Source: Candidatus Pacearchaeota archaeon (GTDB lineage Archaea > Nanobdellota > Nanobdellia > Pacearchaeales > GW2011-AR1). From it: DNA of 64,000 nucleotides. This document shows, piece after piece, positions 1-64,000 of this stretch; the stretch's first letter is position 1; every line of letters begins with the position of its first letter. Below the pieces are notes generated by a model. That model was given only the letters and a program-made list of their open reading frames with translations, did not search any database and had not been told where the DNA came from. Location: assembly GCA_018303945.1 (NCBI GenBank), contig JAGVXD010000019.1, positions 2,975 through 66,974 of the forward strand. The letters are read 5' to 3'. The position numbers were made by a program, and so were the translations under genes.

Positions 1-1
1 G

Positions 2-196
2 CCTCGTGATGAGATACCTAAAGATTGGAGATATAAAGGAGAATTCCATAACTGGTATAAAAGTTATAATGTCAGAGAAATTAATATTGAAAATACAGCG
101 CACCCGGTTAATTTAATGGTTCCGTTCAATGAAGACATTCAATTATTCTGGAATAAAGCAAAAGAATTAAACTGGAAAGTGGAGAAATTAAAATGA
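2..196 (+). CDS. hypothetical protein, C-terminal fragment (5' end outside window)
   Basis: Open frame from the window edge to TGA at 194-196. Its stop overlaps the ATG of the next gene (ATGA). Confidence 0.4.
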   Translation, partial: PRDEIPKDWRYKGEFHNWYKSYNVREINIENTAHPVNLMVPFNEDIQLFWNKAKELNWKVEKLK

Positions 197-519
197 AGAT
201 AAAAAAAGACAAATACTTAAGAGAAAGAGGAGGCACGACTAAAATAATAAAAGTCTCTTGTATGAAATGCAATTCCCCAATATTTATTTATCAAAAAGAC
301 GGGCCTGGATGGCTGAAAAGATGTTACCTAAATAGAATTATAGAATCGGAAAATTATCCGCATCTTATCAATAATATAAAAGACATCTCAAACCTTCATA
401 ATCTGAAATGTAAATGTGGAAATATTATAGGATATCCAATAAGGCATAAAGATGGAAGGCTGGCATTTTCATTAATCAGAGGAAAATTTAAACGCTCTCC
501 TTATAAGGTGAAAAAATGA
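193..519 (+). CDS. small zinc-ribbon-like protein, function unknown
   Basis: 108-aa ORF with the Cys pairs CMKC and CKC. It is translationally coupled to both neighbours. Confidence 0.55.
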   Translation: MKIKKDKYLRERGGTTKIIKVSCMKCNSPIFIYQKDGPGWLKRCYLNRIIESENYPHLINNIKDISNLHNLKCKCGNIIGYPIRHKDGRLAFSLIRGKFKRSPYKVKK

Positions 520-968
520 ACTTTAGATTTATAACATCTTCGGAAAAGAAGCAGATTATTGAAAAGCTCAATGAGCAGTTTGGAATAGAAGAACTGCCAT
601 ACTTGCTTGGAGAGACGGGCAAGGAGAAAATACGCGCATTTTCAGGTTCATTCTCAAAAGATGAGATACTTCAGTTAGCCCAGATAGCAAATATTGAGAT
701 TATAGGGATGTATATTATAAAGCGTGAACACGGCCTGCGTTTAAGCTTTGACGCTACACAGATTTTGAGCAAAGAAATTAAAGATAATATAGTGGATATA
801 ACTCCTGACCAAAGAGAAGCCTGGCTTAGAGGAGAAGACCTTGATATTTCTGCCCAACATGGAACTGTTCTTATACGTCAGAATAACGACTTCTTGGGAT
901 GTGGGAAATCCACAGGAGTAAAAATAATAAATCATGTGCCGAAAGAAAGAAGAAGAAGACATAGATAA
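516..968 (+). CDS. NIP7-like / PUA-domain RNA-binding protein (tentative)
   Basis: 150 aa. The C-terminal GTVLIRQNNDFLGCGKSTG...INHVPKERR resembles the end of a PUA domain in NIP7-type proteins. Confidence 0.45.
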   Translation: MNFRFITSSEKKQIIEKLNEQFGIEELPYLLGETGKEKIRAFSGSFSKDEILQLAQIANIEIIGMYIIKREHGLRLSFDATQILSKEIKDNIVDITPDQREAWLRGEDLDISAQHGTVLIRQNNDFLGCGKSTGVKIINHVPKERRRRHR

Positions 969-1003
969 CTGCATTTATTATATCTCGCAGAATGGCAGTT
1001 ATC
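964..1003. repeat. hairpin repeat, family R1 copy 1 (GATAACTGC...GCAGTTATC)
   Basis: Inverted repeat that starts in the stop codon of the upstream gene. The same stem sequence occurs at 7990 and 60284. Confidence 0.7.
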
Positions 1004-1008
1004 TCTAG

Positions 1009-2964
1009 CTACCAGTAAGTTCCCTGCTTCTTCTTATACCATAATGTGGTAATTATGCCAATTAATGCGATAAAGAATATTAAAGCAGCAAGTATCTTTT
1101 TTGGATAAGTGCTTCCAATAATTGCTCCAGTAATTGGTAAATTTGTATTATTAGTTGAATTTAATAGCTCATTATTAGGAATTGAATTAAATCCTGCTAA
1201 TGTGAGATTTTGAAAACTTGTATTGCTGCCCACATTAGAAATGTTTGTACCAACTATGCTTGCCGGAGTCTGTGAAGATGAGCCTCCCTGATTTGAAGAA
1301 CTAGAACTGCTTGTAGAGGGCGGTTGTGTCGGAGCTTGAGGAGATAAAAGCAAAACAAAAGAAAGTTTGTATATTCCTGTGCCTGGAACACTAAACTTTA
1401 CAATACTGCCGTTTAATTCTGTGCTGTTAAGGCAAACTGAAGAAAGACACTCTTCGCCATCTTTCAAAAGTGTATGGTTGCTTGCATTTAAAGGCAAATC
1501 AGTAAAGGTGACGTTTGCTGAAACATTCATTCCTGATGATGTAGACTTAAGTTCTATAGTTGCATTGTCGAGAAATATATCTAAAGATAGATTGCTTCCG
1601 GAGCCGTCTAGAGAAGATAAAAATACTATCTCTCCAATGCCCGTACGCCCTAGACTAAGCATGCTTTCAATAAAAGTATATCTTCCGAGCAAAACATCCC
1701 ATAAAATTATACCTTTCACACCTGCACTAGCAGTCCTTATGTCGTCAAATCCATTTGCTGTATTTGAGACTTGCATGCCGTAAATTGAGATATTTTCACT
1801 CCCCAAATTTAATAAGACTGCTTCTTTTTGGGAAGAATTGATAAAGCTTCTGTTCAATAAAATGTTTGTGCTTCTTTCTGTATATATTCCGTTTCTGCCG
1901 TCATATATATCATTATTCTCTAAAATTATAAAAGAAGAATTGTGAACTATATGAAAACCAGAGCCATTGTTCGACATTATCTTGCTGTTGAATATGGAGT
2001 TTCTCGGACTCTTCTCAAAATAAACCCCGTGTCCATTATTATTTATAGAAGAAATGTTTGATATTGAGTTGTTTGAGCTTGTCAATAAAACAATTCCTAT
2101 TCCATGATTATTGCTGATTTGAATGTTTCTGGCAACTAAATCATCTGATAATTCTACCCTTATTCCCTGAGCCATGTTGTCTCTGCTGACTATATCTTCA
2201 AGCACACTTCGGTTGCTTCCCAACAATAAAATTCCTTGTCTGGAGTTGTTCTCTGTAATTATATCTCTTAAAATAGCTTTATTACTGTACTCTGCCCTGA
2301 TTCCGTAATTTTTATTATTACTGGCACTGCTATTGTAAATTGTTGTTCTATGTGAGCCTAAATGAACATATATTCCATTATTTTCATTGTTGCGGCTTTC
2401 TATTCCTCCAATTCTAATGTTCTCGCTTGTTTTAAGGCGCACACCGTATTCAAACCCATTCTCTATTAAGCTATTGCCTATAAAGCCCTCATCTATTGTA
2501 TAGAAAAATATCCCGCTATTATTATTTCCTGATGCGTTTGCATGCAAGACCGACAAGTTTTGCGAGAAATCTCCTTGTATGCCACTGTCAGTATTATTTA
2601 TTACCTGAACGCTGTCAACTATTACGCTTTTAGAATTCTTTACATATATCCCTCTTGAAAAACTATCTGCTGTTATATTGACAACTTTTACATAATTTGA
2701 ACCGCTTACATAAACCCCATAGCCGCCCCCCGTACCAGTTATAGAGAAATTCTTCCCGTCAAGAACTATGTCCTCCCCATCTATAATGAGACATGTCCCG
2801 TTTGTAGAAATGCTATTGTTTAATGAGTAATTGCCTGCACTGCTTATTTTCTGGCATTCGTTTATTAAAACTTCGGCTTCTGCCCCGCTTATCATTACTG
2901 CTAGAAATAAAAACGGAAGAAGATATTTCACTTTAGAAAAAGTGTTCATGTTAAAAATAACCAA
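1009..2964 (-). CDS. secreted right-handed beta-helix (PbH1/NosD-like) surface protein with Ser/Thr/Pro-rich stalk and C-terminal TM anchor
   Basis: N-terminal signal-like segment, many repeated NxxGI / N-rich beta-helix turns, an STP-rich linker, and a terminal hydrophobic helix followed by KKKQ. Confidence 0.75.
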   Translation of the reverse strand: MVIFNMNTFSKVKYLLPFLFLAVMISGAEAEVLINECQKISSAGNYSLNNSISTNGTCLIIDGEDIVLDGKNFSITGTGGGYGVYVSGSNYVKVVNITADSFSRGIYVKNSKSVIVDSVQVINNTDSGIQGDFSQNLSVLHANASGNNNSGIFFYTIDEGFIGNSLIENGFEYGVRLKTSENIRIGGIESRNNENNGIYVHLGSHRTTIYNSSASNNKNYGIRAEYSNKAILRDIITENNSRQGILLLGSNRSVLEDIVSRDNMAQGIRVELSDDLVARNIQISNNHGIGIVLLTSSNNSISNISSINNNGHGVYFEKSPRNSIFNSKIMSNNGSGFHIVHNSSFIILENNDIYDGRNGIYTERSTNILLNRSFINSSQKEAVLLNLGSENISIYGMQVSNTANGFDDIRTASAGVKGIILWDVLLGRYTFIESMLSLGRTGIGEIVFLSSLDGSGSNLSLDIFLDNATIELKSTSSGMNVSANVTFTDLPLNASNHTLLKDGEECLSSVCLNSTELNGSIVKFSVPGTGIYKLSFVLLLSPQAPTQPPSTSSSSSSNQGGSSSQTPASIVGTNISNVGSNTSFQNLTLAGFNSIPNNELLNSTNNTNLPITGAIIGSTYPKKILAALIFFIALIGIITTLWYKKKQGTYW

Positions 2965-3052
2965 CTGTAAAATATAAAGCGACGTTGTATCTTATAAGAC
3001 TACTATAGCCCTACTGCACAAAGCTATTTAAATATCTACCCTCTAAAAAATT

Positions 3053-3973
3053 ATGGACAACAAAGAAATTCTAAATCTGGAAAAAGCAGGAAAGATAGCT
3101 AGCCAAACAGTCAAGTATGCCAGAAATTTTATAAAAAGAGACATGTTCTTGCTTAATATAGCGGAAGAGATAGAAGATAAAATAATTCAACTTGGAGGAT
3201 CTCCAGCTTTTCCCATAAATCTCTCTATAAATGAAGTGGCGGCTCATTCTACGCCTGCATATAATGATAGTGCAAAGGCGCATGGACTCTTGAAAATAGA
3301 TATTGGGGTGCACATTAACGGCTATATTGCTGACACGGCTTTCTCACTTGACCTGGACAATTTAGAAGAGAATAAGAAACTTATTAACGCTGCAGAAGCG
3401 GCGCTTTTATCTGCAGTAGAATTGGTAAAAGAAAAGAAGATAGTGAAAGTAAGAGAGATTGGAGCAGTAATATCTAAGACTATAGAAAAGTACGGATTGC
3501 AGGCAGTGCGCAACCTTTCGGGACACTCAATAGAAAAGAACGAGATACATGCAGGCATAACCATTCCAAATTATGATAATGCACAGGAAAAAATTCTTGA
3601 AAAAGGCATCTATGCCATAGAGCCATTTGTAACAAATGGTGTAGGTACTGTTCGTGATGGCAAGCCATCTGGAATTTATGCCTTGACAAAAGAAGGAAAT
3701 GTAAGAGATCAGTTTGCGCGAGAAGTCCTTACATACATTAAAGAAAACTATCTTACCAGACCATTCTGCTCCCGCTGGCTCTATAAAAAATTCGGCTCTC
3801 GTGCTCTTATAGCATTAAAGCGGATTGAAGAATCCGGGCTTTTGCATAATTACCCTCAATTAATAGAATCTTCCGGCAAACCGGTCGCCCAAGCCGAGCA
3901 CACTATAGCCATAACATCAAAAGATGTAATTATTTTAACAGATATAATAGATAGTCTAAATATTTATAAATAG
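3053..3973 (+). CDS. map: methionine aminopeptidase, type 2 (archaeal)
   Basis: 306 aa with metal-ligand context: DIGVHINGYIADTA, SGHSIE, EPF and AEHT. Confidence 0.9.
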   Translation: MDNKEILNLEKAGKIASQTVKYARNFIKRDMFLLNIAEEIEDKIIQLGGSPAFPINLSINEVAAHSTPAYNDSAKAHGLLKIDIGVHINGYIADTAFSLDLDNLEENKKLINAAEAALLSAVELVKEKKIVKVREIGAVISKTIEKYGLQAVRNLSGHSIEKNEIHAGITIPNYDNAQEKILEKGIYAIEPFVTNGVGTVRDGKPSGIYALTKEGNVRDQFAREVLTYIKENYLTRPFCSRWLYKKFGSRALIALKRIEESGLLHNYPQLIESSGKPVAQAEHTIAITSKDVIILTDIIDSLNIYK

Positions 3974-3991
3974 ATTGTTATCTAAAAAATA

Positions 3992-4399
3992 ATGTCAATA
4001 GCATATAAATTATTTGGAGTCCCTAAAACACTTGATGAATTTTTAGATAAAGTCAAAAGAAAAGGATATAATAAAGTAAATATAAATTTATGGAGTTATG
4101 ATAACGATGACGGTTTTGGACCATTTAATTATCATACTGTCGTTGATATTCGGGCTGGAAAAATAAAATTGAAACTTAATGAATATACTTATGTGAGAAC
4201 TTGGAATTTAAATGACACAATAATAGGCAAAGCTAAAATTGAGCTGGCTGCTCTAAATGAAGCAGCAGAAACTGCAGACAAATTAAAAATTCATGGTTTG
4301 GAATCAACTATTAACAATAAATCAACAGACGAATTAAAGAAAGAAATTAGTAAATATGCTGGAGAAATACTAGAAAAAGAGCGGGAATTTAATAAGTAA
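3992..4399 (+). CDS. hypothetical protein
   Basis: 135-aa ORF in an intergenic-free context. No recognisable motif. Confidence 0.55.
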   Translation: MSIAYKLFGVPKTLDEFLDKVKRKGYNKVNINLWSYDNDDGFGPFNYHTVVDIRAGKIKLKLNEYTYVRTWNLNDTIIGKAKIELAALNEAAETADKLKIHGLESTINNKSTDELKKEISKYAGEILEKEREFNK

Positions 4400-4508
4400 G
4401 TCGCTCTCTAGATTATATAATTCTGCCTTGGATTGAGTGGGGGGAATATGCTTTTTAATTACTTATGTCTTGCTTTGTAAATGCGAAGTGAGTGATAGAA
4501 TTTTTTAT

Positions 4509-6800
4509 TTACCCTGTATAAATAGGTCCAACTTCAAGCGTTCCTGCCTTTGCATTCTTTATATAATACTCTTCCATCTTCTTATATCGCTTTGCAGTCT
4601 CTGGAGATACAGAAGGTTTAACTCTATTAAACGCTTCTTCAAAATCCTTGCGTGAAACGTTTTTGCTTGTTATATCGCGTCGGAGTGCACTCATTGCTGC
4701 TTCTCTTACAAGTCCCTCTATGTCAGCACCAACAAATCCTTCAGTCTGTTTTACCAATTCATCTATGCGTACATCTTCAGCAAGAGGAGTGTTCTTTGTA
4801 TGTACCTCAAATATCTTCTTCCTGCTTTGCGCATCAGGAACATCTACAAGTATTACTCTGTCAAATCTTCCCGGACGCAAAAGGGCTGGGTCCAGCATAT
4901 CAGGTCTGTTAGTAGCTCCCACGACTGTTACATCTTTAAGTCCTTCAAGACCATCCATCTCTGCAAGAAGTTGATTTAAAACTCTTTCTGTGACTTTTGT
5001 CCCGCTTTCAAAACCCCTCCTTCCTGCAAGTGAGTCAATCTCATCAAAGAAAATAACGCAGGGAGATACCTGCCTTGCTCTTTCAAACACTTTCCTGACT
5101 CCCTCTTCACTCTTTCCCACCCACATGCTCAACAAGGAAGGTCCTTTGACTGAAATAAAGTTTGCCTCACTTTCCTTAGCTACTGCTTTTGCCAATAATG
5201 TCTTTCCTGTTCCCGGAGGACCATATAACAAAATGCCTCTTGGAGCTCTCACCCCTAGACGCTTGAAGCTTTCAGGACTTTTCAATGGCCACTCAATCGC
5301 CTCACGCAAGTCTCTCTTAGTATTATCTAAACCTCCAATATCTTCCCAGCTTACATTCGGAGTCTCAACAAGAACTTCACGCATTGCGCTTGGTCTGACA
5401 ACCTTCAGCGATTCCTCAAAATCATCTCCGCTAATGACTATCTTATCAAGAACTTCTTGCGGAATTGCTTCATCATCTTCTAATTTTAATTCTGGAAGTA
5501 ATTTTCTTAGTAAATTCATTGCCGCTTCTTTCGTTAATGCTGATAAATCTGCTCCTACAAATCCGTGAGTCTTTGCAGCAAGGGCTTCAAGATTTACACT
5601 TTTGTGCAAAGGCATATTTCTAGTATGAATTTTTAAGATATTAAGGCGTGCTTGCTTGTCCGGAACAGAAATTTCAACTTCCCTGTCAAATCTTCCAGGA
5701 CGTCTTAAAGCAGGGTCAATAGAATTGACTCTGTTAGTTGCACCTATAACTATTATTCTTCCTCTTGACTTCAAACCATCCATCATAGTCAGGAGCTGTG
5801 AAACAACTCTTCTCTCAACTTCTCCCTGAACTTCCTCACGTTTTGGAGCAATAGCGTCAACTTCGTCTATGAATATAATTGAAGGCGCATTCTTCTCCGC
5901 ATCTTCAAATATATCTCTTATTTTCTTTTCAGACTCTCCGTAAAACTTGCTCATTATTTCTGGACCATTAAGCAAAATAAAATGTGCTTCTGATTCGTTA
6001 GCTACTGCTTTTGCCAATAATGTCTTTCCTGTTCCAGGAGGACCATGGAGCAAAACTCCTTTAGGGGGCTCTATACCCAGTTTATCAAATATCTCTGGAT
6101 GCTTGAGGGGCAACTCAACCATTTCTCTTATCTTCTTGACTTCATCTGTTAATCCGCCAATATCTTCATAAGTAACATCAGGCACTGCTTCTTCTGAAAC
6201 ATCAACTGATTTTGCATTTACAAAGAGCTCTGTATCCTCTGTAATAATGCATGGTTGGTTTGGAGTAGTAGAAACAACGACAAACTTTAACTGCTGAAAT
6301 CCGGAGAACCCCAACTGTCCACCAAACAATTCATTGAAATCGCTTATAATATCTGGAAAATTATCGTGCATCATGTCTCTTCTCCTCTGCACCCCTCCTA
6401 AAGAGATAATATCTCCCTTGGCAACTGCTCGTCCTAAAAGTCCGTTCTTGAAAACTTCTGGATCTCCATGTATCATGACTCCTTGTTGAGCCGGGGCTAT
6501 TGAGACTTTAGTTGCCGCTTTTGCATTTACCTTGCTTACTATTACCTGCTCGCCTACTCCAGTTCTGGCGTTTCTTCTTATTAATCCATCAATTCTGATT
6601 ATATGCTCGCCTACATCTGCAGGATAAGCTCTATCAACAATAGCTACAGTTTCACGTGCCCCTTTGATAGAAATAATCTCCCCTCTGCTTAAACCAAGTG
6701 ATTTCATTAATTGAGGATCAATTCTAGCTATGCCCTTATATGCATCATCTTGCAATGCTTCTACAACCTTAAGTCTAATTTCTTGCTGTTTCATTTCCAA
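4509..6800 (-). CDS. cdc48: Cdc48/VCP-type AAA+ ATPase (two ATPase domains)
   Basis: 763 aa with two GPPGTGKT Walker A motifs, two DE Walker B motifs, and an N-terminal double-psi barrel-like region. Confidence 0.95.
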
Positions 6801-7140
6801 ACCTCACACTCAAAGTATCAAAGTCCTCGAAACATAATCTCACCATTTCATCCATTTGTCTACGCGCTTGTCTGTGCTTTTCATTAACAAAATCAAGTAT
6901 TTCCTTGGGAATGCTTATTGCATGGCTATTCCCAACCATGCGTAGCTTTACAGTAAATGTCTTGCTTCGTAATGTATTAAAGGATTCCAAAGCATTTAAA
7001 TCTGCTGGGTGTACAATATTATCGTGGCATGAGGGACATTCTACCGCTCTAAGCTCAAATCCTTCTTTTTTAACGCTTGTCGGTACCATCTCACGCTGAC
7101 AATTTTTGCACAATATCGTCGCATCAAATATATCTATCAT
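6775..7140 (-). CDS. zinc-ribbon plus AbrB/SpoVT-like domain protein
   Basis: CKNC...CPSC ribbon followed by VKLRMVGNSHAISIPKEI (SpoVT-AbrB-like). It overlaps the cdc48 start by 26 nt. Confidence 0.6.
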   Translation of the reverse strand: MIDIFDATILCKNCQREMVPTSVKKEGFELRAVECPSCHDNIVHPADLNALESFNTLRSKTFTVKLRMVGNSHAISIPKEILDFVNEKHRQARRQMDEMVRLCFEDFDTLSVRFGNETARN

Positions 7141-7188
7141 GGAATTACCTTATGTATACATATCTCTGTATACACTAGTATTTAAATC

Positions 7189-7452
7189 TTGCGTTTTTTT
7201 AAGAAATATATGAATGAAAGACTTGAAAAAAACAAGGAATCTATGGCTATTCTTACAAATGACCCTACATACAAAAGAATACAAGAAATAGGCAATCAAA
7301 TAGTACACAATCCCTATCATCCACGTGAACTTGTTTATCTCGAAGACAAAAAAGCTAACAAATATAGTGATTCTCTGGACATGCTAGCTAACCTTACTCA
7401 TGGCATAAATTCATGTGTTCTTACAGGGAAATTGGCTATACTACAACTTTAG
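7189..7452 (+). CDS. hypothetical protein (TTG start; may be the 5' part of a frameshifted gene with 7413..7994)
   Basis: 87-aa ORF that overlaps the next same-strand ORF by 40 nt. Confidence 0.3.
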   Translation: MRFFKKYMNERLEKNKESMAILTNDPTYKRIQEIGNQIVHNPYHPRELVYLEDKKANKYSDSLDMLANLTHGINSCVLTGKLAILQL

Positions 7453-7994
7453 GTTTTTTCTATAGAGAGCACTCAGCACTTCATCTGGGAATAAATTCGG
7501 CTTTCCTCCCGCAACTTCTTGCCAGATTAAGCGAGTATAATATTTATCTTTATTCCCGCCTCTCAATGATGCGTGAATTTGATACAAAAAAACGCGACAA
7601 TTACGAACCAGTCAATGAAACGGAGATAATAAAACTTTCAAGAGGAGAAAGATTGGAAAAAAGAATACTGGGATTTATTGATAAAACAAAAAACCTTCGC
7701 TTAATTCAGGTTAAAAGATATGGCTGGATTGAGCCGCACGAAAATCTAAACAGCTATGTTGATTTATATATTCATCATTATAAAAACGGCCAGCTTTATT
7801 CAAACGATGATAAGCCAAGAGAAATAAATGGATATTTTTCAGGAGCAGTCTATAAAACAAAATCTGGGATTTCTCTACCTATTGTAAATTTGAGATATCT
7901 CTACGAAATAAAAAAAGAGAGATTTGAAAAAAAGATGGGAGAAACTGATGCTTTTGATTTGGCAATGATAACTATATACTTGAAATATGGATAA
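7413..7994 (+). CDS. hypothetical protein
   Basis: 193-aa ORF. Its stop lies inside an R1 hairpin repeat. Confidence 0.5.
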   Translation: MCSYREIGYTTTLGFFYREHSALHLGINSAFLPQLLARLSEYNIYLYSRLSMMREFDTKKRDNYEPVNETEIIKLSRGERLEKRILGFIDKTKNLRLIQVKRYGWIEPHENLNSYVDLYIHHYKNGQLYSNDDKPREINGYFSGAVYKTKSGISLPIVNLRYLYEIKKERFEKKMGETDAFDLAMITIYLKYG

Positions 7995-8082
7995 CTGCAT
8001 TGCTTAGATGACAACGAGTGGCAGTTATTCAGACAGAGAACTGCGTACAAATATGTAATCTAACCTGCGCAGTTCTCTATAT
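7990..8082. repeat. hairpin repeat, family R1 copy 2 (two consecutive hairpins)
   Basis: GATAACTGC..GCAGTTAT followed by CAGAGAACTGCG..CGCAGTTCTCT. Homologous to 60284-60375. Confidence 0.7.
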
Positions 8083-8131
8083 CAAAACTCAAAAAACTAA
8101 CGTTTATTAATCCTGTGTTCATATCCCTAAT

Positions 8132-9478
8132 ATGCAAAAAGAGGAAGGGGCAAATGATAGAAAGAAACAGAAAGCCCTCTCGGTAAGCATAAAGGAAGGA
8201 TGTGCTGCAGGCGTTTCATCAAGCATAGGAGAGACATATATAACTCCTATGGCTCTAGCAGTCAATACACAGCCACTACAGATAGGATTTCTTAATTCAA
8301 TTCCCGGAATAGCCGGACCGCTTGCTCAATTGTTTGGAAGTAAATTAATGGAAAGTCTTTCCAGAAAGAAAATTGTCATGCTTTTTGTTTTAATGCAGGC
8401 ACTTCTCTGGATTCCAATTGGCTTATTGGCTGTTCTAGTGCACTTTAATATTCTGACTTCTAACGCCCCAATATACCTTATTATTGCATATACAATCGTT
8501 GTAATTGCAGGAAGCGTCGCACATCCGGCATGGTTTTCCTGGATGGGAGACCTTGTTCCAGCATCAGATAGAGGCAAATACTTCAGTCTGCGTAATAGAG
8601 CAATAGGGACGACAGGTCTTGTGACTGTCCTGGCAGGTGCATTTATGTTAGATTTATTTAAGACTCAAGGATATATTCTCCTGGGATTTGCATTGTTATT
8701 TGCAATAGCGTCAACTTCGCGTATGATTTCCTACATTCTCTTAAGAAAACAATACTCTCCTAAATTTCGCGTATTGAAAAGAGATTATTTTTCTTTCTGG
8801 CAGTTCATGAAAAAGATGGACAATTATGGAAAGTTCTCTATTTATCTGGCTTTTTTTAATGGTGCAATAATGATTGCTAGCCCTTTCTTTGCAGTATATA
8901 TGCTTCAATATTTGAAATTCAGCTACGTTACATTTATGATAATAAGCATCAGCTCAACAGTTGTTTATTTATTATCTATTCCAATTGCAGGAAAATTTTC
9001 AGACAGATATGGAAATGTAAAATTAATGCATGTGGCGAATGTTCTATTCATATTGACTCCCATCCTGTGGATATTTATCAAGAACCCATTCTGGCTTATT
9101 GGAATACCTCAAGTAATATCTGGACTGGCAAATGCTGCATTCATAATAGCCGCTACAAACTTTAACTATGATGCTGTTTCTCCGGAAAAAAGAGGTCTTT
9201 GCGTTTCATATAATAATATATTGGTGGGGGCAGGCATGTTTATAGGCCCCATTATCGGTGGATTAATAGTTAATTACTACCATCCATCCGCCTTAAATCC
9301 ATACCTCTTTCTGTTTGGAGTTGCTGCATTTTTCAGACTTGTTGTAGGATTGATATTCTTGCCCGGGATAAAAGAAGTTAAGAAAATAAAATATATTCCT
9401 AATTTTTCAATGGAAGTGACTCATCCATGGAAAGCAATTCATAATGATGTATCCTGGCTGAAACATATTGTTAAATAA
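8132..9478 (+). CDS. MFS-type transporter
   Basis: 448 aa with about 12 hydrophobic helices and the MFS-like motif DRGKYFSLRNR between TM2 and TM3. Confidence 0.75.
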   Translation: MQKEEGANDRKKQKALSVSIKEGCAAGVSSSIGETYITPMALAVNTQPLQIGFLNSIPGIAGPLAQLFGSKLMESLSRKKIVMLFVLMQALLWIPIGLLAVLVHFNILTSNAPIYLIIAYTIVVIAGSVAHPAWFSWMGDLVPASDRGKYFSLRNRAIGTTGLVTVLAGAFMLDLFKTQGYILLGFALLFAIASTSRMISYILLRKQYSPKFRVLKRDYFSFWQFMKKMDNYGKFSIYLAFFNGAIMIASPFFAVYMLQYLKFSYVTFMIISISSTVVYLLSIPIAGKFSDRYGNVKLMHVANVLFILTPILWIFIKNPFWLIGIPQVISGLANAAFIIAATNFNYDAVSPEKRGLCVSYNNILVGAGMFIGPIIGGLIVNYYHPSALNPYLFLFGVAAFFRLVVGLIFLPGIKEVKKIKYIPNFSMEVTHPWKAIHNDVSWLKHIVK

Positions 9479-9531
9479 TGTAGCCTTAAAAAATACATAA
9501 AGTTTAAAAATTTAAAAAGCTTCCAGAAAAC

Positions 9532-10179
9532 ATGTTTTTTAAGAAAAAATCGAGAAAAAATGAAGAAATGTGCCCTGAATGCAAGTCAGTCATAAGCAAT
9601 AAATTTAGCTTTTGCCCATATTGTGGAGAAGGCTTGATTGATGAAGAGCAATATGCGCAGGATTTTGGCATATTGGGCAAGAACGATTTAGAAGACGAAG
9701 AAATAATAGAGAACGCTTTTGTAAACAGCATGGGAATTACAGATAAAATAATTGGCACTTTAATGAACTCTCTCATGAAAAATCTTGAAATGCAGTTTAA
9801 AGAGGCAAATAATGCTGAAATGAAAAACACTCCTAACGGAATAAGAATAAGAATTGGTCCTTCACAGCCAAATGCAGATCATGGCAATATGCAAATGAAT
9901 CGCCCTTTAACTGATAAACAGCTCGAAAAGATGTCTAATTTGCCAAGAGTAGAAGCTAAAAGTCAGGTTCGTAGATTAAGTGACAAAGTAGTCTATGAAC
10001 TAAATACTCTTGGAGTAGAATCTTTAAACGATGTGTTTGTCTCTAAATTAGAAACTGGATATGAGATAAAAGCGATAGGCAAAAACAAGGTATATGTGAA
10101 TAACTTTCCGGCTAATCTCCCGCTGAAGAAATTCGCCCTTCGAGATAAGGGTCTTACAGTAGAATTCGGTCTTGCTTAA
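9532..10179 (+). CDS. zinc-ribbon protein with possible HSP20/CS-like C-terminal domain
   Basis: N-terminal CPEC...CPYC. The C-terminal beta-rich region is only weakly reminiscent of HSP20. Confidence 0.5.
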   Translation: MFFKKKSRKNEEMCPECKSVISNKFSFCPYCGEGLIDEEQYAQDFGILGKNDLEDEEIIENAFVNSMGITDKIIGTLMNSLMKNLEMQFKEANNAEMKNTPNGIRIRIGPSQPNADHGNMQMNRPLTDKQLEKMSNLPRVEAKSQVRRLSDKVVYELNTLGVESLNDVFVSKLETGYEIKAIGKNKVYVNNFPANLPLKKFALRDKGLTVEFGLA

Positions 10180-10228
10180 ATATACCAAACGGGAATATTT
10201 TTAAATAGTTAAATCGAATTAAATGTAA

Positions 10229-10381
10229 GATCCCGTAGCTCAGTTGGTTAGAGCGCTGCTCTGATATCAAAAAGTCCTTGCGTTTACCGCACCCTAAAGG
10301 GCGCGGTTTATTTGGGACTTTTGGCAGAAAAAATCAATGTCGGAAAGGCAGAGGTCCCAAGTTCAATTCTTGGCGGGATCA
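10229..10381 (+). tRNA. tRNA-Ile(GAU) with a 79-nt intron (10267..10345) at the canonical 37/38 position
   Basis: Hand-folded. Acceptor GATCCCG/CGGGATC, D arm GCTC/GAGC, anticodon stem CTGCT/GGCAG, loop CTGATA|A, T arm CCAAG-TTCAATT-CTTGG. Confidence 0.8.
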
Positions 10382-10450
10382 TAATTGCCATTTATCACCT
10401 AACTAGAGAAAACCTTAAGATTATTAAACACGCCTATTCTAAAAAATATT

Positions 10451-10864
10451 ATGAAACCCTTTCAAATTTATCTTGCAGCGCTTATTGCAATAAACTTGAT
10501 ATTGTCTCTTTATTTGGTATATTCAGATAGCAGTTCAAACGCTTTCTGCATTATAGGCAAGAACTGCGATAGCGTGCAAAACTCCGCATATGGAAATTTA
10601 TTCGGTGTTAAACTTAGCTGGATTGGCGTTGTGGCATTTACTTTCTTATTGATATTATATTACCTAAGCCATAGATCATATACTCGTTACAAATTATTCG
10701 CCGCTTCTGCGCTTCTGGGAGCTATTCTAGCTGCCTACTTTATCATAATACAAGCATTTGTTCTTAAGCAAGTTTGTTCAAGCTGCATAGTCATAGACGC
10801 AGTAATGCTAATAATAACAGGTATGAGCGTTTACGAGTACTGCCTGCTAAGAAAGTATTATTAA
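10451..10864 (+). CDS. vitamin K epoxide reductase (VKOR) family membrane protein
   Basis: 137 aa, 4 TM helices, loop cysteines (FCIIGKNCDSV) and a CSSC redox motif in the last TM region. Confidence 0.7.
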   Translation: MKPFQIYLAALIAINLILSLYLVYSDSSSNAFCIIGKNCDSVQNSAYGNLFGVKLSWIGVVAFTFLLILYYLSHRSYTRYKLFAASALLGAILAAYFIIIQAFVLKQVCSSCIVIDAVMLIITGMSVYEYCLLRKYY

Positions 10865-10887
10865 CTCTTCATTCATACCGCAGATAT

Positions 10888-10959
10888 GCGGCTTTAGTAT
10901 ATCGGTTAGTATGTGACCTTCCCAAGGTCGAGAGCGGGGTTCGATTCCCCGAAGCCGCA
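10888..10959 (+). tRNA. tRNA-Gly(CCC)
   Basis: Acceptor GCGGCTT/AAGCCGC, anticodon loop TTCCCAA, T arm CGGGG-TTCGATT-CCCCG. Confidence 0.9.
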
Positions 10960-10960
10960 T

Positions 10961-11034
10961 GGGGTTGTGGGGTAGCTTAGTCAGCCTTCGAGCCTCGGGT
11001 GCTCGCGACCCCGATGCGAATCCGGGCAATCCCA
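10961..11034 (+). tRNA. tRNA-Pro(CGG)
   Basis: Acceptor GGGGTTG/CAATCCC, anticodon stem CGAGC/GCTCG, loop CTCGGGT. As folded by hand the T arm has an A:C mismatch at 53:61. The gene starts 1 nt after tRNA-Gly. Confidence 0.75.
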
Positions 11035-11103
11035 CTTCTTGATTTCAAGGAACTTAACACTAAGCATCCAACAATTTAAAAATACCCTTAGCTATTTGTA
11101 TGT

Positions 11104-11673
11104 ATGAAAATTTTAGAAGGGGTTAAAAAAGTCTGGTTATACCTCAAACAAGATACATGGCATTCCTGGCTGGTTTCAATAATCCTTATAATACTATTGA
11201 TAAAATTTATATTGTTCCCTGTTCTCTCTTTTATTACAGGCACACCATTACCATTGGTTGTGGTGGAATCGTGCTCAATGTATCACAACTCAGGTTTTAA
11301 TAATTGGTGGATTTCCAATAGTGCATGGTATGAAAATAGAAATATTGAAGAATCTGATTTCCTATTATTTCCTCTAAAAAATGGTCTAAACAAAGGAGAT
11401 ATAGTTTTAGTCTGGGGAAGAACAGACTATAATCTTGGAGATATCGTAATTTTCTCGGCATCTACCCGATATCCAATAATTCATAGAATAGTAGGAAATG
11501 ACCCTATTTCAACAAAAGGAGACAACAATTCTGACCAGTTAGATATAGAAAGAGTTATAGAAAAAGAGACGATAATGGGCAAAGCAGTAGGAAAAGTGCC
11601 TCTCCTCGGCTGGATAAAACTCTTGTTTTTCGAATCTTTCAAGAGTCCTGAAGAAAGAGGTTTCTGCAAATAA
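11104..11673 (+). CDS. signal peptidase I (archaeal/eukaryal S26B type)
   Basis: N-terminal TM helix, a catalytic-Ser box ESCSMYH, GDIVLV and IHRIV boxes. Confidence 0.8.
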   Translation: MKILEGVKKVWLYLKQDTWHSWLVSIILIILLIKFILFPVLSFITGTPLPLVVVESCSMYHNSGFNNWWISNSAWYENRNIEESDFLLFPLKNGLNKGDIVLVWGRTDYNLGDIVIFSASTRYPIIHRIVGNDPISTKGDNNSDQLDIERVIEKETIMGKAVGKVPLLGWIKLLFFESFKSPEERGFCK

Positions 11674-11712
11674 CGAAACCGCAATATTAAAAAACTCTTG
11701 GTACTTGAAAAT

Positions 11713-12024
11713 ATGATGGAATTTTGTCAAAAATGTGGGGGGATAATTGTAGTCAAAGAACAAAAAGCAGTCTGCGCTGCCTGCGGAACAAAGTATGCTA
11801 AAAAACCAAAATTAGAAGCATCTGAAAAGATTGGGAAGAGAGATATGGTAGCAGTGATAGATGAGGATATGGATAATACGTATCCTATCGTAGATATGAC
11901 CTGTCCAAAATGCAAAAATAAAAAATCGTATTTTTGGACGACTCAAACTCGCGCTTCGGACGAATCAGAGACCAAATTTTATAAATGCACTAAGTGCAAG
12001 CATACCTGGCGAAAGTACAGATAG
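11713..12024 (+). CDS. tfs: transcription factor S (TFS / RpoM-like)
   Basis: N-terminal ribbon CQKCGG..CAAC. The C-terminal TFIIS ribbon is CPKC...TRASDESETKFYKCTKC. The ATG at 11713 is preferred over the TTG at 11698. Confidence 0.9.
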   Translation: MMEFCQKCGGIIVVKEQKAVCAACGTKYAKKPKLEASEKIGKRDMVAVIDEDMDNTYPIVDMTCPKCKNKKSYFWTTQTRASDESETKFYKCTKCKHTWRKYR

Positions 12025-12086
12025 TGTAATTATCCTAAAGTAATAACAGTAGAAAGGTTTAAAAACACCTTTTTTCAACAAACCTT

Positions 12087-12479
12087 ATGAGCTTAAACAC
12101 AATATTGCATGCGGAAGATGATGATTTAATAACTAGATTAATGGAAATGATGATAAATAAATATTTCCCTAGGTTTAAATATAAATCAGTTAAAACTGCT
12201 GAAGAGTTCTTGGAAATTTATAGAAAAGCCCATCAAGAAGGAAAGCCTCCATATATAACAATGACAGACTATAATCTGGATGGGAGGATGAAAGGTGCAG
12301 ATGCGTTGGCTACATTAGCACGGGAAGGTACGTTAAAAGCAGATAGGACTTTACTCTGTTCTGGAGACCCTGGACAAGAAGTTCTAGACCAAATAGAAAA
12401 ATTGGGTATATCATTCATCCCAAAACCTATTCCAATAAATGAAATAAGACTATTTATAGAAAGAGCACAAAAAAAATAG
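12087..12479 (+). CDS. single-domain response regulator receiver (CheY-like)
   Basis: EDDD acidic pocket, phospho-acceptor context TMTDYNLDG, and a conserved PKP near the C-terminus. Confidence 0.7.
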   Translation: MSLNTILHAEDDDLITRLMEMMINKYFPRFKYKSVKTAEEFLEIYRKAHQEGKPPYITMTDYNLDGRMKGADALATLAREGTLKADRTLLCSGDPGQEVLDQIEKLGISFIPKPIPINEIRLFIERAQKK

Positions 12480-12521
12480 GGGGAGATATATTTTTAAACG
12501 CGTTGGATTTTGCTCTATCAA

Positions 12522-12647
12522 GGCTCCGTAGCTCAGCCCGGTTAGAGTACTGGACTCTTACATTTAAAGGCGTAAGTCTTAAATGGCTCATGATTGATAT
12601 ACAATCGAGAAATCCAGGTGTCGCGGGTTCAAATCCCGTCGGGGCCA
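12522..12647 (+). tRNA. tRNA-Lys(CUU) with a 51-nt intron (12561..12611)
   Basis: Acceptor GGCTCCG/CGGGGCC, anticodon stem CTGGA/TCCAG, loop CTCTTA|A, T arm GCGGG-TTCAAAT-CCCGT. Confidence 0.8.
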
Positions 12648-12732
12648 TAATACTTTTTATCCCAAAAAGAGGAGCAGACCACCTATAGGGACTATACAGA
12701 CGCTATATAACAAAGTATAGCTTAAGACGAAT

Positions 12733-13911
12733 ATGAGAATATATCCCTACAATAATAAAGATAGATATCTCTCCTGGAAAGAAGGATTAACAGGCTTCAT
12801 AGAAGGTATAAGTAAAGAAAACTCGGATATTCTACTAAGGTATCTTAATGATATGGAAATAGGTATAAACGTTGCCAGAGGGGTTAAAAAAGGCTCCAGA
12901 AGCTATGTGCACCTTAATTCATCAAGAGACAGACTTATTTCCATGATGAAAAAAATGAGTAGCTCGTATGGAGTTGATGACATAACTACTGTGACTGATG
13001 AGCAACTTCATGTTTTCTTTAATGATATGAGAAACGGCAAGATTACTAAACCTAATGGTCAAAAGTACATATGTGTTAGAGACTTTGTTAAAATGTTCAA
13101 AGCCTTTTGGCACTGGCATCAAAGAGTGAATGCCAAAAAAGGAATCCAAATTCAAGATATTACTGTAGACTTGGATACAAGAGAGGAAAAACCTGACTGG
13201 GTCTATCTTACAGAAGAACAAATAAGGAAATTGGCCGATAATGCTAAATATGAATGGAGAGTATTGATTTGGTTCTTGTACGATACAGGAATTAGAGCAC
13301 CTACTGAACTAATGAATGTTAAGGTTTCAGACCTACATAATGATTTCAAAGAGCTTAATATTAGAGAGGAAATAGTTAAAATTGGTTCATTTGGAAGAAG
13401 AATTAAGCTTATGCTCTACAGTTCATTGTTAAAAGAGTATGTAAAACTGAACAATCTAAAAAGCAGCGATTCTCTCTTTAATATAAACTATAATTCTATC
13501 AATAAGTACCTTAAGAATTTAGCTAAGAAATTGTTTGGAGAAGAAAAAACGCTTGCAGGACAAAGATATTGCGACCTAACACTTTATGACTTTAGACATA
13601 ATTCATGCTGTTATTGGCTGCCAAGATATAAGAGTGAGAGCGCATTAAAGTACAGATTTGGGTGGAAAGAGAGCGATAAGATTCATTATTACTCAGAGCT
13701 CTTGGGCATGAAAGATACTATTTCAGAACAAGATATGTTTGTTGATCTTACAAGAACAGAGATAGAAAAGAGACTGGAAAAATCTGAAAAAGAACGAGAA
13801 ATATTAAATGATAAATTCAGGTTGCTTGAAGAAGAGCAGAACGTCTTAAAGCAAACTGTTGCAGAACTCATCCACAATTTTAATGGAAAAAATATATCAA
13901 CTCCTATTTAG
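12733..13911 (+). CDS. int: tyrosine recombinase / phage-type integrase
   Basis: 392 aa with DTGIRAPTEL (box I Arg), LYDFRHNSCCYW (HxxR-like box II) and HYY near the C-terminus. It lies directly after a tRNA. Confidence 0.8.
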   Translation: MRIYPYNNKDRYLSWKEGLTGFIEGISKENSDILLRYLNDMEIGINVARGVKKGSRSYVHLNSSRDRLISMMKKMSSSYGVDDITTVTDEQLHVFFNDMRNGKITKPNGQKYICVRDFVKMFKAFWHWHQRVNAKKGIQIQDITVDLDTREEKPDWVYLTEEQIRKLADNAKYEWRVLIWFLYDTGIRAPTELMNVKVSDLHNDFKELNIREEIVKIGSFGRRIKLMLYSSLLKEYVKLNNLKSSDSLFNINYNSINKYLKNLAKKLFGEEKTLAGQRYCDLTLYDFRHNSCCYWLPRYKSESALKYRFGWKESDKIHYYSELLGMKDTISEQDMFVDLTRTEIEKRLEKSEKEREILNDKFRLLEEEQNVLKQTVAELIHNFNGKNISTPI

Positions 13912-14088
13912 ATAATAAAGATGAGAGAAAAGAGCTAAGCAATTTCTTGAGTGTTTAGGCAATGGAAAATCAATTTATGAGTGTGAAGCAGAAAATGACT
14001 TGCTTGATGAATATCAAGAAGAAATGGAGAATTCAGAAGAATATGAGAAAAGATAAATACTCAATTAAATACCAAACAGGAGGTCAAC

Positions 14089-14259
14089 ATGGTTACAAAA
14101 TTGCCAGAATTCAAAGGCTATACAGTAGATATGAGACTTAAGCAATTCAGAAAAGCTGATAGAAATAAGCCAAGTATCGAATTTATAGACTTTGATTCTG
14201 AAGAAGGTCAAGAGCTTCTAGCAGAATACGAAGAAAGCTTGGAAGAACAAGAAGAATAA
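14089..14259 (+). CDS. small acidic-tailed hypothetical protein (56 aa)
   Basis: Strong AGGAGGT 6 nt upstream of the ATG. The ORF ends just before a perfect palindrome. Confidence 0.4.
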   Translation: MVTKLPEFKGYTVDMRLKQFRKADRNKPSIEFIDFDSEEGQELLAEYEESLEEQEE

Positions 14260-14267
14260 TAGATAAA

Positions 14268-14285
14268 TGATGTGGGCCCACATCA
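14268..14285. terminator. perfect 18-bp palindrome TGATGTGGGCCCACATCA between convergent genes
   Basis: Read directly from the sequence. It sits between the + strand small ORF and the 3' end of the - strand operon. Confidence 0.5.
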
Positions 14286-14326
14286 CACTTGATTATAAAG
14301 TTCGCTTTTCATTTTATCTCCTAAAC

Positions 14327-14758
14327 TCACGGCTTTTGCGCGGCGGCTACGCCGCTAATGCAAACTACCCGACCATACTCGCCCGAGTCAGCCAAATCAT
14401 CGTCGTTCGAGTTGATATTGAGGTTCCAGTTGAGGAACAACCTCGAAAGTCCTGAATTTCTAGTCCATAATTGTCTGTTCTTACCAGGAACATCAGTATC
14501 ATACACTTTTGTTGGCAAACCTGTTTTAGCATCCATTTCAGAGGAATTAATGTAAGATCCATGTTTGCTGTTAAGAATGGGTGCTTCAAAATAAAGAGGA
14601 GTATCAAGAAGTTCTTTCTTTAAATTAAATGCTAGTTTATTAGGCGCCTTATTTTCTTTCCTCAATGAAAGTCCATATAAAGGTAGCACATAAGCAGTAT
14701 TTTCAAGGCTTGCCAGCGCCTCTAAATTGATCATAGAAATCCAAAGCGAGCCAACCAT
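14327..14758 (-). CDS. unknown protein B1 (paralog of 17156..17557)
   Basis: Shares LENTAYVLPLYGLSLRKENKAPNKLAFNLKKELL and NRQLWTRNSGLSRL...GRVVCISG.AAAQKP with B2. The ATG at 14758 is preferred. Confidence 0.55.
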   Translation of the reverse strand: MVGSLWISMINLEALASLENTAYVLPLYGLSLRKENKAPNKLAFNLKKELLDTPLYFEAPILNSKHGSYINSSEMDAKTGLPTKVYDTDVPGKNRQLWTRNSGLSRLFLNWNLNINSNDDDLADSGEYGRVVCISGVAAAQKP

Positions 14759-15230
14759 TAGGATTTCCTTTCGATCTCCATACAAGTGAAGAATCTTCAT
14801 ATTGATTTTGCAAAGGCAATTTATTTCCTTTTAAGATAGCTTCTAACTCTGCTTGTGTTGCTGTTCTAATATTCTTAGGTTGCAATATTTGATTTGCAAC
14901 TATAACTGCGTATGGGTTAGAGCCCTCTACAACTTTCTTTGTAGAATTCCACTTAAGTATCTTAAGAGCGCTTGCGTCATTATAATCTACTTTTACTACC
15001 CGCTCATATTCTTTCAAGAAATCTTTTCCAAAATCTCCTGATAGAAAGAAAGCTGAGGCGAACGGAATCTGGGGAATTGGAGTATTTGAAGCAGGGGATA
15101 CATCAGGATTTGTTCCAGCATTCTTATCAGGTTCTGGTTCTTTATTTCCTTTACCTTTATCTGGCTTCTCTTGACTTACTCTTTGAGCATAGCGTTCTGC
15201 CCATTGTTTATACAGATCAAAGTTGCTCAT
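14703..15230 (-). CDS. unknown protein A1 (paralog of 17529..18017)
   Basis: Shares MSNFDLYKQWAERYAQRVSQ, a P/K/G-rich linker and a conserved C-terminal domain with A2. Confidence 0.65.
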   Translation of the reverse strand: MSNFDLYKQWAERYAQRVSQEKPDKGKGNKEPEPDKNAGTNPDVSPASNTPIPQIPFASAFFLSGDFGKDFLKEYERVVKVDYNDASALKILKWNSTKKVVEGSNPYAVIVANQILQPKNIRTATQAELEAILKGNKLPLQNQYEDSSLVWRSKGNPNGWLALDFYDQFRGAGKP

Positions 15231-15360
15231 TTTCTGCCTCCAATGATGCTAACAATATATCGAGACCTTGCTCTAAAGCATGCGATTTATTTCTGAATGC
15301 TCCTTTGCGTACATACTCTTCAACTTTCTGTATCTTTTCTTCTTCTACAGTTATACTCAT
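15217..15360 (-). CDS. ribbon-helix-helix (CopG/Arc-like) small protein, 47 aa
   Basis: Not in the ORF track. Sequence MSITVEEEKIQKVEEYVRKGAFRNKSHALEQGLDILL fits the RHH strand-helix-helix pattern. It starts 8 nt after the vWA gene stop and overlaps the A1 start. Confidence 0.5.
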   Translation of the reverse strand: MSITVEEEKIQKVEEYVRKGAFRNKSHALEQGLDILLASLEAENEQL

Positions 15361-15368
15361 TTTCTGCT

Positions 15369-17159
15369 TCATGCTGTAGCTCCTGCAATTTTAGGGCTTT
15401 GCTTATAATAACTTGAAACAAAGGAAACCATGCTTCGTGAAAGATCCTCATCGCCTTTTACGTTAATAACTGGAACTCCCAGATCCTTTAGATACGTTGA
15501 AAACGCTGTGTCGCCACCAATTTGAATATGTGCATAATCAGCAGTTCGTATCTTTTGTTCAAAACTAGTTTTTTGAGAGCCATTCATGCTAAATTCTCCA
15601 TCTGAAATAGACAAGACTAAAGCACTATCTTCGATTTCTTTCTCCAAGCCCTCGCTATCAAAGGTAGTAGTTCCTGAGGGTTTTGTTAGCAAGGATTTGG
15701 CGACTAATTCTGATTTTCCACGCACTGCTGATTCTCCTGAGAATCCCAGAACGCTACTTTCAATGTAAGGAGCTACGCCTTGGCGTTCAAAGAAGTTATC
15801 AATGCCAAAATATCCTTTTAATGCGAAATGATATTTACTATTATCTCCCCATGGGATATATGAAGTATTTCCTACTTCTTTTCCATTATCTGAATTAAGA
15901 GCCATACTTCCTGATCTATCCATAAGTGCAAGCTTGAAGTTAGGAAACTGGTGAGGATGTTTCTTGTAAGCAACAGGGTGTTCAACATGATGTTTAGTTG
16001 TCTTTAAACCCATCTCTCCATCAGATTTGAATCCTACTCCTCTGAACTTAAACTTACGTTCATCTTCCTTAACAAATCGTCTCCCATAGCGTACAAGAGG
16101 CATTGCTTGACTTGCTGAGTAATGAGTAGTTTCTACAGGAATTTCCTTAGAAATTTTCTTATAGAGGTCATATAGTTGCTCTTGTAAATCTCTATGTGCA
16201 AGCGGTGCTTCCCCTCCCTGATATCTGCCAAAGGCAATTTCCTGCCTATTAGAAGGCATTTTCATTTCTCGATCAAAAGGATTCTGCTCCTCTGAATTCT
16301 CATCGCCCTCACTTGATCCAAACATTCTTTGTTGCGGTGGCTGATCTTCCAGCAATTTACCTAGATGAACAGCAAAAGAATATCCGAGATTGCTCCATGT
16401 TTTCGCTCTTTGGCGTATATCTGTAGGATCAAACAGCTTTTGGAATCCAGATTTTTCATGTAACTTAAATATCTTCTCTTCTTGGGTAACTGTTCTCATT
16501 TCTCCGAGAAATTGTCCGACTGCTTCTTTTACTTCTGGTTTATCACCAAAGAATCTCTTAAGAAGACTATAGTCTGCTGCTCTTCCTGCAAGCATAAGGT
16601 TAACTTTGACAAAAGCCTCGTAAAAAAGATTATATTTTCCATCCTGCCCATTCACAAGCCCGTGGTTATTCCAAAAAAGAGTTTGGCCTGCAAAATCGGT
16701 ATGTCTCCTGCAATTAATATTATCAAGTACATCTTCAAAAGCATTAGTAACATACTGCTCAAGACCGTTTTTGCCTATCTCTTGCAGTCCTCGTGTTACT
16801 TTGTCCTTGATTCTCTCGTGAGTTTCTAAATCATAGGGGCAACCATATCGTTCTCCTACCTTATTTTCTCTGTGTCCTGCTTCATGGTCGAGTACATCCT
16901 GTCCCGTTTTAAGCAAGGGATCTTTAATCCCTCTAAGAGATGCAAAACGCTTGCTTTCCTCATCAGGCACTAAATCCAAATCTCTTCCATAAGAAAGACT
17001 AATTTCTTTCCAATCTGTTGTAATATGGCCTGCAAAAGTATTTCCAGCAACTTCATCAACATTTAATCTAATTCCAATTAATCCGATCTTGTTTTTTTGC
17101 TGTTCAAGTGCTTGTTTGATGTTTTGAAGTTCGCTTTTCATTTTATCTCCTAAACTCAC
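15369..17159 (-). CDS. vWA-domain protein with N-terminal HExxH metallopeptidase-like motif (MoxR partner; CobT-like architecture)
   Basis: 596 aa with HEAGH at about residue 84 and the MIDAS motif DRSGS (ALMDRSGSM) in the C-terminal third. GTG start. Confidence 0.8.
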   Translation of the reverse strand: MSLGDKMKSELQNIKQALEQQKNKIGLIGIRLNVDEVAGNTFAGHITTDWKEISLSYGRDLDLVPDEESKRFASLRGIKDPLLKTGQDVLDHEAGHRENKVGERYGCPYDLETHERIKDKVTRGLQEIGKNGLEQYVTNAFEDVLDNINCRRHTDFAGQTLFWNNHGLVNGQDGKYNLFYEAFVKVNLMLAGRAADYSLLKRFFGDKPEVKEAVGQFLGEMRTVTQEEKIFKLHEKSGFQKLFDPTDIRQRAKTWSNLGYSFAVHLGKLLEDQPPQQRMFGSSEGDENSEEQNPFDREMKMPSNRQEIAFGRYQGGEAPLAHRDLQEQLYDLYKKISKEIPVETTHYSASQAMPLVRYGRRFVKEDERKFKFRGVGFKSDGEMGLKTTKHHVEHPVAYKKHPHQFPNFKLALMDRSGSMALNSDNGKEVGNTSYIPWGDNSKYHFALKGYFGIDNFFERQGVAPYIESSVLGFSGESAVRGKSELVAKSLLTKPSGTTTFDSEGLEKEIEDSALVLSISDGEFSMNGSQKTSFEQKIRTADYAHIQIGGDTAFSTYLKDLGVPVINVKGDEDLSRSMVSFVSSYYKQSPKIAGATA

Positions 17160-17557
17160 GGCTTTTGCGCGGCGGCTGCGCCGCTAATGCAAACTACCCG
17201 ACCAGCCTCATACGAGCCGGCGAGAACCCCGCCCCTAGCGAAGAGATCCAAGTCCCTGATGAGGTACAACCTCGAAAGTCCTGAATTTCTAGTCCATAAT
17301 TGTCTGTTCCCTGGAACAGCATTCTCATAGACTTTCTTCGGTAGTCCAGTATTGGTATCAACTTCTCCAGCTTTAACATATAATCCGTCTTTACTCATAA
17401 GTATATGAGCTTCAAAATAAAGAGGAGTATAAAGAAGTTCTTTCTTTAAATTAAATGCTAGTTTATTAGGCGCCTTATTTTCTTTCCTCAATGAAAGTCC
17501 ATATAAAGGTAGCACATAAGCAGTATTTTCAAGCGAGCCAACTATTAGGATCTGCAT
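17156..17557 (-). CDS. unknown protein B2
   Basis: Paralog of B1. It overlaps the A2 3' end by 29 nt and the vWA gene start by 4 nt. Confidence 0.55.
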   Translation of the reverse strand: MQILIVGSLENTAYVLPLYGLSLRKENKAPNKLAFNLKKELLYTPLYFEAHILMSKDGLYVKAGEVDTNTGLPKKVYENAVPGNRQLWTRNSGLSRLYLIRDLDLFARGGVLAGSYEAGRVVCISGAAAAQKP

Positions 17558-18017
17558 TAGATCTCCACACGAGAGAAGATTCTACATAATGATTTCCTTT
17601 GATAGGTAATGTATTTGCCTGTGCAATTTTCTCTAACTCTGCTTGTGTAGCAGTTCTGATTCCACTTTTCTCAAGAATCATGTTAGAAAGAACAACTGCA
17701 AAAGGATTTGAGCCCGTTACTTTTTGATTGGCATCATCCCAATTAAGAACTTGCAAAGCTGAGGCATTATTATAATCTTTCTTAACTCTTGCGTTATATT
17801 CCTTTAGAAAGTCTTTTCCAAATTGTCCTTTCAAAAATGAAGCACTCCCAAAAGTATGGGGAACAACAAGAGGAGTGGTTGCATTTGAATCAGGTTGACT
17901 TCCAGCATCTGGCTTAGAATCTGCTTTTTTTCCTTTTCCACCTTTGTCTGGTTGTCCTTGACTTACTCTTTGAGCATAGCGTTCTGCCCATTGCTTGTAA
18001 AGGTCGAAATTACTCAT
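17529..18017 (-). CDS. unknown protein A2
   Basis: Paralog of A1. It starts 2 nt after the MoxR stop. Confidence 0.65.
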   Translation of the reverse strand: MSNFDLYKQWAERYAQRVSQGQPDKGGKGKKADSKPDAGSQPDSNATTPLVVPHTFGSASFLKGQFGKDFLKEYNARVKKDYNNASALQVLNWDDANQKVTGSNPFAVVLSNMILEKSGIRTATQAELEKIAQANTLPIKGNHYVESSLVWRSNADPNSWLA

Positions 18018-18019
18018 GG

Positions 18020-19336
18020 TTATTTCCTCCCTTGTTCTCTTGCTCTTTCAATAATCTCTCGTAATTTGGCCTTTTCTGGATTTTTATCATTCTTCATGAT
18101 TGATGCATAATCTTGAATTGCTTCTTTTACTGGTGTCCAACGACCCTTAACTGATGCAACATCGTTGAGCAAATCTGCATCAGTTATACCTGCTTCTGCT
18201 AAAGCTACAGCTTCCTCAAGCTTAGAAACTCTCTCGAGTATTTCTCTTCGATTGCCTGAATTTTGGCCGAAAAGAGTATCAAAAGCTGAATAAACATCCC
18301 CATTATGTTCTTGGTCTATGTACATTGGAGCAATAACTCCTGAATAAGGAACAGTCAATCGTAAGGCGTCAAGAAATAAATTAGAAGTGGTTGGCTGTTT
18401 TCCTTTTGCTTCTGCAATCATTTGCAAAGCCCCAGTTAACCCGATAGCAGAAAGTACTCCTCTTGGAGAAAATGGAAATACTTTGTTTTCATCAATATCT
18501 GTTCTAATACCTTCCAAATTTGGCCAGCGAGCATCGCATTTAGCTTTGCTATTGCCTTTTACATTTTCCAAATAATCTAAACCTTCCGTAAAATAAAGTC
18601 CTAAAATAGGAAGAAGAGGATACGTTTCTCGTTCTCCAAATTCCTTATGTAATGCAAGAATATCTTCTTTTGAAACTTGTGCCTCATTAGGCATGTCAGA
18701 TCTAGGATTTTTCTTTCCTTTGAACACACTTAAAAGATTTTGAGGTGTCGGCCTATAATCAGGATGATCCAACTTAACAATCATATGCATTCTATCTTTT
18801 AATGCTCTATCTGAATCTGAAACACCTACATATTCTCCATTTCCAAGATTTCCAGTTGCAAAACCAATGCTATAGCCATCAGTTCCTAAATTGAGAATTT
18901 TTCCATCATGAACTAATTTTCCATCAAAGAAGTCAAAGAAATAGTTCTGGACAATAGGTGGAGCCCTATTTAATTCGTCAATAAAGAAAAGATTTTTTCG
19001 CACGTTTTCAGTTAACTCTACAAGCTCTCGATCGGTTTTTGCATCCTTAAGACTCCCTAACCTCACTTGTTTTAAAAGTTCAGAAGGTTCAAAATCTGGG
19101 CGACCCATTGCATAACAGGCAGAATCATTAAAATAGCTCAAAAGATCATGTCCAAGTTGAGTCTTACCTCTTCCTGTTCCTCCCACATAATAGACATTTA
19201 ATCTTGCAATCAAAGGAGCTTTTACCAAAACATCTCGTGCACTATAGGCAACACCACCAAGAGAGATCTCTCTATCGTTGGAGTATCTTCCTGCCTCTAA
19301 TCGTTCAATTGCCTGCTTTGATTTATCTGATACCAT
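18020..19336 (-). CDS. MoxR-family AAA+ ATPase (CobS-like)
   Basis: 438 aa with Walker A GGTGRGKT and the MoxR-typical Walker B FFIDELNRAPP. Confidence 0.85.
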   Translation of the reverse strand: MVSDKSKQAIERLEAGRYSNDREISLGGVAYSARDVLVKAPLIARLNVYYVGGTGRGKTQLGHDLLSYFNDSACYAMGRPDFEPSELLKQVRLGSLKDAKTDRELVELTENVRKNLFFIDELNRAPPIVQNYFFDFFDGKLVHDGKILNLGTDGYSIGFATGNLGNGEYVGVSDSDRALKDRMHMIVKLDHPDYRPTPQNLLSVFKGKKNPRSDMPNEAQVSKEDILALHKEFGERETYPLLPILGLYFTEGLDYLENVKGNSKAKCDARWPNLEGIRTDIDENKVFPFSPRGVLSAIGLTGALQMIAEAKGKQPTTSNLFLDALRLTVPYSGVIAPMYIDQEHNGDVYSAFDTLFGQNSGNRREILERVSKLEEAVALAEAGITDADLLNDVASVKGRWTPVKEAIQDYASIMKNDKNPEKAKLREIIERAREQGRK

Positions 19337-19428
19337 GTTTTAACTTAAAAATAGTACTTTATACTACTATTTAAACTTTTTTGTTGTTACCATTTTAAAG
19401 TAAAATAAATAAAGAGTGGTTTTATCTT

Positions 19429-19671
19429 TTGAATATTTATTATAAATATACGATAGTGATCCTAATAGCAGTAATTGGAATTAGTTTCATTATTACTCCT
19501 CACGTTATAGCTGAAAAATACATAACTGAAAATCTAGAGATAGGTTTAACTCTCTTGGGTGGAGGAACAGTAATATTTGCTCACTGGAAGAACAGAGTCT
19601 ATTGTATAGCTTGTCAAAAGAAGCCGCTTTCTTGCTTTAATAATTGTAATGAATGTAAAATGAGAGTATAA
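19429..19671 (+). CDS. small membrane protein with C-terminal Cys cluster (TTG start)
   Basis: 80 aa with two hydrophobic helices and CIAC...CNEC. Confidence 0.35.
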   Translation: MNIYYKYTIVILIAVIGISFIITPHVIAEKYITENLEIGLTLLGGGTVIFAHWKNRVYCIACQKKPLSCFNNCNECKMRV

Positions 19672-20135
19672 ATTGCTGTACCTTGTAAGTTGTTGCTGAT
19701 GTTTTTAAAGCTGAGAGCTAGATTCCTTGGTTTTATGAATAAGAAAGAAAAGCAAATTATAAAGAAGATTTACAATGACTGCTTAGAACTTGAGAAAAAG
19801 AAAGATATAACTGAATATGGCAAAGGTCAGAGAGATTTATGCAAACTATTATTAAAAACTGGATGAAAATGAGACAACACTTGTACAATGAATTAATAAT
19901 CTTTAATATCTTAGAAGTTAGAATGTTAAAAGCGCCTACTGTCGAGTTGAAGCTGAAATATATAAAGACAAACCAACATACTTACGTGTATAAAACTTGT
20001 ACTGTGTCTGCTCCTCAAAACAGACAAAAAGTGCTAGAGGGCGCCGGGGCCATCTTATCTTTCAGAGAAACTCTGTAATTATAGTCTAGAACATAATAAA
20101 TTAAACAGTTTTTCCAGACATACTCAAAAGAGAGA

Positions 20136-20417
20136 TTAACTTAATAATCTTCGTATATTCTCTATATTCTCTGCAATTTCTTGCCCTTTCTTTGTCAGCT
20201 TGATAAGCTTAGTGCGTCCTTTCTTCTCAAAAACAACTAAACCTAATTGCTCCAAGCTCTGCAGTATTTTAACTGCATGACTATAAGTGCAATCCACTTC
20301 CTTCGCAAGAATGCTTCCATATCTGGCCCTTGTCATTCTCTTTAGTGCTACAAGCATTAATGCTGGTTTTCTTCTAAAGAAGATATCAAGTGTCTCATGA
20401 TCTGTTTTAGATATCAT
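20136..20417 (-). CDS. winged-helix transcriptional regulator (ArsR/MarR-like)
   Basis: 93 aa. YGSILAKEVDCTYSHAVKILQSLEQLGLV is a typical HTH recognition segment. Confidence 0.7.
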   Translation of the reverse strand: MISKTDHETLDIFFRRKPALMLVALKRMTRARYGSILAKEVDCTYSHAVKILQSLEQLGLVVFEKKGRTKLIKLTKKGQEIAENIENIRRLLS

Positions 20418-20645
20418 TAAATGTTATGTATATGATACAATCTATATATTAAACTCGTATATAGCTTTTAAATTTTTCCGTATGTTTGTTATAGCCAGCA
20501 GTAGCAAAAAAACCCAAGTTATTGACTTTAAAGTGAAGGCAGTATATATAGAAATATATCTCTTGGTCGGCAGTTCAGATTTATCAGAGATAAGAAGCGA
20601 CCCTCCATTGCAAAAACTTAAAAGAGCTCGTCTCTTTTATATAAC

Positions 20646-21257
20646 ATGAGAAAATTAAAGATTTTAGCGGCTTCTGACATAGAAGGAGATTCAAAACTAG
20701 CAAGAAAACTTGCCGAGAAAGCAGAAAGGGAGAAAGTGGATCTTGTAGTATTGTGCGGAGACCTTACAGGCTATGTGGAGACTAAAAACCTCATTAAGCC
20801 CTTTAAGGATAAAAAGAAAAAGGTGCTGATAATACCTGGAAATCACGATTCTTTCGCTACTGTGGACTTCCTTGCTGCAATGTATGGGGTAAGCAACATA
20901 CATGGTTATTCCGTCCAATACGAGCATGTTGGATTTTTTGGAGCTGGAGGGGCAGCAAACACCCCCTTTTTCCCAGGAGCTGTGACAGAAGAAGAAATAT
21001 TCGAGACTTTAAAAAAGGCGCATGCTGGCCTTAAAGGCATAGAAAAAAAGATAATGGTAACTCACATGCATCCTGCAGGCAGTCTCTCGGAATTTTCAGG
21101 AGTTGAGGGAAGCAAGGCTATATCTAAAGCCATAAAGCAATTCAAACCCGATATCCTTTTACATGGTCACATTCACGAAGCTTCTGGCTTTGAGCAGAAA
21201 ATAGGAACAACTAGAGTGATAAATGTAGGCAGAGAAGGTCAGATTATTGAACTCTAA
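20646..21257 (+). CDS. metallophosphoesterase (calcineurin-like)
   Basis: Motifs SDIEGD, GDLTG, GNHD and GHIHE. Confidence 0.8.
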   Translation: MRKLKILAASDIEGDSKLARKLAEKAEREKVDLVVLCGDLTGYVETKNLIKPFKDKKKKVLIIPGNHDSFATVDFLAAMYGVSNIHGYSVQYEHVGFFGAGGAANTPFFPGAVTEEEIFETLKKAHAGLKGIEKKIMVTHMHPAGSLSEFSGVEGSKAISKAIKQFKPDILLHGHIHEASGFEQKIGTTRVINVGREGQIIEL

Positions 21258-21380
21258 ATATAATAAGATTACTCAAATATTGCGTTCTTCCGCTACATAC
21301 GATATTTACAGAAGCCGCTCACCAAACTGAAATTAAAAAATAAGTGGCGATTTGGGCTAATTTCTGTCTTTTATGAGAAA

Positions 21381-21526
21381 AGTTGCCGAAGGCAAAAGAA
21401 ATTACCTCTTAATCTGCTGTTGCTTGACCTGAAGCGAAGCGGAAGGCACGAGTGGAGCAAGAAGCGACCTCGTGAGTGAAAGTTTTGTTCTCAGCCGATT
21501 TCGTAGCGTAGTTGCTGAAGAGAAAC
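21381..21526. repeat. structured element, upstream arm U1 (divergent type)
   Basis: Contains CCTCTTAATCTGCTGTT, GCGAAGC, the hairpin CACGAG..CTCGTG, and GTTCTCAGCCGATTTCG.AGCGTAGTTGCTGAAGAGAAA. Confidence 0.75.
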
Positions 21527-21540
21527 ATATTTAATATTAG
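21527..21540 (+). promoter_or_regulatory. TATA-like box about 20-30 nt upstream of the cassette ORF1 ATG
   Basis: ATATTTAATATTAG. The same spacing is seen for ORF2 and ORF3 and for the peptide gene on the - strand. Confidence 0.35.
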
Positions 21541-21556
21541 GCAAATTATCAATATT

Positions 21557-21922
21557 ATGAAATCCAAGATAAAATCTTTAAGCAGGAATGAGCAACGGAC
21601 AATTATTGTTTTTGAAATGAACAATCAAATTATAAAAATTATTGAAAAAACATTTAAGAAATTAAAGTCCGATTTTGAATTGTCAGATTATAAGAAAAAA
21701 TATGGAGATAAAATTATTGACAATTCTTGGGAGTTAAATAAGAAAGATGAGGACTTTAATTTTAGTCTAGTTGCGAAAAAAGATTTTGTGAAATTGAAAC
21801 TAAAAGCAAGCTTGGATTTCGTAAACAAGTTTTTGAAAATTCTGGAAAATGATACAGAATTTTCCGAATTATTGCCTAAGATTAAAGCAAAATTAGAAAG
21901 GCGAAAATTCAAATTTCTCTAA
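21557..21922 (+). CDS. cassette ORF1, Lys-rich hypothetical protein (121 aa from ATG 21557)
   Basis: ORF enclosed by the U1 and D1 arms. Its last codons and stop pair with U1. Confidence 0.5.
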   Translation: MKSKIKSLSRNEQRTIIVFEMNNQIIKIIEKTFKKLKSDFELSDYKKKYGDKIIDNSWELNKKDEDFNFSLVAKKDFVKLKLKASLDFVNKFLKILENDTEFSELLPKIKAKLERRKFKFL

Positions 21923-22260
21923 AGCAATTTCGTTAAAGCTTTGTTAGACAAAGTTGCATAGCAATTTTGTGAGTTTTCTCTGTGTGGCTTTAACGAAGCG
22001 AGAAATAACAAGGCTGAGAATTGCTCACAGCCAAAAGGACAGGAAGAGGGGAAACTAAAACTCTATGTCGGAAATTGGGGGGAAGGTGAGCAACCGCAGG
22101 CAAAACTTTCATTTTGGGCAACGTCGCGATTAAGGAAAGTTTTTTCTTCCTCGAGGAGCGAAGCGACGAAGAAGTTTTCAAAAATCCGTCATCAAGGGCG
22201 AAGCTCCATAAATTCAAATGTTTTAGAGAGGGAACTTTTATTTTCATTTATTAACTTTAA
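21918..22260. repeat. structured element, downstream arm D1
   Basis: AGCAATTTCGTTAAAGC...GCTTTAACGAAGCGAGAAATAACAAGGCTGAGAATTGC followed by a GCGAAGC-containing tail. Confidence 0.75.
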
Positions 22261-22311
22261 AGTAGTAGATCAATCAAAAGCTTTATAAATAAGTTATGGG
22301 TAACTATTTGC

Positions 22312-22965
22312 ATGAGATTATATCAAAGAATTATTGCGGGTGGATTAGTAGTTGCAGGTTTAGCTGGACTGCTTGGTTGCGATAATGATAGACCGAGAAC
22401 AGAAGAGCCAAAACCCAAATCTGTTGCTGCTGTAGAACTTTATCCGCATGGAAATGCAGGTGTAGCAATTGGAGATATAACAGGCGATAAATTGCCTGAT
22501 CTTGTTATTGCTGCTGAAAAGATTATAGAAAGAGAAGCAGTAGTTTATGTTTCTGACAATAGAGGAAATTATCAATTTGGAAATCCAACATTAATTGCTT
22601 CTGTTCCCCTTTATGGAGGTGGAAGAGAACTAATTTTTGGTGGAGGTTCTCCTGGTCTTGATGTTGCTTTAGGAGACTTTGATAATGACGGAGACTTAGA
22701 TATTTTAGTTGCAGCTGAGAAGCTTGATAAAAAAGAAGCGGCAATATTCAGAATAGAAAATCTAGGAAATAATACTTATTCAAATCCAAAACACGTTGGA
22801 GATGTTCCATTGGCTACTGCCGGAGGATTGAGTATAGCGACACAAGATATTAACCAAGATGGAAGAACAGACATATTAGTTTCTGCCGAGCATCCAAGCA
22901 AAAGAGAAGCAAATATGTATTTTTTTGAAAATGAAGGCAATAATTCTTTTGAAGCTGTAAAGTAA
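22312..22965 (+). CDS. FG-GAP/VCBS-repeat lipoprotein
   Basis: Lipobox-like LLGC, and three repeats of the form GD(I/F)xxDGxxDI(L)V.AE(K/H). Confidence 0.75.
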   Translation: MRLYQRIIAGGLVVAGLAGLLGCDNDRPRTEEPKPKSVAAVELYPHGNAGVAIGDITGDKLPDLVIAAEKIIEREAVVYVSDNRGNYQFGNPTLIASVPLYGGGRELIFGGGSPGLDVALGDFDNDGDLDILVAAEKLDKKEAAIFRIENLGNNTYSNPKHVGDVPLATAGGLSIATQDINQDGRTDILVSAEHPSKREANMYFFENEGNNSFEAVK

Positions 22966-22995
22966 ATTTCTTTTTCGCAGAAAAAGACTATCTGT
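22963..22995. repeat. 33-bp direct repeat DR-left (TAAATTTCTTTTTCGCAGAAAAAGACTATCTGT)
   Basis: Matches 25150-25182 at 32 of 33 positions. It contains the hairpin TCTTTTTC/GAAAAAGA. Confidence 0.85.
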
Positions 22996-23335
22996 CTGCA
23001 GGACTAAAAGTTCCCCCCCTTTCTATTTTTTAGGATTTTTGAAAATTGAAACTAACATCGGCATTAAGAGAAGTTTTCCGAAGGAAAATTTGGGCAAAAT
23101 CCTGCAAGGATTTTCCTCTTAATCGCTGTTATGTCTGGGTGAGCGAAGCGAAAGGGTGCAACCCTTCCCCGAGGATTTTTTCAGCAGAAAAAACCGCAGA
23201 GTTGTGAGATGGCACTTGTATTAATTTTAAAGATGGCACTTCAGGACGGCGGGACGCTGTCCAAATAAATAAGAGCTGTGCGCGTCTTTTTTGCTTCTTT
23301 TTTTCTAAAAAAGAAGATGGGCACTTTTCCGTTTG
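22996..23335. repeat. structured element X (U1-related) with AGATGGCACTT direct repeats
   Basis: Shares AAGTT..CCGAAGG, CCTCTTAATCGCTGTT and GAGCGAAGCGAAAGG with U1. AGATGGCACTT occurs at 23207 and 23231. Confidence 0.65.
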
Positions 23336-23338
23336 TTT

Positions 23339-24349
23339 TTAAAAATCCCTCCATTCAATCCCTAAATCCATAAAGTCTATTTCTGCAAATCTATTAAGAT
23401 TTATTCTGCCTTTTCTTGTAAGATATTTAAAAATTTCCATTGTTTGAATGTTTGCTACTGCTCCCGCAATTGGTCCAAGGTTTCCTGTTTGTCTAATGTC
23501 TCTTATTTTTTCTAAATCTTTTAAGGGGTCCATTCTTTTCTGATATTCTATGAAATCATCAAAAGTTTTAGTAACTCCTGGAATGATGATTGGACCAACC
23601 ATCCCTAAGTGTAGATTATATCCTCCTGCAACACAATAAGCAACTCCATGCTGATTAGCATATCCATCAATTATTTTTGTTGTTTCTACAACTGAAGGAG
23701 AATCAGCGCAATTTACTAAAAAATTACAACCAGAAACAATCTCTTCGAGATTTTGATTTGCATCTACTCTTTTTGTGAATGTCTTAATATTTGCATCTTT
23801 TAATTTTTCTTTTACAACATCAACTTTATACTTGCCAACATCACCAGAATCAAAAAATAATTGCCTGTTAAAATTACTATCATCTACAACGTCAGGGTCA
23901 GTAATTCTTATTTCTCCCGCCCCAATTTGGTATAGCCCATTTACAATCCAAGTTCCAATTCCACCTACTCCAAAGACAGCAACTTTAGAGTTCTCTATTC
24001 TTTTTTGTAGCTCTAAGGTTTCTTCCCTTGAATCTGTAAGTTCGTCCAAAAATAACAATTGCTTGTAATGTCTTCCTTTTTCTAAATCAGATTCATATCT
24101 TCTAATTATCCCTTCTTTTTCTAAAGCATTTAAACAAGCATTTATGTCTTGAGAACTATATTTAGAAGATAATCTTTCAGTTAAATCTTGTTCTGTTTGC
24201 TCAGAATCAAGAGAAGCAATCACATCCTTAACTAAAGAATCTACTTGAAATTTTTTTATTCTTCGTGTTGCAGTTGAAATAAAAATATAATTATCTTCGG
24301 TGTCTCTCAAGATATACGATGAATCTTTGAGTTTTAATCTACTCTTCAT
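23339..24349 (-). CDS. E1-like adenylyltransferase (ThiF/MoeB/MccB family) with N-terminal PqqD/RRE-like peptide-binding domain
   Basis: Nucleotide-binding loop FGVGGIGTWIVNGL plus DPDVVDDSNFNRQ. The roughly 95-aa N-terminal segment fits the wHTH/RRE pattern. No CxxC zinc site is seen. Confidence 0.8.
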   Translation of the reverse strand: MKSRLKLKDSSYILRDTEDNYIFISTATRRIKKFQVDSLVKDVIASLDSEQTEQDLTERLSSKYSSQDINACLNALEKEGIIRRYESDLEKGRHYKQLLFLDELTDSREETLELQKRIENSKVAVFGVGGIGTWIVNGLYQIGAGEIRITDPDVVDDSNFNRQLFFDSGDVGKYKVDVVKEKLKDANIKTFTKRVDANQNLEEIVSGCNFLVNCADSPSVVETTKIIDGYANQHGVAYCVAGGYNLHLGMVGPIIIPGVTKTFDDFIEYQKRMDPLKDLEKIRDIRQTGNLGPIAGAVANIQTMEIFKYLTRKGRINLNRFAEIDFMDLGIEWRDF

Positions 24350-24917
24350 TTGAAATTATCTCGCCATATTTAATCTCGCTGTTGTTTGGTTCAAACAAAA
24401 CTCCTCCATTTTCATCCAATGGAGCGATAATCTTATAGTTTTTTAATTTTTTTCTTAATAAAGAATTTTCTCTCAAATGCCAGCAACCAAGAATAATGAC
24501 TAGGGGTCTTTTTGTTTTTGATTTATATTCTAAAATCTTTGAAAGATGAAGTTTCTCTCTTTCTTCAACTATTTTATTTAATCTTTCTTCATCTTCTTTT
24601 ATAAGTTCTTTTTGATTCTTTATTTTTCTTTGCAGATTTTCGTCAAATCCAAAATTATGAAAATCAATTCCAATTAGTTTAATCTTTTTTTCAAAACACA
24701 ATTTTATCAATTTTTCAACTTCATCAAAAGAAGTCATATCAGAAATAAACTTTTTCTCCAGAATTTCTTTAACCTTATCTTCCGTATCTAATTTTAAATT
24801 TTCTAATTCTTCACTTAATACAAATTCTGGTTTTACTGATTTTATTATTTCCTCTTGTTTTAAAAAATCATCTACAAAAGAATGAGTACTACCTATAAGA
24901 ATAAAAGAAAAATTCAT
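24339..24917 (-). CDS. TraB/PrgY/GumN/Tiki-superfamily protein (putative peptide-processing enzyme)
   Basis: N-terminal ILIGSTHS, then EFVLSEE, then C-terminal ILGCWHL, which match the GxxH..E..GxxH signature. The ATG at 24917 with a GGAG upstream is preferred over 24947. Confidence 0.55.
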   Translation of the reverse strand: MNFSFILIGSTHSFVDDFLKQEEIIKSVKPEFVLSEELENLKLDTEDKVKEILEKKFISDMTSFDEVEKLIKLCFEKKIKLIGIDFHNFGFDENLQRKIKNQKELIKEDEERLNKIVEEREKLHLSKILEYKSKTKRPLVIILGCWHLRENSLLRKKLKNYKIIAPLDENGGVLFEPNNSEIKYGEIISNEE

Positions 24918-24937
24918 TTTTCTACTCCAAAGACAGA

Positions 24938-25087
24938 TTACATCCAATATTTAATACTTGTTCCGCCGGCATAAACCTTGTCTTCTACTTTTCGAAGTCC
25001 TTCATAAAGTGGTTTCTCCGCAAGCAAAGGTCTTGCTTCTTCTGTCCTTATTTCAACTTTTTCCAAAGTTCTTTCAAGGGTTTCCAT
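24938..25087 (-). CDS. 49-aa peptide, candidate precursor/substrate (METLERTLEKVEIRTEEARPLLAEKPLYEGLRKVEDKVYAGGTSIKYWM)
   Basis: Not in the ORF track. It is the first gene of the three-gene unit, has a TATA-like box 23-31 nt upstream, and carries an internal Gly-Gly 7 residues from the C-terminus. Confidence 0.45.
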   Translation of the reverse strand: METLERTLEKVEIRTEEARPLLAEKPLYEGLRKVEDKVYAGGTSIKYWM

Positions 25088-25109
25088 ACAATTGGGATAA
25101 TGATACTCC

Positions 25110-25118
25110 TTTATATAG
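25110..25118 (-). promoter_or_regulatory. TATA-like box (CTATATAAA on - strand) for the peptide/TraB/E1 unit
   Basis: Spacing to the ATG at 25087 is consistent with a leaderless archaeal transcript. Confidence 0.35.
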
Positions 25119-25149
25119 TTTATTGTTCTGAATGCGAAAAGTGCCCAAA

Positions 25150-25182
25150 TAAATTTCTTTTTCGAAGAAAAAGACTATCTGT
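25150..25182. repeat. 33-bp direct repeat DR-right
   Basis: TAAATTTCTTTTTCGAAGAAAAAGACTATCTGT, with one mismatch to 22963-22995. Confidence 0.85.
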
Positions 25183-25206
25183 TTTTCTGAAAGAAAAACC
25201 AAGCAC

Positions 25207-25242
25207 ACATCTCCAATTTAGGGGACATCTCCAATTTAGGGG
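25207..25242. repeat. perfect tandem repeat 2 x 18 nt (ACATCTCCAATTTAGGGG)
   Basis: Read directly. It lies between DR-right and the recombinase gene. Confidence 0.8.
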
Positions 25243-25326
25243 AGGGTGGTCGGGGGTATTGAAATGCCATCTTTAACTATCTTTTAATTCTAAAGTTTAG
25301 TGCCTTCGAACAATTAGACATAACAT

Positions 25327-25358
25327 TATGGTATCATGAATTAACTCATGATACCATA
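25327..25358. promoter_or_regulatory. 13-bp-arm palindrome TATGGTATCATGA-n6-TCATGATACCATA upstream of the recombinase gene (operator-like)
   Basis: Perfect inverted repeat about 55 nt upstream of the ATG at 25411. Confidence 0.45.
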
Positions 25359-25410
25359 CTCCTAGGGAGTATTGGCATAATTATTTAAATTAGTTATCTG
25401 TAATACCTTC

Positions 25411-26220
25411 ATGGATAAAGAAGAGGCATTAAGGAAGCTTGGGCAAGAGATTGAAATACGCAATTTTTCACGGAAAACTCTAAAGGGCTATGTTCATTCA
25501 GTAAGTAAGTTTTGCGATTATCTAAAAGACAAACCTTTTAGTCAGGAAGAGGTTAAGAATTATGTCCAAATGCAGATAAAAAAGCATAATCCCTCTTCTG
25601 TAGCTCACGAGATCTTTGCTATTCAATTTTTCTTTGATAAAGTCCTAGGCAGAAAAATTTATGTTCCAAGGCCAAAAAGAAACAAAACACTCCCAGATAT
25701 ATTAACAAGAGATGAAGCATTGGCATTGGTAAACGCGCCTGTGAACATAAAGCACAGATTGATACTAAAGCTACTCTATGGGTGTGGGCTAAGAGTCTCA
25801 GAGGTAATAAGCCTAAATAAAGACGATTTGAACTTCAATGAAAAGCTAATGCATGTCAGATTAGCAAAGGGTAAAAAAGATAGATTTGTCAGGATTCCAG
25901 ATTCAGTTACAAAAGAATTGGAAAATTACTGCAATTTATTAAATGAAGATGTCCTCTTCCCTTCAAACAGGGGCGGAAGACTGACAACTGCAACAATTCA
26001 GGCAATTGTTGAACAATCTGCTAAAAAGGCAGGTATCACAAAAGAGGTTTATCCTCATCTTTTAAGACATTCGTTTGCAACTCACTTACTAGAATCCGGC
26101 ACCGATTTACGAATAATCCAAAAATTGCTGGGACACTCAGATATAAAAACAACCCAGATTTACACTCGAATATCTCAAGCATCAATCAAAAATATAAAAA
26201 GTCCGCTTGATTCATCATAA
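25411..26220 (+). CDS. tyrosine recombinase, XerA/XerCD-like
   Basis: 269 aa with an N-terminal SAM-like domain, GCGLRVSEV, HLLRHSFATHLL, LGHSDIKTTQIYT, and the catalytic R, HxxR, H and Y. No IntI-type insertion is evident. Confidence 0.9.
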   Translation: MDKEEALRKLGQEIEIRNFSRKTLKGYVHSVSKFCDYLKDKPFSQEEVKNYVQMQIKKHNPSSVAHEIFAIQFFFDKVLGRKIYVPRPKRNKTLPDILTRDEALALVNAPVNIKHRLILKLLYGCGLRVSEVISLNKDDLNFNEKLMHVRLAKGKKDRFVRIPDSVTKELENYCNLLNEDVLFPSNRGGRLTTATIQAIVEQSAKKAGITKEVYPHLLRHSFATHLLESGTDLRIIQKLLGHSDIKTTQIYTRISQASIKNIKSPLDSS

Positions 26221-26221
26221 A

Positions 26222-28477
26222 ATGGCAACCGTAAAGGATTATATCCCTCTGGGAGATGTAAAAATAACGACTGAAAAGGAAGTTAGGCCAAAGCCGACCG
26301 TAGCAGAGCTCACCACAATAGAGTCTCCTGGAAAGCCGGTTCCTGCCTCTAATTTAGTGAAAAAAAGAACACTGGGTAAAAAAGCACCTGAAAAAGAAAA
26401 CAAGATAATTAAAGATTCTATATTGATAATTACAGAAAAACCACAGGCGGCGCAAAAAATAGCGCAGGCACTTGGCACCCCAATTAAACGCTTAGAAAAT
26501 GGAGTTCCTTATTACGAGCTTACAAGAAATGGAAAAATAATAACTGTAGCTTCCGCAGTAGGCCATTTATTCAATCTTACTTACAGCGCTGGACAGAAAG
26601 GCTGGCCAATTTTCAATCTAGAATGGCAACCGTCATATTCAAGAAAAACTGCGGCTTTCACAAAAAAATATTACGAAGTGCTTAAAAGACTCGTGCGTTC
26701 GGCTGAAACATTCATAGTTGCAACAGACTTTGATGTTGAAGGTGAAGTTATAGGATGGAACGTTGTGAGATTTATTGGTAAAAGAACTAATGCCCTGCGC
26801 ATGAAGTTTTCAACTCTCACAAATGATGAATTGGAAAATTCTTATGAAAATCCCATGTCGGAGCTTAATTGGGGCAACGCATATGCAGGAGAGACGCGTC
26901 ATTTTCTTGACTGGCTTTATGGTATCAATCTTTCCCGCGCTCTTATGTCAGCAATAAAGCAGACTGGCTCTTTTAAGGTTCTTTCAATAGGCAGAGTGCA
27001 GGGTCCGGCATTGAAAATAATAGCTGACAGAGAAAAAGAAATATCTGCGTTTAAGCCTGAGCCTTATTGGCAAATATTTGCGCTTGCAGAAAGCATTGAG
27101 TTCAAGCATCCAAAGGATATATTTGACAAATCGCTTCTTGAGCAGTTTAAAGACATAAAGGAAGCAAATGCCGAAACTGAAAAAAACAATGAGAATATCT
27201 CCCCGCCCGTTCCTTTTGACTTGACAACCTTGCAAAGAGAGGCTTATCGCCTTTTCAAGATGAATCCTTCTGAAACTTTAGCCACTACCCAAAAACTATA
27301 TCTTGAGGGAATTATATCCTATCCGCGAACTTCTTCTCAGAAGATTCCTGAAGCAATTCAGCCTAAAAAAATCTTGAAAGCTCTGGCAAAACACTTTCCA
27401 CAGGTAAAAGAAGCCACTAGAGAAAAACCTGTAGAAGGCAAAAAATCAGATCCTGCACATCCATCAATATATCCTACTGGAGAATATAGAAAATTAGTCG
27501 AAAAAGAAGAAAAAATATACAACCTTATAGTCCAGAGATTTATAGCTGCATTTTGTAAAGATGCTGTGGCGGCCAGAAAACACATCATCCTTACAGCGAA
27601 GAACGGCATTACTTTCACAGCAAACGCAACAACTCTGTCAGAAAAAGGATGGATGAAAGTTTATCCTTCATTTATTGAGGAAAGCTCTCTTCCTGACCTT
27701 AATGGTCTGGTTAAAATAGATGAAATTAAAAGTATTGAGAAAGAAACTCAGCCGCCTAATAGATACACTCCCGCCTCGCTCGTAGCAATTTTGGAAAAGA
27801 AAAACCTGGGAACAAAAGCAACACGTTCATCTATTATAGATACATTATTTAATCGTGGCTACTTAGACGGTACAAGCATCAAGGCAACACCTCTCGGAAT
27901 GCAGCTTATTTCTGCTCTTGAAAAATATTCTCCTATTATTATAGATGAAAACCTCACGAGAGAACTGGAAGAAGAATTGGAAAAAATTCAGGAGTCTAAA
28001 AAAGAATTCATGGAACAAGAGCAGAAAGTAATAAAGCATGCGCGGGAAATTATTACTAAAATTTCTGAAGAATTCAAGCAGAAAGAGAAAGAAATAGGAG
28101 AAGAGCTTCTGCAAGGACTTCAGACTCTCAGGCAGGAACAGAATGAATCAAATACTCTCCTTTCTTGTCCAACATGCAAAAAAGGCAACCTTAGGATACT
28201 CTATTCGAAGAAAACAAAGCGATATTTTGTAGCATGTTCTGCTTATCCAGATTGCAAGCAAACATATTCACTTCCCCCAAATGCTTTAATAAAAAAATCG
28301 GATAAACTATGCGAAGCAGACCAGTTCCCTAAACTTCTCGCAATTAGAAAAGGCAAGCGACCCTGGGAGTTCTGCTTCAATCCTAACTGCCCAATAGAAA
28401 AGAAAAAAAGAGAAGAATGGCAGGCACGCAAGGCATCTAATGAAAACCCTAACTCAAATCTGCTGGAAGAAGATTAA
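26222..28477 (+). CDS. topA: type IA DNA topoisomerase (archaeal Topo I/III-like) with C-terminal zinc ribbons
   Basis: Toprim motifs (ITEKPQAA, DFDVEGE), the active-site SYPRTSSQ, and C-terminal CPTC..CSAYPDC. Confidence 0.9.
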   Translation: MATVKDYIPLGDVKITTEKEVRPKPTVAELTTIESPGKPVPASNLVKKRTLGKKAPEKENKIIKDSILIITEKPQAAQKIAQALGTPIKRLENGVPYYELTRNGKIITVASAVGHLFNLTYSAGQKGWPIFNLEWQPSYSRKTAAFTKKYYEVLKRLVRSAETFIVATDFDVEGEVIGWNVVRFIGKRTNALRMKFSTLTNDELENSYENPMSELNWGNAYAGETRHFLDWLYGINLSRALMSAIKQTGSFKVLSIGRVQGPALKIIADREKEISAFKPEPYWQIFALAESIEFKHPKDIFDKSLLEQFKDIKEANAETEKNNENISPPVPFDLTTLQREAYRLFKMNPSETLATTQKLYLEGIISYPRTSSQKIPEAIQPKKILKALAKHFPQVKEATREKPVEGKKSDPAHPSIYPTGEYRKLVEKEEKIYNLIVQRFIAAFCKDAVAARKHIILTAKNGITFTANATTLSEKGWMKVYPSFIEESSLPDLNGLVKIDEIKSIEKETQPPNRYTPASLVAILEKKNLGTKATRSSIIDTLFNRGYLDGTSIKATPLGMQLISALEKYSPIIIDENLTRELEEELEKIQESKKEFMEQEQKVIKHAREIITKISEEFKQKEKEIGEELLQGLQTLRQEQNESNTLLSCPTCKKGNLRILYSKKTKRYFVACSAYPDCKQTYSLPPNALIKKSDKLCEADQFPKLLAIRKGKRPWEFCFNPNCPIEKKKREEWQARKASNENPNSNLLEED

Positions 28478-29727
28478 TTAGATTTTACCAGACGTGTAAT
28501 TAATTCGCTGCTTCTCTTCATCCCTTCAGATATTTTATCTCTAAAAAATTCCTTTGTCTCATAAAATTGCCTTGTATAACTATCACTATCCATTTTCTTG
28601 ACTATTGATGCCCACTGTTTAACGGCATCGTGAAACTCTAAATCATCAGCTCTTATAGACCTATCAAATAGAGCAGCATTTATGGATTCTTCAAGAAGTC
28701 CATTATCTCTAAATAAATATTCAGCAATTCCTAATCTTAATTTAAATAATGGCGTCTGGCATATCAAATTATTATATGGATTGACTCTTAATTTATGCCA
28801 TGCATCCACCATAGTTAGCAAGCTTAAATGAGAGTTCTGTTTTCTCTCATTTCTTGCTCCTAGATTGAAATCCCCCATTATTTTATCTTCTAACATTATG
28901 GGAGAATTTTTATTTCCAAATATCAAATCAGAAGCCTCTTTCAGTCTGCTTCTAAGTGCCTTCTCATCTTCCTTAATCATTAATCTGAATATATCTGCTT
29001 CTGATTTTGCATATTGCCCTATCTGATTTATAGCAAAAGGATTAAGCATTGCAAGTCCAGAATAAACATGAGATTTCCCCCCAAATATTCTTAAAGTCAT
29101 TAATATTTTTACATTATCTATACCTCCGATATATGCCGGATTTTCCCAGGGATAAAACCCTGCATTCATCCAGGCACTGCCCATGCTCTCAAATCCAATA
29201 TGCGTCACTGCTTGAGTATCTGCAGTGATTCTATCATGCACTTTATAATCAGAAATTTCAATTATTCTGGAGCCCAACGTTTCAAAAGTTTCTCGCGCCA
29301 AATTGTAAGCCTCTCTCGAGCTTCTGTGATTAATTAAAACTAGATTTTGTCCGACTGGGCTGACTGAACCACCATGTAAAGAATGGCATGTGACTATATG
29401 CGTCTCTCTTGGAAGATATTTCTCAAATGCTTCTATTTCGGGAGTCTTTACAGATGTTTGGCCTGCAACAATAGCCCCTCTTCTTGTCAATGGACCATAT
29501 TGTCTTACTGTTTCATGAATATTATGTGCTTGAACAGAATAAATTATTAGCTCGCTTTCTCTACATATATCTTCTGCGTTTACAATATTTATTCTTGTTC
29601 CAAATTCCTCTTTTATCCTATCTATATTTTCTGGCAAATCACATCCAGATACTTCATGGCCTATGCTGGAAAACTCTCGGGCATACAACTTTCCCATGTC
29701 TCCTAAACCTACAATGCCTATATTCAT
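28474..29727 (-). CDS. prephenate dehydrogenase, long TYR1-like (NADP-type) form
   Basis: IGIVGLGDMGKLYA, GQTSVKTPEIEAFEKYLP, HSLHG, LVLINHRS and HDRITADTQAVTH match my recollection of the fungal TYR1 sequence over most of the length. Confidence 0.7.
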   Translation of the reverse strand: MNIGIVGLGDMGKLYAREFSSIGHEVSGCDLPENIDRIKEEFGTRINIVNAEDICRESELIIYSVQAHNIHETVRQYGPLTRRGAIVAGQTSVKTPEIEAFEKYLPRETHIVTCHSLHGGSVSPVGQNLVLINHRSSREAYNLARETFETLGSRIIEISDYKVHDRITADTQAVTHIGFESMGSAWMNAGFYPWENPAYIGGIDNVKILMTLRIFGGKSHVYSGLAMLNPFAINQIGQYAKSEADIFRLMIKEDEKALRSRLKEASDLIFGNKNSPIMLEDKIMGDFNLGARNERKQNSHLSLLTMVDAWHKLRVNPYNNLICQTPLFKLRLGIAEYLFRDNGLLEESINAALFDRSIRADDLEFHDAVKQWASIVKKMDSDSYTRQFYETKEFFRDKISEGMKRSSELITRLVKSN

Positions 29728-29867
29728 AAATATCGGATAAAATTACGGTTTATAAAGTATCGCAAATAAACGTTAGACTAGAAATGTTTATGCCTATAAT
29801 GCTTAAAAATACCTCAGTCTTTCACCAGACAACGCATGTATAAATATAAGATTTTCATAAATTAATT

Positions 29868-30020
29868 ATGAAAAACAGACAAAAAACAAACAGGGGAAGA
29901 GGCTCAAACCTCACCCATCACGACCGAGTGATTGGAGGACAAAATTCGGCCGCTGAACAGGAACGTGACGAACGTGGCCGCTTTGCCGGCAAAAACAGGT
30001 CCATGTGGAGTACTTCTTAA
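29868..30020 (+). CDS. small basic/Gly-rich protein (50 aa), KGG/stress-protein-like (tentative)
   Basis: Not in the ORF track. A TATA-like TATAAATATAA lies about 20 nt upstream. The GGQNSAAEQERDERGRFAG segment is the basis for the tentative family. Confidence 0.3.
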   Translation: MKNRQKTNRGRGSNLTHHDRVIGGQNSAAEQERDERGRFAGKNRSMWSTS

Positions 30021-30022
30021 AT

Positions 30023-30595
30023 TTACTTGCCCATTCTGCTCCAGGAACGTAAACTAGGTCTTACCTTTTGATTTGGACTTTTGCTTCTTAATCCACGGGA
30101 CTTTTTGCCGGCGCTCGTCAATCCTCTATGAGCGCGATTCTTATTTGTTGACGAAGAAATCCACGCTAAATTTGGGTCATTTAGTATCTCTGGTTTAGTT
30201 GGATCTATCATGATAATCTCATAAAAATAATACTTCCCATCTTTTGCAAGCAAATAAGAGTTTAATACTTCCAAATTATTGTAAGAGTTTGCCGCCCTTA
30301 ATTCTGCTACCCATCTGTAATTCATTTTCAATATTTTTCTGATATGCTGCTTTCTTGATTTCCTTCCGTGTTTATGCCTTGTACGCTTTCTTCCTCCCCT
30401 CTTGATTCTCACACGCAAGACTATAATCCCTGTTTTTGCTTTGTACCCTAATGAACGGGCCCTGTCAAGTCTTAATGGTTTATCCACTCTTACAACTGAA
30501 TTGCCCTCTCTCCATGCTATAAGTCTCTCCTGAAGCATTTCCCGAGTTGGCTTCTTCCAGGACTGCCGAATGTAATGATACGCTCCTAATGCCAT
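30023..30595 (-). CDS. rpl15e: 50S ribosomal protein L15e
   Basis: MALGAYHYIRQSWKKP start and a highly basic body typical of L15e. Confidence 0.95.
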   Translation of the reverse strand: MALGAYHYIRQSWKKPTREMLQERLIAWREGNSVVRVDKPLRLDRARSLGYKAKTGIIVLRVRIKRGGRKRTRHKHGRKSRKQHIRKILKMNYRWVAELRAANSYNNLEVLNSYLLAKDGKYYFYEIIMIDPTKPEILNDPNLAWISSSTNKNRAHRGLTSAGKKSRGLRSKSPNQKVRPSLRSWSRMGK

Positions 30596-30626
30596 TTCTC
30601 TTGATACAAAAACTGCTTTTTAAACC

Positions 30627-31334
30627 TTATTGCCTGGCAAACTTCCACAAAAGCTCGAAATACTTTCTGTACCCTTCGCTTATTTCCTTGTTTTTTATAA
30701 CAATTGCTAATGGATTTTCCTTGCTCCAAAGTACAAGAGCAACTTTATCCCCATATATATTAACTGCAAGCGGGGAATGGTATTTTTCAGGAAGGAATCG
30801 CACTTCAGAATAAGGAATATTTGGGAGAGTGCGCTGCTTATTAAAAATGATGCGCGCCCTTATCTTACTTTTCGCTCTTCTCTTGTCAAAACACTTGAAG
30901 TAAAATCTTAAGATATCATAAGCAAGAGGGGAAGCTCCTAAAACAAGAATCTCCTTTTTAGTAGAAATCTGGTCCTCAAATACGGTTTTCAATCCATTTC
31001 TGCCTTTATAAAAATTAGTTTCCTCTTTCTCCTTAGTCTTTGTAAAAAGCTCCATCATTCTTGGCAGAGCTTCAGAAACATACTTCTCCTTCTCTCTCAA
31101 CAATTCAACAACTCTCTCCGGACTTACTGCCTGGAAAAGCTTGACATTATTCTCCAGAATATAACCTATTAGCCCTTTTTGTATGAGCATCTCTACAGTA
31201 TCATATACGACTCTTCTGTGTAGCCCTGATTTTCTGGATATTATGCCTGCATGGCTCGGTCCCATTTCAAGCAAGGTCGTATAAACCTTAGCTTCATTTT
31301 CAGTCAAACCCGCTTCTTTTAGCTGTTCCTTCAT
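30627..31334 (-). CDS. TrmB-family transcriptional regulator
   Basis: N-terminal LTENEAKVYTTLLEMGPSHAGIISRKSGLHRRVVYDTVEMLIQKGL. Confidence 0.8.
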   Translation of the reverse strand: MKEQLKEAGLTENEAKVYTTLLEMGPSHAGIISRKSGLHRRVVYDTVEMLIQKGLIGYILENNVKLFQAVSPERVVELLREKEKYVSEALPRMMELFTKTKEKEETNFYKGRNGLKTVFEDQISTKKEILVLGASPLAYDILRFYFKCFDKRRAKSKIRARIIFNKQRTLPNIPYSEVRFLPEKYHSPLAVNIYGDKVALVLWSKENPLAIVIKNKEISEGYRKYFELLWKFARQ

Positions 31335-31447
31335 AATTAAATCAACCTTAGTTTGCTTATATATATTGTGGTGAGTGAAATCACCTCAAAATTTCAAATA
31401 CTGTTATATCATTATTATATTAAGAAATGTAAGGAGGAAAAAACAAA

Positions 31448-31927
31448 ATGGAAAGCGAAATAATACAGCTTATTGCAAGAGACAGGTTAGAAATACCATT
31501 GTCCAGTATGTACCAGAAGGTAAAAAGAGTAAAAAAGAAAGATGCTGGCAATCTGGCAGAAAAGCTTGGCAGTGCACAGTTTGCAGGAGAAAGAACATAT
31601 GCTTTCGTAGAAAGCGAAGACAAAGAACGAGCGCGTGGTATGAAAGAAGCTATTGCAGAGTTTGCACAGGAATTTCCAAAATATGGCCAAATACTGATTG
31701 GCAAAATAGCCGAAAGGAGAGTTATTGCAGAAGAGCACCTGTACTTCGGGGTAAACCCAGGATGCAGACTGACAACTGATGACTATATAACTGCATTGCA
31801 AAGCACAGGCTTATCAGAGAAAGTGTCAAGAGAACTTTATCCTGATTTGATTAAAGTAAGCAGGAAACTTGCAAAGGCTAGCGAAGAGAAAAGAAGCGTA
31901 ATAGTAGGCAAATATGCCCAGGATTAA
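31448..31927 (+). CDS. hypothetical protein
   Basis: 159-aa ORF, preferred over the overlapping Arg/Lys-biased alternative frames. Confidence 0.5.
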   Translation: MESEIIQLIARDRLEIPLSSMYQKVKRVKKKDAGNLAEKLGSAQFAGERTYAFVESEDKERARGMKEAIAEFAQEFPKYGQILIGKIAERRVIAEEHLYFGVNPGCRLTTDDYITALQSTGLSEKVSRELYPDLIKVSRKLAKASEEKRSVIVGKYAQD

Positions 31928-32111
31928 CGCTAAGAATTTTTATTTTTTATTTTTTTAAATTATAAGGATAAGGAAAGGAGATAATTATCTTACGTAGATA
32001 CGAGGGTTAAACTAGATAAGTTATAGTATACATATTAGAAATTATATGCTCTATGCTGACAACTATAGATTATCTTAAATGCAAAGGGCACTAATAGTTT
32101 TATCTAGGATG

Positions 32112-32546
32112 CTATGGGGGAGAACTCCAAACTAAGTCTGAAAGGGGGACTAGGTTGCTAAGAAAATCGCCACCATACTGGCTTACAAGGCATTGTTCAA
32201 CAGATGGCTTAGCACGTTCATTTATACGATAAATATCGGTATTCAGCATATTTCCTTCTTGATAAATCAATCTAACACCTTGGGCAAGTTGTATTGCATT
32301 ATCAAATCCGCTTGTTCTTTCAAGAAGAGAAGTTCCATCGCCCGCAGAATAGCCTTTAAACATTCTTTCCAAATTATGCCTATCGGCAACTCTTTTCAGT
32401 CTTTCTTTGAAATCATTTGATTTAAAAGATGGTCTTCCAGGCTTAAGTATAATGAGGCCGAGAACAAGAGAGCTACAAGATATTTCCTCATTTGGCCTCT
32501 GCATAGTCGCTGTTTCATCAATTTGAGCCATAGTGGTAAATAACAT
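32112..32546 (-). CDS. hypothetical protein
   Basis: 144-aa ORF with no motif recognised. Confidence 0.45.
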   Translation of the reverse strand: MLFTTMAQIDETATMQRPNEEISCSSLVLGLIILKPGRPSFKSNDFKERLKRVADRHNLERMFKGYSAGDGTSLLERTSGFDNAIQLAQGVRLIYQEGNMLNTDIYRINERAKPSVEQCLVSQYGGDFLSNLVPLSDLVWSSPP

Positions 32547-32733
32547 AATTAGTTTATAACTATTTGTATGATTTATAAAAATAAAGAATTGTTAGCTTGG
32601 ATATGATGGCCATTTTCAAGGCTTATAAAAGTATAAAGGATTTATTTCCGACTGGTTGGTTGAGAAGTACGGCTGATATCTGCTTACATCAGCAGATTTT
32701 TATACCTGTTTTATATTGATGGAATGAGGCAAC

Positions 32734-34584
32734 ATGGTAAAAATAAACAAAAGAAAATTTTATGTAACAACACCGATATATTATCCTAATGATATTCCAC
32801 ATATAGGGCACGCATATACAACTATAGCGGCAGATATACTGGCAAGATGGTATAAATTAAAAGAATATGACTTATTTTTTCTTACTGGAACAGATGAACA
32901 CGGTAAAAAAATGGAGCAAACAGCAGAAAAAGCAAAACGTAAGCCAAAAACATTTGTTGATGGACTCATACCAGAATTTAAGAATGCCTGGCAAAAGCTT
33001 AATGTAAAATATGACCGATTTATAAGAACAACAGATTCAGACCACGAGCAAGTTGTGCAGGTAATTCTGTCAGAAGTCCATAAAAATGGAGATATATATG
33101 AAGGATACTACGAAGGATATTATTGCACCGCTTGTGAAGCATACTATACAGAAAAAGATCTGATAAAAGATTGCTGCCCTATTCATAAAACTAAAATAGA
33201 AAAGCTAAAAGAAGAATCATATTTCTTTAAGCTAAGTAAATATCAAAAGATTTTGCTCGATTTATATGAGAAAAACCCTGACTTTATCTCTCCAAGATAC
33301 AGAAGTAATGAAATAATCAACAGAGTAAAAGAAGGCCTGCAGGATCTTTCAATTTCAAGAACATCTTTTTCATGGGGCATCCCCCTCCCATTTGACAAGA
33401 AGCACGTCTGTTACGTCTGGTTTGATGCTCTGATTAATTACCTGAGTGGTATAGGTTATCTTGAAAAAAGCAAACAATTTAAGAAATACTGGCCTGCTGA
33501 TGTACACCTTGTTGGAAAAGACATTCTCTGGTTTCACGCAGTTATATGGCCTGCAATACTCCTTTCTCTAAAATTACCTCTCCCAAGAAAAATATTTGCC
33601 CATGGATGGTGGACAATTAATGGCGAAAAAATGAGCAAGACATCAGGAAATGTTATAAACATAGAAAAGCTCATAAGCTTTGCAGGAGTAGATTCAGCAC
33701 GCTATTTCCTATTTAGAGAGACGCCATTCGGAAACGATGGTGACTTTTCGGAGTCTGCTTTAATAAAGAGGCACAATACTGAACTCGCAGACAAATTAGG
33801 GAATCTTGTTACGCGTGTCTCTACTTTGGCAGAAAAGTACGGATTAGAGAAAATAAAATCTTCAAAATCATTAGACTCATCAAAAACTATAAATAAAACT
33901 GTGAAATACATTGAAAACTATGAATTTGACAAAGCACTCAATGAAATCTTCGCATTTATAGATAAATGCAATGAATATATCCAAGATAAAAAACCATGGG
34001 AAAGTCACGATAAAAAAGTTATTTATGAATTGTCAAATGGAATAAAAAGCATATCTATATTGCTCTCCCCCTTTATGCCAGAAACTGCAGATAAAATTGC
34101 AAAGAATTTCAATTTTGAAATCTCTTTAAAATCCTTGGGAACTTCCCTGCAAGTGGTAAAGATTAAAAAGTCAGATATACTATTTAAAAAGATGGAAGAA
34201 ACAACGACAGTAAATAAAAAGCAATCTTCACCTCATGCTCAAGCTAAGCAAGAAAATAAAATCCCCTATGAAGACTTTGTAAAATTAGATTTAAGAGTGG
34301 GAAAGATTATAAAAGTTGAAGACCATCCTCAGGCTGACAAACTCTATGTCCTGACTGTTGATTTGGGAGAAGAAAAACCAAGGACTATTATTGCTGGTTT
34401 AAGATTAAAATATAAAAAAGAGGACTTGAATGGAAAATTAGGTATATTTGTGGCAAACCTAGAGCCGGCAAAGCTTAGAGGAATTGAAAGCGATGGCATG
34501 ATTCTGGCCGCGGGTGACAACTATGACTCCATTGTAATCCTTAAACCTGAAAAAGAAGTGAAGCCTGGAAGCAAGATTAGATGA
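32734..34584 (+). CDS. metG: methionyl-tRNA synthetase with C-terminal EMAP/Trbp111-like tRNA-binding domain
   Basis: HIGH (PHIGHAYT), KMSKTSGN, a zinc knuckle CTAC..CCPIH, and a C-terminal OB domain. Confidence 0.95.
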   Translation: MVKINKRKFYVTTPIYYPNDIPHIGHAYTTIAADILARWYKLKEYDLFFLTGTDEHGKKMEQTAEKAKRKPKTFVDGLIPEFKNAWQKLNVKYDRFIRTTDSDHEQVVQVILSEVHKNGDIYEGYYEGYYCTACEAYYTEKDLIKDCCPIHKTKIEKLKEESYFFKLSKYQKILLDLYEKNPDFISPRYRSNEIINRVKEGLQDLSISRTSFSWGIPLPFDKKHVCYVWFDALINYLSGIGYLEKSKQFKKYWPADVHLVGKDILWFHAVIWPAILLSLKLPLPRKIFAHGWWTINGEKMSKTSGNVINIEKLISFAGVDSARYFLFRETPFGNDGDFSESALIKRHNTELADKLGNLVTRVSTLAEKYGLEKIKSSKSLDSSKTINKTVKYIENYEFDKALNEIFAFIDKCNEYIQDKKPWESHDKKVIYELSNGIKSISILLSPFMPETADKIAKNFNFEISLKSLGTSLQVVKIKKSDILFKKMEETTTVNKKQSSPHAQAKQENKIPYEDFVKLDLRVGKIIKVEDHPQADKLYVLTVDLGEEKPRTIIAGLRLKYKKEDLNGKLGIFVANLEPAKLRGIESDGMILAAGDNYDSIVILKPEKEVKPGSKIR

Positions 34585-34588
34585 AAAC

Positions 34589-34969
34589 TTAATTGTGATT
34601 TGCTCTATCAAGAGAAGCTCTACCCAGTTGAAGTCGGCGTTCGGAAAGGCGAGTGTTGAATTCATGTAGTGCTTGAGCAAATTCTTGATCCTCTGCTTTA
34701 TTAATTAGTTCATCAAGCCTGCTCTCTGGATGATTTAATGGGTTGACCAAAAAGCGACAATATTTTTTTATGGTAGAAACTGATTTACTAATCATGGGCT
34801 TGATTGCAGCATATACTGCAAATTCTCTAAACTGGTAAAGTCCAATCTTTGCGGAGCTGTTAGCAAAATAGAAGCCGACCAAATTTGCAAGAGGCTCTTC
34901 AGATAATCCATATTCATTGTACAATTTTCTGCAGAGAAAATCCTGCATAACACTTGACCAGTCGTTCAA
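34589..34969 (-). CDS. hypothetical protein
   Basis: 126-aa ORF. Confidence 0.45.
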   Translation of the reverse strand: MNDWSSVMQDFLCRKLYNEYGLSEEPLANLVGFYFANSSAKIGLYQFREFAVYAAIKPMISKSVSTIKKYCRFLVNPLNHPESRLDELINKAEDQEFAQALHEFNTRLSERRLQLGRASLDRANHN

Positions 34970-35127
34970 TAAACTTCTCTCCTTTGCCGATACTTTTATT
35001 TTTGCTTCCTTTCGAGAGCACTTATACCTGATTGTGCTCTCGGTTAATCAAGCTACACATTGTAAATATAAATACTTATCCATGTCCAAGCTAGAATTGA
35101 GGACTGGCATCTTTCCAGATTAGAAAA

Positions 35128-35773
35128 TTACCTCCCTAGTAGTCTTTCCCACAAAGAAACATTCTCGCGATAATTTCCATTGCCTATTATTCTGGCCGCT
35201 ATAAGACGGTATGCCTTTGCTGCCTTGCTCTTTGGATGAGTATGAATAAGTGCATCTTTCATAACCAAAGCAGACTGCACAGCTGAATCTTCAGGAATAA
35301 CACCCAGAATGGGAAGCTCAAGCATATCACGTACATTAGCGATGGGCATTTCAGTTCTTGTACCTCTTACGCGAGTAACAATTACTCCCCTGACTTCTTT
35401 TCCCATTTCCTCAATTACCTTGCTAGTTTTCAACGCGTCAGTAACTGCGGGAATCTCTGGATTAGTAACTATAATAAGCTCATCGCCAGCCTCAATTGCA
35501 GCTATAGCTTCCTCTCCAAGTCCGGCAGCAGAATCATAAATAATATAGTCTGCCATTTTTCTTAACTTCTTTCCAACTTCTTTGAGCTTTGAATGATTGA
35601 GGCGCTTCAGCTCTTTAACAGACAATGAACTGGGAATAATCTTAGTCCCGGACTCATGTTCATATATGGCATCTGCAATACGCGCTTTTCCCAACAAGAC
35701 ATGATTTAAGCTTACTGGAACAATAGGTGCCAACACCCCCTTTACCAGATGTTATTGTAATAAGTTTAGCCAT
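35128..35773 (-). pseudogene. MinD/ParA-family ATPase, disrupted (frameshift plus loss of the Walker A Lys-Thr and about 35-40 aa)
   Basis: The ATG at 35773 encodes MAKLITITSGKGGVG and then leaves the frame. The 202-aa ORF resumes at a region equivalent to ...LNHVLLGKARIADAIYE of archaeal MinD. Confidence 0.55.
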
Positions 35774-35810
35774 GATTTTTAGTGCGATACCAACGACACA
35801 ATACAAAACT

Positions 35811-36257
35811 TTATTTAAGACTGCTTATAAACCTTTCTAGAAGAGAAGAATACTCCTTTAATTTATCCAAGTTGATATTGATAATCTCGCCATGATATGT
35901 GACTTTTAAATTTACTCCTTTCCTAAATTCATTCTCACGAACCTTTGGAAGAGTTTCTATATCTCTAAAAAGCTCATAAAGTCTTAGAGTCTCGCTTATT
36001 AAAGGGTCATCAGAGTAGACTTGCTTCAGCTGCACCAGCTTAGCGCGGGGTGCATCGGGTACAGCTTTCCATTTCTTCTTCTTCTTCGCCCTAGTTATCA
36101 AATGTTCCATGCCTAAATCTATCATGGTCCTCCACCTTAAAAGAAGGTTAATAATTACATCGCATGTCTTAGTATACTTAAGACTTACATAAAGAAGATG
36201 GTCAGCGCTAATCTTTTCTTTGATAATTTGCTCCATACCTAAACCACTCTTTGACAA
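35811..36257 (-). CDS. hypothetical protein
   Basis: 148-aa ORF. Confidence 0.5.
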   Translation of the reverse strand: MSKSGLGMEQIIKEKISADHLLYVSLKYTKTCDVIINLLLRWRTMIDLGMEHLITRAKKKKKWKAVPDAPRAKLVQLKQVYSDDPLISETLRLYELFRDIETLPKVRENEFRKGVNLKVTYHGEIININLDKLKEYSSLLERFISSLK

Positions 36258-36427
36258 TGAATATAGCTAAATCTTACCAGTATAAATAGTTTTCTAAGAG
36301 GCAGTATCTATTCCCAACGAGTAGTATCTGCTCTCTCTATAAGACTTTCAATCGTTCAGACTAAACGAACTTTCAGCACAATATATTTATTAAGATGGAA
36401 AGCCAGAAATAATTAAAGGAGAAATTA

Positions 36428-36715
36428 ATGAGCAATATATTTGAGATTGTAGATAAAACAGGAAGGAAAATTAGATTGACAAAGAAGCAATTTGAGCACG
36501 TCATCTGCCATAAAGGAATGGAAAATTATATAGAAGAAATTAAAGATACTCTGAAGAATCCTTTAGAGATTATCTCTCACGAGACAGGAGATTTATACGA
36601 CTATTACAACTACTAAAAAAATAGGAAGCAAAAATCAAAATATCTTCAAGTCGTAGTTAAATATTTAAACGGGCATGGCTTTGTACTCACAGCCTACTTT
36701 GTGAGGCATATGTGA
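36428..36715 (+). pseudogene. DUF4258-like toxin gene interrupted by in-frame TAA (36614-36616)
   Basis: After the stop the same frame continues as KNRKQKSKYLQVVVKYLNGHGFVLTAYFVRHM. This is the expected family C-terminus, and it ends next to the partner gene. Confidence 0.5.
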
Positions 36716-36719
36716 TAAT

Positions 36720-36953
36720 ATGACAAAAAATATGGAAATGCACTACGACGAAGAAGCAGACTATCTGGAGATTTTTGTAGGCGAACCTCGTGAGGATTAT
36801 GGAGAACATATCTCAAAAGATATTGTTATCTTTAAGTATGAAGACAACGGTCAATTATATGGGGTGGGTATCTTTAATTTCAAGAAAAGGGCATCTGATT
36901 TGAAAGACGTGCTCAGCAAACTTCCTGTTTCTATAAAGATAGAACCAAATTAA
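36720..36953 (+). CDS. DUF2283-family protein (antitoxin-like partner)
   Basis: HYDEEADYLEIFVGEP... is a signature N-terminus for this family. Confidence 0.6.
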   Translation: MTKNMEMHYDEEADYLEIFVGEPREDYGEHISKDIVIFKYEDNGQLYGVGIFNFKKRASDLKDVLSKLPVSIKIEPN

Positions 36954-37010
36954 TTTCTTCTGTTTGTCAGTATAGAATGAAAATTACAGCGTCTATCGGT
37001 TCAAATTAAG

Positions 37011-37146
37011 AGAACATTTTAGGATAAAATGAATAAGCTGCCGTTTAGCAGTGATTAAGTGACCCTTTAGGGCAAGAGTGGGCTTCGAAAGACCCTCTTG
37101 TGTTTAGATTCGTTCTCAGCCGATTTCTCGCGTAATTGCTAAAACT
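37011..37146. repeat. structured element, upstream arm U2
   Basis: GCCGTTTAGCAGTGATTAAG, CCCTTTAGGG, CAAGAGTGGGCTTCGAAAGACCCTCTTG and GTTCTCAGCCGATTTCTCGCGTAATTGCT. Confidence 0.8.
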
Positions 37147-37170
37147 ATTAAGAGGTAACAAATAGAAAGA

Positions 37171-37178
37171 TTTATAAA
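37171..37178 (+). promoter_or_regulatory. TATA-like box (TTTATAAA) 22 nt upstream of the ORF2 ATG
   Basis: Position and composition only. Confidence 0.35.
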
Positions 37179-37199
37179 GAACGAATTTTGTAGATTTTT

Positions 37200-37484
37200 A
37201 TGCAAACAAACAGAGTATACGTGATTCCAGAAGCAAAAGTCGGCGACGAAAGAAAAACTGTCGTGATGAGAAGCCAATTTGGGGCAAGCCTTGCTTTAGG
37301 AATTTCAAAAGATGTAACTGCTGCTTATGAAGTGGAAGCTAGAAATTGTTCTCATCAAGAATTGTATACTGCAGTTACTAAGGTTGTAAAAAGAAGCAAG
37401 ATTACAGAGTTAGAGGCTTCTCTTCAAGAATTTTGCAATGTTTTTAGTATGTCGGTAACAAAATTAGTCCCAACACAAGCATAA
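37200..37484 (+). CDS. cassette ORF2, hypothetical protein (94 aa)
   Basis: ORF enclosed by U2 and D2. No similarity to ORF1 or ORF3 by eye. Confidence 0.55.
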   Translation: MQTNRVYVIPEAKVGDERKTVVMRSQFGASLALGISKDVTAAYEVEARNCSHQELYTAVTKVVKRSKITELEASLQEFCNVFSMSVTKLVPTQA

Positions 37485-37500
37485 TCTTTCTATTATTTTA

Positions 37501-37728
37501 TTCATCAGCAATTTCGTTTAAGCAAGCGATTGTGCGTTAACGAAGTTCGCACCCAGCGGTTAAGCGGAGCAAGAAATAACAAGGCTGAGAATTGCAAGCC
37601 GAAAGGGGCAAGAGTTTACAGGCAATAATTAATTTGTTACTATGAAAACTCTGAAGGGAAAGGGGCTTGTTTGTCTAGGGGATTTGCAACCCGAGTGCAA
37701 CGAGGGCAAAGCAAAAGTTTGGTTAATC
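37501..37728. repeat. structured element, downstream arm D2
   Basis: About 93 nt are identical to D3 (CAGCAATTTCGTTTAAGC...GGCTGAGAATTGCAA). The distal part is conserved and ends in GGTTAATC. Confidence 0.85.
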
Positions 37729-37809
37729 TATCAGGCTAAAAGAACTTTCAAAGGCAATTATTATCTAAAAATTTTTTGAAAGTTACAAAAAATTATGCTT
37801 CTTACAAAA

Positions 37810-37945
37810 AGAACATTATTGGAAATAATGAATAATTTTCCTTTTAGCAGTGATTAGGCGAGTTGCTTGCAACCTCGAGCTAGCCACAAAGGCTCTCGAG
37901 TTACAAAATCTGTGCGAAATCTTTTCCTGAGTGTAATTTCTAAGC
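37810..37945. repeat. orphan upstream-arm variant U2-prime
   Basis: Same 5' motif (AGAACATT..TTTAGCAGTGATTAGG). The central hairpin is replaced by CTCGAG-CTAGCCACAAAGGCT-CTCGAG. Confidence 0.65.
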
Positions 37946-38028
37946 TATCTTTATTTAGTAAGAAGTTATTGGGTGGGAAATATTCACAGGGCGCGAGGTT
38001 TTTTCGTAAGGGGGCTGACTGTTTTCAG

Positions 38029-38280
38029 TTATTTCTCATAAATATTCTTTCTATGCCCTGCTTTTAAAATATGCAAAATTAGATTAGTTCTGTCAACGTC
38101 AATAATCAGCCTATAGTCTCCAACCCTTAGCTTAAATCCTTCAATATCTTCAAGATGCTCAAGGAAATGAAAAGGATTTAATTTGCATTGTTGTAGTTTG
38201 TCCCAAATTCTCTCTTTATCGTCTTTTTCTAGCTTATTGAGGAAATCAGTAGCTTTCTTATCAAATTTAAGTTGGTACAT
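38029..38280 (-). CDS. RelE/ParE-family toxin
   Basis: 83 aa. KLRVGDYRLIIDVDRTNLILHILKAGHRKNIY is the typical RelE C-terminus. Confidence 0.8.
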   Translation of the reverse strand: MYQLKFDKKATDFLNKLEKDDKERIWDKLQQCKLNPFHFLEHLEDIEGFKLRVGDYRLIIDVDRTNLILHILKAGHRKNIYEK

Positions 38281-38283
38281 CTT

Positions 38284-38520
38284 TTACAAGCCAAGAATCT
38301 TCTTAGCTTCATCTTCTGTATAGAACTCACCTTTCTTAATTCTTTCTCTTGCTTCTTTTATTTCAAGAATAGTTTTTTGGCTAAGCTTAGGCTCTTTTTC
38401 AGTCAATTTAGCCAAATAGATAAGTTTTCTAACCAATTCATCATAGCTTTCGCTTTTGTATTGCTTAAAATTATCAAGTTCCTGCTTTGTCGTTTGATTA
38501 AGTCTTATTGTTGTTTCCAT
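38284..38520 (-). CDS. antitoxin partner of the RelE-like toxin
   Basis: 78-aa ORF ending 3 nt upstream of the toxin start. Confidence 0.6.
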   Translation of the reverse strand: METTIRLNQTTKQELDNFKQYKSESYDELVRKLIYLAKLTEKEPKLSQKTILEIKEARERIKKGEFYTEDEAKKILGL

Positions 38521-38625
38521 ATACTATTGTATACATATGTAGATTTTATAAACCTTTTGATTAATCTTTTATTAGGGAGATTGTTTGGGGGGGCGGGTTT
38601 GCGAAATATTTATATATTCTTTTAA

Positions 38626-39012
38626 ACAACAAACTATAGGGTAAATAAGATACTTGGAGTTATTCTTTTAATCATAGGTTTTATAGGATTATTTTTCATA
38701 TATCAAGGCAATTCTTACATATTTATTGGAGTTATTCTTTTAATCATAGGTTTTATAGGATTATTTTTATTAGTTCGGGGTTCTGGTAGTAAGATTAAAG
38801 GTATTACTCTTTTAATTATTGGATTATTAGGAATGGGCTGGATAGGTCTAGGTTTGTTAATGGCGCAGGCTTTCGCGCAGGCTTTCTCTCCAATGTCTAC
38901 TCAAGAATATTTAGTTCCGGGACTATGGTTTTTATTGCCTTTAGCTATATTTATTTATGGTATAAAGTTATTATTATCTAAGCAAGACAGTATTCAAAAA
39001 CCCTCTCCCTAA
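38626..39012 (+). pseudogene. membrane-protein reading frame without canonical start, containing an in-frame 72-nt-period duplication
   Basis: Open frame with 4-5 hydrophobic helices. There is no ATG, GTG or TTG in frame until late. A 43-nt repeat occurs at 38654-38696 and 38726-38768. Confidence 0.3.
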
Positions 39013-39202
39013 AATCTAACGCTTAAAGAGAAATCTGACATTCACATTAAACTTTCAAGCCAACAAAAAAACTCCTCAAGAGATGAGCCAAGTCTATTGG
39101 ATTGAGTTTGAGTTCCTATAGTCTTGGACTTAAATAACTGAACACATTATGCTTAAAGGACTGTTTCTTCCAATAATTCTGTAAGCTCTCTGACAACTCC
39201 TT

Positions 39203-39361
39203 TTACGAATTATGTGATATGTGGGTTACATTATCTCTCGTCTGTCTCCAGCATTCTTCAACAGGATTAAGGTCTGATGCTCCTGTAGGGAAGAACATAT
39301 AATCGATTTTGTTTTCTTTAAGCCAACTCATCACAAAATTATTTTTAATTTCATCTTCATA
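39203..39361 (-). mobile_element. IS630/Tc1-mariner-family transposase C-terminal remnant
   Basis: Translates to ...SWLKENKIDYMFFPTGASDLNPVEECWRQTRDNV, which matches the third catalytic-acid region (SPxLNPxExxW). No N-terminal part is present. Confidence 0.55.
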
Positions 39362-39402
39362 ACTATCTCCCCTATACCCTGCATTAAGATATGCAAGAAG
39401 GA

Positions 39403-39840
39403 TTAAGAAACAAACTTATCTAAGCTAGTTGTTTTTATAACCCTAACAAAACTCTGCTTTTCAAAATGTTTGTCTTCGCTCCAAATCACTCCATCGCTGC
39501 CCAAACTCAAAGCTGCCGCAACAAAAGGGTAATCTTCTTCATCAATCGTTCTCATTAACTCCTTGGCTTTTATCTTTTGTTCAAGCATTTCTTTCCTAGA
39601 GATAAGTTTGATATGAGAGAACAATTTTGCCAATAACAAGATAAAATCTTCTTCGGTAATTTGTGCCTTTTCAATCATATAATCTTTGTATTTTATGATT
39701 TTATGAAAGGCAATTTCTGGAAAATAGAAATCCAGGCCAGAATTTTTTATAATGCTCCTAGTTTTAGAATTCTTCAATAGGGCAGATATTAAGATATTAA
39801 CATCTATAACTATCTTCACTTTAACCCAAGTCCTGAGCAA
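39403..39840 (-). CDS. PIN-domain nuclease (VapC-like toxin)
   Basis: VIDVNILISALL N-terminus and acidic residues spaced as in PIN domains. Confidence 0.7.
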   Translation of the reverse strand: MLRTWVKVKIVIDVNILISALLKNSKTRSIIKNSGLDFYFPEIAFHKIIKYKDYMIEKAQITEEDFILLLAKLFSHIKLISRKEMLEQKIKAKELMRTIDEEDYPFVAAALSLGSDGVIWSEDKHFEKQSFVRVIKTTSLDKFVS

Positions 39841-40039
39841 CTTCTCTTTTTATTTTACTGCTTATCTCCTCAATATCTTTTGCAGTTATTTTGCTTTTCT
39901 TTAACAGACTTTCCTCAATATCATTCTCTCTTATCTTGTTTTCAAATGCCTGCCTTGCTATCTCGCTCCAACGCATTTCTTTCATTGCCTTCATCCTCTC
40001 AAAGAGAGGTTCTGGTATGGATAAGGTCATGTTTGTCAT
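39821..40039 (-). CDS. RHH/VapB-like antitoxin
   Basis: The MTLSIPEPLFERMKAM pattern. It overlaps the PIN gene start by 20 nt. Confidence 0.6.
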   Translation of the reverse strand: MTNMTLSIPEPLFERMKAMKEMRWSEIARQAFENKIRENDIEESLLKKSKITAKDIEEISSKIKREVAQDLG

Positions 40040-40180
40040 ACTTAATTATGTGTAAACACATATTTAAACATTTCTACTTTTGATTCTGTTAACTTAAGGC
40101 CCCTCATAGGATCTATCTCTTTTATGCAACTCCAGAGGAATCGAGATACCTCAAGAATTTGCAATTCTTGATGACACCCA

Positions 40181-40309
40181 AGAACACAGGGTTCTTGGTG
40201 TTTGCCGTTTACTTGTGATTAAGCGTCCCTTTGGGGCAAGAGCGGGCTTCGAAAGACCCTCTTGTGCTTAGATTCGTTCTCAGCCGATTTCGAGCGTAAT
40301 TGCTGAAAC
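40181..40309. repeat. structured element, upstream arm U3
   Basis: GCCGTTTACTTGTGATTAAG, CCCTTTGGGG, CAAGAGCGGGCTTCGAAAGACCCTCTTG and GTTCTCAGCCGATTTCGAGCGTAATTGCTGAAAC. Confidence 0.85.
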
Positions 40310-40333
40310 TATGGAGAAGTAACAAGAGAAATG

Positions 40334-40341
40334 TTTAAATA
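40334..40341 (+). promoter_or_regulatory. TATA-like box (TTTAAATA) 22 nt upstream of the ORF3 ATG
   Basis: Position and composition only. Confidence 0.35.
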
Positions 40342-40362
40342 TTCCATAAATTATAAGACTAT

Positions 40363-40632
40363 ATGGCTGATAGATTAAAGGTATATGCAATTTATGGGAA
40401 AGGACAAACTAATGAGGCCTCAAAGTCACTTTGTGATTATAGTGTAGGGCATACTGAAGAAGAGGCAGTTGAAAATGCTATAAACTTAAATCCTCGTTTG
40501 AGATTATTACACGATCTAAATGCTACTCAGATTGCCGTTAGAGGATTTAGAATTTCAGCCGAATCATTAGAGCAAGAAGCCAGAAATAATTTTCATGCGG
40601 CAGTTCATCGTGGTCGTGGCACTTGGTACTAA
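40363..40632 (+). CDS. cassette ORF3, hypothetical protein (89 aa)
   Basis: ORF enclosed by U3 and D3. Confidence 0.55.
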   Translation: MADRLKVYAIYGKGQTNEASKSLCDYSVGHTEEEAVENAINLNPRLRLLHDLNATQIAVRGFRISAESLEQEARNNFHAAVHRGRGTWY

Positions 40633-40640
40633 TTTTATTT

Positions 40641-40879
40641 GTTTCAGCAATTTCGTTTAAGCAAGCGATTGTGCGTTAACGAAGTTCGCACCCAGCGGTT
40701 AAGCGGAGCAAGAAATAACAAGGCTGAGAATTGCAACCGAAAGGGAAAGATTTTACGGGCAATAGTTTATTTATTATTATGTAAAATCAGGAGGGAGTGG
40801 GGAAACTCAAAGCATATTAGGGGATAGCAACCCGAATAAAACGAAGTGGAACGAGGGCAAAGAAGAAGTTTGGTTAATC
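40641..40879. repeat. structured element, downstream arm D3
   Basis: It starts with GTTTCAGCAATT, the perfect complement of 40298-40309, contains GGCTGAGAA, the complement of 40277-40285, and ends in GGTTAATC. Confidence 0.85.
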
Positions 40880-40937
40880 CTACGTTTTAACCGAACATTG
40901 TTTGAGCCATACTTTAATCTTAAGGTAAGATGGAATA

Positions 40938-41270
40938 TCAGTCGGAAAGCTTGAGAATAGATTCCGCTATATCTCCATCAGTTTCTTCCAAGGCCTTTTT
41001 AGCCGCTTCCTTGCTCTTTCCTGTTTTTTCAGAAACCATGACTATATCCTCTTCGGATATGCCTGTTTCCGCTGTTTCCTCTCTTGTTGTTCCTGTCACC
41101 TGCCAGCTGTCCTGCCCTTGCATAGTTATCTTCTGGACATTTGCTGGCTCAATTACTATTCTCTTCTCTCTGCCTTCAATTATGACTCTCTCCACTTCAA
41201 CCTCTTCCTGCTTGATTCCCATCTGCTTCATCATAGCCTTCATTTGCCCAGGATTAATGCCTCCAAACAT
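40938..41270 (-). CDS. nac: nascent polypeptide-associated complex protein (archaeal NAC, NAC plus UBA domains)
   Basis: MFGGINPGQMKAMMKQMGI start and a C-terminal UBA-like KSKEAAKKALEETDGDIAESILKL. The ATG at 41270 is preferred. Confidence 0.85.
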   Translation of the reverse strand: MFGGINPGQMKAMMKQMGIKQEEVEVERVIIEGREKRIVIEPANVQKITMQGQDSWQVTGTTREETAETGISEEDIVMVSEKTGKSKEAAKKALEETDGDIAESILKLSD

Positions 41271-41314
41271 ACCGAAGAAAAAGAAGGAGGGTTTAAAGAA
41301 GTTTCTATATTTTA

Positions 41315-41482
41315 TCAAGCAGTAGGCCAGAATATTCTAAGAGCAAAAACAAAAAGAGCCACTAAGACAAGAAAAATTATAACCTGCACCGGAGAAATCA
41401 TGAACCTGCTTTTGTACTCATCATCATATCTGACTAACCCTCCAAAAACTCCCGGCATCTGTATTTTGTTGTCGCTTGCCAT
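41315..41482 (-). CDS. preprotein translocase subunit Sec61-beta (SecG, archaeal), 55 aa
   Basis: Not in the ORF track. Sequence MASDNKIQMPGVFGGLVRYDDEYKSRFMISPVQVIIFLVLVALFVFALRIFWPTA has the GLxRY motif and a single C-terminal TM helix. Confidence 0.65.
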   Translation of the reverse strand: MASDNKIQMPGVFGGLVRYDDEYKSRFMISPVQVIIFLVLVALFVFALRIFWPTA

Positions 41483-41561
41483 AGTTCATAAAGAGAGTGG
41501 AGATATAAAAATCTATCGTACCTCTATTAAATAACCTGTATTATGCATAAGAATTTAAAAG

Positions 41562-43124
41562 GTGCAAAATACGTCGATTTGTATGGAAGAGGTTGGAGAA
41601 GAATGTGGTATCTGTGCAGTATATTTGAAAAACCCTCACGAAAGTTCTTCTCTCGTCCCAGACATACTTGTAAAATCATTATCAATTCTCCAGCCTCGCG
41701 GTCAGAAAAGCGCCGGAATTGCTGTATACAACCCTCGCTTACCCTTGGAAGATAAAAGAAAAACTATTAACAGATATATTGGGTTGGGAAGAGTAAACGA
41801 AGTATTTAGAGTGAGGGACGAAAGAGAATATTGTAAATTGTGCGAAGACTTAAAAGGAATAGCCGGGATAGCCCATAATCGCTACGCCACTTCGGGAAAA
41901 AGAAACACTGACTTGATTAATCTTGCAGAAACTCAACCATTTATTAAAGAGCACCCTCGCTCTTGGAAAAGGTTTGCGATGGCTTTTAACGGAAACTTAG
42001 CCAATTACGATTCTCTTTGTGAAGTAATGGAATATTCAGGATACGATTTAGAGACTAATGTAGATACAGAAATATTAGTTAACCTCTGGGCCTTGGCTCT
42101 AAGAGAAAACTCCTTGCACAAAGATGATAAATTGCCTCAAAAGCCCTCACTATTTGATGTAAGCAAAAAAATCATGGATAAAGCTGATGGAGCCTATAAT
42201 ATTCTTACCCTATCAGGCGATGGCTCGCTTGTAATAATGAGAGACAAGCACGGCATTAGACCTCTTGTTTATGGAGAAAATGAAGAATATTATATTGCTG
42301 CTTCAGAAAGTATAGTTCTTGAGAAAATGGGTATAAAAGAATACCGCGATGTTCTGCCAGGCGAAGTTATAATATGTACTTCAAAAGGAGCAGAAAATAG
42401 AAGAATAATTGAAGAACAAAAAAGATTTTGCCATTTTGAGCTTGTATATTTCGCAAGACAATATTCTACCATGGAGGGTGTAAAAGTAAAGGAATGTAGG
42501 GAGAATTTAGGAAGAGAATTGGCTATGATAGAGCCCCTCAAGGATAAACTGGATTCAGACTTCGTTGTCGTGCCTGCTCCAAAAACAGCAATTACTGCAG
42601 CTAAATCATATGCTCATGAACTAAATCTTCCTATAAAAGACGCTCTTGAGAAGGGTGATGAGAGAGGATTCATAAATGGACTATCTGAAAGAACAAGGAT
42701 AATGGGCGAATATTTAGTCTATGAGTCAGATGTAAGAAATAAGAAAATAATTCTTGTAGATGACAGCATAGTAAGAGGAGAAACTTCAAAGGTATTGATT
42801 AAAATACTTAGGAATAATGGTGCTTTAGAAATTCATCTGCGTTCGACAGAACCGGCAATCTTAAATCCTTGTTTTTATGGAATAGATTTCCCTGATAAAA
42901 AAGAATTAATAGCGGCACGATTAAAAAATAAATTTCCGGATTCGCAATTAGAGGAAATTCTCGCCAAAGAGATTGGAGCAGACTCTATAGTCTTTCAGAC
43001 TCTAAATGGATTAATAAGAGCAACCAAAATGCCTGAAAAAGAACTCTGTCTTGCCTGTCTTAATGGAGATTATCCTACCCAAGCAGGAAAATTGCTCTAT
43101 GAGAAGCAGATAAATTGTGCCTAA
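41562..43124 (+). CDS. purF: amidophosphoribosyltransferase-like (class II glutamine amidotransferase plus PRTase)
   Basis: CGICAV nucleophile context and the PRPP loop IILVDDSIVRGETS. The true start may be the ATG at 41583. Confidence 0.8.
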   Translation: MQNTSICMEEVGEECGICAVYLKNPHESSSLVPDILVKSLSILQPRGQKSAGIAVYNPRLPLEDKRKTINRYIGLGRVNEVFRVRDEREYCKLCEDLKGIAGIAHNRYATSGKRNTDLINLAETQPFIKEHPRSWKRFAMAFNGNLANYDSLCEVMEYSGYDLETNVDTEILVNLWALALRENSLHKDDKLPQKPSLFDVSKKIMDKADGAYNILTLSGDGSLVIMRDKHGIRPLVYGENEEYYIAASESIVLEKMGIKEYRDVLPGEVIICTSKGAENRRIIEEQKRFCHFELVYFARQYSTMEGVKVKECRENLGRELAMIEPLKDKLDSDFVVVPAPKTAITAAKSYAHELNLPIKDALEKGDERGFINGLSERTRIMGEYLVYESDVRNKKIILVDDSIVRGETSKVLIKILRNNGALEIHLRSTEPAILNPCFYGIDFPDKKELIAARLKNKFPDSQLEEILAKEIGADSIVFQTLNGLIRATKMPEKELCLACLNGDYPTQAGKLLYEKQINCA

Positions 43125-43126
43125 AT

Positions 43127-43738
43127 CTATCGTATTTCACTGATGCTTTCTAAAATTGAGCTCTTCTGCTTTCTGCTGATATATGTCTTCCCAAACCTGA
43201 CTAAATAAGGATTGATTATGTTCCAATATTTTCTAGGAAACAATTTTCTTAATTCCATTTCAATTTTATATGGATTATTGCTCTTAACCCACCTAAGTTT
43301 TTGAGAAATATAAGAAACATGCGTATCTACTCCTATCGCATCATGCTCGTGTTCTGCCAAAAAAACATTGGCTGTTTTTCTTCCTACTCCTGGCAATGAG
43401 ATAAGCAAATCAATATCGTGAGGCACTATCCCATTAAAACTATCTCTAAGGTTTTTTGAGCAATTAATTATGTTTTTAGACTTATTCCTGTAAAAATTAA
43501 CAGGTCTTATAATTTGAGAAACCTCTTCCAATTTAGCGCCTGCAAGCTCATTAAGCGCCTTATATCTGCTAAAGAGCTTCTTGCATACCTCTATTGTAAC
43601 CTCATCCCTGGTCCTGGCAGACAAAATGATAGCTGTGAGTGTTTGCCATTGGCTATCCCAACCTTCAGCCGCCAAACGCATATTTCGCCCGTATTTTCCA
43701 ATTTCTATTAATTGTCTTATTGCTATTTTCTTATCCAT
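43127..43738 (-). CDS. nth: endonuclease III-like HhH-GPD DNA glycosylase, apparently lacking the C-terminal 4Fe-4S cysteines
   Basis: HhH LPGVGRKTANVFL and catalytic VDTHV. There is no Cx6Cx2Cx5C at the C-terminus. Confidence 0.75.
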   Translation of the reverse strand: MDKKIAIRQLIEIGKYGRNMRLAAEGWDSQWQTLTAIILSARTRDEVTIEVCKKLFSRYKALNELAGAKLEEVSQIIRPVNFYRNKSKNIINCSKNLRDSFNGIVPHDIDLLISLPGVGRKTANVFLAEHEHDAIGVDTHVSYISQKLRWVKSNNPYKIEMELRKLFPRKYWNIINPYLVRFGKTYISRKQKSSILESISEIR

Positions 43739-43853
43739 TATAAATAGGGCATCATCTCCGCAAAAACCCTTGAAGACATATACTTCAAAATCTTAACTTT
43801 CATATAATTCCTATAACCGCCAGCTTTTTAACCTCTTTGTTCCTAGCAAAATC

Positions 43854-46241
43854 ATGGCAATTAAATATCCTAAAATAAAAGAAATAAAAAACTGGTCTCC
43901 GGAAATAGAAAATAGCATAACTTCGCAATGGAAGAAAAATGAAGAATGGAATTTTAACCTGAAAACACGCAAGCCAATATATTCTATTGACACTCCTCCC
44001 CCATATATCAATTCTCCAATTCACATGGGTCATGCTGTGACATACTGTTTTATGGATATGTTTGCCCGTTATCAGCGCATGAAGGGTGCAGAAGTCATCT
44101 TTCCGCTTGGATTGGATAGAAATGGTCTTCCAATTGAAATGAGTGTAGAAAAAAGATATAATATCTCTGCCTTTTCAGTAGGAAGAGAAAAATTTATAGA
44201 ATATTGTGAGAAATTGCTTGCTGAAACTTCCCTGGAATCTACTAATTCATTCTCAAAGCTGGGCATCTCGTTCACTTCTTATAAACCTGGAGATCACATC
44301 GGGGCACTTTACATGACTGATGCTCCGGAATATCGCTCTCTTACTCAATCAACTTTTATAGAATTATATAAGAAAGGCATGATATATGAAGACAAAAGGA
44401 TAAATAACTGGGACACAAAACTTCAGACAACGGTCGCGGATGCAGAAATTGACTATAAAGATATGCCTTCTGTATTCAACTATATAAAATGGAAAGTTAA
44501 AGAGACGGGAGAAGAGATAATAATTGCAACAACGCGGCCAGAATTAATATGTACGTGTGGGATGATAATATATAATCCGGAAGACGGGCGCTACAAGCAT
44601 CTTGAAGGAAAGACAGCAATATCTCCCGTGTTTGGGAAAGAAATACCTATTTCAGAACATCCCTTAGCAAAAATAGAAAAGGGAACTGGTTTGGTCATGA
44701 TGTGTTCAGCAGGAGACCTGTCAGATATTCAATTTTTCAGAGAAATGAATCTCGTCCCCACAATAGCAATAAACAAAGAAGGACGCATGAACGAGCACGC
44801 CGGTTTGCTTAACAATCTTAAAATAAAAGAAGCTAGGCAAAAGATAATGGAAGAGCTGAAAAAAGAAGGTCTTCTTGCAAAGCAGGAAAACATAATCCAC
44901 AGCACTCCGGTTTCAGAGCGTTCAGGAGCAGAGATAGAATTTATTGAAATGCCTGAATATTACTTAAAACAGTTAGATTTTATTGACTCAATAAAAGATA
45001 TAGCTAATGAAATTAAATTTTATCCTCCTGAATCACGTAAGATTTTAGATTCTTGGATTGATAATATATCAATAGACTGGCCAATTTCACGCCGTAGATT
45101 TTACGCAACTGCGGTTCCTCTTTGGTACAATGAAGAAGGATATGTTGCAGTCCCTCTTCCAGGAGAATATTATCAGCCCTGGAAGGAAAAAGTACCTGAA
45201 AACGCAGAAATATTCAGGAATGGAAAATTAGTCGGCACTTTAAAGCAGAAAGAATTCAAAGCCAAAAAATGGGTTGGAGATGAACGTGTGCTTGATACAT
45301 GGTTCGATTCATCAATATCAGAGCTTTTTATATTGAAATATAAAAAAGATGGCTTGTTTTTCAAAAAAGCATATCCTGCAACTCTTCGTCCGCAAGGCAA
45401 AGAAATTGTGCGTACATGGCTGTACTATACAATTCTAAGAGGATATCTCGAAACAAATAAAGCGTGCTTTAAGGATGTCTGGATTCATCAGCATATTCTT
45501 GACGAAAAAGGCAGAAAGATGTCAAAATCTCTAGGCAATATTATAGACCCGCAGCAAATCCTTGAAGAATATGGTGCAGAAGCAATGCGCATCTGGGCGG
45601 CAACTGAAGGAGATTTATCAAGACAGGATTTCGCATGTTCAAAAGATAAGATTCGCGCGGAGCTGAAAACAATTAACAAACTTGTAAACATGACTAGATT
45701 CATAACACAGTTCAGGAAACCCAGAAAGAAGCCAAAGCTAACTCATATGGATTCAATTTTCATTGAGTTGGTAGAGAAAATTACTTCAGAAACCGATAAG
45801 TCTTATTCTGTATATGACTTCAATCATCCTTCGCAGGAACTTCGCGCTTTCCTGTGGGAGACCTTTGCTTCTCACTATATTGAAATTGTAAAAAGCAGAG
45901 TATATAATGCAGAAAGTAGATTCACTCCTGAAGAAAGCGAATCAGGAAAATACACCCTTTACTATCTTTTAGAGAGATTAATTCAATTACTCTACCCTAT
46001 AATCCCTCAAATAACTTCATCAATTGCGTCAGAATTGAAAATAAATATAGAAAAATTTCCTAAAGCTGGAAAATTTTCAGATAGCAATTTAGTTGATAAG
46101 ATTATGGAGCTTAACAGCAGAGTATGGAAAAGTAAGAAAGAACTGGGAATATCTCTGAGAGAGCCTATTTCCGGAATAGAAATTCCTCCTGAATTGCAAA
46201 AATTTGAGAAAGATATTCGAGCTTGCCATAATCTGCAGTAA
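43854..46241 (+). CDS. valS: valyl-tRNA synthetase (class Ia, short form)
   Basis: PPPYINSPIHMGH and KMSKSLGN, with an editing-domain region. 795 aa. Confidence 0.8.
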   Translation: MAIKYPKIKEIKNWSPEIENSITSQWKKNEEWNFNLKTRKPIYSIDTPPPYINSPIHMGHAVTYCFMDMFARYQRMKGAEVIFPLGLDRNGLPIEMSVEKRYNISAFSVGREKFIEYCEKLLAETSLESTNSFSKLGISFTSYKPGDHIGALYMTDAPEYRSLTQSTFIELYKKGMIYEDKRINNWDTKLQTTVADAEIDYKDMPSVFNYIKWKVKETGEEIIIATTRPELICTCGMIIYNPEDGRYKHLEGKTAISPVFGKEIPISEHPLAKIEKGTGLVMMCSAGDLSDIQFFREMNLVPTIAINKEGRMNEHAGLLNNLKIKEARQKIMEELKKEGLLAKQENIIHSTPVSERSGAEIEFIEMPEYYLKQLDFIDSIKDIANEIKFYPPESRKILDSWIDNISIDWPISRRRFYATAVPLWYNEEGYVAVPLPGEYYQPWKEKVPENAEIFRNGKLVGTLKQKEFKAKKWVGDERVLDTWFDSSISELFILKYKKDGLFFKKAYPATLRPQGKEIVRTWLYYTILRGYLETNKACFKDVWIHQHILDEKGRKMSKSLGNIIDPQQILEEYGAEAMRIWAATEGDLSRQDFACSKDKIRAELKTINKLVNMTRFITQFRKPRKKPKLTHMDSIFIELVEKITSETDKSYSVYDFNHPSQELRAFLWETFASHYIEIVKSRVYNAESRFTPEESESGKYTLYYLLERLIQLLYPIIPQITSSIASELKINIEKFPKAGKFSDSNLVDKIMELNSRVWKSKKELGISLREPISGIEIPPELQKFEKDIRACHNLQ

Positions 46242-46312
46242 TCATTCTAACAAAGCACTAAGACCCTCATCTTTGCTTAAACCATAAACGAAAGAGAAAG
46301 AAATTGAAACTT

Positions 46313-46360
46313 CTTGTCAAGAACCAACCACTAAAGTAGGTGGCGTGTTTGGTTCTTGAT
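46313..46360. repeat. hairpin repeat, family R2 copy 1 (TCAAGAACCAA...TTGGTTCTTGA)
   Basis: Lies 70 nt after the valS stop. A near-identical copy is at 49511-49557. Confidence 0.75.
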
Positions 46361-46522
46361 GTATCAAAAAATTTCAATAAATTAACACGGAAATTTTTGG
46401 ATGCTCATAAATCAATTAGAATAAAGAGATTTCTAACATAACAAAGGTTAAGGAGTTCGTTTCACTCAACACCAATTTTTCCGTTATTTATATTAAAAAG
46501 AGAGATGAAAAATTATCCCAAA

Positions 46523-46750
46523 CTATCTTTTTTTGTATATTATATCTTGATGGTCAAAATCATCAAAGTTTATTGTATCTGTTGTTTTATCATATTGAAA
46601 AACAAGAACAAAATGCCCCCTAACGAAAAAACGGCGCGTGCCCCAAAACTCTAATTTTACTCTGCTTAGCAGTTTTTGATATTTTTTAACTCTCAGAAAA
46701 ATCTTCGGCATTTTTGCTTCGCAAAACCGATTGCATCTATGTCTCGTCAT
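46523..46750 (-). CDS. RelE/ParE-like toxin remnant (solitary, tentative)
   Basis: The C-terminus FVRGHFVLVFQYDKTTDTINFDDFDHQDIIYKK has the RelE-like pattern. No partner gene was seen. Confidence 0.3.
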   Translation of the reverse strand: MTRHRCNRFCEAKMPKIFLRVKKYQKLLSRVKLEFWGTRRFFVRGHFVLVFQYDKTTDTINFDDFDHQDIIYKKR

Positions 46751-46931
46751 TCCAAGTATTCACGAGAGTTGAACAGGCATTAACAGGCTCACTGCGTTGC
46801 ACTTTTTCGACCCAAATCTCTCACTTACTTTATAATTTAAATTTTGGTGAGCGACTTCTATAAATGTATCATGTTATACACAATTTGAGAGCGCTCGCAA
46901 GAACGGAGTGCCTGCACGATATAAGAAGATT

Positions 46932-47285
46932 TTATCTAAACTCCCAACCAATTATATCATTAAGAACATCTCTAACTTTTCTTTTCTCACCTAATGTTAG
47001 ATTATATGGTTTTAACCTTTCTTTTAAACCCTTCCCTGTTTTAAAGGTTACTCCAAAGGGTTTCGATGCTCGGATAACTATAAGGTCATCAATTTCATGT
47101 TGCTCATATGTTTCAATCTCTCCATCTGGAGAATAAAAGGCACACATCCTTACTATTCTTTCCTGCTGATGCCATTCACCTTCATTACTGAATGCTACTT
47201 CTTCATAACCTTCTTGAATTTTTCTTTGGAAAATTTCTCTTGCAGCATATAATGAATAAGGTCTAATTTCTTTTTGTTTTCCCAT
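46932..47285 (-). CDS. hypothetical protein
   Basis: 117-aa ORF. Confidence 0.5.
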   Translation of the reverse strand: MGKQKEIRPYSLYAAREIFQRKIQEGYEEVAFSNEGEWHQQERIVRMCAFYSPDGEIETYEQHEIDDLIVIRASKPFGVTFKTGKGLKERLKPYNLTLGEKRKVRDVLNDIIGWEFR

Positions 47286-47531
47286 AATGTAAATGCATAA
47301 TTAGCAGTTTATAAATATTTATATAATGACAAATAAAATAACGAGCTTTATAGTAGGACATGTCTATGTTCCAAATCCTAGACCAGACCATCCAACATCC
47401 TATAAACACACTGTTGGTGAATTAGCAAAGATGTATATTAAGCTTGATGGGGTTTCCCCCTCCCAGTCGCATATATAGCTTATTGAGAAATATTTTAAAT
47501 GTTAAGGCATAGATATTAATTTATAATCTTT

Positions 47532-48299
47532 TTAGATATAATTTAATTTTATGAATTTGTCTATTTCCTTCCAAAACGCATTTATTAAATGTTCATTTAG
47601 CCCGTGTCCTAAATAATGCTCTATATAAGTGGCTTTGTTAAGATTCGTCAGCATCTCTTTAGTATGTCTAAAAGCAACAACTTTATCATTTGGATCATGT
47701 AAAACTAAAACTGGAAAGTCAATAAGTCCATGTATATAATTTACAGGATTTATGTCTTTAAATTTCATAGCGCGATTTCTAAGATTGTCAAAAGAGAGTC
47801 TGTAACAATTTTTATAGGCTCTTTTAACAAAAGAAGTGAGATGTTCTAAATCCTGTTCATCTCCGTTTTCATTATGTTTTGCAAAATCCCATACTGGAGA
47901 TGCGAGAATTAAGTGGCTAAAACCAGGTTCTTTTGCGACCAGTCCTGAAGCTACAGCTCCTCCAAAACTGCTTGCAACTAAGATAATCTTATTTATCTTG
48001 AAATTATGCTTTTTCATATCCCATAAGCTTTTGGCACTCCCTTTCCGCAGGTTTCTTGTAAACATTGTTAAATCATCTACCGGACTTTTTGATAGAAATG
48101 TACCTGAACTCTGATAGCTCCCCCTATATCTAGGCACAAATACATGATATCCTCTTTCAAAAAAGACTTCTATAATTTCATTGTAATCATTCCTTCCGGG
48201 AAAACCTGGCAGTATAATAACGACATCAGCATTCCTATCCTGTAATACGAACTCAAAAAATATACCACCATAATATGCCTTTAGCACTGGCTTTTTCAT
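47532..48299 (-). CDS. alpha/beta-fold hydrolase
   Basis: Nucleophile elbow VASSFGG and later D and H residues (HDPNDKVV, LGHG). Confidence 0.75.
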   Translation of the reverse strand: MKKPVLKAYYGGIFFEFVLQDRNADVVIILPGFPGRNDYNEIIEVFFERGYHVFVPRYRGSYQSSGTFLSKSPVDDLTMFTRNLRKGSAKSLWDMKKHNFKINKIILVASSFGGAVASGLVAKEPGFSHLILASPVWDFAKHNENGDEQDLEHLTSFVKRAYKNCYRLSFDNLRNRAMKFKDINPVNYIHGLIDFPVLVLHDPNDKVVAFRHTKEMLTNLNKATYIEHYLGHGLNEHLINAFWKEIDKFIKLNYI

Positions 48300-48376
48300 C
48301 CTTAAAACAAGAGTCTCCTGTATAAAAATCTTTCAACCACCCTCACCTTTATTAACTATCATTTTATTATTTTTGT

Positions 48377-49501
48377 ATGGCTTCAGAAACATACATTCCG
48401 ATAACATTGAACGACAAGCAAAAACAACAGCTTCAAGAGCTAGTCAACTTACTTGGGAGTATAAAGGGAAGCCATACTGAACTAGTCACTGTACTTATTC
48501 CTTCTGGCACTAATATACATCAAGTTTCAAGTCAGCTTGCTGCAGAAGCAGGAACTGCAGAGAATATAAAATCAAAGCAGACAAGAACAGCAGTTGTAAC
48601 GGCATTAGAGACAATTATCAGGAAGATAAAAGAATATAAACAGACTCCTCTGAACGGTCTTGCTATTTATTGTGGAAATGTTTCGGAGCGTGAAGGAGGT
48701 CAGGATATTAAATTATGGGCATATGAGCCTCCAAAACCCCTGCGTGTAAGAATGTATCGCTGTGACAAAACATTCGTCATTGAACCGCTTAAAGAAATGC
48801 TGGAAGTCACAGAAATATATGGTTTGCTGGTTATGGACCGCCGTGAAGCAACAATTGGAGTTCTTGAAGGAAAGCAAATCAAAGTAATTCGTGTGCTCAC
48901 ATCCGGAGTTCCAGGAAAAATAAAGGCTGGAGGACAATCAGCAGCGCGATTTGAACGCCTCACTGAAAGTCTTGCTAAAGAGTTTTTCAAGCGGGTGGCT
49001 ATTGCAATGAAAGAAATATTCTTTGACATGCCTAAATTAAAAGGGATAATTGTAGGCGGTCCAATACCTACAAAAGAAGAGTTCTTAGAATACGGCGAAT
49101 TAGTTACAAAACTAAAAGAGAAAGTGATTGCGGTGAAAGATATCGGCTACACTGATGAACACGGTTTAAAACTTCTTGTAGAATCTTCAGAAGAGGAAAT
49201 ATCACAGCAGGAGTTCATTAAAGAAAAAGAAATAATACAGAAATTTTTCGAGACCGTGGGAAAACACAGGGAGAAAGCAGTGTATGGAATAGAAAAAACT
49301 CGTCTGGCCCTTGAGCGTGGAGCAGTTGAAACTCTGCTTATTTCTAAAGACTTTCCCAGAGAGCAAGCTGAAGAATTAGAATCTGAAGCAGAGCGTATCG
49401 GCTCTGAAGTCTTTATAATATCAAACGAGAATCAGGAAGGAGAGCAATTCTTCAACATGACGAAGGGAGTTGGAGCCATTCTTAGATTTCAAATTGAGTG
49501 A
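48377..49501 (+). CDS. prf1: peptide chain release factor aRF1
   Basis: NIKS motif (TAENIKSKQTR) and GGQ (AGGQSAARF). Confidence 0.9.
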   Translation: MASETYIPITLNDKQKQQLQELVNLLGSIKGSHTELVTVLIPSGTNIHQVSSQLAAEAGTAENIKSKQTRTAVVTALETIIRKIKEYKQTPLNGLAIYCGNVSEREGGQDIKLWAYEPPKPLRVRMYRCDKTFVIEPLKEMLEVTEIYGLLVMDRREATIGVLEGKQIKVIRVLTSGVPGKIKAGGQSAARFERLTESLAKEFFKRVAIAMKEIFFDMPKLKGIIVGGPIPTKEEFLEYGELVTKLKEKVIAVKDIGYTDEHGLKLLVESSEEEISQQEFIKEKEIIQKFFETVGKHREKAVYGIEKTRLALERGAVETLLISKDFPREQAEELESEAERIGSEVFIISNENQEGEQFFNMTKGVGAILRFQIE

Positions 49502-49510
49502 AATAAATGA

Positions 49511-49557
49511 CTTGTCAAGAACCACCCACTAAAATAGGTAGCGTGTTTGGTTCTTGA
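49511..49557. repeat. hairpin repeat, family R2 copy 2
   Basis: Lies 10 nt after the prf1 stop. A second hairpin, GACTTCAAAAATGC..GCATTTTTGAAGTC, follows at about 49558-49593. Confidence 0.75.
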
Positions 49558-49629
49558 CTGACTTCAAAAATGCGAAGATGAGCATTTTTGAAGTCTTCGT
49601 TTCCCGATATAAAAGAATTGCGAATTACC

Positions 49630-49857
49630 TTAGTCACCAATAAGAACTAACCGACCAGACTCGTCGGCGTAAGTCAGATCATAACCGCCGGCACAGATGT
49701 CTAGGACCCCGTTGAGACAAAGTCCCGAGATGTCTACATTATAATTCAAAATCGTTCTTTCTCCGATTGGATTAAGTATTGGTCCTCCAACAGCAGGCTC
49801 AATTCCTGAAAGAAGAACTACAATAGGACATTGCAATTTGGTAAGTTCTGGATTCAT
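49630..49857 (-). CDS. hypothetical protein (frame stays open upstream without a canonical start, so possibly truncated)
   Basis: 75-aa ORF. The in-frame extension to about 49935 lacks ATG, GTG and TTG. Confidence 0.3.
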   Translation of the reverse strand: MNPELTKLQCPIVVLLSGIEPAVGGPILNPIGERTILNYNVDISGLCLNGVLDICAGGYDLTYADESGRLVLIGD

Positions 49858-49997
49858 CCTCTTTATTTGCTCAAGAATATAACTTGTCCGTTCTGTTTCA
49901 TAACGAATTACAATGCCTAAATCTACATAACAATCTTAGCCAAAACATTCTTATAGCGTGGCATAAACCATATAAAGCTTAAAAGCCCCATTTACAC

Positions 49998-52016
49998 ATG
50001 GATAAAAAGAAGAAGCATGAGGATTTAGTCATTGAAGCACAGAAGTTTTTCAATGCTCATAAAAAAGAACTTGGAGTGTCTTTAAGAAGCAGCGAAAGAG
50101 TCATTCATCTTAATTTCATGAGTCTGCAAGAGTTCTCTACACCCTTAGCTGACCATTTAAAAGAAGCCCCTGAAGAAACTATTGGAATACTTGAAGAAGC
50201 TATTGGAGAAAGCGGAATAGGCAAAGACCCAAGAGTCAGATTGACTGAAATACCTAAGGAATCTTTTTTTGTCAAAATAAGGGAAATTAGGGCTAGACAT
50301 CTCGACCAGTTTCTTTGGATAGAAGGAATTGTCCGCCAGGCTTCAGAAGTCCGTCCGCAAGTTGTAAACGCAAAATTTGAATGCCCGAGCTGTGGAGCAA
50401 TACTGTCAGTCCTGCAAATAGACAGGAAATTCCGTGAACCGAGCAGATGCACATGTTCATGGAAGGGAAACTTTAAACTTCTTTCAAAAGAAATGGTTGA
50501 CACGCAGCGCCTAATAATAGAAGAATCTCCTGACAGTTTAGATGGAGGAGAACAACCAAGACGCATAAATGTATTCTTAAAAGAAGACCTTGTTGAGCCG
50601 AAGATGGAAGAACGTACTACTCCCGGAAGCAAAATAAAGATTTATGGAGTGCTTAAAGAAGTCCCTGTACCATTGCCAACGGGTTCCATATCCACTCGTT
50701 TCGATATTGCTGTAGAAGCAAACAATATAGTCCCTCTTGAAGAATCCTTTGAAAGTCTTAATATTTCTGAAGAGGAAATTAAAGATATACTTGAAATTGC
50801 TGCAGATCCAAATGTCTTAAAGAGGCTTTCCGAGAGTATTGCTCCAAGCATATATGGTTTCGATAAAATAAAGGAAGCCGTACTTTTGCAGATTTTTGGA
50901 GGGGTGAAAAAAACTAAATCTGACGGAGGAAGCACCCGTGGAGACATACATATTCTGCTGGTAGGAGATCCAGGAGTAGCTAAATCTGTATTGCTTAAAT
51001 TTACTTCATCCATAGCTCCTAAAGGCCGTTATGTATCGGGAAAAGCAGCTACCTCTGCAGGATTAACTGCGGCTGTAGTGAAAGACGAATTCTTGAAAGG
51101 ATGGTCCCTTGAAGCGGGTGCCATGGTACTTTCAAATAAAGGCATGGTATGTATAGATGAAATTGAAAAAATGAATGAACAAGATAGAAGCGCAATGCAT
51201 GAATCCATGGAACAGCAAACTGTGACTATATCAAAAGCAAATATCCAAGCTACTCTTCGTTCTGAAACAACAGTATTGGCTGCTGGAAACCCTAAATTAG
51301 GGCGATTTGACCCTTATACGCCGATACCACAGCAAATAGACATATCTCCCGCTTTATTAAGCAGATTTGATATAATATTCATTATTCGAGACTTGCCAAA
51401 TAAGATTCAAGATGAAGCAATAGCATCTCATGTCTTGCAGGAACACAAGCAAAATGTTGTCCGGGACATCATAGAACAGCGTCTCCTGCGCAAATACGTT
51501 TCCTATGCTAAACAAAAATGCCGCCCAAAACTTACTGATGAAGCTATAGATGAAATAAAGGATTTTTATGTAAAACTAAGGAACCAATCTACTAAGAGTG
51601 ATAATGAAATAAAGCCAATCCCTATAACTGCCAGACAGCTTGAAGGAGTAATTAGGCTTTCTGAAGCACTTGCTAAAATGCGTCTTGCCCAGGAAGTTAA
51701 AAGAGAAGATGCAAAAAACGCAATTGAACTCTTAAAAACCTCTTTGAAACAAGTAGGTTATGATGAAGAAGCAAAAACTTTTGATATAGATAAGATTACC
51801 ACAGGCATAACTTCTTCAAAAAGAAGTAAAATTGTCGCAGTAAGAGAAGCAATATCCCAGCTTGAATCAAGAATGGGAAAATTAATCCCTCTTGAAGAAT
51901 TAGAAAAGATATTAGAAGGTAAAATTGCTCCTCTTGAACTAGAAGATGCCATAGGCCAGCTTACAAAGTCAGGCGATCTCTTCAGACCTAAGAAAGGATT
52001 TATACAAAGACTCTAA
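49998..52016 (+). CDS. mcm: MCM replicative helicase
   Basis: Zinc motif CPSCGA..CTC, Walker A GDPGVAKS, Walker B CIDEIEKM, arginine finger SRFD, and a C-terminal wH domain. Confidence 0.95.
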   Translation: MDKKKKHEDLVIEAQKFFNAHKKELGVSLRSSERVIHLNFMSLQEFSTPLADHLKEAPEETIGILEEAIGESGIGKDPRVRLTEIPKESFFVKIREIRARHLDQFLWIEGIVRQASEVRPQVVNAKFECPSCGAILSVLQIDRKFREPSRCTCSWKGNFKLLSKEMVDTQRLIIEESPDSLDGGEQPRRINVFLKEDLVEPKMEERTTPGSKIKIYGVLKEVPVPLPTGSISTRFDIAVEANNIVPLEESFESLNISEEEIKDILEIAADPNVLKRLSESIAPSIYGFDKIKEAVLLQIFGGVKKTKSDGGSTRGDIHILLVGDPGVAKSVLLKFTSSIAPKGRYVSGKAATSAGLTAAVVKDEFLKGWSLEAGAMVLSNKGMVCIDEIEKMNEQDRSAMHESMEQQTVTISKANIQATLRSETTVLAAGNPKLGRFDPYTPIPQQIDISPALLSRFDIIFIIRDLPNKIQDEAIASHVLQEHKQNVVRDIIEQRLLRKYVSYAKQKCRPKLTDEAIDEIKDFYVKLRNQSTKSDNEIKPIPITARQLEGVIRLSEALAKMRLAQEVKREDAKNAIELLKTSLKQVGYDEEAKTFDIDKITTGITSSKRSKIVAVREAISQLESRMGKLIPLEELEKILEGKIAPLELEDAIGQLTKSGDLFRPKKGFIQRL

Positions 52017-52072
52017 AAAAGATGTTGGCGCACCAACCAAAAACTTAAAAATACTTAAAACTCCAATTTGAC

Positions 52073-52684
52073 ATGGTTGAGCAATATAAAAGAAATATAG
52101 CCTATAAAATGCGCATTGGTGGCTTGCTTGCCGGCAAACCGTTATTGGAAGGTGATCGCCTTAAGTCTCTTGATGTTGGAGACAAGCAGGTAGTTCGTGT
52201 AAATCTTATCGCGAACATTATAGATAAATATATTCAGGAAGGAGAAAAGAAATTTGGCTCAATTACATTAGATGACGGAACAGGACAGATAAAGGCTAAG
52301 ACATTTGGAGATGATGTGGAAAAATTCACTCAGTTTAATCAAGGCGACACAGTAGTCCTTATAGGTCTGGTTCGTTCCTGGAACAACGAGGTATATCTGA
52401 CTCCTGAAATAATTAAGAAAAAAGACCCAGCTTACCTGCTTTTAAGAAAACTAGAGATAGAATCCAATATGCCCAAAACTCTCCCAACTGAACAGCGCAC
52501 AGCTTTAAAAGACAAAATATTGATAATGGTGAAGGAAGCAGAAAAAGACGGCGGCGTTGATATAGACAAGTTAATTCTTGAATTAAAAGAACATCCTGAA
52601 GTGATTAATCAGGAAATAAAAAAGCTTTTGGAAGATGGAACAGCTTATGAGCCTCGCCCGGGAAAGCTAAGATATCTCGGATAA
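52073..52684 (+). CDS. OB-fold plus winged-helix protein (RPA32/Stn1-like ssDNA-binding candidate)
   Basis: OB-like core VVRVNLIANIID...ITLDDGTGQIKAKTF...GDTVVLIG and a C-terminal wH-like segment. It lies adjacent to mcm. Confidence 0.5.
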   Translation: MVEQYKRNIAYKMRIGGLLAGKPLLEGDRLKSLDVGDKQVVRVNLIANIIDKYIQEGEKKFGSITLDDGTGQIKAKTFGDDVEKFTQFNQGDTVVLIGLVRSWNNEVYLTPEIIKKKDPAYLLLRKLEIESNMPKTLPTEQRTALKDKILIMVKEAEKDGGVDIDKLILELKEHPEVINQEIKKLLEDGTAYEPRPGKLRYLG

Positions 52685-52757
52685 TTTAATTATTGTTCAA
52701 TTAAAATTTCTTAGAGCAAAAATAATTTAAAAATACTTTATCCTGCACAGGAACACG

Positions 52758-53285
52758 CTAATGTTTCTCTACAAAGAAAGCATTCTCTAAAATTAACCTT
52801 ATCTCCTTATCAGTATATAGCGAAAACCACCTGTTTCCTCCCTTTTGAAAATTAAAAAATCCTTCCCCATTTCCTTCTTTTATAGATATTCCAAAATGTC
52901 CTCCATTTGTTAAAATATTATGGATAAGAGAGATAACTCTTGGAACTCTTTCTTTAGGTATATGTAATAAAGAAGTATAAGCCCAGACCATGTTAAAACT
53001 TTCTGGTGAAAATGACATGTTCTCAAAATCCATCTTTACAGTCTTTAAGCCTTTTTCTCTGCATTTCTTAAGTATTGCCTCTGAAAAATCTAGACAGTAA
53101 ACATCAAAACCACAATCCTTAAAATAATGTGCATGATTGCCTGGACCACTTCTCAAATCAAGAATACGCGCCCCTTTAGAAAGTGAATGAGATACATAAT
53201 CTAATTCTTTTCTGATGACGTTATTAGAGTAAGTTCCAAACTTAATATCGAAATAATCAGGATAAGCATCATAAACCTTTTGCAA
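52758..53285 (-). CDS. class I SAM-dependent methyltransferase
   Basis: Motif I ILDLRSGPGNHA plus a downstream acidic motif. Confidence 0.75.
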   Translation of the reverse strand: MQKVYDAYPDYFDIKFGTYSNNVIRKELDYVSHSLSKGARILDLRSGPGNHAHYFKDCGFDVYCLDFSEAILKKCREKGLKTVKMDFENMSFSPESFNMVWAYTSLLHIPKERVPRVISLIHNILTNGGHFGISIKEGNGEGFFNFQKGGNRWFSLYTDKEIRLILENAFFVEKH

Positions 53286-53310
53286 GTCTCTTTATTGTAA
53301 TCCATAATAA

Positions 53311-53955
53311 TTACTTCTTCCAAAACTGCCAGCTCTTCTTCTTTTGAGAATTCAATCTCAATGCAATCCATATCAATAAAACTAGTGATAAAAGCAATAG
53401 CAAAAATCTCCAGATATCACTAAGGTTCTCCCAATTTCTCACAGAACCGTAAAATATAGCGCCTACTCCCGAAGCCATTAAAGCGCTTCCGACAGGTTCC
53501 ATAGACAAAACAAGAAATCCAAGCAAGAGAGTTATGATTCCGGCAATTAACGCAATGATGAAAACTACTTTGGCATGAGCTTGCCTGGCATCATTATATT
53601 CCTTATTGCACAAATCACATTCTCTTACTGCAAGAGCGCACCCCCTCTCATTATATTCGTATATTGGCTGCCCTTCTTGGGCATAACATTGCTGTTCCTG
53701 CTCTCTTAATTTAGATGAGAAAGTGCAATTGGGGTCTCCCGAAACTGGATAAGGTTTGACAGGAGAGCGTTCAAACTCGCTTCCCGGAGTGCAAAAATCA
53801 TTGTATTGTGGAGAAGGATAAAATGCCTCAATGCCATAATTTAACATAAGCAGATAGACTACAAATATACCTATTCCAAGGACTAAATTCTTAACATTCA
53901 TAAAAATAATAAGTGAAAAGAGTTTATAAAGTTTCTTTAAGCAATTTCCAGACAT
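53311..53955 (-). CDS. Cys-rich membrane protein
   Basis: 214 aa with an N-terminal TM helix, an extracytoplasmic Cys-rich region and 3 C-terminal TM helices. Confidence 0.5.
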   Translation of the reverse strand: MSGNCLKKLYKLFSLIIFMNVKNLVLGIGIFVVYLLMLNYGIEAFYPSPQYNDFCTPGSEFERSPVKPYPVSGDPNCTFSSKLREQEQQCYAQEGQPIYEYNERGCALAVRECDLCNKEYNDARQAHAKVVFIIALIAGIITLLLGFLVLSMEPVGSALMASGVGAIFYGSVRNWENLSDIWRFLLLLLSLVLLIWIALRLNSQKKKSWQFWKK

Positions 53956-53997
53956 TCCGACAATAACCTTTAAAACCCCTCATCCTATCTGACTTAT

Positions 53998-54408
53998 ATG
54001 GAATCATATGAAAAACTGCTTGAAGAAGCTTACTCTAAAGTAAACGTAGTCAAAAAAGATAGCGGAAGATTTGAAGTGCCTCTGGTAAAAGGACAGGTAC
54101 AGGGAAAAAACACTATAATAACTAATATTAAAGAAATTGCAGATTACTTAAGGCGCCCTATAGAGCAACTGGCAAAGTTTCTGCAGAGAGAACTGGCAAC
54201 TCCGGGAAAAATAGACAACGAACGTCTTATCTTAAATTCAAAGCTAAATTCATCAAAAGTAAATGAGAAAGTTAATTCATATACGCGAGAATTTGTTATA
54301 TGTAACGAATGCAAAAAGCCGGACACAGAACTGATTATTGAAAAAGGAATTAAATTCAAGCATTGTCTGGCCTGCGGTGCCAAATCCCCCGTAAGAGCAT
54401 CAATATAA
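53998..54408 (+). CDS. eif2b: translation initiation factor aIF2 subunit beta
   Basis: C-terminal ribbon CNECKKPDT...CLACGA, and the size is typical. Confidence 0.9.
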   Translation: MESYEKLLEEAYSKVNVVKKDSGRFEVPLVKGQVQGKNTIITNIKEIADYLRRPIEQLAKFLQRELATPGKIDNERLILNSKLNSSKVNEKVNSYTREFVICNECKKPDTELIIEKGIKFKHCLACGAKSPVRASI

Positions 54409-54409
54409 A

Positions 54410-54703
54410 ATGTTTGTAAAGATTCACAAGTCTTATCGTACAGTAGTCGCAGTATGCGATGATGAAATAATAGGTAAAATATTTGAAGAAGGAATAAAAC
54501 AGCTAGATTGCAGGGAAAATTTCTACAAAGACAGAATTCTTAATCGTGAAGAATTAATAAAATTGCTCAAGATGCAGGCTCTTGAAGATGCGACATTTAA
54601 TATTGTTGGCAAAAATTCAGTGGATGCAGCGATTGAAGCAGAAATAGTAAGAGAAGGGAATATATCAAAAGTTCAGGATATTCCATTTGTGCTTATATTT
54701 TAG
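54410..54703 (+). CDS. DUF424-family protein
   Basis: MFVKIHKSYRTVVAVCDDEIIGK pattern. The position after aIF2-beta is conserved. Confidence 0.65.
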   Translation: MFVKIHKSYRTVVAVCDDEIIGKIFEEGIKQLDCRENFYKDRILNREELIKLLKMQALEDATFNIVGKNSVDAAIEAEIVREGNISKVQDIPFVLIF

Positions 54704-54896
54704 TCATCTGTTGCCTGTGCCGTCTGCCTGCCTTTCTACATAGTCGCATTTTTCACAAAAATCTATTTTACCCATAAATTTAATTTAAAAAGAGTCAATT
54801 ATCTAACATCCGCCTAGAAGGATAGGAAAATTCTATATCGTTGGCAATATCGCTTACAACCGACATATTAAAAAACACTTCTATACATGTAATTGC

Positions 54897-55418
54897 ATGG
54901 AAACAATTTATTTTCAAAATGCCTCTGAAATTAAAAGAGAAAAAGCTAATCTAGAAAAGAAACTTAAAGTCAGTATAAAAATAAATGGCAGGAAAGCAGA
55001 AATTGAAGGCGCCCCAATAGATGAATACGAAGCGACACGCATATTAGAAGCCATGCAATTTGGTTTTTCAGCTGCAAAAGCTTTATTAATGCTGGAAGAA
55101 GACACGATTTTTGTAAAATTGCACATCCGCAGCTATACAAGAAGAAAAAATCTTAAAGACGTACGTTCCAGAATTATTGGAAGAGAAGGAAAAACAAGAA
55201 GGACTGTAGAGGAGATATCTGGATGTCACATACTTGTGAAAGAAAGTGACGTTGGAGTCATAGGTTCCTCGGAAAAGATAGAAGATGCAACAACAGCTAT
55301 AATAAATATAATAAAAGGTACAAAACAAGCCAATGCGTATAGATACTTAGAAAGAAAAAATGTGGAGCGTCACTCCACAGATCTCGGTCTTAAACCTTGG
55401 AAAAACAAAGAAGAATAA
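54897..55418 (+). CDS. KH-domain RNA-binding protein (aDim2p/Pno1-like)
   Basis: GxxG loop IIGREGKTRRTVEEISGC and a two-KH arrangement. Confidence 0.7.
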   Translation: METIYFQNASEIKREKANLEKKLKVSIKINGRKAEIEGAPIDEYEATRILEAMQFGFSAAKALLMLEEDTIFVKLHIRSYTRRKNLKDVRSRIIGREGKTRRTVEEISGCHILVKESDVGVIGSSEKIEDATTAIINIIKGTKQANAYRYLERKNVERHSTDLGLKPWKNKEE

Positions 55419-55672
55419 AAAACAAAACAAAAATTAAAGATAGTATTAACGGCGTTTCTTGCGTTTTACCTTACGAGTCGCCTTTTTTGCTTTTCGTTTT
55501 TTTGCCACTTTACTACCTCTTTATATTTAGAAACATCGCGAGTATATAAAAGTATCCGAAAGAATATCTTTTTCAAGATTTGATAAAAATAATTAAATTT
55601 CCTTGCCGTCGATAAGATTATAGCAGAAAATAAAATGCAAAAATCTATATATTCTCTGAAACTAAATATAAC

Positions 55673-55954
55673 ATGGTTAAATACACTGAACGCCAAGAAG
55701 CAATTTTCAAAATAATTGTTTTAATTGTCTCTGGAGTCATTCTGTACGTCTGGATGTATCTTGCTGCAATCATTGCGCTTATCAACTGGATTTATACATT
55801 GATAAACAACAAGCGCAGTAAAGATTTGGCAGAGTTTGGAGAATTCTGGAATACAGAAACATATCGCTACGTACGTTACATATCTGGTGTTTCAAACGTC
55901 AGGCCATTCCCATTCTCTCCTCTTCAGCGCATAAGTAATTTTGTGAATAGCTAA
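55673..55954 (+). CDS. small membrane protein (DUF4389-like, tentative)
   Basis: Two TM helices followed by YRYVRYISGVSNVRPFPF. Confidence 0.45.
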   Translation: MVKYTERQEAIFKIIVLIVSGVILYVWMYLAAIIALINWIYTLINNKRSKDLAEFGEFWNTETYRYVRYISGVSNVRPFPFSPLQRISNFVNS

Positions 55955-56001
55955 GCTGCCACAGCAACGTTTAAATAAGAACTTTCTATTCGTTTTTATA
56001 A

Positions 56002-56075
56002 GTCCTCGTAGCTCAGCCGGTAGTAGCACCTGACTGTTAATCAGGGGGTCGGAGGTTCGAGTCCTCCCGAGGACG
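56002..56075 (+). tRNA. tRNA-Asn(GUU)
   Basis: Acceptor GTCCTCG/CGAGGAC, anticodon stem CCTGA/TCAGG, loop CTGTTAA, T arm GGAGG-TTCGAGT-CCTCC. Confidence 0.9.
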
Positions 56076-56133
56076 TTTTAAATATTGACTGCCGTATAAT
56101 AAAAAAGTCACAACATCACTTACGGGTTGGTTT

Positions 56134-56370
56134 TTATAAATTTCTTGACACAAAATAAGACACTATTGCCAAAATAATTAATATTACTGTTATTGCAATA
56201 AATATCCTGTGTCTCTTTTCTTTCCCTTTCCGCTCCTCAGCTCTTTCGTAAGCTTCATTTATCTCGCGCTTTTTTTCATCACTTAAACGCAGCTGCTCTC
56301 CCTTGGGATAACGAAAGCTTTTCAGCCCACCAGTTATTACTTCCTCGCTCATGAAGAAGAATACAGTCAA
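56134..56370 (-). CDS. small single-TM protein
   Basis: 78 aa with a charged N-terminal half and a C-terminal TM helix. Confidence 0.4.
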   Translation of the reverse strand: MTVFFFMSEEVITGGLKSFRYPKGEQLRLSDEKKREINEAYERAEERKGKEKRHRIFIAITVILIILAIVSYFVSRNL

Positions 56371-56403
56371 AAGTATTAAAAGATTGTGTTTCGCTCTTTA
56401 TTT

Positions 56404-57516
56404 ATGGATAAAATGTGCGAAAAGAAAAAAACGGTGCTTCTAGGCATGTCTGGAGGAGTAGATTCAAGTGTCGCTGCTCTTCTCTTAAAGAAAAAAGGAT
56501 ATAATGTTATAGGAGCATTCCTGAAGATTTATTCTGATACAAAAAACAAATTAACCGGTCAATGTGCCTATCTTGATGAGTTAAAAATGGCTAGAAAAAT
56601 ATCATCTATTCTTAATATTCCACTCATAGTTCTTGATTATGAAAAAGATTACAAAAAGCACGTTCTTAACCCTATGTTTAAATCATATGCTTCAAGCAAA
56701 ACGCCTAATCCCGACATTTCATGCAATGCGATTATAAAGTTCCCATTCCTCTGGAAAGCTGCAAAGAAATACAAAGCAGACTTAATTGCAACTGGACATT
56801 ATGCAAAAATAAAGAAATACAAAAAAATCTGTACATTATTAATGGGAAAAGACAATACTAAAGACCAATCATATTTTCTTGCAGAGCTTGCTCAAAAAGA
56901 CTTGTCACATACCATCTTTCCCATAGGAAATTATACAAAGAAGCAAATAAGAGATATTGCAAGAAGAAATAACTTCCCAAATTGGAATAAGCATGGAACT
57001 GTTGGAATATGCTTCGTAGGACAGCAGAATATGCAGAATTTCTTGAAGCAGAAAATAAAAGAAAAGCCCGGAAAAGTAATAACTCCGACGGGAGATATTA
57101 TAGGCACTCATAAGGGCATTTCTTTTTACACAATAGGCCAAAAAACAGGTGAACACATAGGAATTAATGTGAAAAAGCCAAGAGAATTTGCACAAAAAAG
57201 ATTCTATGTGGGAGAAAAAAGAAGAAATAACCTTCTGGTTGTTGCTCCCGAAGGGCATCCGGCGTTAAAAAGAAGAAAAGTTTTAATTAAAAATCTGCAT
57301 TTAATAAATGCCAAATCCAAAATTCCAGCTCAACTAAAAGCAAGAATCAGACATCTGGGATTTTTCCATCTGGGCAAATTAAAGAAAACTACTAATGGCT
57401 GGTCGTTCACTTTCAATAAACCATTGGAAGCTCTCGCAGAAGGCCAATACATTGTCTTCTACAAAGGAAGGGAAGTCATGGGCTGTGGAGAGATGTCTTT
57501 GACCTATAGGAAATGA
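56404..57516 (+). CDS. mnmA: tRNA-specific 2-thiouridylase MnmA (bacterial/organellar type)
   Basis: PP-loop LGMSGGVDSSVAA and conserved Cys contexts (PNPDISCN, GICF). The stop codon lies inside the left MITE copy. Confidence 0.85.
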   Translation: MDKMCEKKKTVLLGMSGGVDSSVAALLLKKKGYNVIGAFLKIYSDTKNKLTGQCAYLDELKMARKISSILNIPLIVLDYEKDYKKHVLNPMFKSYASSKTPNPDISCNAIIKFPFLWKAAKKYKADLIATGHYAKIKKYKKICTLLMGKDNTKDQSYFLAELAQKDLSHTIFPIGNYTKKQIRDIARRNNFPNWNKHGTVGICFVGQQNMQNFLKQKIKEKPGKVITPTGDIIGTHKGISFYTIGQKTGEHIGINVKKPREFAQKRFYVGEKRRNNLLVVAPEGHPALKRRKVLIKNLHLINAKSKIPAQLKARIRHLGFFHLGKLKKTTNGWSFTFNKPLEALAEGQYIVFYKGREVMGCGEMSLTYRK

Positions 57517-57568
57517 CTTTAATATAGATAATTCTCCATAATCATACTCTCTTCCGTGATTTCCTATA
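57505..57568. mobile_element. 64-bp foldback MITE, left copy (10-bp TIR TATAGGAAAT/ATTTCCTATA)
   Basis: Exact reverse complement of 58947-59010. The terminal TA dinucleotides are consistent with a TA target. Confidence 0.7.
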
Positions 57569-57598
57569 AATGGCAAACAACACCTTTTTATATCTCCA

Positions 57599-58177
57599 AT
57601 GCTTATGGAAAATATGGAATTTGACAAGGTTGTCGAAAAGAGGCGCTCAATAAGGTCTTTTAAAAAAAAGGCGGCAAATTGGCGAGTGGCGATAGAAGCA
57701 ATAGACTCCATAAGAAACAATCCTTTCGCAGGAAACAAGAATAATCTGCATTTTATTATAGTGGAAGACTCTAAAAAAATAGACAATATATCTAAATGCT
57801 GTGAACAAGATTGGATTCTAGATTCAAATCTCCTTGTCTTAGTATGTTCAGATGAAAGTTTAATAGAAGAAATGTATGGTGAGCGCGGCCGTATTTATTC
57901 AAGACAGCAAGCAGGAGCAGCAATAATGACTCTTCTTCTAAAACTAACAGATGCTGGAGCCGCCGCCTGTTGGGTGGGTGCGTATAATGATAAAGAAATA
58001 AGAGATATTTTGAAGATACCTGAGAAAATAAACATAGAGGCAGTAATACCTATAGGTTATGCTTCTGGAAAAAATGAAAAGCCCAGAAAGAATGAGCCTA
58101 AAATGTATTGGGAATCATGGGGTGAGAGAAAAAGGCCTACAATTTTCACAGAACCGGGAATACACGACAACATATAA
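57599..58177 (+). CDS. nitroreductase-family protein
   Basis: FDKVVEKRRSIRSFKKK N-terminus. Size and pattern are typical. Confidence 0.8.
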   Translation: MLMENMEFDKVVEKRRSIRSFKKKAANWRVAIEAIDSIRNNPFAGNKNNLHFIIVEDSKKIDNISKCCEQDWILDSNLLVLVCSDESLIEEMYGERGRIYSRQQAGAAIMTLLLKLTDAGAAACWVGAYNDKEIRDILKIPEKINIEAVIPIGYASGKNEKPRKNEPKMYWESWGERKRPTIFTEPGIHDNI

Positions 58178-58179
58178 TC

Positions 58180-58533
58180 ATGAATGAATATCATGGAATA
58201 ATTATTGATATAAGTCTCCGCAATCCATTATTTATTGAAAAATTTAACATAATTGGCTCTAAAAAAGGTATGGATTATCAAGCTTACAAAGTTCTTGTTG
58301 AGCGTGAAGATATTAACTCGGTTATGCTCGAAATGCAAAAAAACTTAGTTGAAGGATTTTACTGTCACTTTTATGACAATTCCTCTTTGTTTGTTGTTTT
58401 TTCTGATAAAATATTCAAAGCCATTCCTAACCCTAAAAGCTGGAGCAAGATAATAAAGCATGGTCGGCTTAGGGGAATACCCGAAGAACAGCTTGATTTC
58501 TCTCCATCTAAATTCGAAGAAGAAGAATGGTAA
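58180..58533 (+). CDS. hypothetical protein
   Basis: 117-aa ORF that starts 2 nt after the nitroreductase stop. Confidence 0.5.
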   Translation: MNEYHGIIIDISLRNPLFIEKFNIIGSKKGMDYQAYKVLVEREDINSVMLEMQKNLVEGFYCHFYDNSSLFVVFSDKIFKAIPNPKSWSKIIKHGRLRGIPEEQLDFSPSKFEEEEW

Positions 58534-58612
58534 TTAATGTTTCTGAAATAGAATTAATTTCTAAGTAGTAACTAGATAGAAAGAATTAATAGTATGTATT
58601 TTAACAAGAAAT

Positions 58613-58936
58613 ATGGGAAAGTTAATTGCGATTGTACCGAAAAACCCCGTACCAAATGCTGTTTCAGTTAAAGAAGGATATTTTCCCCTTCCATTGCAGA
58701 GAGTTGGACCAGGTACATGGCATAATATAATGAGAGCAGATTATGGAGTTAATCTTATTGATGGAACTAGACTCGTAAAGCCAACGAATGCCAAAAGTGG
58801 AGAAATTGTTACAAGAGTTCTCGCGTTGTGCGACAGCGGCTTTCACGGCCGGTTTGGTATCATTAATGGCAAAAGGTTTAGTAATTGCTCTTTTGGGTTA
58901 TCTGAAAGTGGCTTAGCCACTCGCGCAAAAAATTAA
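58613..58936 (+). CDS. hypothetical protein (3' end homologous to that of 60580..61041)
   Basis: 107 aa. The last codons and the following 14 nt match 61027-61048 (CGCAAAAAA.TAAGTAGATTTT). Confidence 0.5.
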   Translation: MGKLIAIVPKNPVPNAVSVKEGYFPLPLQRVGPGTWHNIMRADYGVNLIDGTRLVKPTNAKSGEIVTRVLALCDSGFHGRFGIINGKRFSNCSFGLSESGLATRAKN

Positions 58937-58946
58937 GTAGATTTTT

Positions 58947-59010
58947 TATAGGAAATCACGGAAGAGAGTATGATTATGGAGAATTATCTATATTAAAGTC
59001 ATTTCCTATA
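58947..59010. mobile_element. 64-bp foldback MITE, right copy (inverted orientation)
   Basis: Perfect reverse complement of 57505-57568. Identity extends 2 nt further on the inner side. Confidence 0.7.
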
Positions 59011-59060
59011 AAAAAAATAAAAAAGGAAGAGAAAAAAATAAAATAAAATATCTCGTCCTT

Positions 59061-60140
59061 CTATCTAAAGACTTCTATGCCAAGATCAGACATCTCCGAC
59101 TTGATGTGCTGCTCTTCGCGTTGGGATCTTCTTCCTACGATATAAGCCGATTTGACACCAGTCATAATAGTTATAACTCGGACACGATTAGCGAATTCTT
59201 TGTTAATTCTAGCTCCAATAATAACTTGGGCATCTTGGCTGATGTTCTCTGTTACAAGTTCACCTACGCCTGAAAATTCTTCAAGTTTGAAATCAGGACC
59301 ACAAGTAATGTGGATTAACGCTCCGGTTGCTCCCTTGTAATCGACATCCAATAAAGGATGTGTTAAAGCCTGTCTTACTGCCTCATTAACTCTATCAGTT
59401 GTGTCAGACTCTCCAACACCGATAACTGCAACATCTCCGTTCTTCATAATAGCTGAAACGTCAGCATAGTCTAAGTTAATCAATGATGGCAAGGTAATAG
59501 TTTCCACTATGCCTTTAATCATTGTACTTACCAGCTCGTTCGCTACTGCAAAGGCTTGTTCCATTGGCAAATTGCCGGCTATATCTACTAGGCGATTGTT
59601 ATCAATAATTATAACTGTATCTGCAACTTCTGTCAATTCCTGTAATCCGAATTCTGCCTTATCATGTCGTGCCTTTTCACATTCAAAGGGCATTGTAACG
59701 ACTGCAATAACGACTGCGCCTGACTCTTTAGCCAATTGCGCAACCACCGGTGCAGCTCCTGTTCCAGTGCCTCCGCCTAATCCAGTCAATACAAACACCA
59801 TATCTGCCCCGCCAACAGATTTTTTAAGTTCTGATAGCGATTCTTTAGCCGCTTCTCTACCCTTTGTAGGATATCCTCCGCAGCCAAGACCTCGAGTAAG
59901 CTCCTTTCCGATAAGAATTTTCTCATCGCCTTTGGTAATGCTCAAGTGCAAAGCGTCAGTATTTACTCCATAGATTGTAGCACCATTAATGCCTTTGTTG
60001 AAAAGCCACGTAGTCATATTACATCCTGCTCCTCCGCACCCAACAACCTTGATATTTGCCTTTCCGGCTCGTAATTCGTCAAAGTTAATGCTATGTGTAG
60101 AAGCGTTCTGTATGGCCTCTTTTGCAAAATCTAGTACCAT
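59061..60140 (-). CDS. ftsZ: cell division protein FtsZ
   Basis: GGGTGTGAAPVVA tubulin signature and the N-terminal GCGGAGCN. Confidence 0.95.
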   Translation of the reverse strand: MVLDFAKEAIQNASTHSINFDELRAGKANIKVVGCGGAGCNMTTWLFNKGINGATIYGVNTDALHLSITKGDEKILIGKELTRGLGCGGYPTKGREAAKESLSELKKSVGGADMVFVLTGLGGGTGTGAAPVVAQLAKESGAVVIAVVTMPFECEKARHDKAEFGLQELTEVADTVIIIDNNRLVDIAGNLPMEQAFAVANELVSTMIKGIVETITLPSLINLDYADVSAIMKNGDVAVIGVGESDTTDRVNEAVRQALTHPLLDVDYKGATGALIHITCGPDFKLEEFSGVGELVTENISQDAQVIIGARINKEFANRVRVITIMTGVKSAYIVGRRSQREEQHIKSEMSDLGIEVFR

Positions 60141-60283
60141 TTATCTTTACCTCCTTTCAATTATGTACTAAACAACAAAAAACTAGTATTTATATTTGAC
60201 TGTGGTAAAAAATATGGGTTATTCACATAAGAGTTAAGAAAAGGAAGATACATATGAAATTATGAGAAGTTTGCAATATTATG

Positions 60284-60375
60284 GATAACTAAATTGTTTA
60301 TACCTCGCAGAAGAGCAGTTATCCAGACAGAGAACTGTGTAGGTTATAGCTCACATTGTGTGCAGTTCTCTGTAT
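60284..60375. repeat. hairpin repeat, family R1 copy 3 (two hairpins)
   Basis: GATAACT..AGTTATC followed by CAGAGAACTGTG..TGCAGTTCTCTG. Confidence 0.7.
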
Positions 60376-60579
60376 CTTTGAGCAAAGGAATGATGCGAAC
60401 AAGATAGAAAAAATGCAAATTTAGGTGAAGAAGGCATGAGCTTAAACCTCAAGGTTTACTCATGAGTTAAAAATCTGTCAGATGTTAATTTTAAACTATT
60501 ATCAACTGCTGAATCTCTTGCAGTTGCAAGTTATAATTTTCCGAATCTTGCTAAACCTAAGATATTCAATCCAAATTAT

Positions 60580-61041
60580 TTGCAAGCAGGAAGAATTGTA
60601 ATAACTAATGAAGGAGTTTGGATAAATCCTTTAACAGATGATAAAGGAAATATAATGATAGATGATAAAAAACTTGAAAATAGTCTTAATGGAGTAAGAA
60701 AAGTAAATGGAATATACTTGCTTGATGGAGATACTTCTTTTGTTCCATATGGTTCTTTTGAGCGAGGCGTACAAGAACACGGAAAGTTTTTATTATCTCC
60801 TATTGCAAATGATACTGAATATCCTAAAGGTGTTAATGTTTGGGGATTTGATTCAGTTAAAAAGCCTGTTGTGAGGGTTGTTGGCTTGTACTCCTTCAGG
60901 GTTGTTGGCTTGTACTCCTTCAGGGTCCTTGGCGATGGCAGGTTGGATGTCAGCGGCAACGGCTGGCTCGACGACCTCTACGGCTGTGCTTTTGGGAATT
61001 TGGTTTCCCCTGTTTCCGCGCGAGCGAACGCAAAAAAATAA
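60580..61041 (+). CDS. hypothetical protein with internal 24-nt tandem duplication (TTG start; frame open from 60466)
   Basis: Chosen over the antisense 127-aa ORF because its 3' end is homologous to that of 58613..58936. The tandem repeat spans 60875-60922 (VVGLYSFR x2). Confidence 0.4.
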   Translation: MQAGRIVITNEGVWINPLTDDKGNIMIDDKKLENSLNGVRKVNGIYLLDGDTSFVPYGSFERGVQEHGKFLLSPIANDTEYPKGVNVWGFDSVKKPVVRVVGLYSFRVVGLYSFRVLGDGRLDVSGNGWLDDLYGCAFGNLVSPVSARANAKK

Positions 61042-61077
61042 GTAGATTTTATGTCTCTCACTATAAATTCAATAAAG

Positions 61078-61749
61078 CTAGATTTTTTCTAAAACCTTAG
61101 CCGCAATGTTCCTTGATTCACATAAAGACACAAAATGATTTGCATCTTCAACATTTCCAGCTACTCCTGCCCCATAATGCATGGGTATTGCGATGTAAGG
61201 ATTAAGCATGCCTGCTGCATCTGCAGCTTCCTCGGCGTTCATGACATAAGTGCCTGACACGGGAAGAAGAGCTACGAATATATTATCATGTTTTCCATAA
61301 CCGCTAAGTTTTTGCATTTCTGGTATCTTGTCGGTATCGCCTGCATGATAAACTATTACTTTATCCATCTTTATAATATAACCTATACCACCTTCAGATT
61401 TTGGATGAAAATCCTTGCCGATATTATAGGCAGGTACCGCCTCTATCTTTATGTTGCCTAGAGTAATCTCATCTCCTGATTCAATAATTTGCATCTCAAC
61501 ACCTTCAATGTGTGTAATTTTACTCTGCGCATCTGGCGTAGTTAAAATAATTGTGCCGGATTTTGAGATATTTCCTATATCCTTGATGCTGCAATGATCA
61601 GAATGACTGTGAGTAATTAGGATAAAATCTGCAGGTTCAACAACTGGTGAAACATTATATGGGTCTATGATTATTCTCTTTCCTCCGGGAGTAATTATGA
61701 GAAATCCATCATGACCTAAAAATTGTATATCTGCCTCGCCTATATTCAT
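61078..61749 (-). CDS. MBL-fold metallo-hydrolase
   Basis: The HSHSDH motif plus downstream His and Asp ligands. Confidence 0.8.
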   Translation of the reverse strand: MNIGEADIQFLGHDGFLIITPGGKRIIIDPYNVSPVVEPADFILITHSHSDHCSIKDIGNISKSGTIILTTPDAQSKITHIEGVEMQIIESGDEITLGNIKIEAVPAYNIGKDFHPKSEGGIGYIIKMDKVIVYHAGDTDKIPEMQKLSGYGKHDNIFVALLPVSGTYVMNAEEAADAAGMLNPYIAIPMHYGAGVAGNVEDANHFVSLCESRNIAAKVLEKI

Positions 61750-61779
61750 TTTAGAAAAAGTCTCTGGACGCTTATAAGT

Positions 61780-63081
61780 TTAATGGTTAATCAGTTCCGT
61801 CATTTTTGCTATACTAAGCATCCTGGCATCTTTTCCTTTGGCGCACATAATTTGCATCCCGATAGGAACTCCGTCTATTTTCCCAGCCGGAATTGAAATT
61901 GCACATATTCCTCCAAGATTTGCCGGAATTGTCAATGCATCATAAGCATAAATCTCTTCTATCTTCATTTTCATGCCTTCCCCTAATTTCCACGGAAGTC
62001 CTGGACAGGTAGGAAGCATGATGCAATCAACTTCCTTAAATGCCTGCTCAAATTCTTCCGCAATAATCTTCTTTACAGCAAGAGCTTTTTCATAATACGC
62101 TCCTTCAAATTCTGCCTTTGTTATCTCACTTCCTCCTAAAATTCTTCTTAAAACTTCTTCTCCGCACGCCTTCTCTATCTTCTTTCCATATCTTCTGCCG
62201 TCAAATCTTCTAGTTGCAGAGAAAAATTCTGAATAGACAAGAGGATAATATGTCTGAACAGCCAAATCAATGTGATTGATATTAATTTCTTTTTTCTTCC
62301 ACCCGTTATTTTTGCATATCTCGTTAATTCTCATGTCAATTAAATTTTGTATCCTGTCTTCAACACCTTTTATTTTTAAAACTCCCACCTTAATATCTCT
62401 TACTTTCTCAAGACTTATTTTGCCATAATCTTTTGTCATATTATCCCTCTCGTCTTTACCCCTGATAACATCCAGAACTAGAAATGCATCAGAAATATTA
62501 TTTGCCAATGGTCCAATCTGGTCAAGACTCATAGACAAATCAATTAATCCATACCTGCTAACAAGTCCATAGCTTGGTTTCACTCCAACAATTCCGCAAT
62601 GGCTTGCCGGCGTTCTAATGCTTCCTCCAGTATCGCTCCCAAGGGCAACATCGCAAAATCCTGCTGCAACTGCTGCTGCACTGCCTGAACTGCTTCCGCC
62701 TGCAACTCTATCTGGGGCGCGAGGATTATGCGTTGCTCCAAAAGAGCTATTCTCTCCAGACCCCCCAGCAGCAAACTCATCGCAGTTAGTCATTCCTATA
62801 ATAAGCCCGTCCTCTTTCTTTATTTTCTCAATTGCTCTTGCATCATAGCCGGCTCGGTAATTCTCAAGAACTTTTGAAGCGCAATTGCATATCATTCCCT
62901 TAACATTTATGTTGCTCTTAATAGCGAAGATGTAGCCATATAATCTGCCCTTGGATGATTTTTTATCAATTTCCTCCGCTTCCTTTACAATATTATCATT
63001 AATATACAGAAAAGCATTAATTTCCTTGTCCCGCTTCTTTATTTCTGCCAGATATGCCTTGGCTTTTTCAGCAAATTCCAT
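61780..63081 (-). CDS. gatA: Asp/Glu-tRNA amidotransferase subunit A (amidase signature)
   Basis: GGSSSGSAAAVAAG and the Ser-cisSer-Lys context. Confidence 0.9.
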   Translation of the reverse strand: MEFAEKAKAYLAEIKKRDKEINAFLYINDNIVKEAEEIDKKSSKGRLYGYIFAIKSNINVKGMICNCASKVLENYRAGYDARAIEKIKKEDGLIIGMTNCDEFAAGGSGENSSFGATHNPRAPDRVAGGSSSGSAAAVAAGFCDVALGSDTGGSIRTPASHCGIVGVKPSYGLVSRYGLIDLSMSLDQIGPLANNISDAFLVLDVIRGKDERDNMTKDYGKISLEKVRDIKVGVLKIKGVEDRIQNLIDMRINEICKNNGWKKKEININHIDLAVQTYYPLVYSEFFSATRRFDGRRYGKKIEKACGEEVLRRILGGSEITKAEFEGAYYEKALAVKKIIAEEFEQAFKEVDCIMLPTCPGLPWKLGEGMKMKIEEIYAYDALTIPANLGGICAISIPAGKIDGVPIGMQIMCAKGKDARMLSIAKMTELINH

Positions 63082-63130
63082 AAAAAGTACTTATTTTCTA
63101 TATATATGAACTTTTCTTTTTTATATGCCC

Positions 63131-63622
63131 TTACCATGAAATTTTGGAGAATGGCTTCTTAATGTACATAATCTCCTGCAATTCATAAAATTCTATGGTT
63201 GTAGCAACCTGATCGTCAAAATATCTCAATTGATAATCTTTTTCATTCTTTGAATTAAATATTTCTATAGCCATTTCTTTTGTGCTTTCATGATTAATAA
63301 GAACATAATGTGCATCAATATCATATATTACGCCATCAATATCAATTTTATCTCCTCTTTTAAGCTGTGAAATGGGCTTAGAAGCACTCATCGTATAAGT
63401 TCCTTGTTGTACTGACTCATATTTTTCTTCAATGCCGTCAAGTTCTCCATCAAGCTCGTCTTCGCTCAAACCTTTCTTTTTTTTCAGCTTTGATTGTGCA
63501 TAATTTACATCCTCATCATCAGCAAATGCATCGTCTAAAGAAACTCCCCCATCTTTTACATTTTTCTTTGCCAACTTTATTTTCTTCTTAACTACCATTG
63601 TTTCTTCTCCGCAATAATGCAC
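63131..63622 (-). CDS. hypothetical protein located between gatC-like and gatA
   Basis: 163 aa with a charged low-complexity N-terminal half and a beta-rich C-terminal half. Confidence 0.45.
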   Translation of the reverse strand: MHYCGEETMVVKKKIKLAKKNVKDGGVSLDDAFADDEDVNYAQSKLKKKKGLSEDELDGELDGIEEKYESVQQGTYTMSASKPISQLKRGDKIDIDGVIYDIDAHYVLINHESTKEMAIEIFNSKNEKDYQLRYFDDQVATTIEFYELQEIMYIKKPFSKISW

Positions 63623-63852
63623 TCGTCATCGTGTTGAGGTGCATTTTTAAACATGCTCTCCCTAAAATCATCATCTTTAACTATCACTCCGTTTTCTTCA
63701 CGAAATCCCTTGCTTTTAGACATAAATGGCTTACTTTTCTCTATTTTAATATTCACCAATGCCTTGCTAAAATTTTTAAGAATGTCCTGGGCTTCTTTTT
63801 TAATTGATGTCCTCTTCTCTTCTGAAATCATGTTTTTTTGAAATAAAACCAC
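63592..63852 (-). CDS. gatC: GatC-like amidotransferase subunit C (tentative)
   Basis: Small size, ...FREENG....DDDFRESMFKNAP resembling the GatC C-terminal R.D...NAP pattern, and synteny with gatA. Confidence 0.5.
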   Translation of the reverse strand: MVLFQKNMISEEKRTSIKKEAQDILKNFSKALVNIKIEKSKPFMSKSKGFREENGVIVKDDDFRESMFKNAPQHDDECIIAEKKQW

Positions 63853-63876
63853 TTTATAAAGATATTGTGCTCCAAT

Positions 63877-64000
63877 TTATCTGAAAAGAATTAGTTTATA
63901 TCCGCAAGAGCCAAGATTATAGATTTTTGTTCTTCCTGATTTTACTGCGCCCTTGCCTTCATGAATATGCCCGCAAATTACATATTCTGGCTGATATTTA
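63877..64000 (-). CDS. metallophosphoesterase, C-terminal fragment (5' end outside window)
   Basis: Translates to ...PEYVICGHIHEGKGAVKSGRTKIYNLGSCG. Confidence 0.5.
   Translation of the reverse strand, partial: KYQPEYVICGHIHEGKGAVKSGRTKIYNLGSCGYKLILFR

Follow-up and report, generated by a model that had tools for sequence, protein, structure and literature searches.

Two putative variable-protein genes of diversity-generating retroelements in a Pacearchaeota ATPase/vWA module, with a shared frame break that is most likely an assembly artefact

Diversity-generating retroelements (DGRs) and their variable proteins have been described from DPANN and CPR genomes (Paul et al. 2017, cited in PMC10907252 and PMC5758913; Roux et al. 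2021, PMC8144416). As far as these sources set them out, the variable proteins carry a C-terminal variable region that differs from its template specifically at adenines, and they lack recognisable domains or membrane segments. Reverse transcriptase genes and RT-16 RNA lie nearby, one element may have several targets, and several DGRs may be present in one small genome. The same traits were found in a pair of paralogous genes from a Candidatus Pacearchaeota archaeon and in loci related to them. Judged by their sequences, both genes are variable proteins of DGRs, with tips that would be rewritten by a DGR. Unlike the elements so described, the locus studied here has neither a template nor a reverse transcriptase of its own, and the variable region of copy 2 appears to have been re-templated from the DGR of another contig and to be chimeric, with its 5' and 3' parts belonging to different template types. 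As for the fold, only weak matches were obtained, and none that would place the proteins in the C-type lectin class typical of DGR targets. The structure model, a confident one (pLDDT 87), had no significant match in the PDB, with EgtB, the CD23 lectin, and TaqVP recovered only at E>1, and it weakly matched a phage tail-collar fibre (E=5e-3). The family had no match in Pfam, NCBIfam, PHROGs, PADLOC, or PDB sequences.

The stretch of DNA analysed as a whole, referred to here as the window, comprises 64,000 nucleotides of contig JAGVXD010000019.1 (positions 2,975 to 66,974; assembly GCA_018303945.1). An earlier note on this DNA had described two paralogous gene pairs, A1-B1 and A2-B2, both on the minus strand, and the pairs are evident in the sequence. 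The coordinates of these and the neighbouring features are collected in Table 1.

Table 1. Features of the variable-protein locus and its surroundings in the window
Feature	Position	Strand	Remarks
Tyrosine integrase	12733..13911	+	Adjoins intron-bearing tRNA (12522-12647)
Variable-protein gene, copy 1 (A1+B1)	14327..15230	-	Probable true gene, 302 aa
Copy 1, 3' end of variable region: IMH-like element and GC hairpin (candidates)	14343..14375	-	
Copy 1, variable region	14376..14449	-	NWNLNINSNDDD, AAC-codon-rich
Copy 1 of 102-nt exact block, remnant of the true 155-nt exact repeat	14606..14707		Specific base 14605, join 14704/14705
Ribbon-helix-helix-like protein, 51 aa	15217..15372	-	NikR/ParD/CdrS matches, weak only
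596-aa protein between the two copies	15369..17159	-	HEAGH, DRSGSM, C-terminal vWA-like fold
Variable-protein gene, copy 2 (A2+B2)	17156..18017	-	Probable true gene, 301 aa
Copy 2, 3' end of variable region: IMH-like element and hairpin (candidates)	17172..17204	-	
Copy 2, variable region	17205..17278	-	Template match at C17
Copy 2 of 102-nt exact block	17432..17533		Specific base 17431, join 17530/17531
MoxR-like AAA+ ATPase (AAA_5), first gene of the module	18020..19336	-	PF07728, E=8e-9

A template for copy 2 was located on another contig of the same genome, C17. The tract 17199-17258 consists of variable-region sequence together with TGGTCG, the adjoining part of the IMH-like element. Compared with the template at C17:6005-6091, 10 of 16 template adenines in it are changed and none of the 44 other bases (Fisher p=1e-7). 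Adenine-specific differences between template and variable region were also present in the orthologous pair of a related strain (L011) and in the homologue on L016. The L011 template and the variable regions at C6:295-384 and C9:68-192 share their type with the variable region of copy 1, for which no template was found anywhere in the 87%-complete assembly. The template on C21 was considered as a candidate for copy 1 and rejected, being of a third type. The genome has two reverse transcriptase genes (RVT_1 on C17 and C21, none in the window), each preceded by an RT-16 RNA and a template, with the RNA on the upstream side of the template, and in related loci the reverse transcriptase genes adjoin the homologues.

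At the 3' end of the variable region, both copies carry what may be a target element, consisting of a GC-rich IMH-like element and a hairpin, GCGGC-GYA-GCCGC. The IMH-like element reads TGGTCGGGTAG in the targets and TGGTCGAATA at the same place in the templates. Copy 1 has TGGTCGGGTAGTTTGC at 14360-14375 and the hairpin GCGGC-GTA-GCCGC at 14343-14355; the same IMH-like element is found in copy 2 at 17189-17204, with the hairpin GCGGC-GCA-GCCGC at 17172-17184.

Identity between the two copies is patchy, as the earlier note had pointed out. The stretches 14583-14707 and 17409-17533 are identical except for one base, at 14605/17431, and a 51-nt block at the 3' end (14298-14348 and 17128-17178) is identical throughout and takes in the start of the 596-aa gene. 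Such a mosaic of identical tracts fits concerted evolution. On either side of the 3' variable stretch, the patches probably represent target elements of the retroelement and sequence copied from a template, and not only the product of gene conversion. The proposal of a duplication followed by gene conversion held for the paralogy and the mosaic tracts but neither for a recent tandem duplication nor for conversion as the sole process. The gene order ATPase, variable protein, HExxH/vWA protein, and variable protein is also seen in L011, on contig C17 of this genome at a second locus that has diverged strongly, and in L028 with another family of variable proteins, indicating that the arrangement is not a recent tandem duplication. 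Outside the identical blocks, the copies had also been said to differ mainly at synonymous sites. This was not the case, as the intact copies have 152 identical codons, 50 with synonymous changes, and 99 with amino acid changes.

In the window, a TGA in ..CTTGAAAATAC.. ends the A frame in both copies, and B goes on in the +1 frame. B overlaps A by 29 nt in copy 2. Copy 1 offers three ATGs in the frame of B, and counting from one of them yields the overlap of 56 nt previously reported. The copies also differ in length by 39 nt just before the stop. The difference itself is there in the sequence, but it represents a loss in copy 2 and not, as had been proposed, an insertion in copy 1. The 39 nt code for a conserved helix, in which one Gln is nearly invariant, and other contigs of this strain have them in copy 2.

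The earlier note had left open two readings of the split, overlapping coupled genes or programmed +1 frameshifting, and had suggested examining whether homologues encode A and B as a single ORF. They clearly do, which argues against both of these readings. A and B formed one ORF of about 240-310 aa in 87 of 87 homologues, with the full-length matches coming from proteins of about 300 aa, and also in the best 150 of the 391 cluster representatives obtained at E<=0.001, in which both halves were covered in one stretch. The homologues in the genomes of relatives are likewise in single open frames. Short representatives were contig-end fragments or came from one rearranged locus. Several candidates for independently split genes were rejected: in P0208 and P0219 a contig end truncates the gene, L021 begins with adapter-like sequence, and P0014 belongs to a rearranged locus in which the A part is followed by RT-16-like sequence in inverted orientation and by a convergent paralogue.

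The same strain is represented by contigs of other assemblies. One of these, L001, showed 0 mismatches to the window across 12.9 kb, the only differences being two gaps, of 5 and 44 nt, and L001 to L004 had 0 to 1 mismatches and encoded copy 1 as one ORF (P0002). With 5 additional bases in copy 1 and 44 in copy 2, the same-strain contigs have ORFs of 302 and 301 aa. These are the bases that the window lacks at the joins given in Table 1, those of copy 1 being TGAAG in the sense direction. The intact junction reads TTTGAAGGAAAAT and the shortened junction CTTGAAAAT. Intact copy 1 was present on 12 contigs and intact copy 2 (P0092) on 8, while the truncated proteins were found on 1 contig each, namely the 74,869-nt contig of the window itself. 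The deleted junction had no match among metagenome, genome, and viral contigs, a result of little weight since near-identical records were masked and even the intact junction was found only once.

The position of the breaks points to the way in which they arose. The true exact repeat common to both copies is 155 nt long, and both deletions begin at the copy-specific base plus 99 nt, the point where the last 100-mer specific to a copy ends. Exact 99-mers are shared by 21 of the 44 contig ends of the genome's assembly, indicating that it was built with k=100. The longest exact repeat surviving in the assembly is 121 nt and itself consists of two overlapping 99-mers. Elsewhere, L002, from another assembly, breaks exactly at the start of the 155-nt repeat, and L005-7 join A2 to B1 at this repeat. 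Because both breaks lie at the k=100 boundary within the repeat, the frame break is most likely a mis-joined overlap and not of biological origin. Retention of the break in both copies had been taken as an argument against error; however, the two breaks share the same assembler k-mer boundary, and a frame break kept in two paralogues is no proof against error when both sit inside one repeat.

An assembly with k=100 would have given copy-specific pieces whose ends or starts lie 99 nt into the repeat and whose true overlap is 43 nt. If a joining step of the software mis-estimated the overlaps as 48 and 87 nt, copy 1 would have lost 5 nt and copy 2 44 nt, both at this boundary. On the opposing side, other assemblies resolved the same repeat correctly, so such an error would not be systematic. 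The proposed error resembles known local misassembly at repeats slightly longer than k in de Bruijn graphs, in that the breaks lie k-1 = 99 nt from a copy-specific base, the contig ends of the genome overlap by 99 nt, and at this repeat other assemblies, too, are broken off or change from one copy to the other. It differs in that a small in-contig deletion without Ns was produced here and not a contig break or a collapsed copy. Taken together, the locus very probably consists of two full-length DGR variable-protein genes of 302 and 301 aa, with the A/B split being an artefact of assembly.

Real deletions are an unlikely alternative to a mis-joined overlap. They would require that a 5-nt loss in one copy was spread by gene conversion inside the shared tract and that copy 2 then lost 39 nt between CTT repeats, both copies being recent pseudogenes or two-piece genes. 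Gene conversion does act at this locus, given the identical tracts and hybrid forms with different crossovers, and the deposited record does carry four truncated ORFs. In addition, the break in copy 1 falls in a loop of the predicted structure, between helix 159-171 and strand 182-185, so that the two pieces could in principle assemble. However, three events are needed where not a single point mutation occurred in 12.9 kb, and both breaks fall exactly at the end of the last copy-specific 100-mer, a coincidence with odds of about 1 in 155 when all positions of the repeat are counted. The conserved helix would also be gone from copy 2, and the truncated forms occur on no other contig. Slippage or microhomology was considered for the 5-nt deletion and rejected, as there is no tandem repeat and end-joining at GAA would remove 4 nt and not 5.

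Programmed +1 ribosomal frameshifting at the TGA, by which A and B would be fused into one protein, appears exceedingly improbable. As in frameshifting of the RF2 (prfB) type, the frame ends in a TGA and the sequence behind it continues at +1. In both copies the junction would place the stop codon in the A site, and a shift would restore the copy 1 protein short of only two residues. Unlike in RF2, the break is not conserved, being found in no homologue or relative, and other contigs of this strain have A and B in one frame. The copies share no slippery site either, since the codon before the TGA is CCT in copy 1 and GCT in copy 2; with CCU or GCU in the P site, neither tRNA re-pairs with CUU. 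The coincidence of the break with the assembler boundary counts against frameshifting and equally against A and B being natively separate, translationally coupled overlapping genes, which we consider very improbable. B-frame ATG codons are available upstream of the TGA in both copies, but they lie in A sequence that is out of frame and are not the same in the two copies. The single ORFs of the homologues and the in-frame contigs of the same strain speak against coupled genes as well, and the family is confidently predicted to be a single compact protein.

If the split is read as an assembly artefact, the four truncated ORFs in the deposited record should be annotated as two genes of about 300 aa. 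Artefacts of this kind can be exposed without reads by comparing the distance from a break to the nearest copy-specific base with the k of the assembler, here 99 nt and taken from the contig ends. This Pacearchaeota locus is a further example of a MoxR/vWA module with embedded DGR target genes. One of the variable regions seems to be templated from another locus, which bears on the use of several retroelements on shared targets in tiny DPANN genomes.

The 596-aa protein carries HEAGH at 16872-16886 and DRSGSM, a MIDAS-like motif (DxSxS), at 15903-15920. It had no match in Pfam, and its C-terminal portion of about 200 aa matched the vWA folds of TFIIH p44, factor B, NorD (of NorQD), and Rpn10 (probability about 1, E 3e-3 to 5e-2). 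The module lies on an island that also bears the integrase, which occupies the position held by the template and reverse transcriptase in L011. The variable proteins may act as diversified binding modules together with the ATPase/vWA pair. Bacterial MoxR ATPase/vWA "ternary conflict systems" with DGR-diversified sensors are the closest described arrangement (Kaur et al. 2020, PMC7159879; PMC10907252). Unlike in those systems, none of the module's genes was found to encode a VMAP domain, a peptidase, a TIR, or another effector domain, and the vWA protein here carries HExxH and is not itself the DGR target. The likeness lies in the grouping of genes for a MoxR-like AAA+ ATPase, a protein with a vWA fold, and a protein diversified by a DGR. 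We tentatively suggest, with some doubt, that the module, with its conserved gene order, could be an archaeal counterpart of the bacterial DGR-diversified MoxR/vWA systems, one that can be carried on an integrase island without a retroelement of its own and whose variable regions a DGR at another place in the genome could rewrite in trans. If this is true, the chimeric variable region of copy 2 would be a trace of such rewriting in trans.

We compared the A and B genes with their homologues, as the earlier note had proposed, and found that homologues encode A-B as a single ORF, indicating that A and B are not separate by nature. A hypothetical A2-B2 fusion query matched 87 proteins, and the full-length matches were proteins of ~300 aa. 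An exhaustive search that used the intact form as query, without a profile, gave 391 representatives, and almost all of the best 150 of these span both halves in one stretch. In the whole genomes of relatives, the A-B match falls within single open frames. Candidate independent splits were rejected: P0208 and P0219 are short because of contig ends, L021 begins with adapter-like sequence, and P0014 comes from a rearranged locus. At L020:860-2266, a homologue is cut off directly after ...PNEYL and is followed by the reverse complement of the conserved RNA motif of diversity-generating retroelements (DGRs; by-eye comparison) and then by a diverged paralogue in convergent orientation; either the DGR locus has been rearranged or the contig is chimeric.

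The same locus was found on contigs of several aquifer metagenome assemblies and in one other NCBI assembly. Over 12.9 kb, one of these contigs (L001) has 0 mismatches to the window and only two gaps: in the window, copy 1 lacks 5 nt (sense TGAAG) at the junction 14704/14705, and copy 2 lacks 44 nt at 17530/17531. With the missing bases restored, the genes encode 302 aa and 301 aa (...GAGKPLKENTAYV...). The truncated proteins, matched exactly, were seen on 1 contig only, the 74,869-nt contig of the window itself, and the intact proteins on 12 and 8 contigs. The junction ..CTTGAAAATACTG.. with its TGA is indeed common to both copies, as alignment and a repeat search confirmed, and it had been read as possible programmed +1 frameshifting. 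We consider such frameshifting highly improbable, as the frame break is not conserved, and the TGA is preceded by CCT in copy 1 versus GCT in copy 2, leaving no common shift-prone site.

Instead, an error of assembly most likely produced the flagged frame switch. When intact, the two copies have an exact 155-nt repeat in common. Each window deletion starts exactly 99 nt past the B-side base that distinguishes the copies (14605 to 14704 and 17431 to 17530), which in both copies is where the last copy-specific 100-mer ends. Of the 44 contig ends of this genome, 21 have an exact 99-mer in common with a further contig end or with an internal position, and exact repeats above about 100 nt are absent from the assembly, showing that the genome was assembled with a k-mer length of 100. 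At this k, the pieces that reach into a 155-nt repeat from the B side and from the A side have 43 nt in common. What stands in the window is the B-side piece in full, to which the A-side piece is attached starting at its offset 48 in copy 1 and 87 in copy 2. The pieces would thus have been joined with mis-estimated overlaps, a joining step of the software that we infer. A real deletion, spread between the copies by gene conversion, is unlikely. Other assemblies also err at the 155-nt repeat: L002 begins exactly at its first base, L005 to L007 join A2 straight to B1 with 2.8 kb skipped, and P0090 and P0095 are further hybrids.

The hybrid contigs, from three samples (L005:6001-6909, L006, and L007; proteins P0001, P0095, and P0090), carry a single A2-B1 gene without the 596-aa and 51-aa genes, and the crossover points of other hybrids differ. 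Such genes are either genuine recombinants of the population or products of the path that an assembler took through the repeat. The exact 99-mers at the 21 contig ends reveal which contigs adjoin; the contig of the window (C10) and the contig carrying the DGR that templates copy 2 (C17) end in the same 99-mer (C10:74771-74869 and C17:25329-25427).

Features of the A-B locus and of related loci in the same genome
Feature	Contig	Coordinates	Strand	Remark
AAA_5 ATPase gene	window	19336..18020	minus	first in order
A2	window	18017..17529	minus	
B2	window	17557..17156	minus	
596-aa gene	window	17159..15369	minus	
51-aa gene	window	15372..15217	minus	
A1	window	15230..14703	minus	
B1	window	14800..14327	minus	
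Second module	C17	685-7234		strongly diverged, same order as in the window; L018 covers part
AAA ATPase	C17	4153-5517		
Variable proteins	C17	3270-4160 and 685-1590		~300 aa
561-aa protein	C17	1577-3259		HExxH and DxSxS motifs
Template of complete DGR	C17	6005-6091		with RT-16 RNA and reverse transcriptase
Variable region	C21	50133-50222		matches C21 template
Variable region	C11	167-256		matches C21 template
Variable region	C7	31268-31361		matches C21 template
Variable region	C18	45558-45647		matches C21 template

DNA alignment and a repeat search bore out the paralogy of the two A-B units, the 39-nt length difference ahead of the stop, and the identical 3' block reaching into the 5' end of the 596-aa gene; 14583-14707 and 17409-17533 differ solely at 14605/17431. 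The copies do not differ mainly at synonymous sites, as had been stated, since the intact copies have 99 codons with amino acid changes versus 50 with synonymous differences (152 are identical). Nor is the 39-nt segment an insertion in copy 1: in a 41-member alignment it codes for a conserved helix whose Gln is almost invariant, indicating a loss in copy 2. Beyond the copy 1 stop, the duplicated 5' end of the 596-aa gene (14298-14326) forms a 9-codon remnant ORF (MKSELYNQV), which the related strain L011 keeps in a more eroded form.

The A-B genes belong to a known kind, the DGR variable proteins of DPANN archaea, and are ordinary examples of it. Reverse transcriptase genes adjoin distant A-B homologues. 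In L011 an ATPase is followed by a variable protein, the 596-aa protein, a 48-aa protein, a second variable protein, RT-16 RNA, the template, and the reverse transcriptase, and both variable regions depart from the template at adenines only; the homologue in L016 has 19 adenine changes versus 2 others. A tyrosine integrase (window 12733-13911) occupies the place held by the template and reverse transcriptase in L011, adjoining a tRNA gene with a long intron (12522-12647; Rfam match, missed by ARAGORN).

The genome of the window has two such reverse transcriptases (C17 and C21), with RT-16 RNA and a template ahead of each. The variable proteins of C17 match the A-B profile (E=1e-15 and 1e-12), and both of their variable regions depart from the C17 template at adenines only. 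Compared with this template, the copy 2 variable region (17199-17258) has 10 of 16 adenines changed but 0 of the 44 remaining bases (p=1e-7). The copy 1 variable region has no adenine bias relative to it and represents a second template type, which it shares with variable regions at one end each of C6 and C9 and which resembles the template of L011 closely; copy 1's own template was not found in the 87%-complete assembly. The 5' part of the copy 2 variable region is likewise of the second type, so this region is chimeric, as would be expected if cDNA of the C17 template had homed into it. At the end of both copies stand TGGTCGGGTAGTTTGC and the hairpin GCGGC-GYA-GCCGC; at this place the templates have TGGTCGAATA. 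The patchy identity that had been ascribed to gene conversion therefore consists in part of target elements flanking the variable region; gene conversion still best explains the tracts of 155 nt and 37 nt further upstream.

A third DGR template type lies upstream of the second reverse transcriptase (C21:50380-52163, L019), and an 80% similar copy of this template region is found at C22:1588-1888. The targets matching the C21 template are many for a 0.8-Mb genome.

The A-B protein model is confident (pLDDT 87), and fold searches gave no assignment. The 596-aa protein, of a family widespread in DPANN archaea, has no Pfam match but contains the motifs HEAGH and DRSGSM, and the C-terminal ~200 residues of its confident model match vWA folds, among them that of NorD from the MoxR-type complex NorQD. 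A 1-Mb DPANN contig (L028:1894-10733) carries a 593-aa homologue, which comes after an AAA_5 ATPase and is flanked by two WD40 proteins and by four proteins of ~276-303 aa from a family other than A-B, with variable C-termini ending in ...GQFRG and N/Y/D-rich variable stretches; a reverse transcriptase is absent within 6 kb. We regard the module of the A-B genes as of moderate interest. For bacteria, DGR targets have been described as associated with MoxR ATPases and vWA proteins (PMC10907252); the same paper states that the DPANN/CPR clade is without association to such domains.

What the first reader, a model, noticed from the sequence alone, without database searches (positions are those of the whole stretch)
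15217..19336. MoxR AAA+ / HExxH-vWA operon with unknown companion genes: candidate conflict or chaperone system on a mobile element
The operon encodes a MoxR-type ATPase (GGTGRGKT, DELNRAPP). It also encodes a 596-aa protein that combines an N-terminal HEAGH motif with a C-terminal MIDAS vWA domain (DRSGS). These genes are interleaved with two unknown protein families (A and B) and a 47-aa RHH protein. MoxR-vWA pairs are established as two-component modules. Examples are the CobS/CobT-like pairs of phages and the MoxR-vWA ternary conflict systems proposed from comparative genomics. The third components here (A and B) and the fusion of HExxH with vWA do not correspond to any version I can name. 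Location on an integrase element suggests a defence or counter-defence role, or a role in element maintenance. That suggestion is inference.
Basis: partly seen in the sequence, partly recalled or inferred. Interest (0 to 1): 0.7.

Follow-up and report, generated by a model that had tools for sequence, protein, structure and literature searches.

The report
DGR variable-protein cassette with MoxR–vWA
The operon is real, but its two "unknown families" are one gene, a hypervariable protein of the kind written by a diversity-generating retroelement, and across tiny DPANN archaea such proteins sit in a conserved cassette with an AAA+ ATPase and a vWA adaptor that probably handles them through a shared N-terminal tag.

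Summary
Two corrections apply.

- "A" and "B" are halves of one ~300-aa gene. The window carries a 44-nt and a 5-nt deletion that five other assemblies of the same locus lack.

The gene is a DGR (diversity-generating retroelement) variable protein. The two copies are 98% identical on both sides of a 62-nt hypervariable patch, which is followed by a conserved GC hairpin.

In related DPANN genomes the same cassette runs MoxR, variable protein, vWA, (RHH), variable protein. It ends in a template repeat and a DGR reverse transcriptase, with adenine-specific TR/VR mismatches.
- MoxR was present in 35 of 35 loci with enough upstream flank.
- An RT was present in 13 of 19 loci with enough flank on both sides.

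This window has no RT or TR, and VR1 is identical in every assembly that covers it (VR2 is covered only by one contig from the window's own source). I read this as a frozen, RT-less copy.

The C-terminal vWA/MIDAS domain is confirmed by fold. The HExxH glutamate is Gly in 27% of the family, so peptidase activity is doubtful.

New observation: genes flanking the vWA gene share a locus-specific N-terminal tag even when the rest of the protein is unrelated.

Verdict: a new variant of the known DGR-coupled MoxR-vWA systems. The mobile-element link is weak.

The parts
18020..19336 (-). AAA+ ATPase of the MoxR/AAA_5 group, 438 aa. Walker A is at residues 52-59 and Walker B D120-E121.
   Evidence: Pfam AAA_5 at 8.4e-9. 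Of 32 orthologs, 30 match AAA_5 and 10 match bpMoxR. The ortholog profile matches midasin AAA domains at 1.6e-12 and MoxR 2r44 at 4e-5 in the PDB. It was present next to the vWA gene in 35 of 35 loci with at least 3.5 kb upstream.
17156..18017 (-). Variable protein copy 1 (TP1). In this window it is split by a 44-nt deletion at 17530/17531. It is intact (301 aa) in L009.
   Evidence: for the intact form. for the 88 homologs of about 250-305 aa, those labelled by a source being DPANN apart from one 'Bacillota' label, with no Pfam match. AF2 model of the intact paralog has pLDDT 88.5: helix 3-19, disordered 20-57, globular 58-299.
17958..18017 (-). N-terminal tag of TP1 (MSNFDLYKQWAERYAQRVSQ). 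It is identical in TP2.
   Evidence: Between the two copies there are 7 synonymous and 0 non-synonymous differences in these 20 codons. Shared tags are general in this cassette family.
17204..17265 (-). VR1, the hypervariable patch of TP1 (62 nt).
   Evidence: It differs from VR2 at 27 positions while about 50 nt on either side are 98% identical. The differences are enriched at adenine positions of the related TR of L005 (16/28 against 11/54, p = 0.0012).
17169..17203 (-). Invariant IMH-like segment (17185-17203) and GC hairpin GCGGCG-CAGC-CGCCGC (17169-17184), downstream of VR1 and inside the coding region.
   Evidence: Read directly from the sequence. It is conserved in copy 2 and in the VRs of L005 and L018, but absent from their TRs. 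A hairpin inside the target gene is described for nanoarchaeal DGRs (PMC4372165, PMC5006420).
15369..17159 (-). 596-aa protein. The N-terminal domain (about 1-345) is alpha-helical with a 3-stranded sheet and carries an HxxxHxE metal-type motif. The C-terminal domain (about 405-590) is vWA with a complete MIDAS.
   Evidence: AF2 pLDDT 88.5. Foldseek against the PDB matches vWA domains of TFIIH p44, factor B, NorD and Rpn10 (E from 6e-4, probability 1.0). Divergent family members match Pfam VWA above the cut-off. Invariant D414, S416, T498 and D520; S418 in 73 of 74.
16866..16886 (-). HEAGHRE (residues 92-98).
   Evidence: H92, H96 and E98 are invariant in 74 of 74 members. E93 is Glu in 54 and Gly in 20. 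G106 and P108 are invariant and C107 is present in 72 of 74.
15906..15920 (-). MIDAS DxSxS (DRSGS, residues 414-418).
15217..15372 (-). 51-aa ribbon-helix-helix protein. It overlaps the end of the vWA gene by 4 nt and the start of TP2 by 14 nt.
   Evidence: Weak NikR/ParD/CdrS matches. Four of 10 orthologs match Pfam RHH_1, best 4e-4. Orthologs lie either here or directly upstream of MoxR in other loci.
14327..15230 (-). Variable protein copy 2 (TP2). In this window it is split by a 5-nt deletion at about 14705. It is intact (302 aa, P0122) elsewhere.
   Evidence: dN/dS against TP1 is 0.25 in the globular parts, so both copies are under purifying selection.
14375..14436 (-). VR2, the hypervariable patch of TP2. 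It is rich in AAY/GAY codons (NWNLNINSNDDD).
14340..14374 (-). IMH-like segment (14356-14374) and hairpin GCGGCG-TAGC-CGCCGC (14340-14355) of copy 2.
12733..13911 (+). Tyrosine-recombinase-type integrase. It is a neighbour and is not shown to belong to the system. It occupies the place where relatives carry TR and RT.
   Evidence: phrog_1 integrase at 5.4e-13. An intron-bearing tRNA at 12522-12647 lies just upstream. No att repeat was found. Homologous integrases lie within 2-5 kb of the cassette in L007 and L033 only.

Best explanation
What it is: an RT-less copy of a cassette so far seen almost only in DPANN archaea, in which hypervariable proteins written by a diversity-generating retroelement (DGR) are operonically coupled to an AAA+/vWA pair.

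Gene order on the minus strand: MoxR-type ATPase, variable protein 1, HxxxHxE-vWA protein, RHH regulator, variable protein 2.

Each variable protein has four parts:
- an invariant 20-aa N-terminal helix (the 'tag');
- a disordered linker of about 38 aa;
- a globular domain;
- a C-terminal hypervariable patch (VR), followed by the cis elements that DGR homing uses.

In about two thirds of related loci a template repeat and a DGR reverse transcriptase follow directly and rewrite the VRs. Here they are absent from the whole 64-kb window, and VR1 is the same in every assembly that covers it (VR2 is covered only by one contig from the window's own source).

Proposed mechanism (inferred):
- The soluble, cytoplasmic variable proteins are ligand receptors.
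- Their tag docks them to the vWA protein, most likely through an acidic tag residue on the MIDAS metal or on the N-terminal metal-site domain.
- The MoxR hexamer then uses ATP to remodel, load or release them.
- The HxxxHxE domain either cleaves the linker, in the members that keep the Glu, or acts only as a binding module.
- The RHH protein autoregulates the operon.
For: Shown:
1. A+B is one gene and is duplicated.
2. In the close relative L005/L016 (vWA 71% identical) the order is the same and is followed by TR and RT. TR and VR differ only at TR adenines: 11-13 mismatches, all at A.
3. Across 73 species-representative genomes, MoxR is present in 35 of 35 loci with enough upstream flank. 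An RT is present in 13 of 19 with enough flank on both sides. A-specific TR/VR pairs occur in 35 loci. The VRs sit at the 3' ends of the genes immediately flanking the vWA gene. Control: 48 A-type pairs against 1-8 for the other bases, among 636 repeat pairs.
4. The RTs carry YVDD and the DGR-type LGNxxSQ motif.
5. The window's VRs have 27 differences in 62 nt between 98%-identical flanks, enriched at the relative's TR adenines (p = 0.0012). A conserved GC hairpin follows.
6. The vWA fold and a complete MIDAS are confirmed.
7. Both copies are under purifying selection. The tag has 7 synonymous and 0 non-synonymous changes. The VR has dN/dS of about 1.1.
8. In 37 of 44 loci, genes flanking the vWA gene share their first ~45 residues beyond the 99th percentile of inter-locus pairs. 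This includes 26 pairs whose remainder is unrelated. Examples: 7 genes in L079, and two WD40 proteins plus variable proteins in L001.
9. No transmembrane segment or signal-like N-terminus was found by hydropathy.

Precedent: DGR-diversified receptor domains coupled to MoxR-vWA systems in bacteria (PMC7159879, PMC10907252).
Against: - The window has no RT and no TR. VR1 is identical in six contigs from five separate assemblies. DGR activity here is therefore historical or acts in trans, and is not demonstrated.
- Eleven of the 27 VR1/VR2 differences fall at non-adenine positions of the relative's TR. The two VRs may derive from different or diverged templates.
- The variable protein has no significant structural neighbour (best Foldseek E = 0.6). 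C-type-lectin-fold proteins, including the DGR protein TaqVP, only dominate the weak hits.
- No physical contact between the tag and vWA or MoxR was tested.
- No recognisable effector domain is present, which weakens a defence reading.
- Most RTs of this clade are not next to MoxR-vWA: 2 of 8 loci with both flanks, 5 of 35 with one flank. The variable-protein family also occurs without MoxR-vWA, for example in L097.
Confidence: 0.62

Rival explanations
1. Assembly or export chaperone for surface adhesins. MoxR-vWA would load or assemble the tagged hypervariable proteins into a cell-surface or filament structure used for host attachment. This would resemble the MoxR p618 and vWA p892 pair in tail development of Acidianus two-tailed virus. 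The tag would be an assembly signal.
For: - DPANN DGR variable proteins are generally proposed to mediate host attachment (PMC5006420, PMC6349945).
- MoxR-vWA pairs are assembly chaperones in several systems, listed in PMC7159879.
- The tag-linker-cargo layout would suit a loading signal.
Against: - Hydropathy found no transmembrane or signal-peptide-like stretch in any window protein of the operon. Across the families, none of 74 vWA proteins, 2 of 85 variable proteins and 4 of 32 MoxR proteins pass the threshold.
- No secretion or pilus genes lie in the cassette.
- The family is absent from viral contigs.
Confidence: 0.15
2. Dedicated quality control. A hypermutating protein produces many misfolded variants. 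The MoxR-vWA pair, with its zincin-like domain, would recognise the constant tag and refold or degrade bad variants.
For: - The constant tag and the disordered linker are the only invariant and accessible parts of a protein whose binding site is randomised.
- The HExxH Glu is kept in 73% of the family.
- The operon is tightly coupled, with overlapping genes.
Against: - Six of 19 well-flanked cassettes have no RT. Some of these carry 5-7 different tagged proteins (L072, L079) that are not DGR targets.
- 27% of the family lack the catalytic Glu.
- Most DGRs of this RT clade manage without MoxR-vWA.
Confidence: 0.1
3. Cargo of an integrase-borne mobile element, with a role in element maintenance or counter-defence.
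For: - The integrase and an intron-bearing tRNA lie directly beside the cassette.
- Homologous integrases lie within 2-5 kb in L007 and L033.
- The cassette sits in different genomic neighbourhoods in related genomes.
Against: - No direct repeat of the tRNA 3' end was found anywhere in the window.
- There is no compositional break.
- There are no relatives in IMG/VR.
- Most loci with 10-kb flanks have no homologous integrase.
- Neighbours are often housekeeping genes, for example Phe-tRNA synthetase in L003.
Confidence: 0.08
4. Decaying remnant. The DGR was lost, with the integrase inserted where TR and RT were. The target genes would be frameshifted pseudogenes and the operon non-functional in this genome.
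For: - The window shows both copies frameshifted.
- No RT or TR is present.
- VR1 is invariant across the assemblies that cover it.
Against: - Five other assemblies have both genes intact.
- dN/dS is 0.25 in the globular parts and the tag has zero non-synonymous changes.
- The IMH-like segment and hairpin are perfectly kept in both copies.
- RT-less cassettes are common (6 of 19) and look intact.
Confidence: 0.05

Closest known systems
DGR-associated MoxR-vWA 'VMAP ternary' conflict systems of cyanobacteria and gammaproteobacteria (Kaur et al. 2020, PMC7159879; Dore et al. 2024, PMC10907252)
   Same: - A MoxR-type AAA+ ATPase is paired with a MIDAS vWA protein.
- There is a hypervariable receptor domain rewritten by a DGR.
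- A peptidase-like domain is present in the system.
- Paralogous targets and a nearby RT and TR are present.
   Different: - Here the variable domain is on separate small proteins, not fused to the vWA protein.
- The peptidase-like HxxxHxE domain is fused to vWA rather than sitting on a VMAP.
- No VMAP, iSTAND, FtsH or vWA-fused beta-propeller component is detected.
- No recognisable effector is present.
- The hosts are DPANN archaea, not multicellular bacteria. [quoted passage not shown]
Nanoarchaeal/DPANN DGRs and the variable protein AvpA (Paul et al. 2015, PMC4372165; Handa et al. 2016, PMC5006420)
   Same: - Same kind of host. One vWA locus (L061) comes from the very single-cell genome AAA011-G17 studied there.
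- The target proteins are orphans of about 250-300 aa.
- The VR is short, lies near the C-terminus and is rich in AAY codons.
- The hairpin lies inside the coding region.
- There are multiple targets per locus.
   Different: - Those papers do not mention an ATPase or a vWA neighbour. A text search of the 2015 paper found zero occurrences.
- The family here is not detectably related to AvpA in sequence.
- AvpA is not among the top 50 Foldseek matches.
MoxR-vWA chaperone pairs: NorQ/NorD, CbbQ/CbbO, RavA/ViaA, midasin, ATV p618/p892
   Same: - An AAA_5/MoxR-type ATPase is encoded beside a vWA adaptor whose MIDAS binds the client.
- NorD vWA is among the structural matches.
- Midasin and MoxR 2r44 are the best PDB sequence matches of the ATPase profile.
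   Different: - The clients here are multiple interchangeable tagged proteins, partly hypervariable.
- The vWA protein has a unique 345-aa N-terminal domain with no Pfam or PDB sequence match.
Pfam DUF2201_N (putative HExxH metallopeptidase) plus DUF2201 (VWA-like) proteins encoded next to MoxR ATPases. This is recalled from memory as a lead only.
   Same: As I recall it, these proteins have an N-terminal HExxH domain fused to a C-terminal vWA-like domain and lie beside a MoxR gene.
   Different: - None of the 74 family members matches PF13203 or PF09967, even at E <= 1.
- Any relationship is beyond HMMER's reach and was not tested by structure.

Membership tests
Diversity-generating retroelement (DGR) cassette | A reverse transcriptase of the DGR clade in the locus | tested here: not met
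   tblastn with the L005 RT finds nothing in the 64-kb window (best E = 0.43). The feature is met in relatives: 13 of 19 well-flanked loci, with YVDD and LGNxxSQ motifs.
Diversity-generating retroelement (DGR) cassette | A template repeat (TR) matching the VR, with mismatches only at TR adenines | tested here: not met
   There is no third copy of the VR in the window. In relatives it is met in 35 loci at >=80% A-specific mismatches, against 1-8 pairs for the control bases.
Diversity-generating retroelement (DGR) cassette | A hypervariable region at the 3' end of the target gene, between conserved flanks | tested here: met
   The 62-nt patch has 27 differences between the two copies, with 98%-identical flanks. 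dN is 0.60 in the VR against 0.08 just upstream.
Diversity-generating retroelement (DGR) cassette | An invariant IMH-like segment and a GC hairpin downstream of the VR | tested here: met
   GGTCGGGTAGTTTGCATTA followed by GCGGCG-NAGC-CGCCGC occurs in both copies. It is absent from the TRs of relatives. Function was not tested.
Diversity-generating retroelement (DGR) cassette | Ongoing diversification: VR alleles differing between samples | tested here: not met
   VR1 is identical in six contigs from five separate assemblies. Only consensus sequences were compared; read-level data are not available.
MoxR-type AAA+ ATPase (broad sense, including AAA_5/CbbQ/NorQ/midasin-like) | Walker A and B motifs and a profile match to the AAA_5/MoxR families | tested here: met
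   GGTGRGKT and DE are present. AAA_5 scores 36 bits against a cut-off of 22. Of the orthologs, 30 of 32 match AAA_5, 10 of 32 bpMoxR and 3 of 32 AAA_3. PDB matches are midasin at 1.6e-12 and MoxR 2r44 at 4e-5. The helix-2 insert that defines the clade was not examined.
vWA domain with MIDAS | Rossmann-like vWA fold and the DxSxS...T...D metal site | tested here: met
   Foldseek matches vWA domains at probability 1.0. D414, S416, T498 and D520 are invariant and S418 is present in 73 of 74. Pfam VWA is matched above cut-off only by divergent members (P0354, 25.7 bits against 23.8).
Zincin (HExxH) metallopeptidase | HExxH with a conserved catalytic Glu and a third metal ligand | tested here: inconclusive
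   The window has HEAGH. H92, H96 and E98 are invariant, but the Glu is Gly in 20 of 74 members. There is no Pfam peptidase match.
Zincin (HExxH) metallopeptidase | Zincin fold: a beta-sheet followed by an active-site helix | not testable with these tools
   The model has a 3-stranded sheet (residues 31-58), then helix 81-95 ending in the motif. That is compatible with a zincin fold. A domain-only structure search could not be run, and the whole-chain matches are all vWA.
Kaur et al. MoxR-vWA ternary systems (VMAP, iSTAND, FtsH, beta-propeller types) | A defining third component: VMAP, an inactive STAND, FtsH, or a beta-propeller fused to vWA | tested here: not met
   No such Pfam families match any operon protein or any of the 74 vWA homologs. 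WD40 proteins occur as separate tagged genes in L001 only.
CobS/CobT-like phage pair | A profile match to the CobS and CobT families | tested here: not met
   phrog_249 matches the ATPase at only E = 0.014, and nothing matches the vWA protein.
C-type-lectin-fold DGR variable proteins (Mtd, TvpA, TaqVP, AvpA) | A CLec fold presenting the VR as a binding surface | tested here: inconclusive
   The model is confident (pLDDT 88.5). The best PDB match has E = 0.6. About 30 of the 50 weak matches are CLec/FGE-type: MBP, CD23, TaqVP 5vf4 and EgtB. Nothing was found in BFVD.
Ribbon-helix-helix (CopG/Arc/MetJ) regulators | A profile match and the strand-helix-helix pattern | tested here: met
   Four of 10 orthologs match RHH_1, best 4e-4. 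The window protein itself gives only weak NikR/ParD/CdrS matches. The alignment shows the pattern.
tRNA-integrating mobile element | An integrase beside a tRNA, plus a direct repeat of the tRNA end at the far border | tested here: not met
   The integrase (phrog_1, 5.4e-13) and the tRNA are present. No repeat of at least 12 nt of the tRNA 3' half exists in the window.

The most novel reading that the evidence does not exclude
DPANN archaea would have a tag-directed client system. A MoxR-vWA machine would accept a changeable set of cytoplasmic receptor proteins that all carry the locus's own N-terminal tag. The set would be diversified either by a DGR (hypervariable binding pockets) or by paralog turnover (5-7 unrelated tagged cargo genes in RT-less loci). 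That would make many 'orphan' DPANN DGR targets intracellular sensors of an ATP-gated recognition system rather than surface adhesins. It would be an archaeal counterpart of the bacterial DGR-coupled conflict systems, with a new docking principle.
Probability: 0.3. Interest if true: 0.85.

Novelty: new variant of a known kind. Interest (0 to 1): 0.6.

Why it matters
DGRs are unusually abundant in DPANN archaea, yet what their hypervariable proteins do is unknown. The standing guess is host attachment.

This analysis shows three things about a sizeable class of those proteins:
- they are soluble;
- they carry a strongly conserved N-terminal tag;
- they are always encoded with a MoxR ATPase and a MIDAS adaptor.

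That gives a concrete and testable handle on their function: tag-vWA binding, ATP-dependent remodelling and metal-site chemistry.

It also extends the DGR plus MoxR-vWA theme to archaea with very small genomes. Until now that theme was tied to multicellular bacteria.

It also shows that RT-less cassettes reach variety through many differently built tagged proteins.

For annotation, it warns that the two 'unknown families' in this window are an assembly-specific split of one gene.

Tried and rejected
- Pfam, PHROGs, PADLOC and NCBIfam scans of all operon proteins named only AAA_5 and the integrase.
- PDB sequence searches, single and profile, for the vWA and variable proteins returned only spurious coronavirus spike matches or nothing.
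- I considered a programmed +1 frameshift at GCT/CCT-TGA-A, because both copies shift into the same frame. I rejected it because five other assemblies have no frameshift.
- I looked for a TR or RT anywhere in the window and for a remnant between TP2 and the integrase. There is none. The only homology downstream of TP2 is a duplicated copy of the first ~34 nt of the vWA gene.
- I looked for att repeats of the tRNA and found none.
- I looked for the family on viral contigs and found none.
- I tested whether MoxR-vWA is a general accessory of this RT clade. It is not.
- A Foldseek search of the variable-protein model against viral structures gave nothing.
- Pfam scans of tagged cargo proteins from L072 and L079 gave nothing.
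- Paul et al. 2017 (Nat Microbiol), the main survey of DPANN DGRs, is not in the library. I therefore could not check whether it already notes ATPase or vWA neighbours.

Full report
**What is in the window**

All the genes lie on the minus strand:

| Coordinates | Product |
|---|---|
| 18020-19336 | AAA+ ATPase, 438 aa |
| 17529-18017 | ORF 'A', 162 aa |
| 17156-17557 | ORF 'B', 133 aa |
| 15369-17159 | 596-aa protein |
| 15217-15372 | 51-aa ORF |
| 14703-15230 | A', 175 aa |
| 14327-14800 | B', 157 aa |

They form a second A/B pair, 58% and 73% identical in protein to the first.
- An intron-bearing tRNA that ARAGORN missed lies at 12522-12647.
- A tyrosine-recombinase-type integrase lies at 12733-13911 (phrog_1, 5.4e-13). 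It is convergent with the operon.

**A and B are one gene**

- The ENA contig L009 is identical to window 9374-23115 except for two indels. It encodes uninterrupted proteins of 301 and 302 aa where the window has A+B and A'+B'.
- The window lacks 44 nt at 17530/17531 and 5 nt near 14705.
- Four further assemblies (L010, L011, L012, L014) read AAGCCTTTGAAGGAAAATACT across the junction. The contigs L010 and L011 are each seen in 4 and 13 samples.
- Both deletions lie inside a stretch that is identical in the two copies. Short-read assemblies visibly break or collapse there. The cluster representative P0121 is itself a chimera of copy 1 and copy 2.
- Between the intact copies, dN/dS is 0.25 in the globular parts. 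The first 20 codons carry 7 synonymous and no non-synonymous changes. Both copies are therefore functional genes.
- I first considered a programmed +1 frameshift and rejected it on this evidence.

**The gene is a DGR variable protein**

- In the closest relative (L005/L016, vWA protein 71% identical) the order is AAA_5, 299-aa gene, vWA, 51-aa RHH, 299-aa gene. An 80-nt repeat and an RVT_1 gene follow.
- The repeat upstream of the RT differs from the 3' ends of both 299-aa genes at 11-13 positions. Every one is an adenine in the RT-proximal copy. This is the signature of a diversity-generating retroelement.
- In the window, the two copies are 98% identical for about 50 nt on either side of a 62-nt patch (17204-17265 and 14375-14436) that carries 27 differences.
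- Those differences are enriched at the adenine positions of the relative's TR: 16 of 28 against 11 of 54, Fisher p = 0.0012.
- Directly after the patch, both copies keep an invariant segment and a GC hairpin, GCGGCG-NAGC-CGCCGC, inside the coding region. This arrangement is described for nanoarchaeal DGR targets (PMC4372165, PMC5006420).

**How general the cassette is**

- A scan of one genome per species found 73 loci encoding the 596-aa family. Their record titles are nearly all Woesearchaeota, Pacearchaeota or Nanoarchaeota. One is the single-cell genome AAA011-G17 of Paul et al. 2015.
- MoxR is present in 35 of 35 loci with at least 3.5 kb upstream.
- A DGR-type RT is present in 13 of the 19 loci with at least 5 kb upstream and 4 kb downstream, and TR/VR pairs with adenine bias in 12 of them.
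- The VRs lie at the 3' ends of the genes immediately before and after the vWA gene. The TR lies just upstream of the RT.
- As a control, among 636 repeat pairs, 48 have at least 80% of mismatches at A. The figures for C, G and T are 2, 8 and 1.
- The RTs carry YVDD and the DGR motif LGNxxSQ.
- The converse does not hold. Among 80 metagenome loci with this RT clade, only 2 of 8 with at least 5 kb on both sides carry MoxR or vWA, and 5 of 35 with one long flank. The variable-protein family also occurs beside RTs without them.
- MoxR-vWA is therefore not a homing accessory. It is a functional partner of one class of targets.

**State of this copy**

- The 64-kb window has no RT and no TR. The position they occupy in relatives holds two small ORFs and the integrase.
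- VR1 is identical in six contigs from five separate assemblies. There is no sign of current diversification at consensus level.
- Six of 19 well-flanked cassettes are likewise RT-less.

**The 596-aa protein**

- AlphaFold gives a confident model (pLDDT 88.5).
- Residues ~405-590 match vWA domains of TFIIH p44, factor B, NorD and Rpn10 (Foldseek E from 6e-4, probability 1.0).
- The MIDAS residues D414, S416, T498 and D520 are invariant, and S418 is present in 73 of 74.
- Divergent members reach Pfam VWA above the cut-off.
- The N-terminal ~345 residues have no Pfam or PDB sequence match.
- H92, H96, E98, G106 and P108 are invariant and C107 is nearly so. The Glu of HExxH is Gly in 20 of 74 members.
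- A conserved metal site is therefore supported. A conserved peptidase is not.
- The model's sheet-then-helix arrangement is compatible with a zincin fold. I could not run a domain-only search.
- An exhaustive profile search finds only 420 clusters in 1.84 billion representatives. None is on viral contigs.

**The other components**

- The ATPase matches AAA_5 and, in a third of orthologs, bpMoxR. Its profile matches midasin and MoxR 2r44 in the PDB.
- The 51-aa protein is a ribbon-helix-helix protein. Four of 10 orthologs match RHH_1.
- In other loci the RHH gene sits directly upstream of MoxR. It is most likely the operon's regulator.
- None of the window's proteins in the operon has a transmembrane or signal-like segment by hydropathy.

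**The variable protein and its tag**

- The model of the intact paralog (pLDDT 88.5) has a helix at 3-19, a disordered linker at 20-57 and a globular domain at 58-299.
- No structural neighbour is significant (best E = 0.6). About 30 of the 50 weak PDB matches have the C-type-lectin or FGE fold, including the DGR protein TaqVP. The solved nanoarchaeal target AvpA likewise escaped prediction before its structure showed a divergent CLec fold (PMC5006420). I treat the CLec assignment as plausible and unproven.
- The new observation concerns the N-terminus. In 37 of 44 loci, the genes flanking the vWA gene share their first ~45 residues beyond the 99th percentile of inter-locus comparisons (95 of 136 pairs). 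In 26 of these pairs the rest of the protein shows no similarity.
- L079 has seven genes beginning MTPKNPFADPEHPIDYNIRGKDV, followed by a charged linker and different bodies. L072 has five such genes. In L001 the tag is shared by variable proteins and two WD40 proteins.
- The tags differ between loci. They usually contain an aromatic or hydrophobic residue next to acidic residues.

**Mechanism (inferred)**

- The constant tag docks each cargo protein to the vWA adaptor. The MIDAS, which binds an acidic residue of a client peptide in other MoxR-vWA systems, is the obvious site.
- MoxR supplies ATP-driven remodelling.
- The hypervariable pocket binds an unknown ligand.
- The metal-site domain either cuts the linker or only binds.
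- This parallels the DGR-coupled VMAP ternary systems of bacteria (PMC7159879, PMC10907252), but the domains are distributed differently and there is no VMAP and no recognisable effector.
- Rivals are given separately: an assembly chaperone for surface adhesins, quality control of hypermutated proteins, mobile-element cargo, and a decaying remnant.

**Novelty**

- DGRs in DPANN, and DGR plus MoxR-vWA systems in bacteria, are both published. The combination in DPANN, the HxxxHxE-vWA protein and the shared tag are not mentioned in the papers I could read.
- Dore et al. 2024 state that CPR/DPANN clade 5F DGRs lack conflict-system domains.
- Paul et al. 2017 could not be read, so priority is uncertain.
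- I rate this a new variant of a known kind.

Noticed in passing
window 17530/17531 and about 14705: The window differs from an otherwise identical public contig (L009, 0 mismatches in 13.7 kb) only by a 44-nt and a 5-nt deletion. Both lie inside the repeat shared by the two variable-protein genes and both cause frameshifts. They look like assembly or curation errors at a repeat.
   Followed up: yes
window 12522-12647 and 10229-10381: Rfam detects two intron-containing tRNAs (53 and 55.6 bits) that ARAGORN misses. The first lies 85 nt upstream of the integrase gene.
   Followed up: partly
window 14298-14330: Downstream of TP2's stop there is a copy of the first ~33 nt of the vWA gene (GTGAGTTTAGGAGATAAAATGAAAAGCGAACTT). 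The duplication that made the second target gene therefore carried the TP/vWA junction with it. The same trace is present in L005.
   Followed up: partly
window 14268-14285: A perfect 18-nt palindrome, TGATGTGGGCCCACATCA, lies between TP2 and the small ORFs next to the integrase. It could be a terminator or a recombination border.
   Followed up: no
L079:6804-14145 and L072:7112-12786: These RT-less cassettes carry 7 and 5 genes with the same N-terminal tag and mostly unrelated bodies. None has a Pfam match. Variety seems to come from paralog turnover instead of a DGR.
   Followed up: partly
L001:5213-6229 and L001:11675-12733: Two WD40 beta-propeller proteins carry the same N-terminal tag (MKSEYNTLEFDYDRIR...) as the four variable-protein paralogs of that locus. 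The locus lies on a 1-Mb contig.
   Followed up: partly
L007:3-215 and L033:3-479, 2116-2856: Integrases homologous to the window's integrase lie within 2-5 kb of the DGR/MoxR cassette in two other genomes. This hints that some cassettes travel on integrase-bearing islands.
   Followed up: partly
protein P0121 (cluster representative): This representative sequence is a chimera: the N-terminal part of copy 1 joined to the C-terminal part, including the VR, of copy 2. It probably arose from assembly collapse across the repeat. Database entries for this family should be used with care.
   Followed up: no
C-termini of flanking genes in L003, L008, L072, L079: Many tagged proteins end in ...G(L)GVR(F/V)A(R)EK or ...SRGVRKKK. 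This resembles the RFxGV motif of the IMH-encoded beta5 strand of AvpA (PMC5006420). Several cargo families may be AvpA-like.
   Followed up: no
L003:10784-11998 with VR at L003:7879-7945: In L003 the TR (10802-10868) lies inside the annotated start of the RT ORF. Its VR lies at the end of the gene upstream of the vWA gene. The second flanking gene has the same tag but a different body.
   Followed up: no
window 22312-22965: This is a 217-aa FG-GAP/VCBS-repeat protein with a lipoprotein-like N-terminus (LAGLLGC), 3 kb upstream of the operon. It is a surface protein unrelated to the cassette.
   Followed up: no

What the first reader, a model, noticed from the sequence alone, without database searches (positions are those of the whole stretch)
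21381..22260. Diverged copy of the bracket element: conserved outer helix, covarying inner helix that includes the ORF stop codon
U1 ends with GTTCTCAGCCGATTTCGTAGCGTAGTTGCTGAAGAGAAA. D1 starts inside the last codons of ORF1 with AAATTTCTCTAAAGCAATTTCG. The outer pair TTCTCAGCC/GGCTGAGAA (21488-21496 and 22011-22019) is unchanged. The inner helix reads GTTGCT..AGAGAAA against TTTCTCT..AGCAAT, pairing 13 of 15 positions. The equivalent helix in locus 3 is AATTGCTGAAAC/GTTTCAGCAATT, so the extension beyond TTGCT has changed on both strands. The next helix is also preserved with changes: TTCGTTAAAGC...GCTTTAACGAA here, versus TTCGTT-T-AA...TTAACGAA in loci 2 and 3. D1 is followed by a reverse-context FG-GAP lipoprotein gene and then by another U1-like element (22996-23335).
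Basis: seen in the sequence. Interest (0 to 1): 0.7.

Follow-up and report, generated by a model that had tools for sequence, protein, structure and literature searches.

The report
Structured bracket around variable archaeal genes
The flagged region is one copy of an undescribed family of about 0.5 kb of folded non-coding sequence that encloses a single, unrelated gene at each copy in Pacearchaeota (DPANN archaea), behaves like an exchangeable gene cassette and tends to sit next to the chromosome's Xer recombination site.

Summary
An inner helix (21510-25 with 21914-29; 14 of 16 positions) contains the ORF1 stop codon. Both score far above shuffles.

I recovered 18 non-identical brackets from metagenomes. 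Each holds a different ORF of 78-253 aa with its own BRE/TATA-like box. Across them 88.6% of cells pair and covariation exceeds all 500 shuffles. The inner helix has 8 pairs changed on both sides and the adjacent hairpin 4. G·U outnumbers A·C 43 to 9, so the ORF-sense strand folds.

Nothing matches Rfam, and the ORFs match nothing or unrelated enzyme families. ORF1 homologs also occur without a bracket.

The units form tandem arrays. They swap cargo at a syntenic site, form chimeras, and one 870-nt unit is about 99-100% identical between different flanks. In several genomes the 3' arm abuts a 12-6-12 palindrome (probable dif) upstream of xerA; the window keeps only a remnant there.

Best reading: a new family of structured, probably RNA-level, arms defining exchangeable single-gene cassettes. 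An integron-like or Xer-dependent single-stranded DNA site is the main rival. Function is inferred, not shown.

The parts
21291..21349 (+). pre-U: a TACAT junction motif with 15 nt resembling a dif left arm (21295-21314), then hairpin P_b (CGCTCAC 21316-21322 with GTGGCG 21344-21349)
   Evidence: An HMM of type-A 5' domains hits 21291-21422 at E = 3e-30. P_b covaries in 7 of its pairs. The junction motif is shared with the dif loci.
21350..21474 (+). U 5' domain. It holds ATTTGGGC; helix P1 (21358-65 with 21397-404) enclosing hairpins at 21368-82 and 21383-95; CCTCTTAATC at 21405-14; a GCGAAGC mini-hairpin at 21431-46; and hairpin CACGAG..CTCGTG at 21447-74.
   Evidence: RNAalifold on 6 type-A copies finds 18 of 37 pairs with compensatory double changes.
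21488..21496 (+). H1 5' strand, TTCTCAGCC (the outer helix)
   Evidence: Pairs with 22012-22020. 93-98% of cells pair in 18 loci. The duplex beats shuffles.
21498..21502 (+). H2 5' strand, ATTTC
   Evidence: Pairs with GAAAT at 22002-22006. 100% of cells pair.
21510..21525 (+). H4 5' strand, AGTTGCTGAAGAGAAA (the inner helix that closes off the cargo)
   Evidence: 8 of 16 pairs change on both sides across the loci. -17.0 kcal/mol against -8.7 for shuffles.
21530..21537 (+). TATA-like box TTTAATAT, about 27 nt before the ORF1 ATG and inside the bracket
   Evidence: Read from the sequence. A TATA-like box lies about 27-30 nt before the ATG at loci 2 and 3, and A/T-rich boxes precede the other cargoes.
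21557..21922 (+). Cargo ORF1 (121 aa). A real conserved protein of unknown function with low GC (22-27%).
   Evidence: 35 homologs at 61-99% identity. No Pfam or PHROG family. GC.
21914..21929 (+). H4 3' strand, TTTCTCTAAAGCAATT, which includes the ORF1 stop codon at 21920-21922
21930..21996 (+). H5 hairpin (TCGTTAAAGC 21930-39 with GCTTTAACGA 21987-96). It completes a three-way junction with H2 and H4.
   Evidence: 94% of cells pair and 4 pairs change on both sides, for example C-G to A-U and U-A to A-U.
22002..22020 (+). H2 3' strand GAAAT (22002-06), a 5-nt bulge, then H1 3' strand GGCTGAGAA (22012-20)
22021..22095 (+). H6 domain: TTGCTCAC (22021-28) with GTGAGCAA (22086-93) enclosing G-rich loops, followed by the conserved GCAACC
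   Evidence: The helix is replaced by TTACTTGC/GCAAGTAA in L020, L046 and L051 (alignments). It is also predicted in the single-sequence fold.
22112..22146 (+). D-end: TTTTGGGC, then AACGT, then CGCGATTAAGGAAAG, then a T6 run. It has the same organisation as a pre-U site. In locus 1 it can pair with CCTCTTAATC..GCTGTTGC (21405-21423) and so close the whole unit.
   Evidence: The T-run reading as a terminator is an inference.
22277..22987 (+). Second cargo without its own H1/H2/H4 helices: BRE/TATA-like AAAGCTTTATAAAT (22277-90), the FG-GAP lipoprotein ORF (22312-22965), and a hairpin after the stop codon (22963-87)
   Evidence: Pfam FG-GAP at 1.5e-19. L018 has the same arms and the following element without this gene.
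23045..23305 (+). Stand-alone S element: ATTGAAACTAACAT junction, P_a, P_b, ATTTGGGC, its own tail and T-runs at the end.
   Evidence: The type-A 5'-domain HMM hits it at E = 3e-12. Anatomy.
25328..25357 (.). Probable dif site: the 12-6-12 palindrome ATGGTATCATGA-ATTAAC-TCATGATACCAT, 54 nt upstream of xerA. The region just upstream of it, from the G-rich motif near 25246, is a remnant of a D 3' domain.
   Evidence: Unique in the window, with 0 expected by chance. The same palindrome sits upstream of xerA in L043 and L052-L055 and after the D-end in L046.
25411..26220 (+). xerA, an archaeal Xer tyrosine recombinase
   Evidence: NCBIfam NF040815 scores 239 bits against a cut-off of 220. The integron-integrase model scores below its cut-off. 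The best PDB matches are 4a8e and 5hxy, both XerA.
36915..37902 (+). Locus 2 (type B): pre-U and U 36915-37159, cargo ORF 37200-37484, D 37496-37731, then a following partial U' at 37705-37902
40170..40925 (+). Locus 3 (type B): U truncated at its 5' end 40170-40323, cargo ORF 40363-40632, D 40636-40884, and a pre-U remnant up to 40925
46600..46879 (-). A second stand-alone S element, on the minus strand, ending in GGGGCACGCGCCG followed by a T6 run
   Evidence: E = 5e-17.

Best explanation
Window 21291-22146 is one unit of a family specific to a Pacearchaeota/Nanoarchaeota lineage, which I call bracket cassettes.

A unit has four parts: a structured 5' arm of about 240 nt, a BRE/TATA-like box, one accessory ORF, and a structured 3' arm of 230-300 nt. 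The last 40 nt or so of the 5' arm pairs across the ORF with the first part of the 3' arm. The pairing consists of H1 (9 bp), H2 (5 bp) and H4 (8-16 bp). Together with hairpin H5 it forms a three-way junction that shuts the gene into a loop.

Shown:
- The helices are real. They are kept by compensatory and G-U changes, and the ORF-sense strand is the one that folds.
- Both arms are themselves rich in covarying hairpins.
- The cargo is unrelated from copy to copy.
- Units occur in tandem arrays, exchange cargo and recombine into chimeras.
- Type-A units pile up immediately upstream of a dif-like palindrome and xerA.

Inferred:
- The folded molecule is a sense RNA that runs from the 5' arm through the ORF to the T-run after the 3' arm.
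- In that RNA the arms act in cis as a closing scaffold, for example in 5'-3' end protection, processing, or control of a mostly leaderless message.
- The arms are the only conserved sequence around otherwise unrelated genes, so they also provide the substrate for cassette exchange and stacking. That exchange could be homologous or assisted by XerA at the AACAT/dif junction.
For: Pairing and covariation in 18 loci: 88.6% of cells pair against 84.3 +/- 0.7 in shuffles (0 of 500 as high). The covariation score is 0.195 against 0.123 (0 of 500). Cells changed on both sides number 46 against 22.5. Controls with the partner slid by 1-3 columns give 28-51% paired. An independent RNAalifold run returns the same helices.

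Strand polarity: G·T 43 cells against A·C 9 in the core, and 18 against 5 in the type-A 5' domain (my count from the table). The two changes between the window and L018 in these helices both create G·U on the sense strand.

5' arm: 18 of 37 predicted pairs show compensatory changes in only 6 sequences.

Co-loss: L017 keeps ORF1 (84% identity) but lacks both strands of H1 and H2.

RNA-like features: the arms are GC-rich (0.40-0.46) against ORF1 at 0.22-0.27. T-runs follow the S elements and the D-end. Seventeen of 18 cargo ORFs are co-oriented with the arms.

Cassette behaviour: tandem arrays in L023, L024 and L036. Different cargo sits at a site syntenic with window locus 2. An 870-nt unit is about 99-100% identical between unrelated flanks. 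Reciprocal H1 chimeras occur in L023a and L036b. Cargo families are unrelated to each other.

dif/xerA link.
Against: Each cargo has its own TATA-like box inside the bracket, about 27-30 nt before the ATG where I measured it. The main mRNA may therefore start downstream of the 5' arm and could not form H1, H2 or H4 in cis.

No transcript data are available.

Two 3' arms occur with no cognate 5' strand (L024a, L036a), and two brackets carry central H1 mismatches. Closure is therefore not strictly required, at least in the short term.

One cargo (L034) is inverted.

H1 and H2 show no compensated double changes. Their 3' strands were fixed by my search pattern.

The GCGAAGC mini-hairpins and the link to dif would equally fit a single-stranded DNA substrate.

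All sequences come from one narrow lineage, so the covarying cells are not independent events.
Confidence: 0.42

Rival explanations
1. The fold is a DNA-level recombination site. In this reading the arms fold in single-stranded DNA into a structure-specific site for the XerA tyrosine recombinase. This would be analogous to integron attC hairpins or to the folded attP(+) of phage CTX. The bracket across the ORF corresponds to the R'...R'' geometry of an integron cassette.
For: In L043 and L020/L026 a xerA gene lies on the same strand about 50-90 nt after the end of the 3'-arm match. The window itself has a 3'-arm remnant, then a dif-like palindrome, then xerA.

Every type-A unit starts with the same left flank plus AACAT that precedes dif. 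Homology to dif is lost at the border between the arm and the central region, which is where Xer enzymes cleave.

The base of the inner helix is constant, while its variable extension usually matches the 3' arm of the same cargo (pairing falls off outward, and L023b is non-cognate). Integron cassettes show the same pattern at R'/R''.

Supporting points are single-ORF arrays, toxin-antitoxin genes inside the arrays, and d(GCGAAGC)-type mini-hairpins. CTX is a precedent for Xer acting on folded single-stranded DNA (cited in PMC5357621).
Against: The recombinase is an ordinary XerA without the extra domain specific to integron integrases.

The window holds only one full dif-like site. The internal junction sequences, such as CGCGATTAAGAG, do not resemble the dif arm.

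The element is 5-8 times longer than an attC site. It has many conserved, covarying internal domains that a recombination site would not need.

The wobble pattern points to the ORF-sense (top) strand, whereas attC sites recombine through the bottom strand.

Type-B loci at 37-41 kb lie 12-15 kb from dif and lack the AACAT motif.

Nothing in a roughly 1-kb unit would generate single-stranded circles.
Confidence: 0.27
2. The conserved arms are a multicopy non-coding RNA gene (the S family). The promoter-plus-ORF modules are passengers inserted into the tip of one of its hairpins (H4). The ORF-bearing loop is removed from the RNA, like an archaeal ORF-containing intron, or is simply tolerated.
For: Stand-alone S copies exist with their own T-run ends at 23045-23305 and on the minus strand at 46879-46600.

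In 8 loci H4 continues into a second helix (AGAAAGATTTA with TAAATCTTTCT), with one compensatory variant. This looks like the remains of a long hairpin split by the cargo.

Cargo can sit in either orientation (L034). Group I and BHB introns that carry ORFs are known in DPANN rRNA genes (PMC6125680).
Against: None of about 27 matches to the 3' arm lacks a cargo, so no empty form was found.

The S elements share only the 5' domain with brackets and have a different tail.

There is no bulge-helix-bulge motif: the junction is a 9-bp helix, a 5-nt bulge, a 5-bp helix, then a three-way junction.

The region has no Rfam intron match even at E <= 10.

The 5' domain is duplicated on both sides of the units, which excision of an intron would not explain.
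Confidence: 0.15
3. The bracket is a non-autonomous DNA transposon, either a mobile insertion cassette or a MITE carrying a passenger gene. The arms would be the transposon ends, mobilised in trans by an unidentified transposase. The pairing between arms would be a by-product of terminal inverted repeats.
For: Conserved ends flank variable passenger genes. There are several copies per genome. One identical unit occurs between different flanks. AACAT is repeated at both ends of type-A units.
Against: The complementary segments are internal, interrupted by a conserved branch hairpin, and maintained by G·U pairs on one strand only.

The arms are asymmetric, about 240 and 260 nt long, and share no similarity beyond H1, H2 and H4.

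I saw no target-site duplication at the H4 borders.

No transposase was seen among the called genes of the fetched loci or in the ORF lists.

The boundaries of the exchanged unit fall inside the bracket, not at its ends.
Confidence: 0.08

Closest known systems
Integron gene cassettes with attC sites (including the archaeal integrons of Ghaly et al. 2022, PMC9668308)
   Same: Both have single-ORF units in co-oriented tandem arrays. In both, the site is defined by secondary structure. In both, inverted complementary segments bracket each ORF, and the variable part usually matches that cassette's own downstream site. Both are associated with a tyrosine recombinase gene, and both carry toxin-antitoxin genes within the arrays.
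   Different: There is no IntI: the recombinase is a housekeeping XerA without the extra domain. The element is about 500 nt with many conserved domains, against 57-141 nt (my recollection of the usual attC size) for a simple hairpin. The order GTTAAAG...CTTTAAC is the reverse of R''...R'. The cargoes carry their own promoter-like boxes. The wobble pattern favours the top strand, not the bottom strand.
IMEX elements and Xer-dependent modules (CTX and TLC phages at dif; pdif modules on Acinetobacter plasmids; the xerS/difSL linked module)
   Same: Units accumulate directly beside a dif-like site that is genetically linked to the single Xer gene. The chromosomal left flank of dif is repeated at the unit junctions. 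Units are small and stack in tandem.
   Different: Full dif-like sites do not flank each unit. The internal junctions do not look like Xer-binding arms. Type-B copies lie away from dif. The arms are large, structured and conserved. No phage or plasmid functions are present.
Structured RNAs that carry an ORF in a peripheral loop (group I and II introns, archaeal BHB introns with homing-endonuclease genes, tmRNA)
   Same: A multi-helix core is assembled from sequence on both sides of an ORF, and a closing helix sits at the ORF borders. In 6 of 18 loci the stop codon lies inside that helix.
   Different: There is no Rfam match, no exon context (the elements are intergenic), no BHB motif and no P3-P7-type pseudoknot. 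The cargo is not an endonuclease, reverse transcriptase or tag peptide. It differs at every copy and has its own promoter-like box.
Mobile insertion cassettes and MITEs (for example MIC231; recalled from memory, not checked here)
   Same: Conserved non-coding ends enclose unrelated passenger genes, and no transposase is encoded inside.
   Different: The ends are not simple terminal inverted repeats. Covariation and G·U pairs show selection for folding of one strand. No target-site duplication and no parent insertion sequence were found.

Membership tests
Integron (IntI plus attC cassettes) | An integrase of the IntI type, carrying the extra domain around patch III | tested here: not met
   The protein at window 25411-26220 passes the archaeal XerA model (239 bits against a cut-off of 220). 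It fails the integron-integrase model (198 bits against 265, matched in two stretches), and it is only 269 aa long. The best solved structures are XerA.
Integron (IntI plus attC cassettes) | An attC site: R'' (RYYYAAC)...R' (GTTRRRY) in that order, as a single imperfect hairpin (57-141 nt by my recollection) | tested here: not met
   The only GTT/AAC-type repeat (H5) reads GTTAAAG...CTTTAAC on either strand. The element is about 500 nt and has at least 8 helices. No attC covariance model was available to run.
Integron (IntI plus attC cassettes) | Tandem arrays of mostly co-oriented single-ORF cassettes | tested here: met
   L023, L024 and L036 carry arrays. Seventeen of 18 cargoes are co-oriented with the arms.
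IMEX / Xer-exploiting element | Integrated at the chromosomal dif site | tested here: inconclusive
   The 3' arm directly abuts a dif-like palindrome in L043 and L046, and a different palindrome in L020. A remnant of the 3' arm precedes the palindrome in the window. That the palindrome is dif is inferred from its 12-6-12 form, its uniqueness and its conservation upstream of xerA in seven genomes (window, L043, L052-L055 upstream of xerA; L046 after the D-end). Type-B loci are not at dif.
IMEX / Xer-exploiting element | The element is bounded by dif-like sites created by Xer strand exchange | tested here: inconclusive
   The left junctions keep the dif left flank plus AACAT and about 15 nt in the position of the arm. 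Only some of these (L018, L043, L050, window) resemble the arm. No second full site exists in the window.
Group I or group II intron | A match to the catalytic core models, and insertion within a host gene | tested here: not met
   Rfam 15 returns no intron hit at the gathering threshold. At E <= 10 the only hit is a 15.8-bit group-II fragment at 23060-23112. The flanks are unrelated genes, not exons. Caveat: the inserted ORF could reduce sensitivity.
Archaeal bulge-helix-bulge (BHB) intron or circularised RNA | Two 3-nt bulges on opposite strands, separated by a 4-bp helix, at the excision borders | tested here: not met
   The consensus reads as a 9-bp helix, then a 5-nt bulge (3' strand) with one unpaired G (5' strand), then a 5-bp helix, then a three-way junction. 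H4 is a continuous helix or has a 2x2 internal loop. Relaxed BHL-type motifs were not excluded.
MITE or mobile insertion cassette | Terminal inverted repeats at the element ends, a target-site duplication, and a cognate transposase family | tested here: not met
   The complementary segments are internal and branched. No duplication appears at the H4 borders. No transposase was seen among the called genes of the fetched loci or in the ORF lists. The AACAT repeat at the ends of type-A units remains unexplained.
Any curated RNA family (Rfam 15) | A covariance-model match | tested here: not met
   Across the whole window only tRNAs pass the gathering threshold. Scans at E <= 10 of 21200-23400 and 36900-41000 give only noise hits.

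The most novel reading that the evidence does not exclude
These elements are a new class of large (about 0.5 kb), multi-domain structured nucleic acid that defines, encloses and mobilises single genes in DPANN archaea. One form of this reading is an 'RNA-bracketed gene cassette', whose arms both fold around the message and direct its exchange. The other is an archaeal, Xer-linked counterpart of the integron, with giant structured attachment sites and the chromosomal dif/xerA module as its platform.
Probability: 0.35. Interest if true: 0.9.

Novelty: new variant of a known kind. Interest (0 to 1): 0.75.

Why it matters
Pacearchaeota and other DPANN archaea have tiny genomes and few recognised mobile elements. 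How they acquire and shuffle accessory genes is largely unknown.

Here a single conserved, heavily structured element accounts for at least seven copies or remnants in 64 kb. It wraps unrelated small genes, many of which look like membrane or secreted proteins from their sequences (not tested), and several with enzyme domains. It shows direct signs of cassette turnover. It is also tied to the probable chromosome-dimer resolution site.

If the arms work as RNA, this would be a new large structured RNA class with an embedded, exchangeable ORF. If they work as DNA, it would be a gene-capture platform distinct from integrons and built on housekeeping Xer recombination. Either result would make gene flux in these uncultivated symbionts open to experimental test.

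The dif-like palindrome next to xerA is a useful by-product. As far as I found, it would be the first case of a dif site linked to xerA in archaea.

Tried and rejected
Public collection scans. The 19-mer GAAATAACAAGGCTGAGAA gave one chance hit inside a phage gene in viral contigs. In representative genomes it gave seven chance hits in bacteria, none with the partner motif. The family is therefore not detectably present in the GTDB representative genomes, at least with this exact 19-mer.

Rfam at the gathering threshold and at E <= 10 found nothing.

Pfam and PHROGs found no family for the three window cargo ORFs.

Group I intron. GTTCTCAGCC..GATTTC superficially resembles the R element. I rejected this because H2 pairs locally rather than forming a P3-P7 pseudoknot, there is no Rfam hit, and there are no exons.

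I also rejected a group II intron (domain sizes and topology do not fit), a BHB intron (no 3-4-3 motif), and RNase P, SRP, tmRNA or tRNA-like RNAs (no model hits, and the element is multicopy).

Canonical integron. Rejected on the nature of the recombinase and the geometry of attC (PMC9668308).

The idea that the second inner helix (AGAAAGATTTA with TAAATCTTTCT) is merely the organism's generic promoter plus terminator. The motif is only about twice as frequent as chance in the window, and one locus has a compensatory variant. The question stays open.

The idea that the 3'-arm strands pair with the next unit's 5' arm rather than their own. In the L023 array neither partner fits the variant H1, and the H4 extension matches the same-cargo partner in most loci. 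This remains unresolved for the conserved parts of the helices.

A search for additional dif-like sites flanking the cassettes found none.

Literature searches for a prior description found none.
Full report
**Setting**

The window is a low-GC archaeal genome. It has intron-containing tRNA genes. Its XerA protein is 100% identical to a protein that NCBI assigns to Candidatus Pacearchaeota. One ORF1 homolog is labelled Nanoarchaeota.

**The observation at locus 1**

- H1: TTCTCAGCC at 21488-96 pairs with GGCTGAGAA at 22012-20.
- H2: ATTTC at 21498-502 pairs with GAAAT at 22002-06.
- H4: AGTTGCTGAAGAGAAA at 21510-25 pairs with TTTCTCTAAAGCAATT at 21914-29. It runs 7 bp, a 2x2 loop, then 7 bp. 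The ORF1 stop codon (21920-22) lies inside it.
- H5: TCGTTAAAGC at 21930-39 pairs with GCTTTAACGA at 21987-96.

Taken alone, the inner and outer duplexes beat dinucleotide shuffles (4 of 2000 and 9 of 2000 as good). They also beat 652 of 655 equally spaced segment pairs from the same window. The two arms joined without the ORF fold with z = -4.4. The arms have a GC content of 0.40-0.46, while ORF1 has 0.22-0.27.

**A family, not three copies**

The three loci in the window share an invariant GTTCTCAGCCGATTTC upstream, and AGCAATTTCGTT plus AGAAATAACAAGGCTGAGAATTGC downstream.

Rfam has no match for these regions.

A metagenome scan with AGAAATNNNAAGGCTGAGAATT returned 32 loci. Eighteen of them are true copies that also carry the partner motifs. 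nhmmer profiles then found further copies inside those loci.

Every bracket contains one ORF of 78-253 aa. No two cargo families are alike. They include an FcoT-like thioesterase, a polysaccharide deacetylase, a metallo-beta-lactamase-fold protein and many small proteins of unknown function.

Two subtypes exist. Type A includes locus 1, and type B includes loci 2 and 3.

**Structure and covariation**

I aligned the core of 18 non-identical brackets, with the ORF replaced by N6 (alignment A5). On that alignment the four helices behave as follows.

| Measure | Observed | Shuffled | Shuffles at least as high |
|---|---|---|---|
| Cells forming a standard pair | 88.6% | 84.3 +/- 0.7% | 0 of 500 |
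| Covariation score | 0.195 | 0.123 | 0 of 500 |
| Cells changed on both sides | 46 | 22.5 | 0 of 500 |

Sliding the 3' partners by 1-3 columns drops pairing to 28-51%.

H4 has a constant base (AATTGCTG/CAGCAATT) and an extension that changes on both strands. Examples are GAAAC/GTTTC, GAAGA/TCTTC, GATGT/ACATC, CCAAC/GTTGG and CTAAG/CTTAG. In all, 8 pairs show double changes. H5 has 4 such pairs. RNAalifold finds the same helices without my input.

H1 and H2 are nearly invariant. This is partly ascertainment, because my search pattern fixed their 3' strands.

G·T cells outnumber A·C cells 43 to 9. Three G·U positions are fixed in 8-11 sequences, and no A·C position is fixed. The ORF-sense strand is therefore the one under selection to fold.

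The 5' arm is itself highly structured. In six type-A copies, 18 of 37 predicted pairs carry compensatory changes. A further helix in the 3' arm, H6 (TTGCTCAC/GTGAGCAA), is replaced by TTACTTGC/GCAAGTAA in other copies.

**ORF1 homologs elsewhere**

ORF1 is a real gene, with 35 homologs at 61-99% identity, all about 121 aa. The bracket does not always accompany it.

- L016 (essentially the same genome) and L018/L019 (84% identity) have the bracket.
- L009-L015 (63-79% identity) have none. In L009-L011 the neighbouring genes are only 16-112 nt away.
- L017 (84% identity) keeps stubs of the arms but lacks both strands of H1 and H2.

So the ORF does not need the bracket. The joint loss of both strands in L017 fits the view that H1 and H2 act as a pair.

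The unit starts at about 21291. Its parts, in order, are:

1. a junction motif (left flank plus AACAT);
2. about 15 nt;
3. hairpin P_b, which covaries in at least 7 variants;
4. ATTTGGG;
5. helix P1 with two hairpins;
6. a conserved single strand;
7. further hairpins;
8. the 5' strands of H1, H2 and H4.

The end of each 3' arm has the same organisation as this start, so each 3' arm runs directly into the next 5' arm. Most type-B 3' arms with sequence downstream are followed about 50 nt later by a 5' arm whose last third is degenerate. I call this U'. Examples are window 37782-37902 and L040, L047 and L036.

Stand-alone versions, which I call S, end in T-runs. They lie at 23045-23305 and, on the minus strand, at 46879-46600.

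Inside the bracket each cargo has an A/T-rich box upstream of its ATG, about 27-30 nt upstream at the three window loci. In 8 loci the block (GGTAAC)AATAGAAAGATTTAWAA is complementary to TAAATCTTTCTAT just after the stop codon. L049 carries a compensatory variant of this pairing. In L034 the cargo is inverted and appears to use the copy on the 3'-arm side as its promoter.

**Cassette behaviour**

- Tandem arrays exist. L023 reads U-cargo-D-U-cargo-D-U', and L024 and L036 also carry arrays.
- Window locus 2 and L036b share their arms and a downstream RelE-type toxin-antitoxin pair at about 78% identity, yet they hold unrelated cargo.
- A unit of about 870 nt is 99-100% identical in L023 and L036, while both flanks differ. 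The unit runs from TAAAGGTAAC, just after the H4 5' strand, through the promoter box, cargo and 3' arm to the end of the following U'.
- L023a combines a TTCTCAGCC 5' arm with a GGCTTCGAA 3' arm. L036b combines TTCGAAGCC with GGCTGAGAA. These look like the two products of a reciprocal exchange.
- Some 3' arms occur without a proper 5' partner (L024a, L036a). The intact 5' strands never occur without a 3' arm.

**Link to dif and xerA**

The recombinase at 25411-26220 is an archaeal XerA, not an integron integrase.

Fifty-four nt upstream of it lies ATGGTATCATGA-ATTAAC-TCATGATACCAT. This palindrome is unique in the window. The same palindrome, with symmetric arm changes, sits upstream of xerA in L043, L052, L053, L054 and L055, and after the 3' arm in L046.

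It has the form of a dif site: arms of 11-12 bp and a 6-bp spacer (the definition is in PMC2958812). Its linkage to the recombinase gene recalls the xerS/difSL module (PMC5357621).

In L043, L046 and L020/L026 a type-A 3' arm ends directly at this palindrome or, in L020, at a lineage-specific one. In the window, from the G-rich motif near 25246 up to the palindrome, the sequence is a remnant of a 3' arm.

Across genomes the region upstream of dif is variable. It holds a restriction-modification system, a Fic gene or thyA in different genomes.

All type-A unit starts carry the left flank of dif plus AACAT. Similarity to dif stops at the border between the arm and the central region. This fits repeated insertion beside or at dif. 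However, the internal junctions do not resemble Xer-binding arms, and type-B loci lie 12-15 kb away from dif.

**Interpretation**

Chance and simple paralogy are excluded as explanations for the pairing.

What is shown is a new family of large structured elements that are absent from Rfam and that I could not find in the literature. Their two arms pair across a variable, promoter-bearing gene. They behave as exchangeable cassettes with a hot spot at dif/xerA.

What is inferred is the molecule that folds. I favour a sense RNA (confidence about 0.4). The reasons are the sense-strand wobble bias, the many conserved hairpin domains, the GC enrichment, the T-runs at unit ends and the co-orientation of the cargo.

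The internal promoter boxes, the half-brackets and chimeras, the GCGAAGC mini-hairpins and the dif linkage keep a single-stranded DNA recombination-site model alive (about 0.27). Smaller shares go to two further readings: an ncRNA gene with ORF insertions (0.15) and a non-autonomous transposon (0.08).

The element fails the membership tests for integrons, for group I, group II and BHB introns, and for MITEs. The IMEX tests were inconclusive. It works most like a gene cassette.

**Limits**

All homologs come from one narrow lineage, so the covarying cells are not independent events. The H1/H2 3' strands were fixed by the search pattern. No expression data were available. The dif assignment is inferential.

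Noticed in passing
window 25328-25357 (also L052 ~1210-1250, L053-L055 ~3900-3950, L043, L046): A unique 12-6-12 palindrome, ATGGTATCATGA-ATTAAC-TCATGATACCAT, lies 54 nt upstream of xerA. It is conserved, with symmetric arm changes, upstream of xerA in five other Pacearchaeota loci and after the D-end in L046. It is probably the dif site, genetically linked to its recombinase. This differs from Thermococcales, where dif is not next to xerA (PMC2958812).
   Followed up: partly
window 22960-22995 and 25147-25182; L055 about 100 nt upstream of its palindrome: A 36-nt hairpin-containing repeat (A[AG]TAAATTTCTTTTTCG.AGAAAAAGACTATCTGT, 94% identical between copies) follows the FG-GAP gene and recurs upstream of the dif-like site. 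A similar sequence lies upstream of dif in L055. It may mark a duplication junction.
   Followed up: partly
window 25208-25262: The 18-mer CATCTCCAATTTAGGGGA is repeated in tandem. It is followed by the G-rich GGGTGGTCGGGGGTAT, which matches the variant 3'-arm domain seen in L018, L049 and L034.
   Followed up: no
window 46600-46879 (- strand) and 23045-23305 (+): These are stand-alone S elements. They have the 5' domain of the bracket family, their own tail, and a T-run at the end. They look like small RNA genes or resident landing sites.
   Followed up: partly
window 36344-36953; L024 1058-1593: A small two-gene module (no family search run; it looks like a DUF4258/DUF2283-type toxin-antitoxin pair) sits between a pre-U-like remnant and the 5' arm of locus 2. 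Apparent homologs of both genes (judged by eye from the N-terminal sequences) lie between a 3' arm and the next 5' arm in L024. Further apparent toxin-antitoxin pairs (judged by eye, no family search) lie at 38029-38520 (RelE-like) and 39403-40039 (PIN-like).
   Followed up: no
window 10229-10381 and 12522-12647: Rfam finds two tRNA genes of 153 and 126 nt, so both contain long introns. ARAGORN misses them.
   Followed up: no
window 57505-57570 and 58945-59010: A perfect 66-nt inverted repeat with 1374 nt between its arms. It could be an insertion sequence or an invertible segment.
   Followed up: no
window 960-1021, 7986-8047, 60280-60341: Three copies of a 62-nt repeat with internal dyad symmetry (TATGGATAACTGCA...GGCAGTTATCC). 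This is an unrelated small repeat family.
   Followed up: no
window 14293-15230 versus 17122-18017: A diverged duplication of about 0.9 kb (74-84% identity). Its second copy ends a few bases before the AAA_5 ATPase gene (18020-19336).
   Followed up: no
window 46313-46359 and 49511-49557: A 47-nt hairpin-forming repeat, 94% identical between its two copies, which lie 3.2 kb apart.
   Followed up: no
window 40060-40087 versus 40315-40342: In locus 3 the stretch between H4 and the cargo TATA-like box is 82% complementary over 28 nt to a segment upstream of the truncated 5' arm. It may be an alternative pairing or a rearrangement scar.
   Followed up: no
window 21557-21922: ORF1 has a GC content of 22-27%, against 35-44% in neighbouring genes. 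This fits a foreign or recently acquired cargo.
   Followed up: partly
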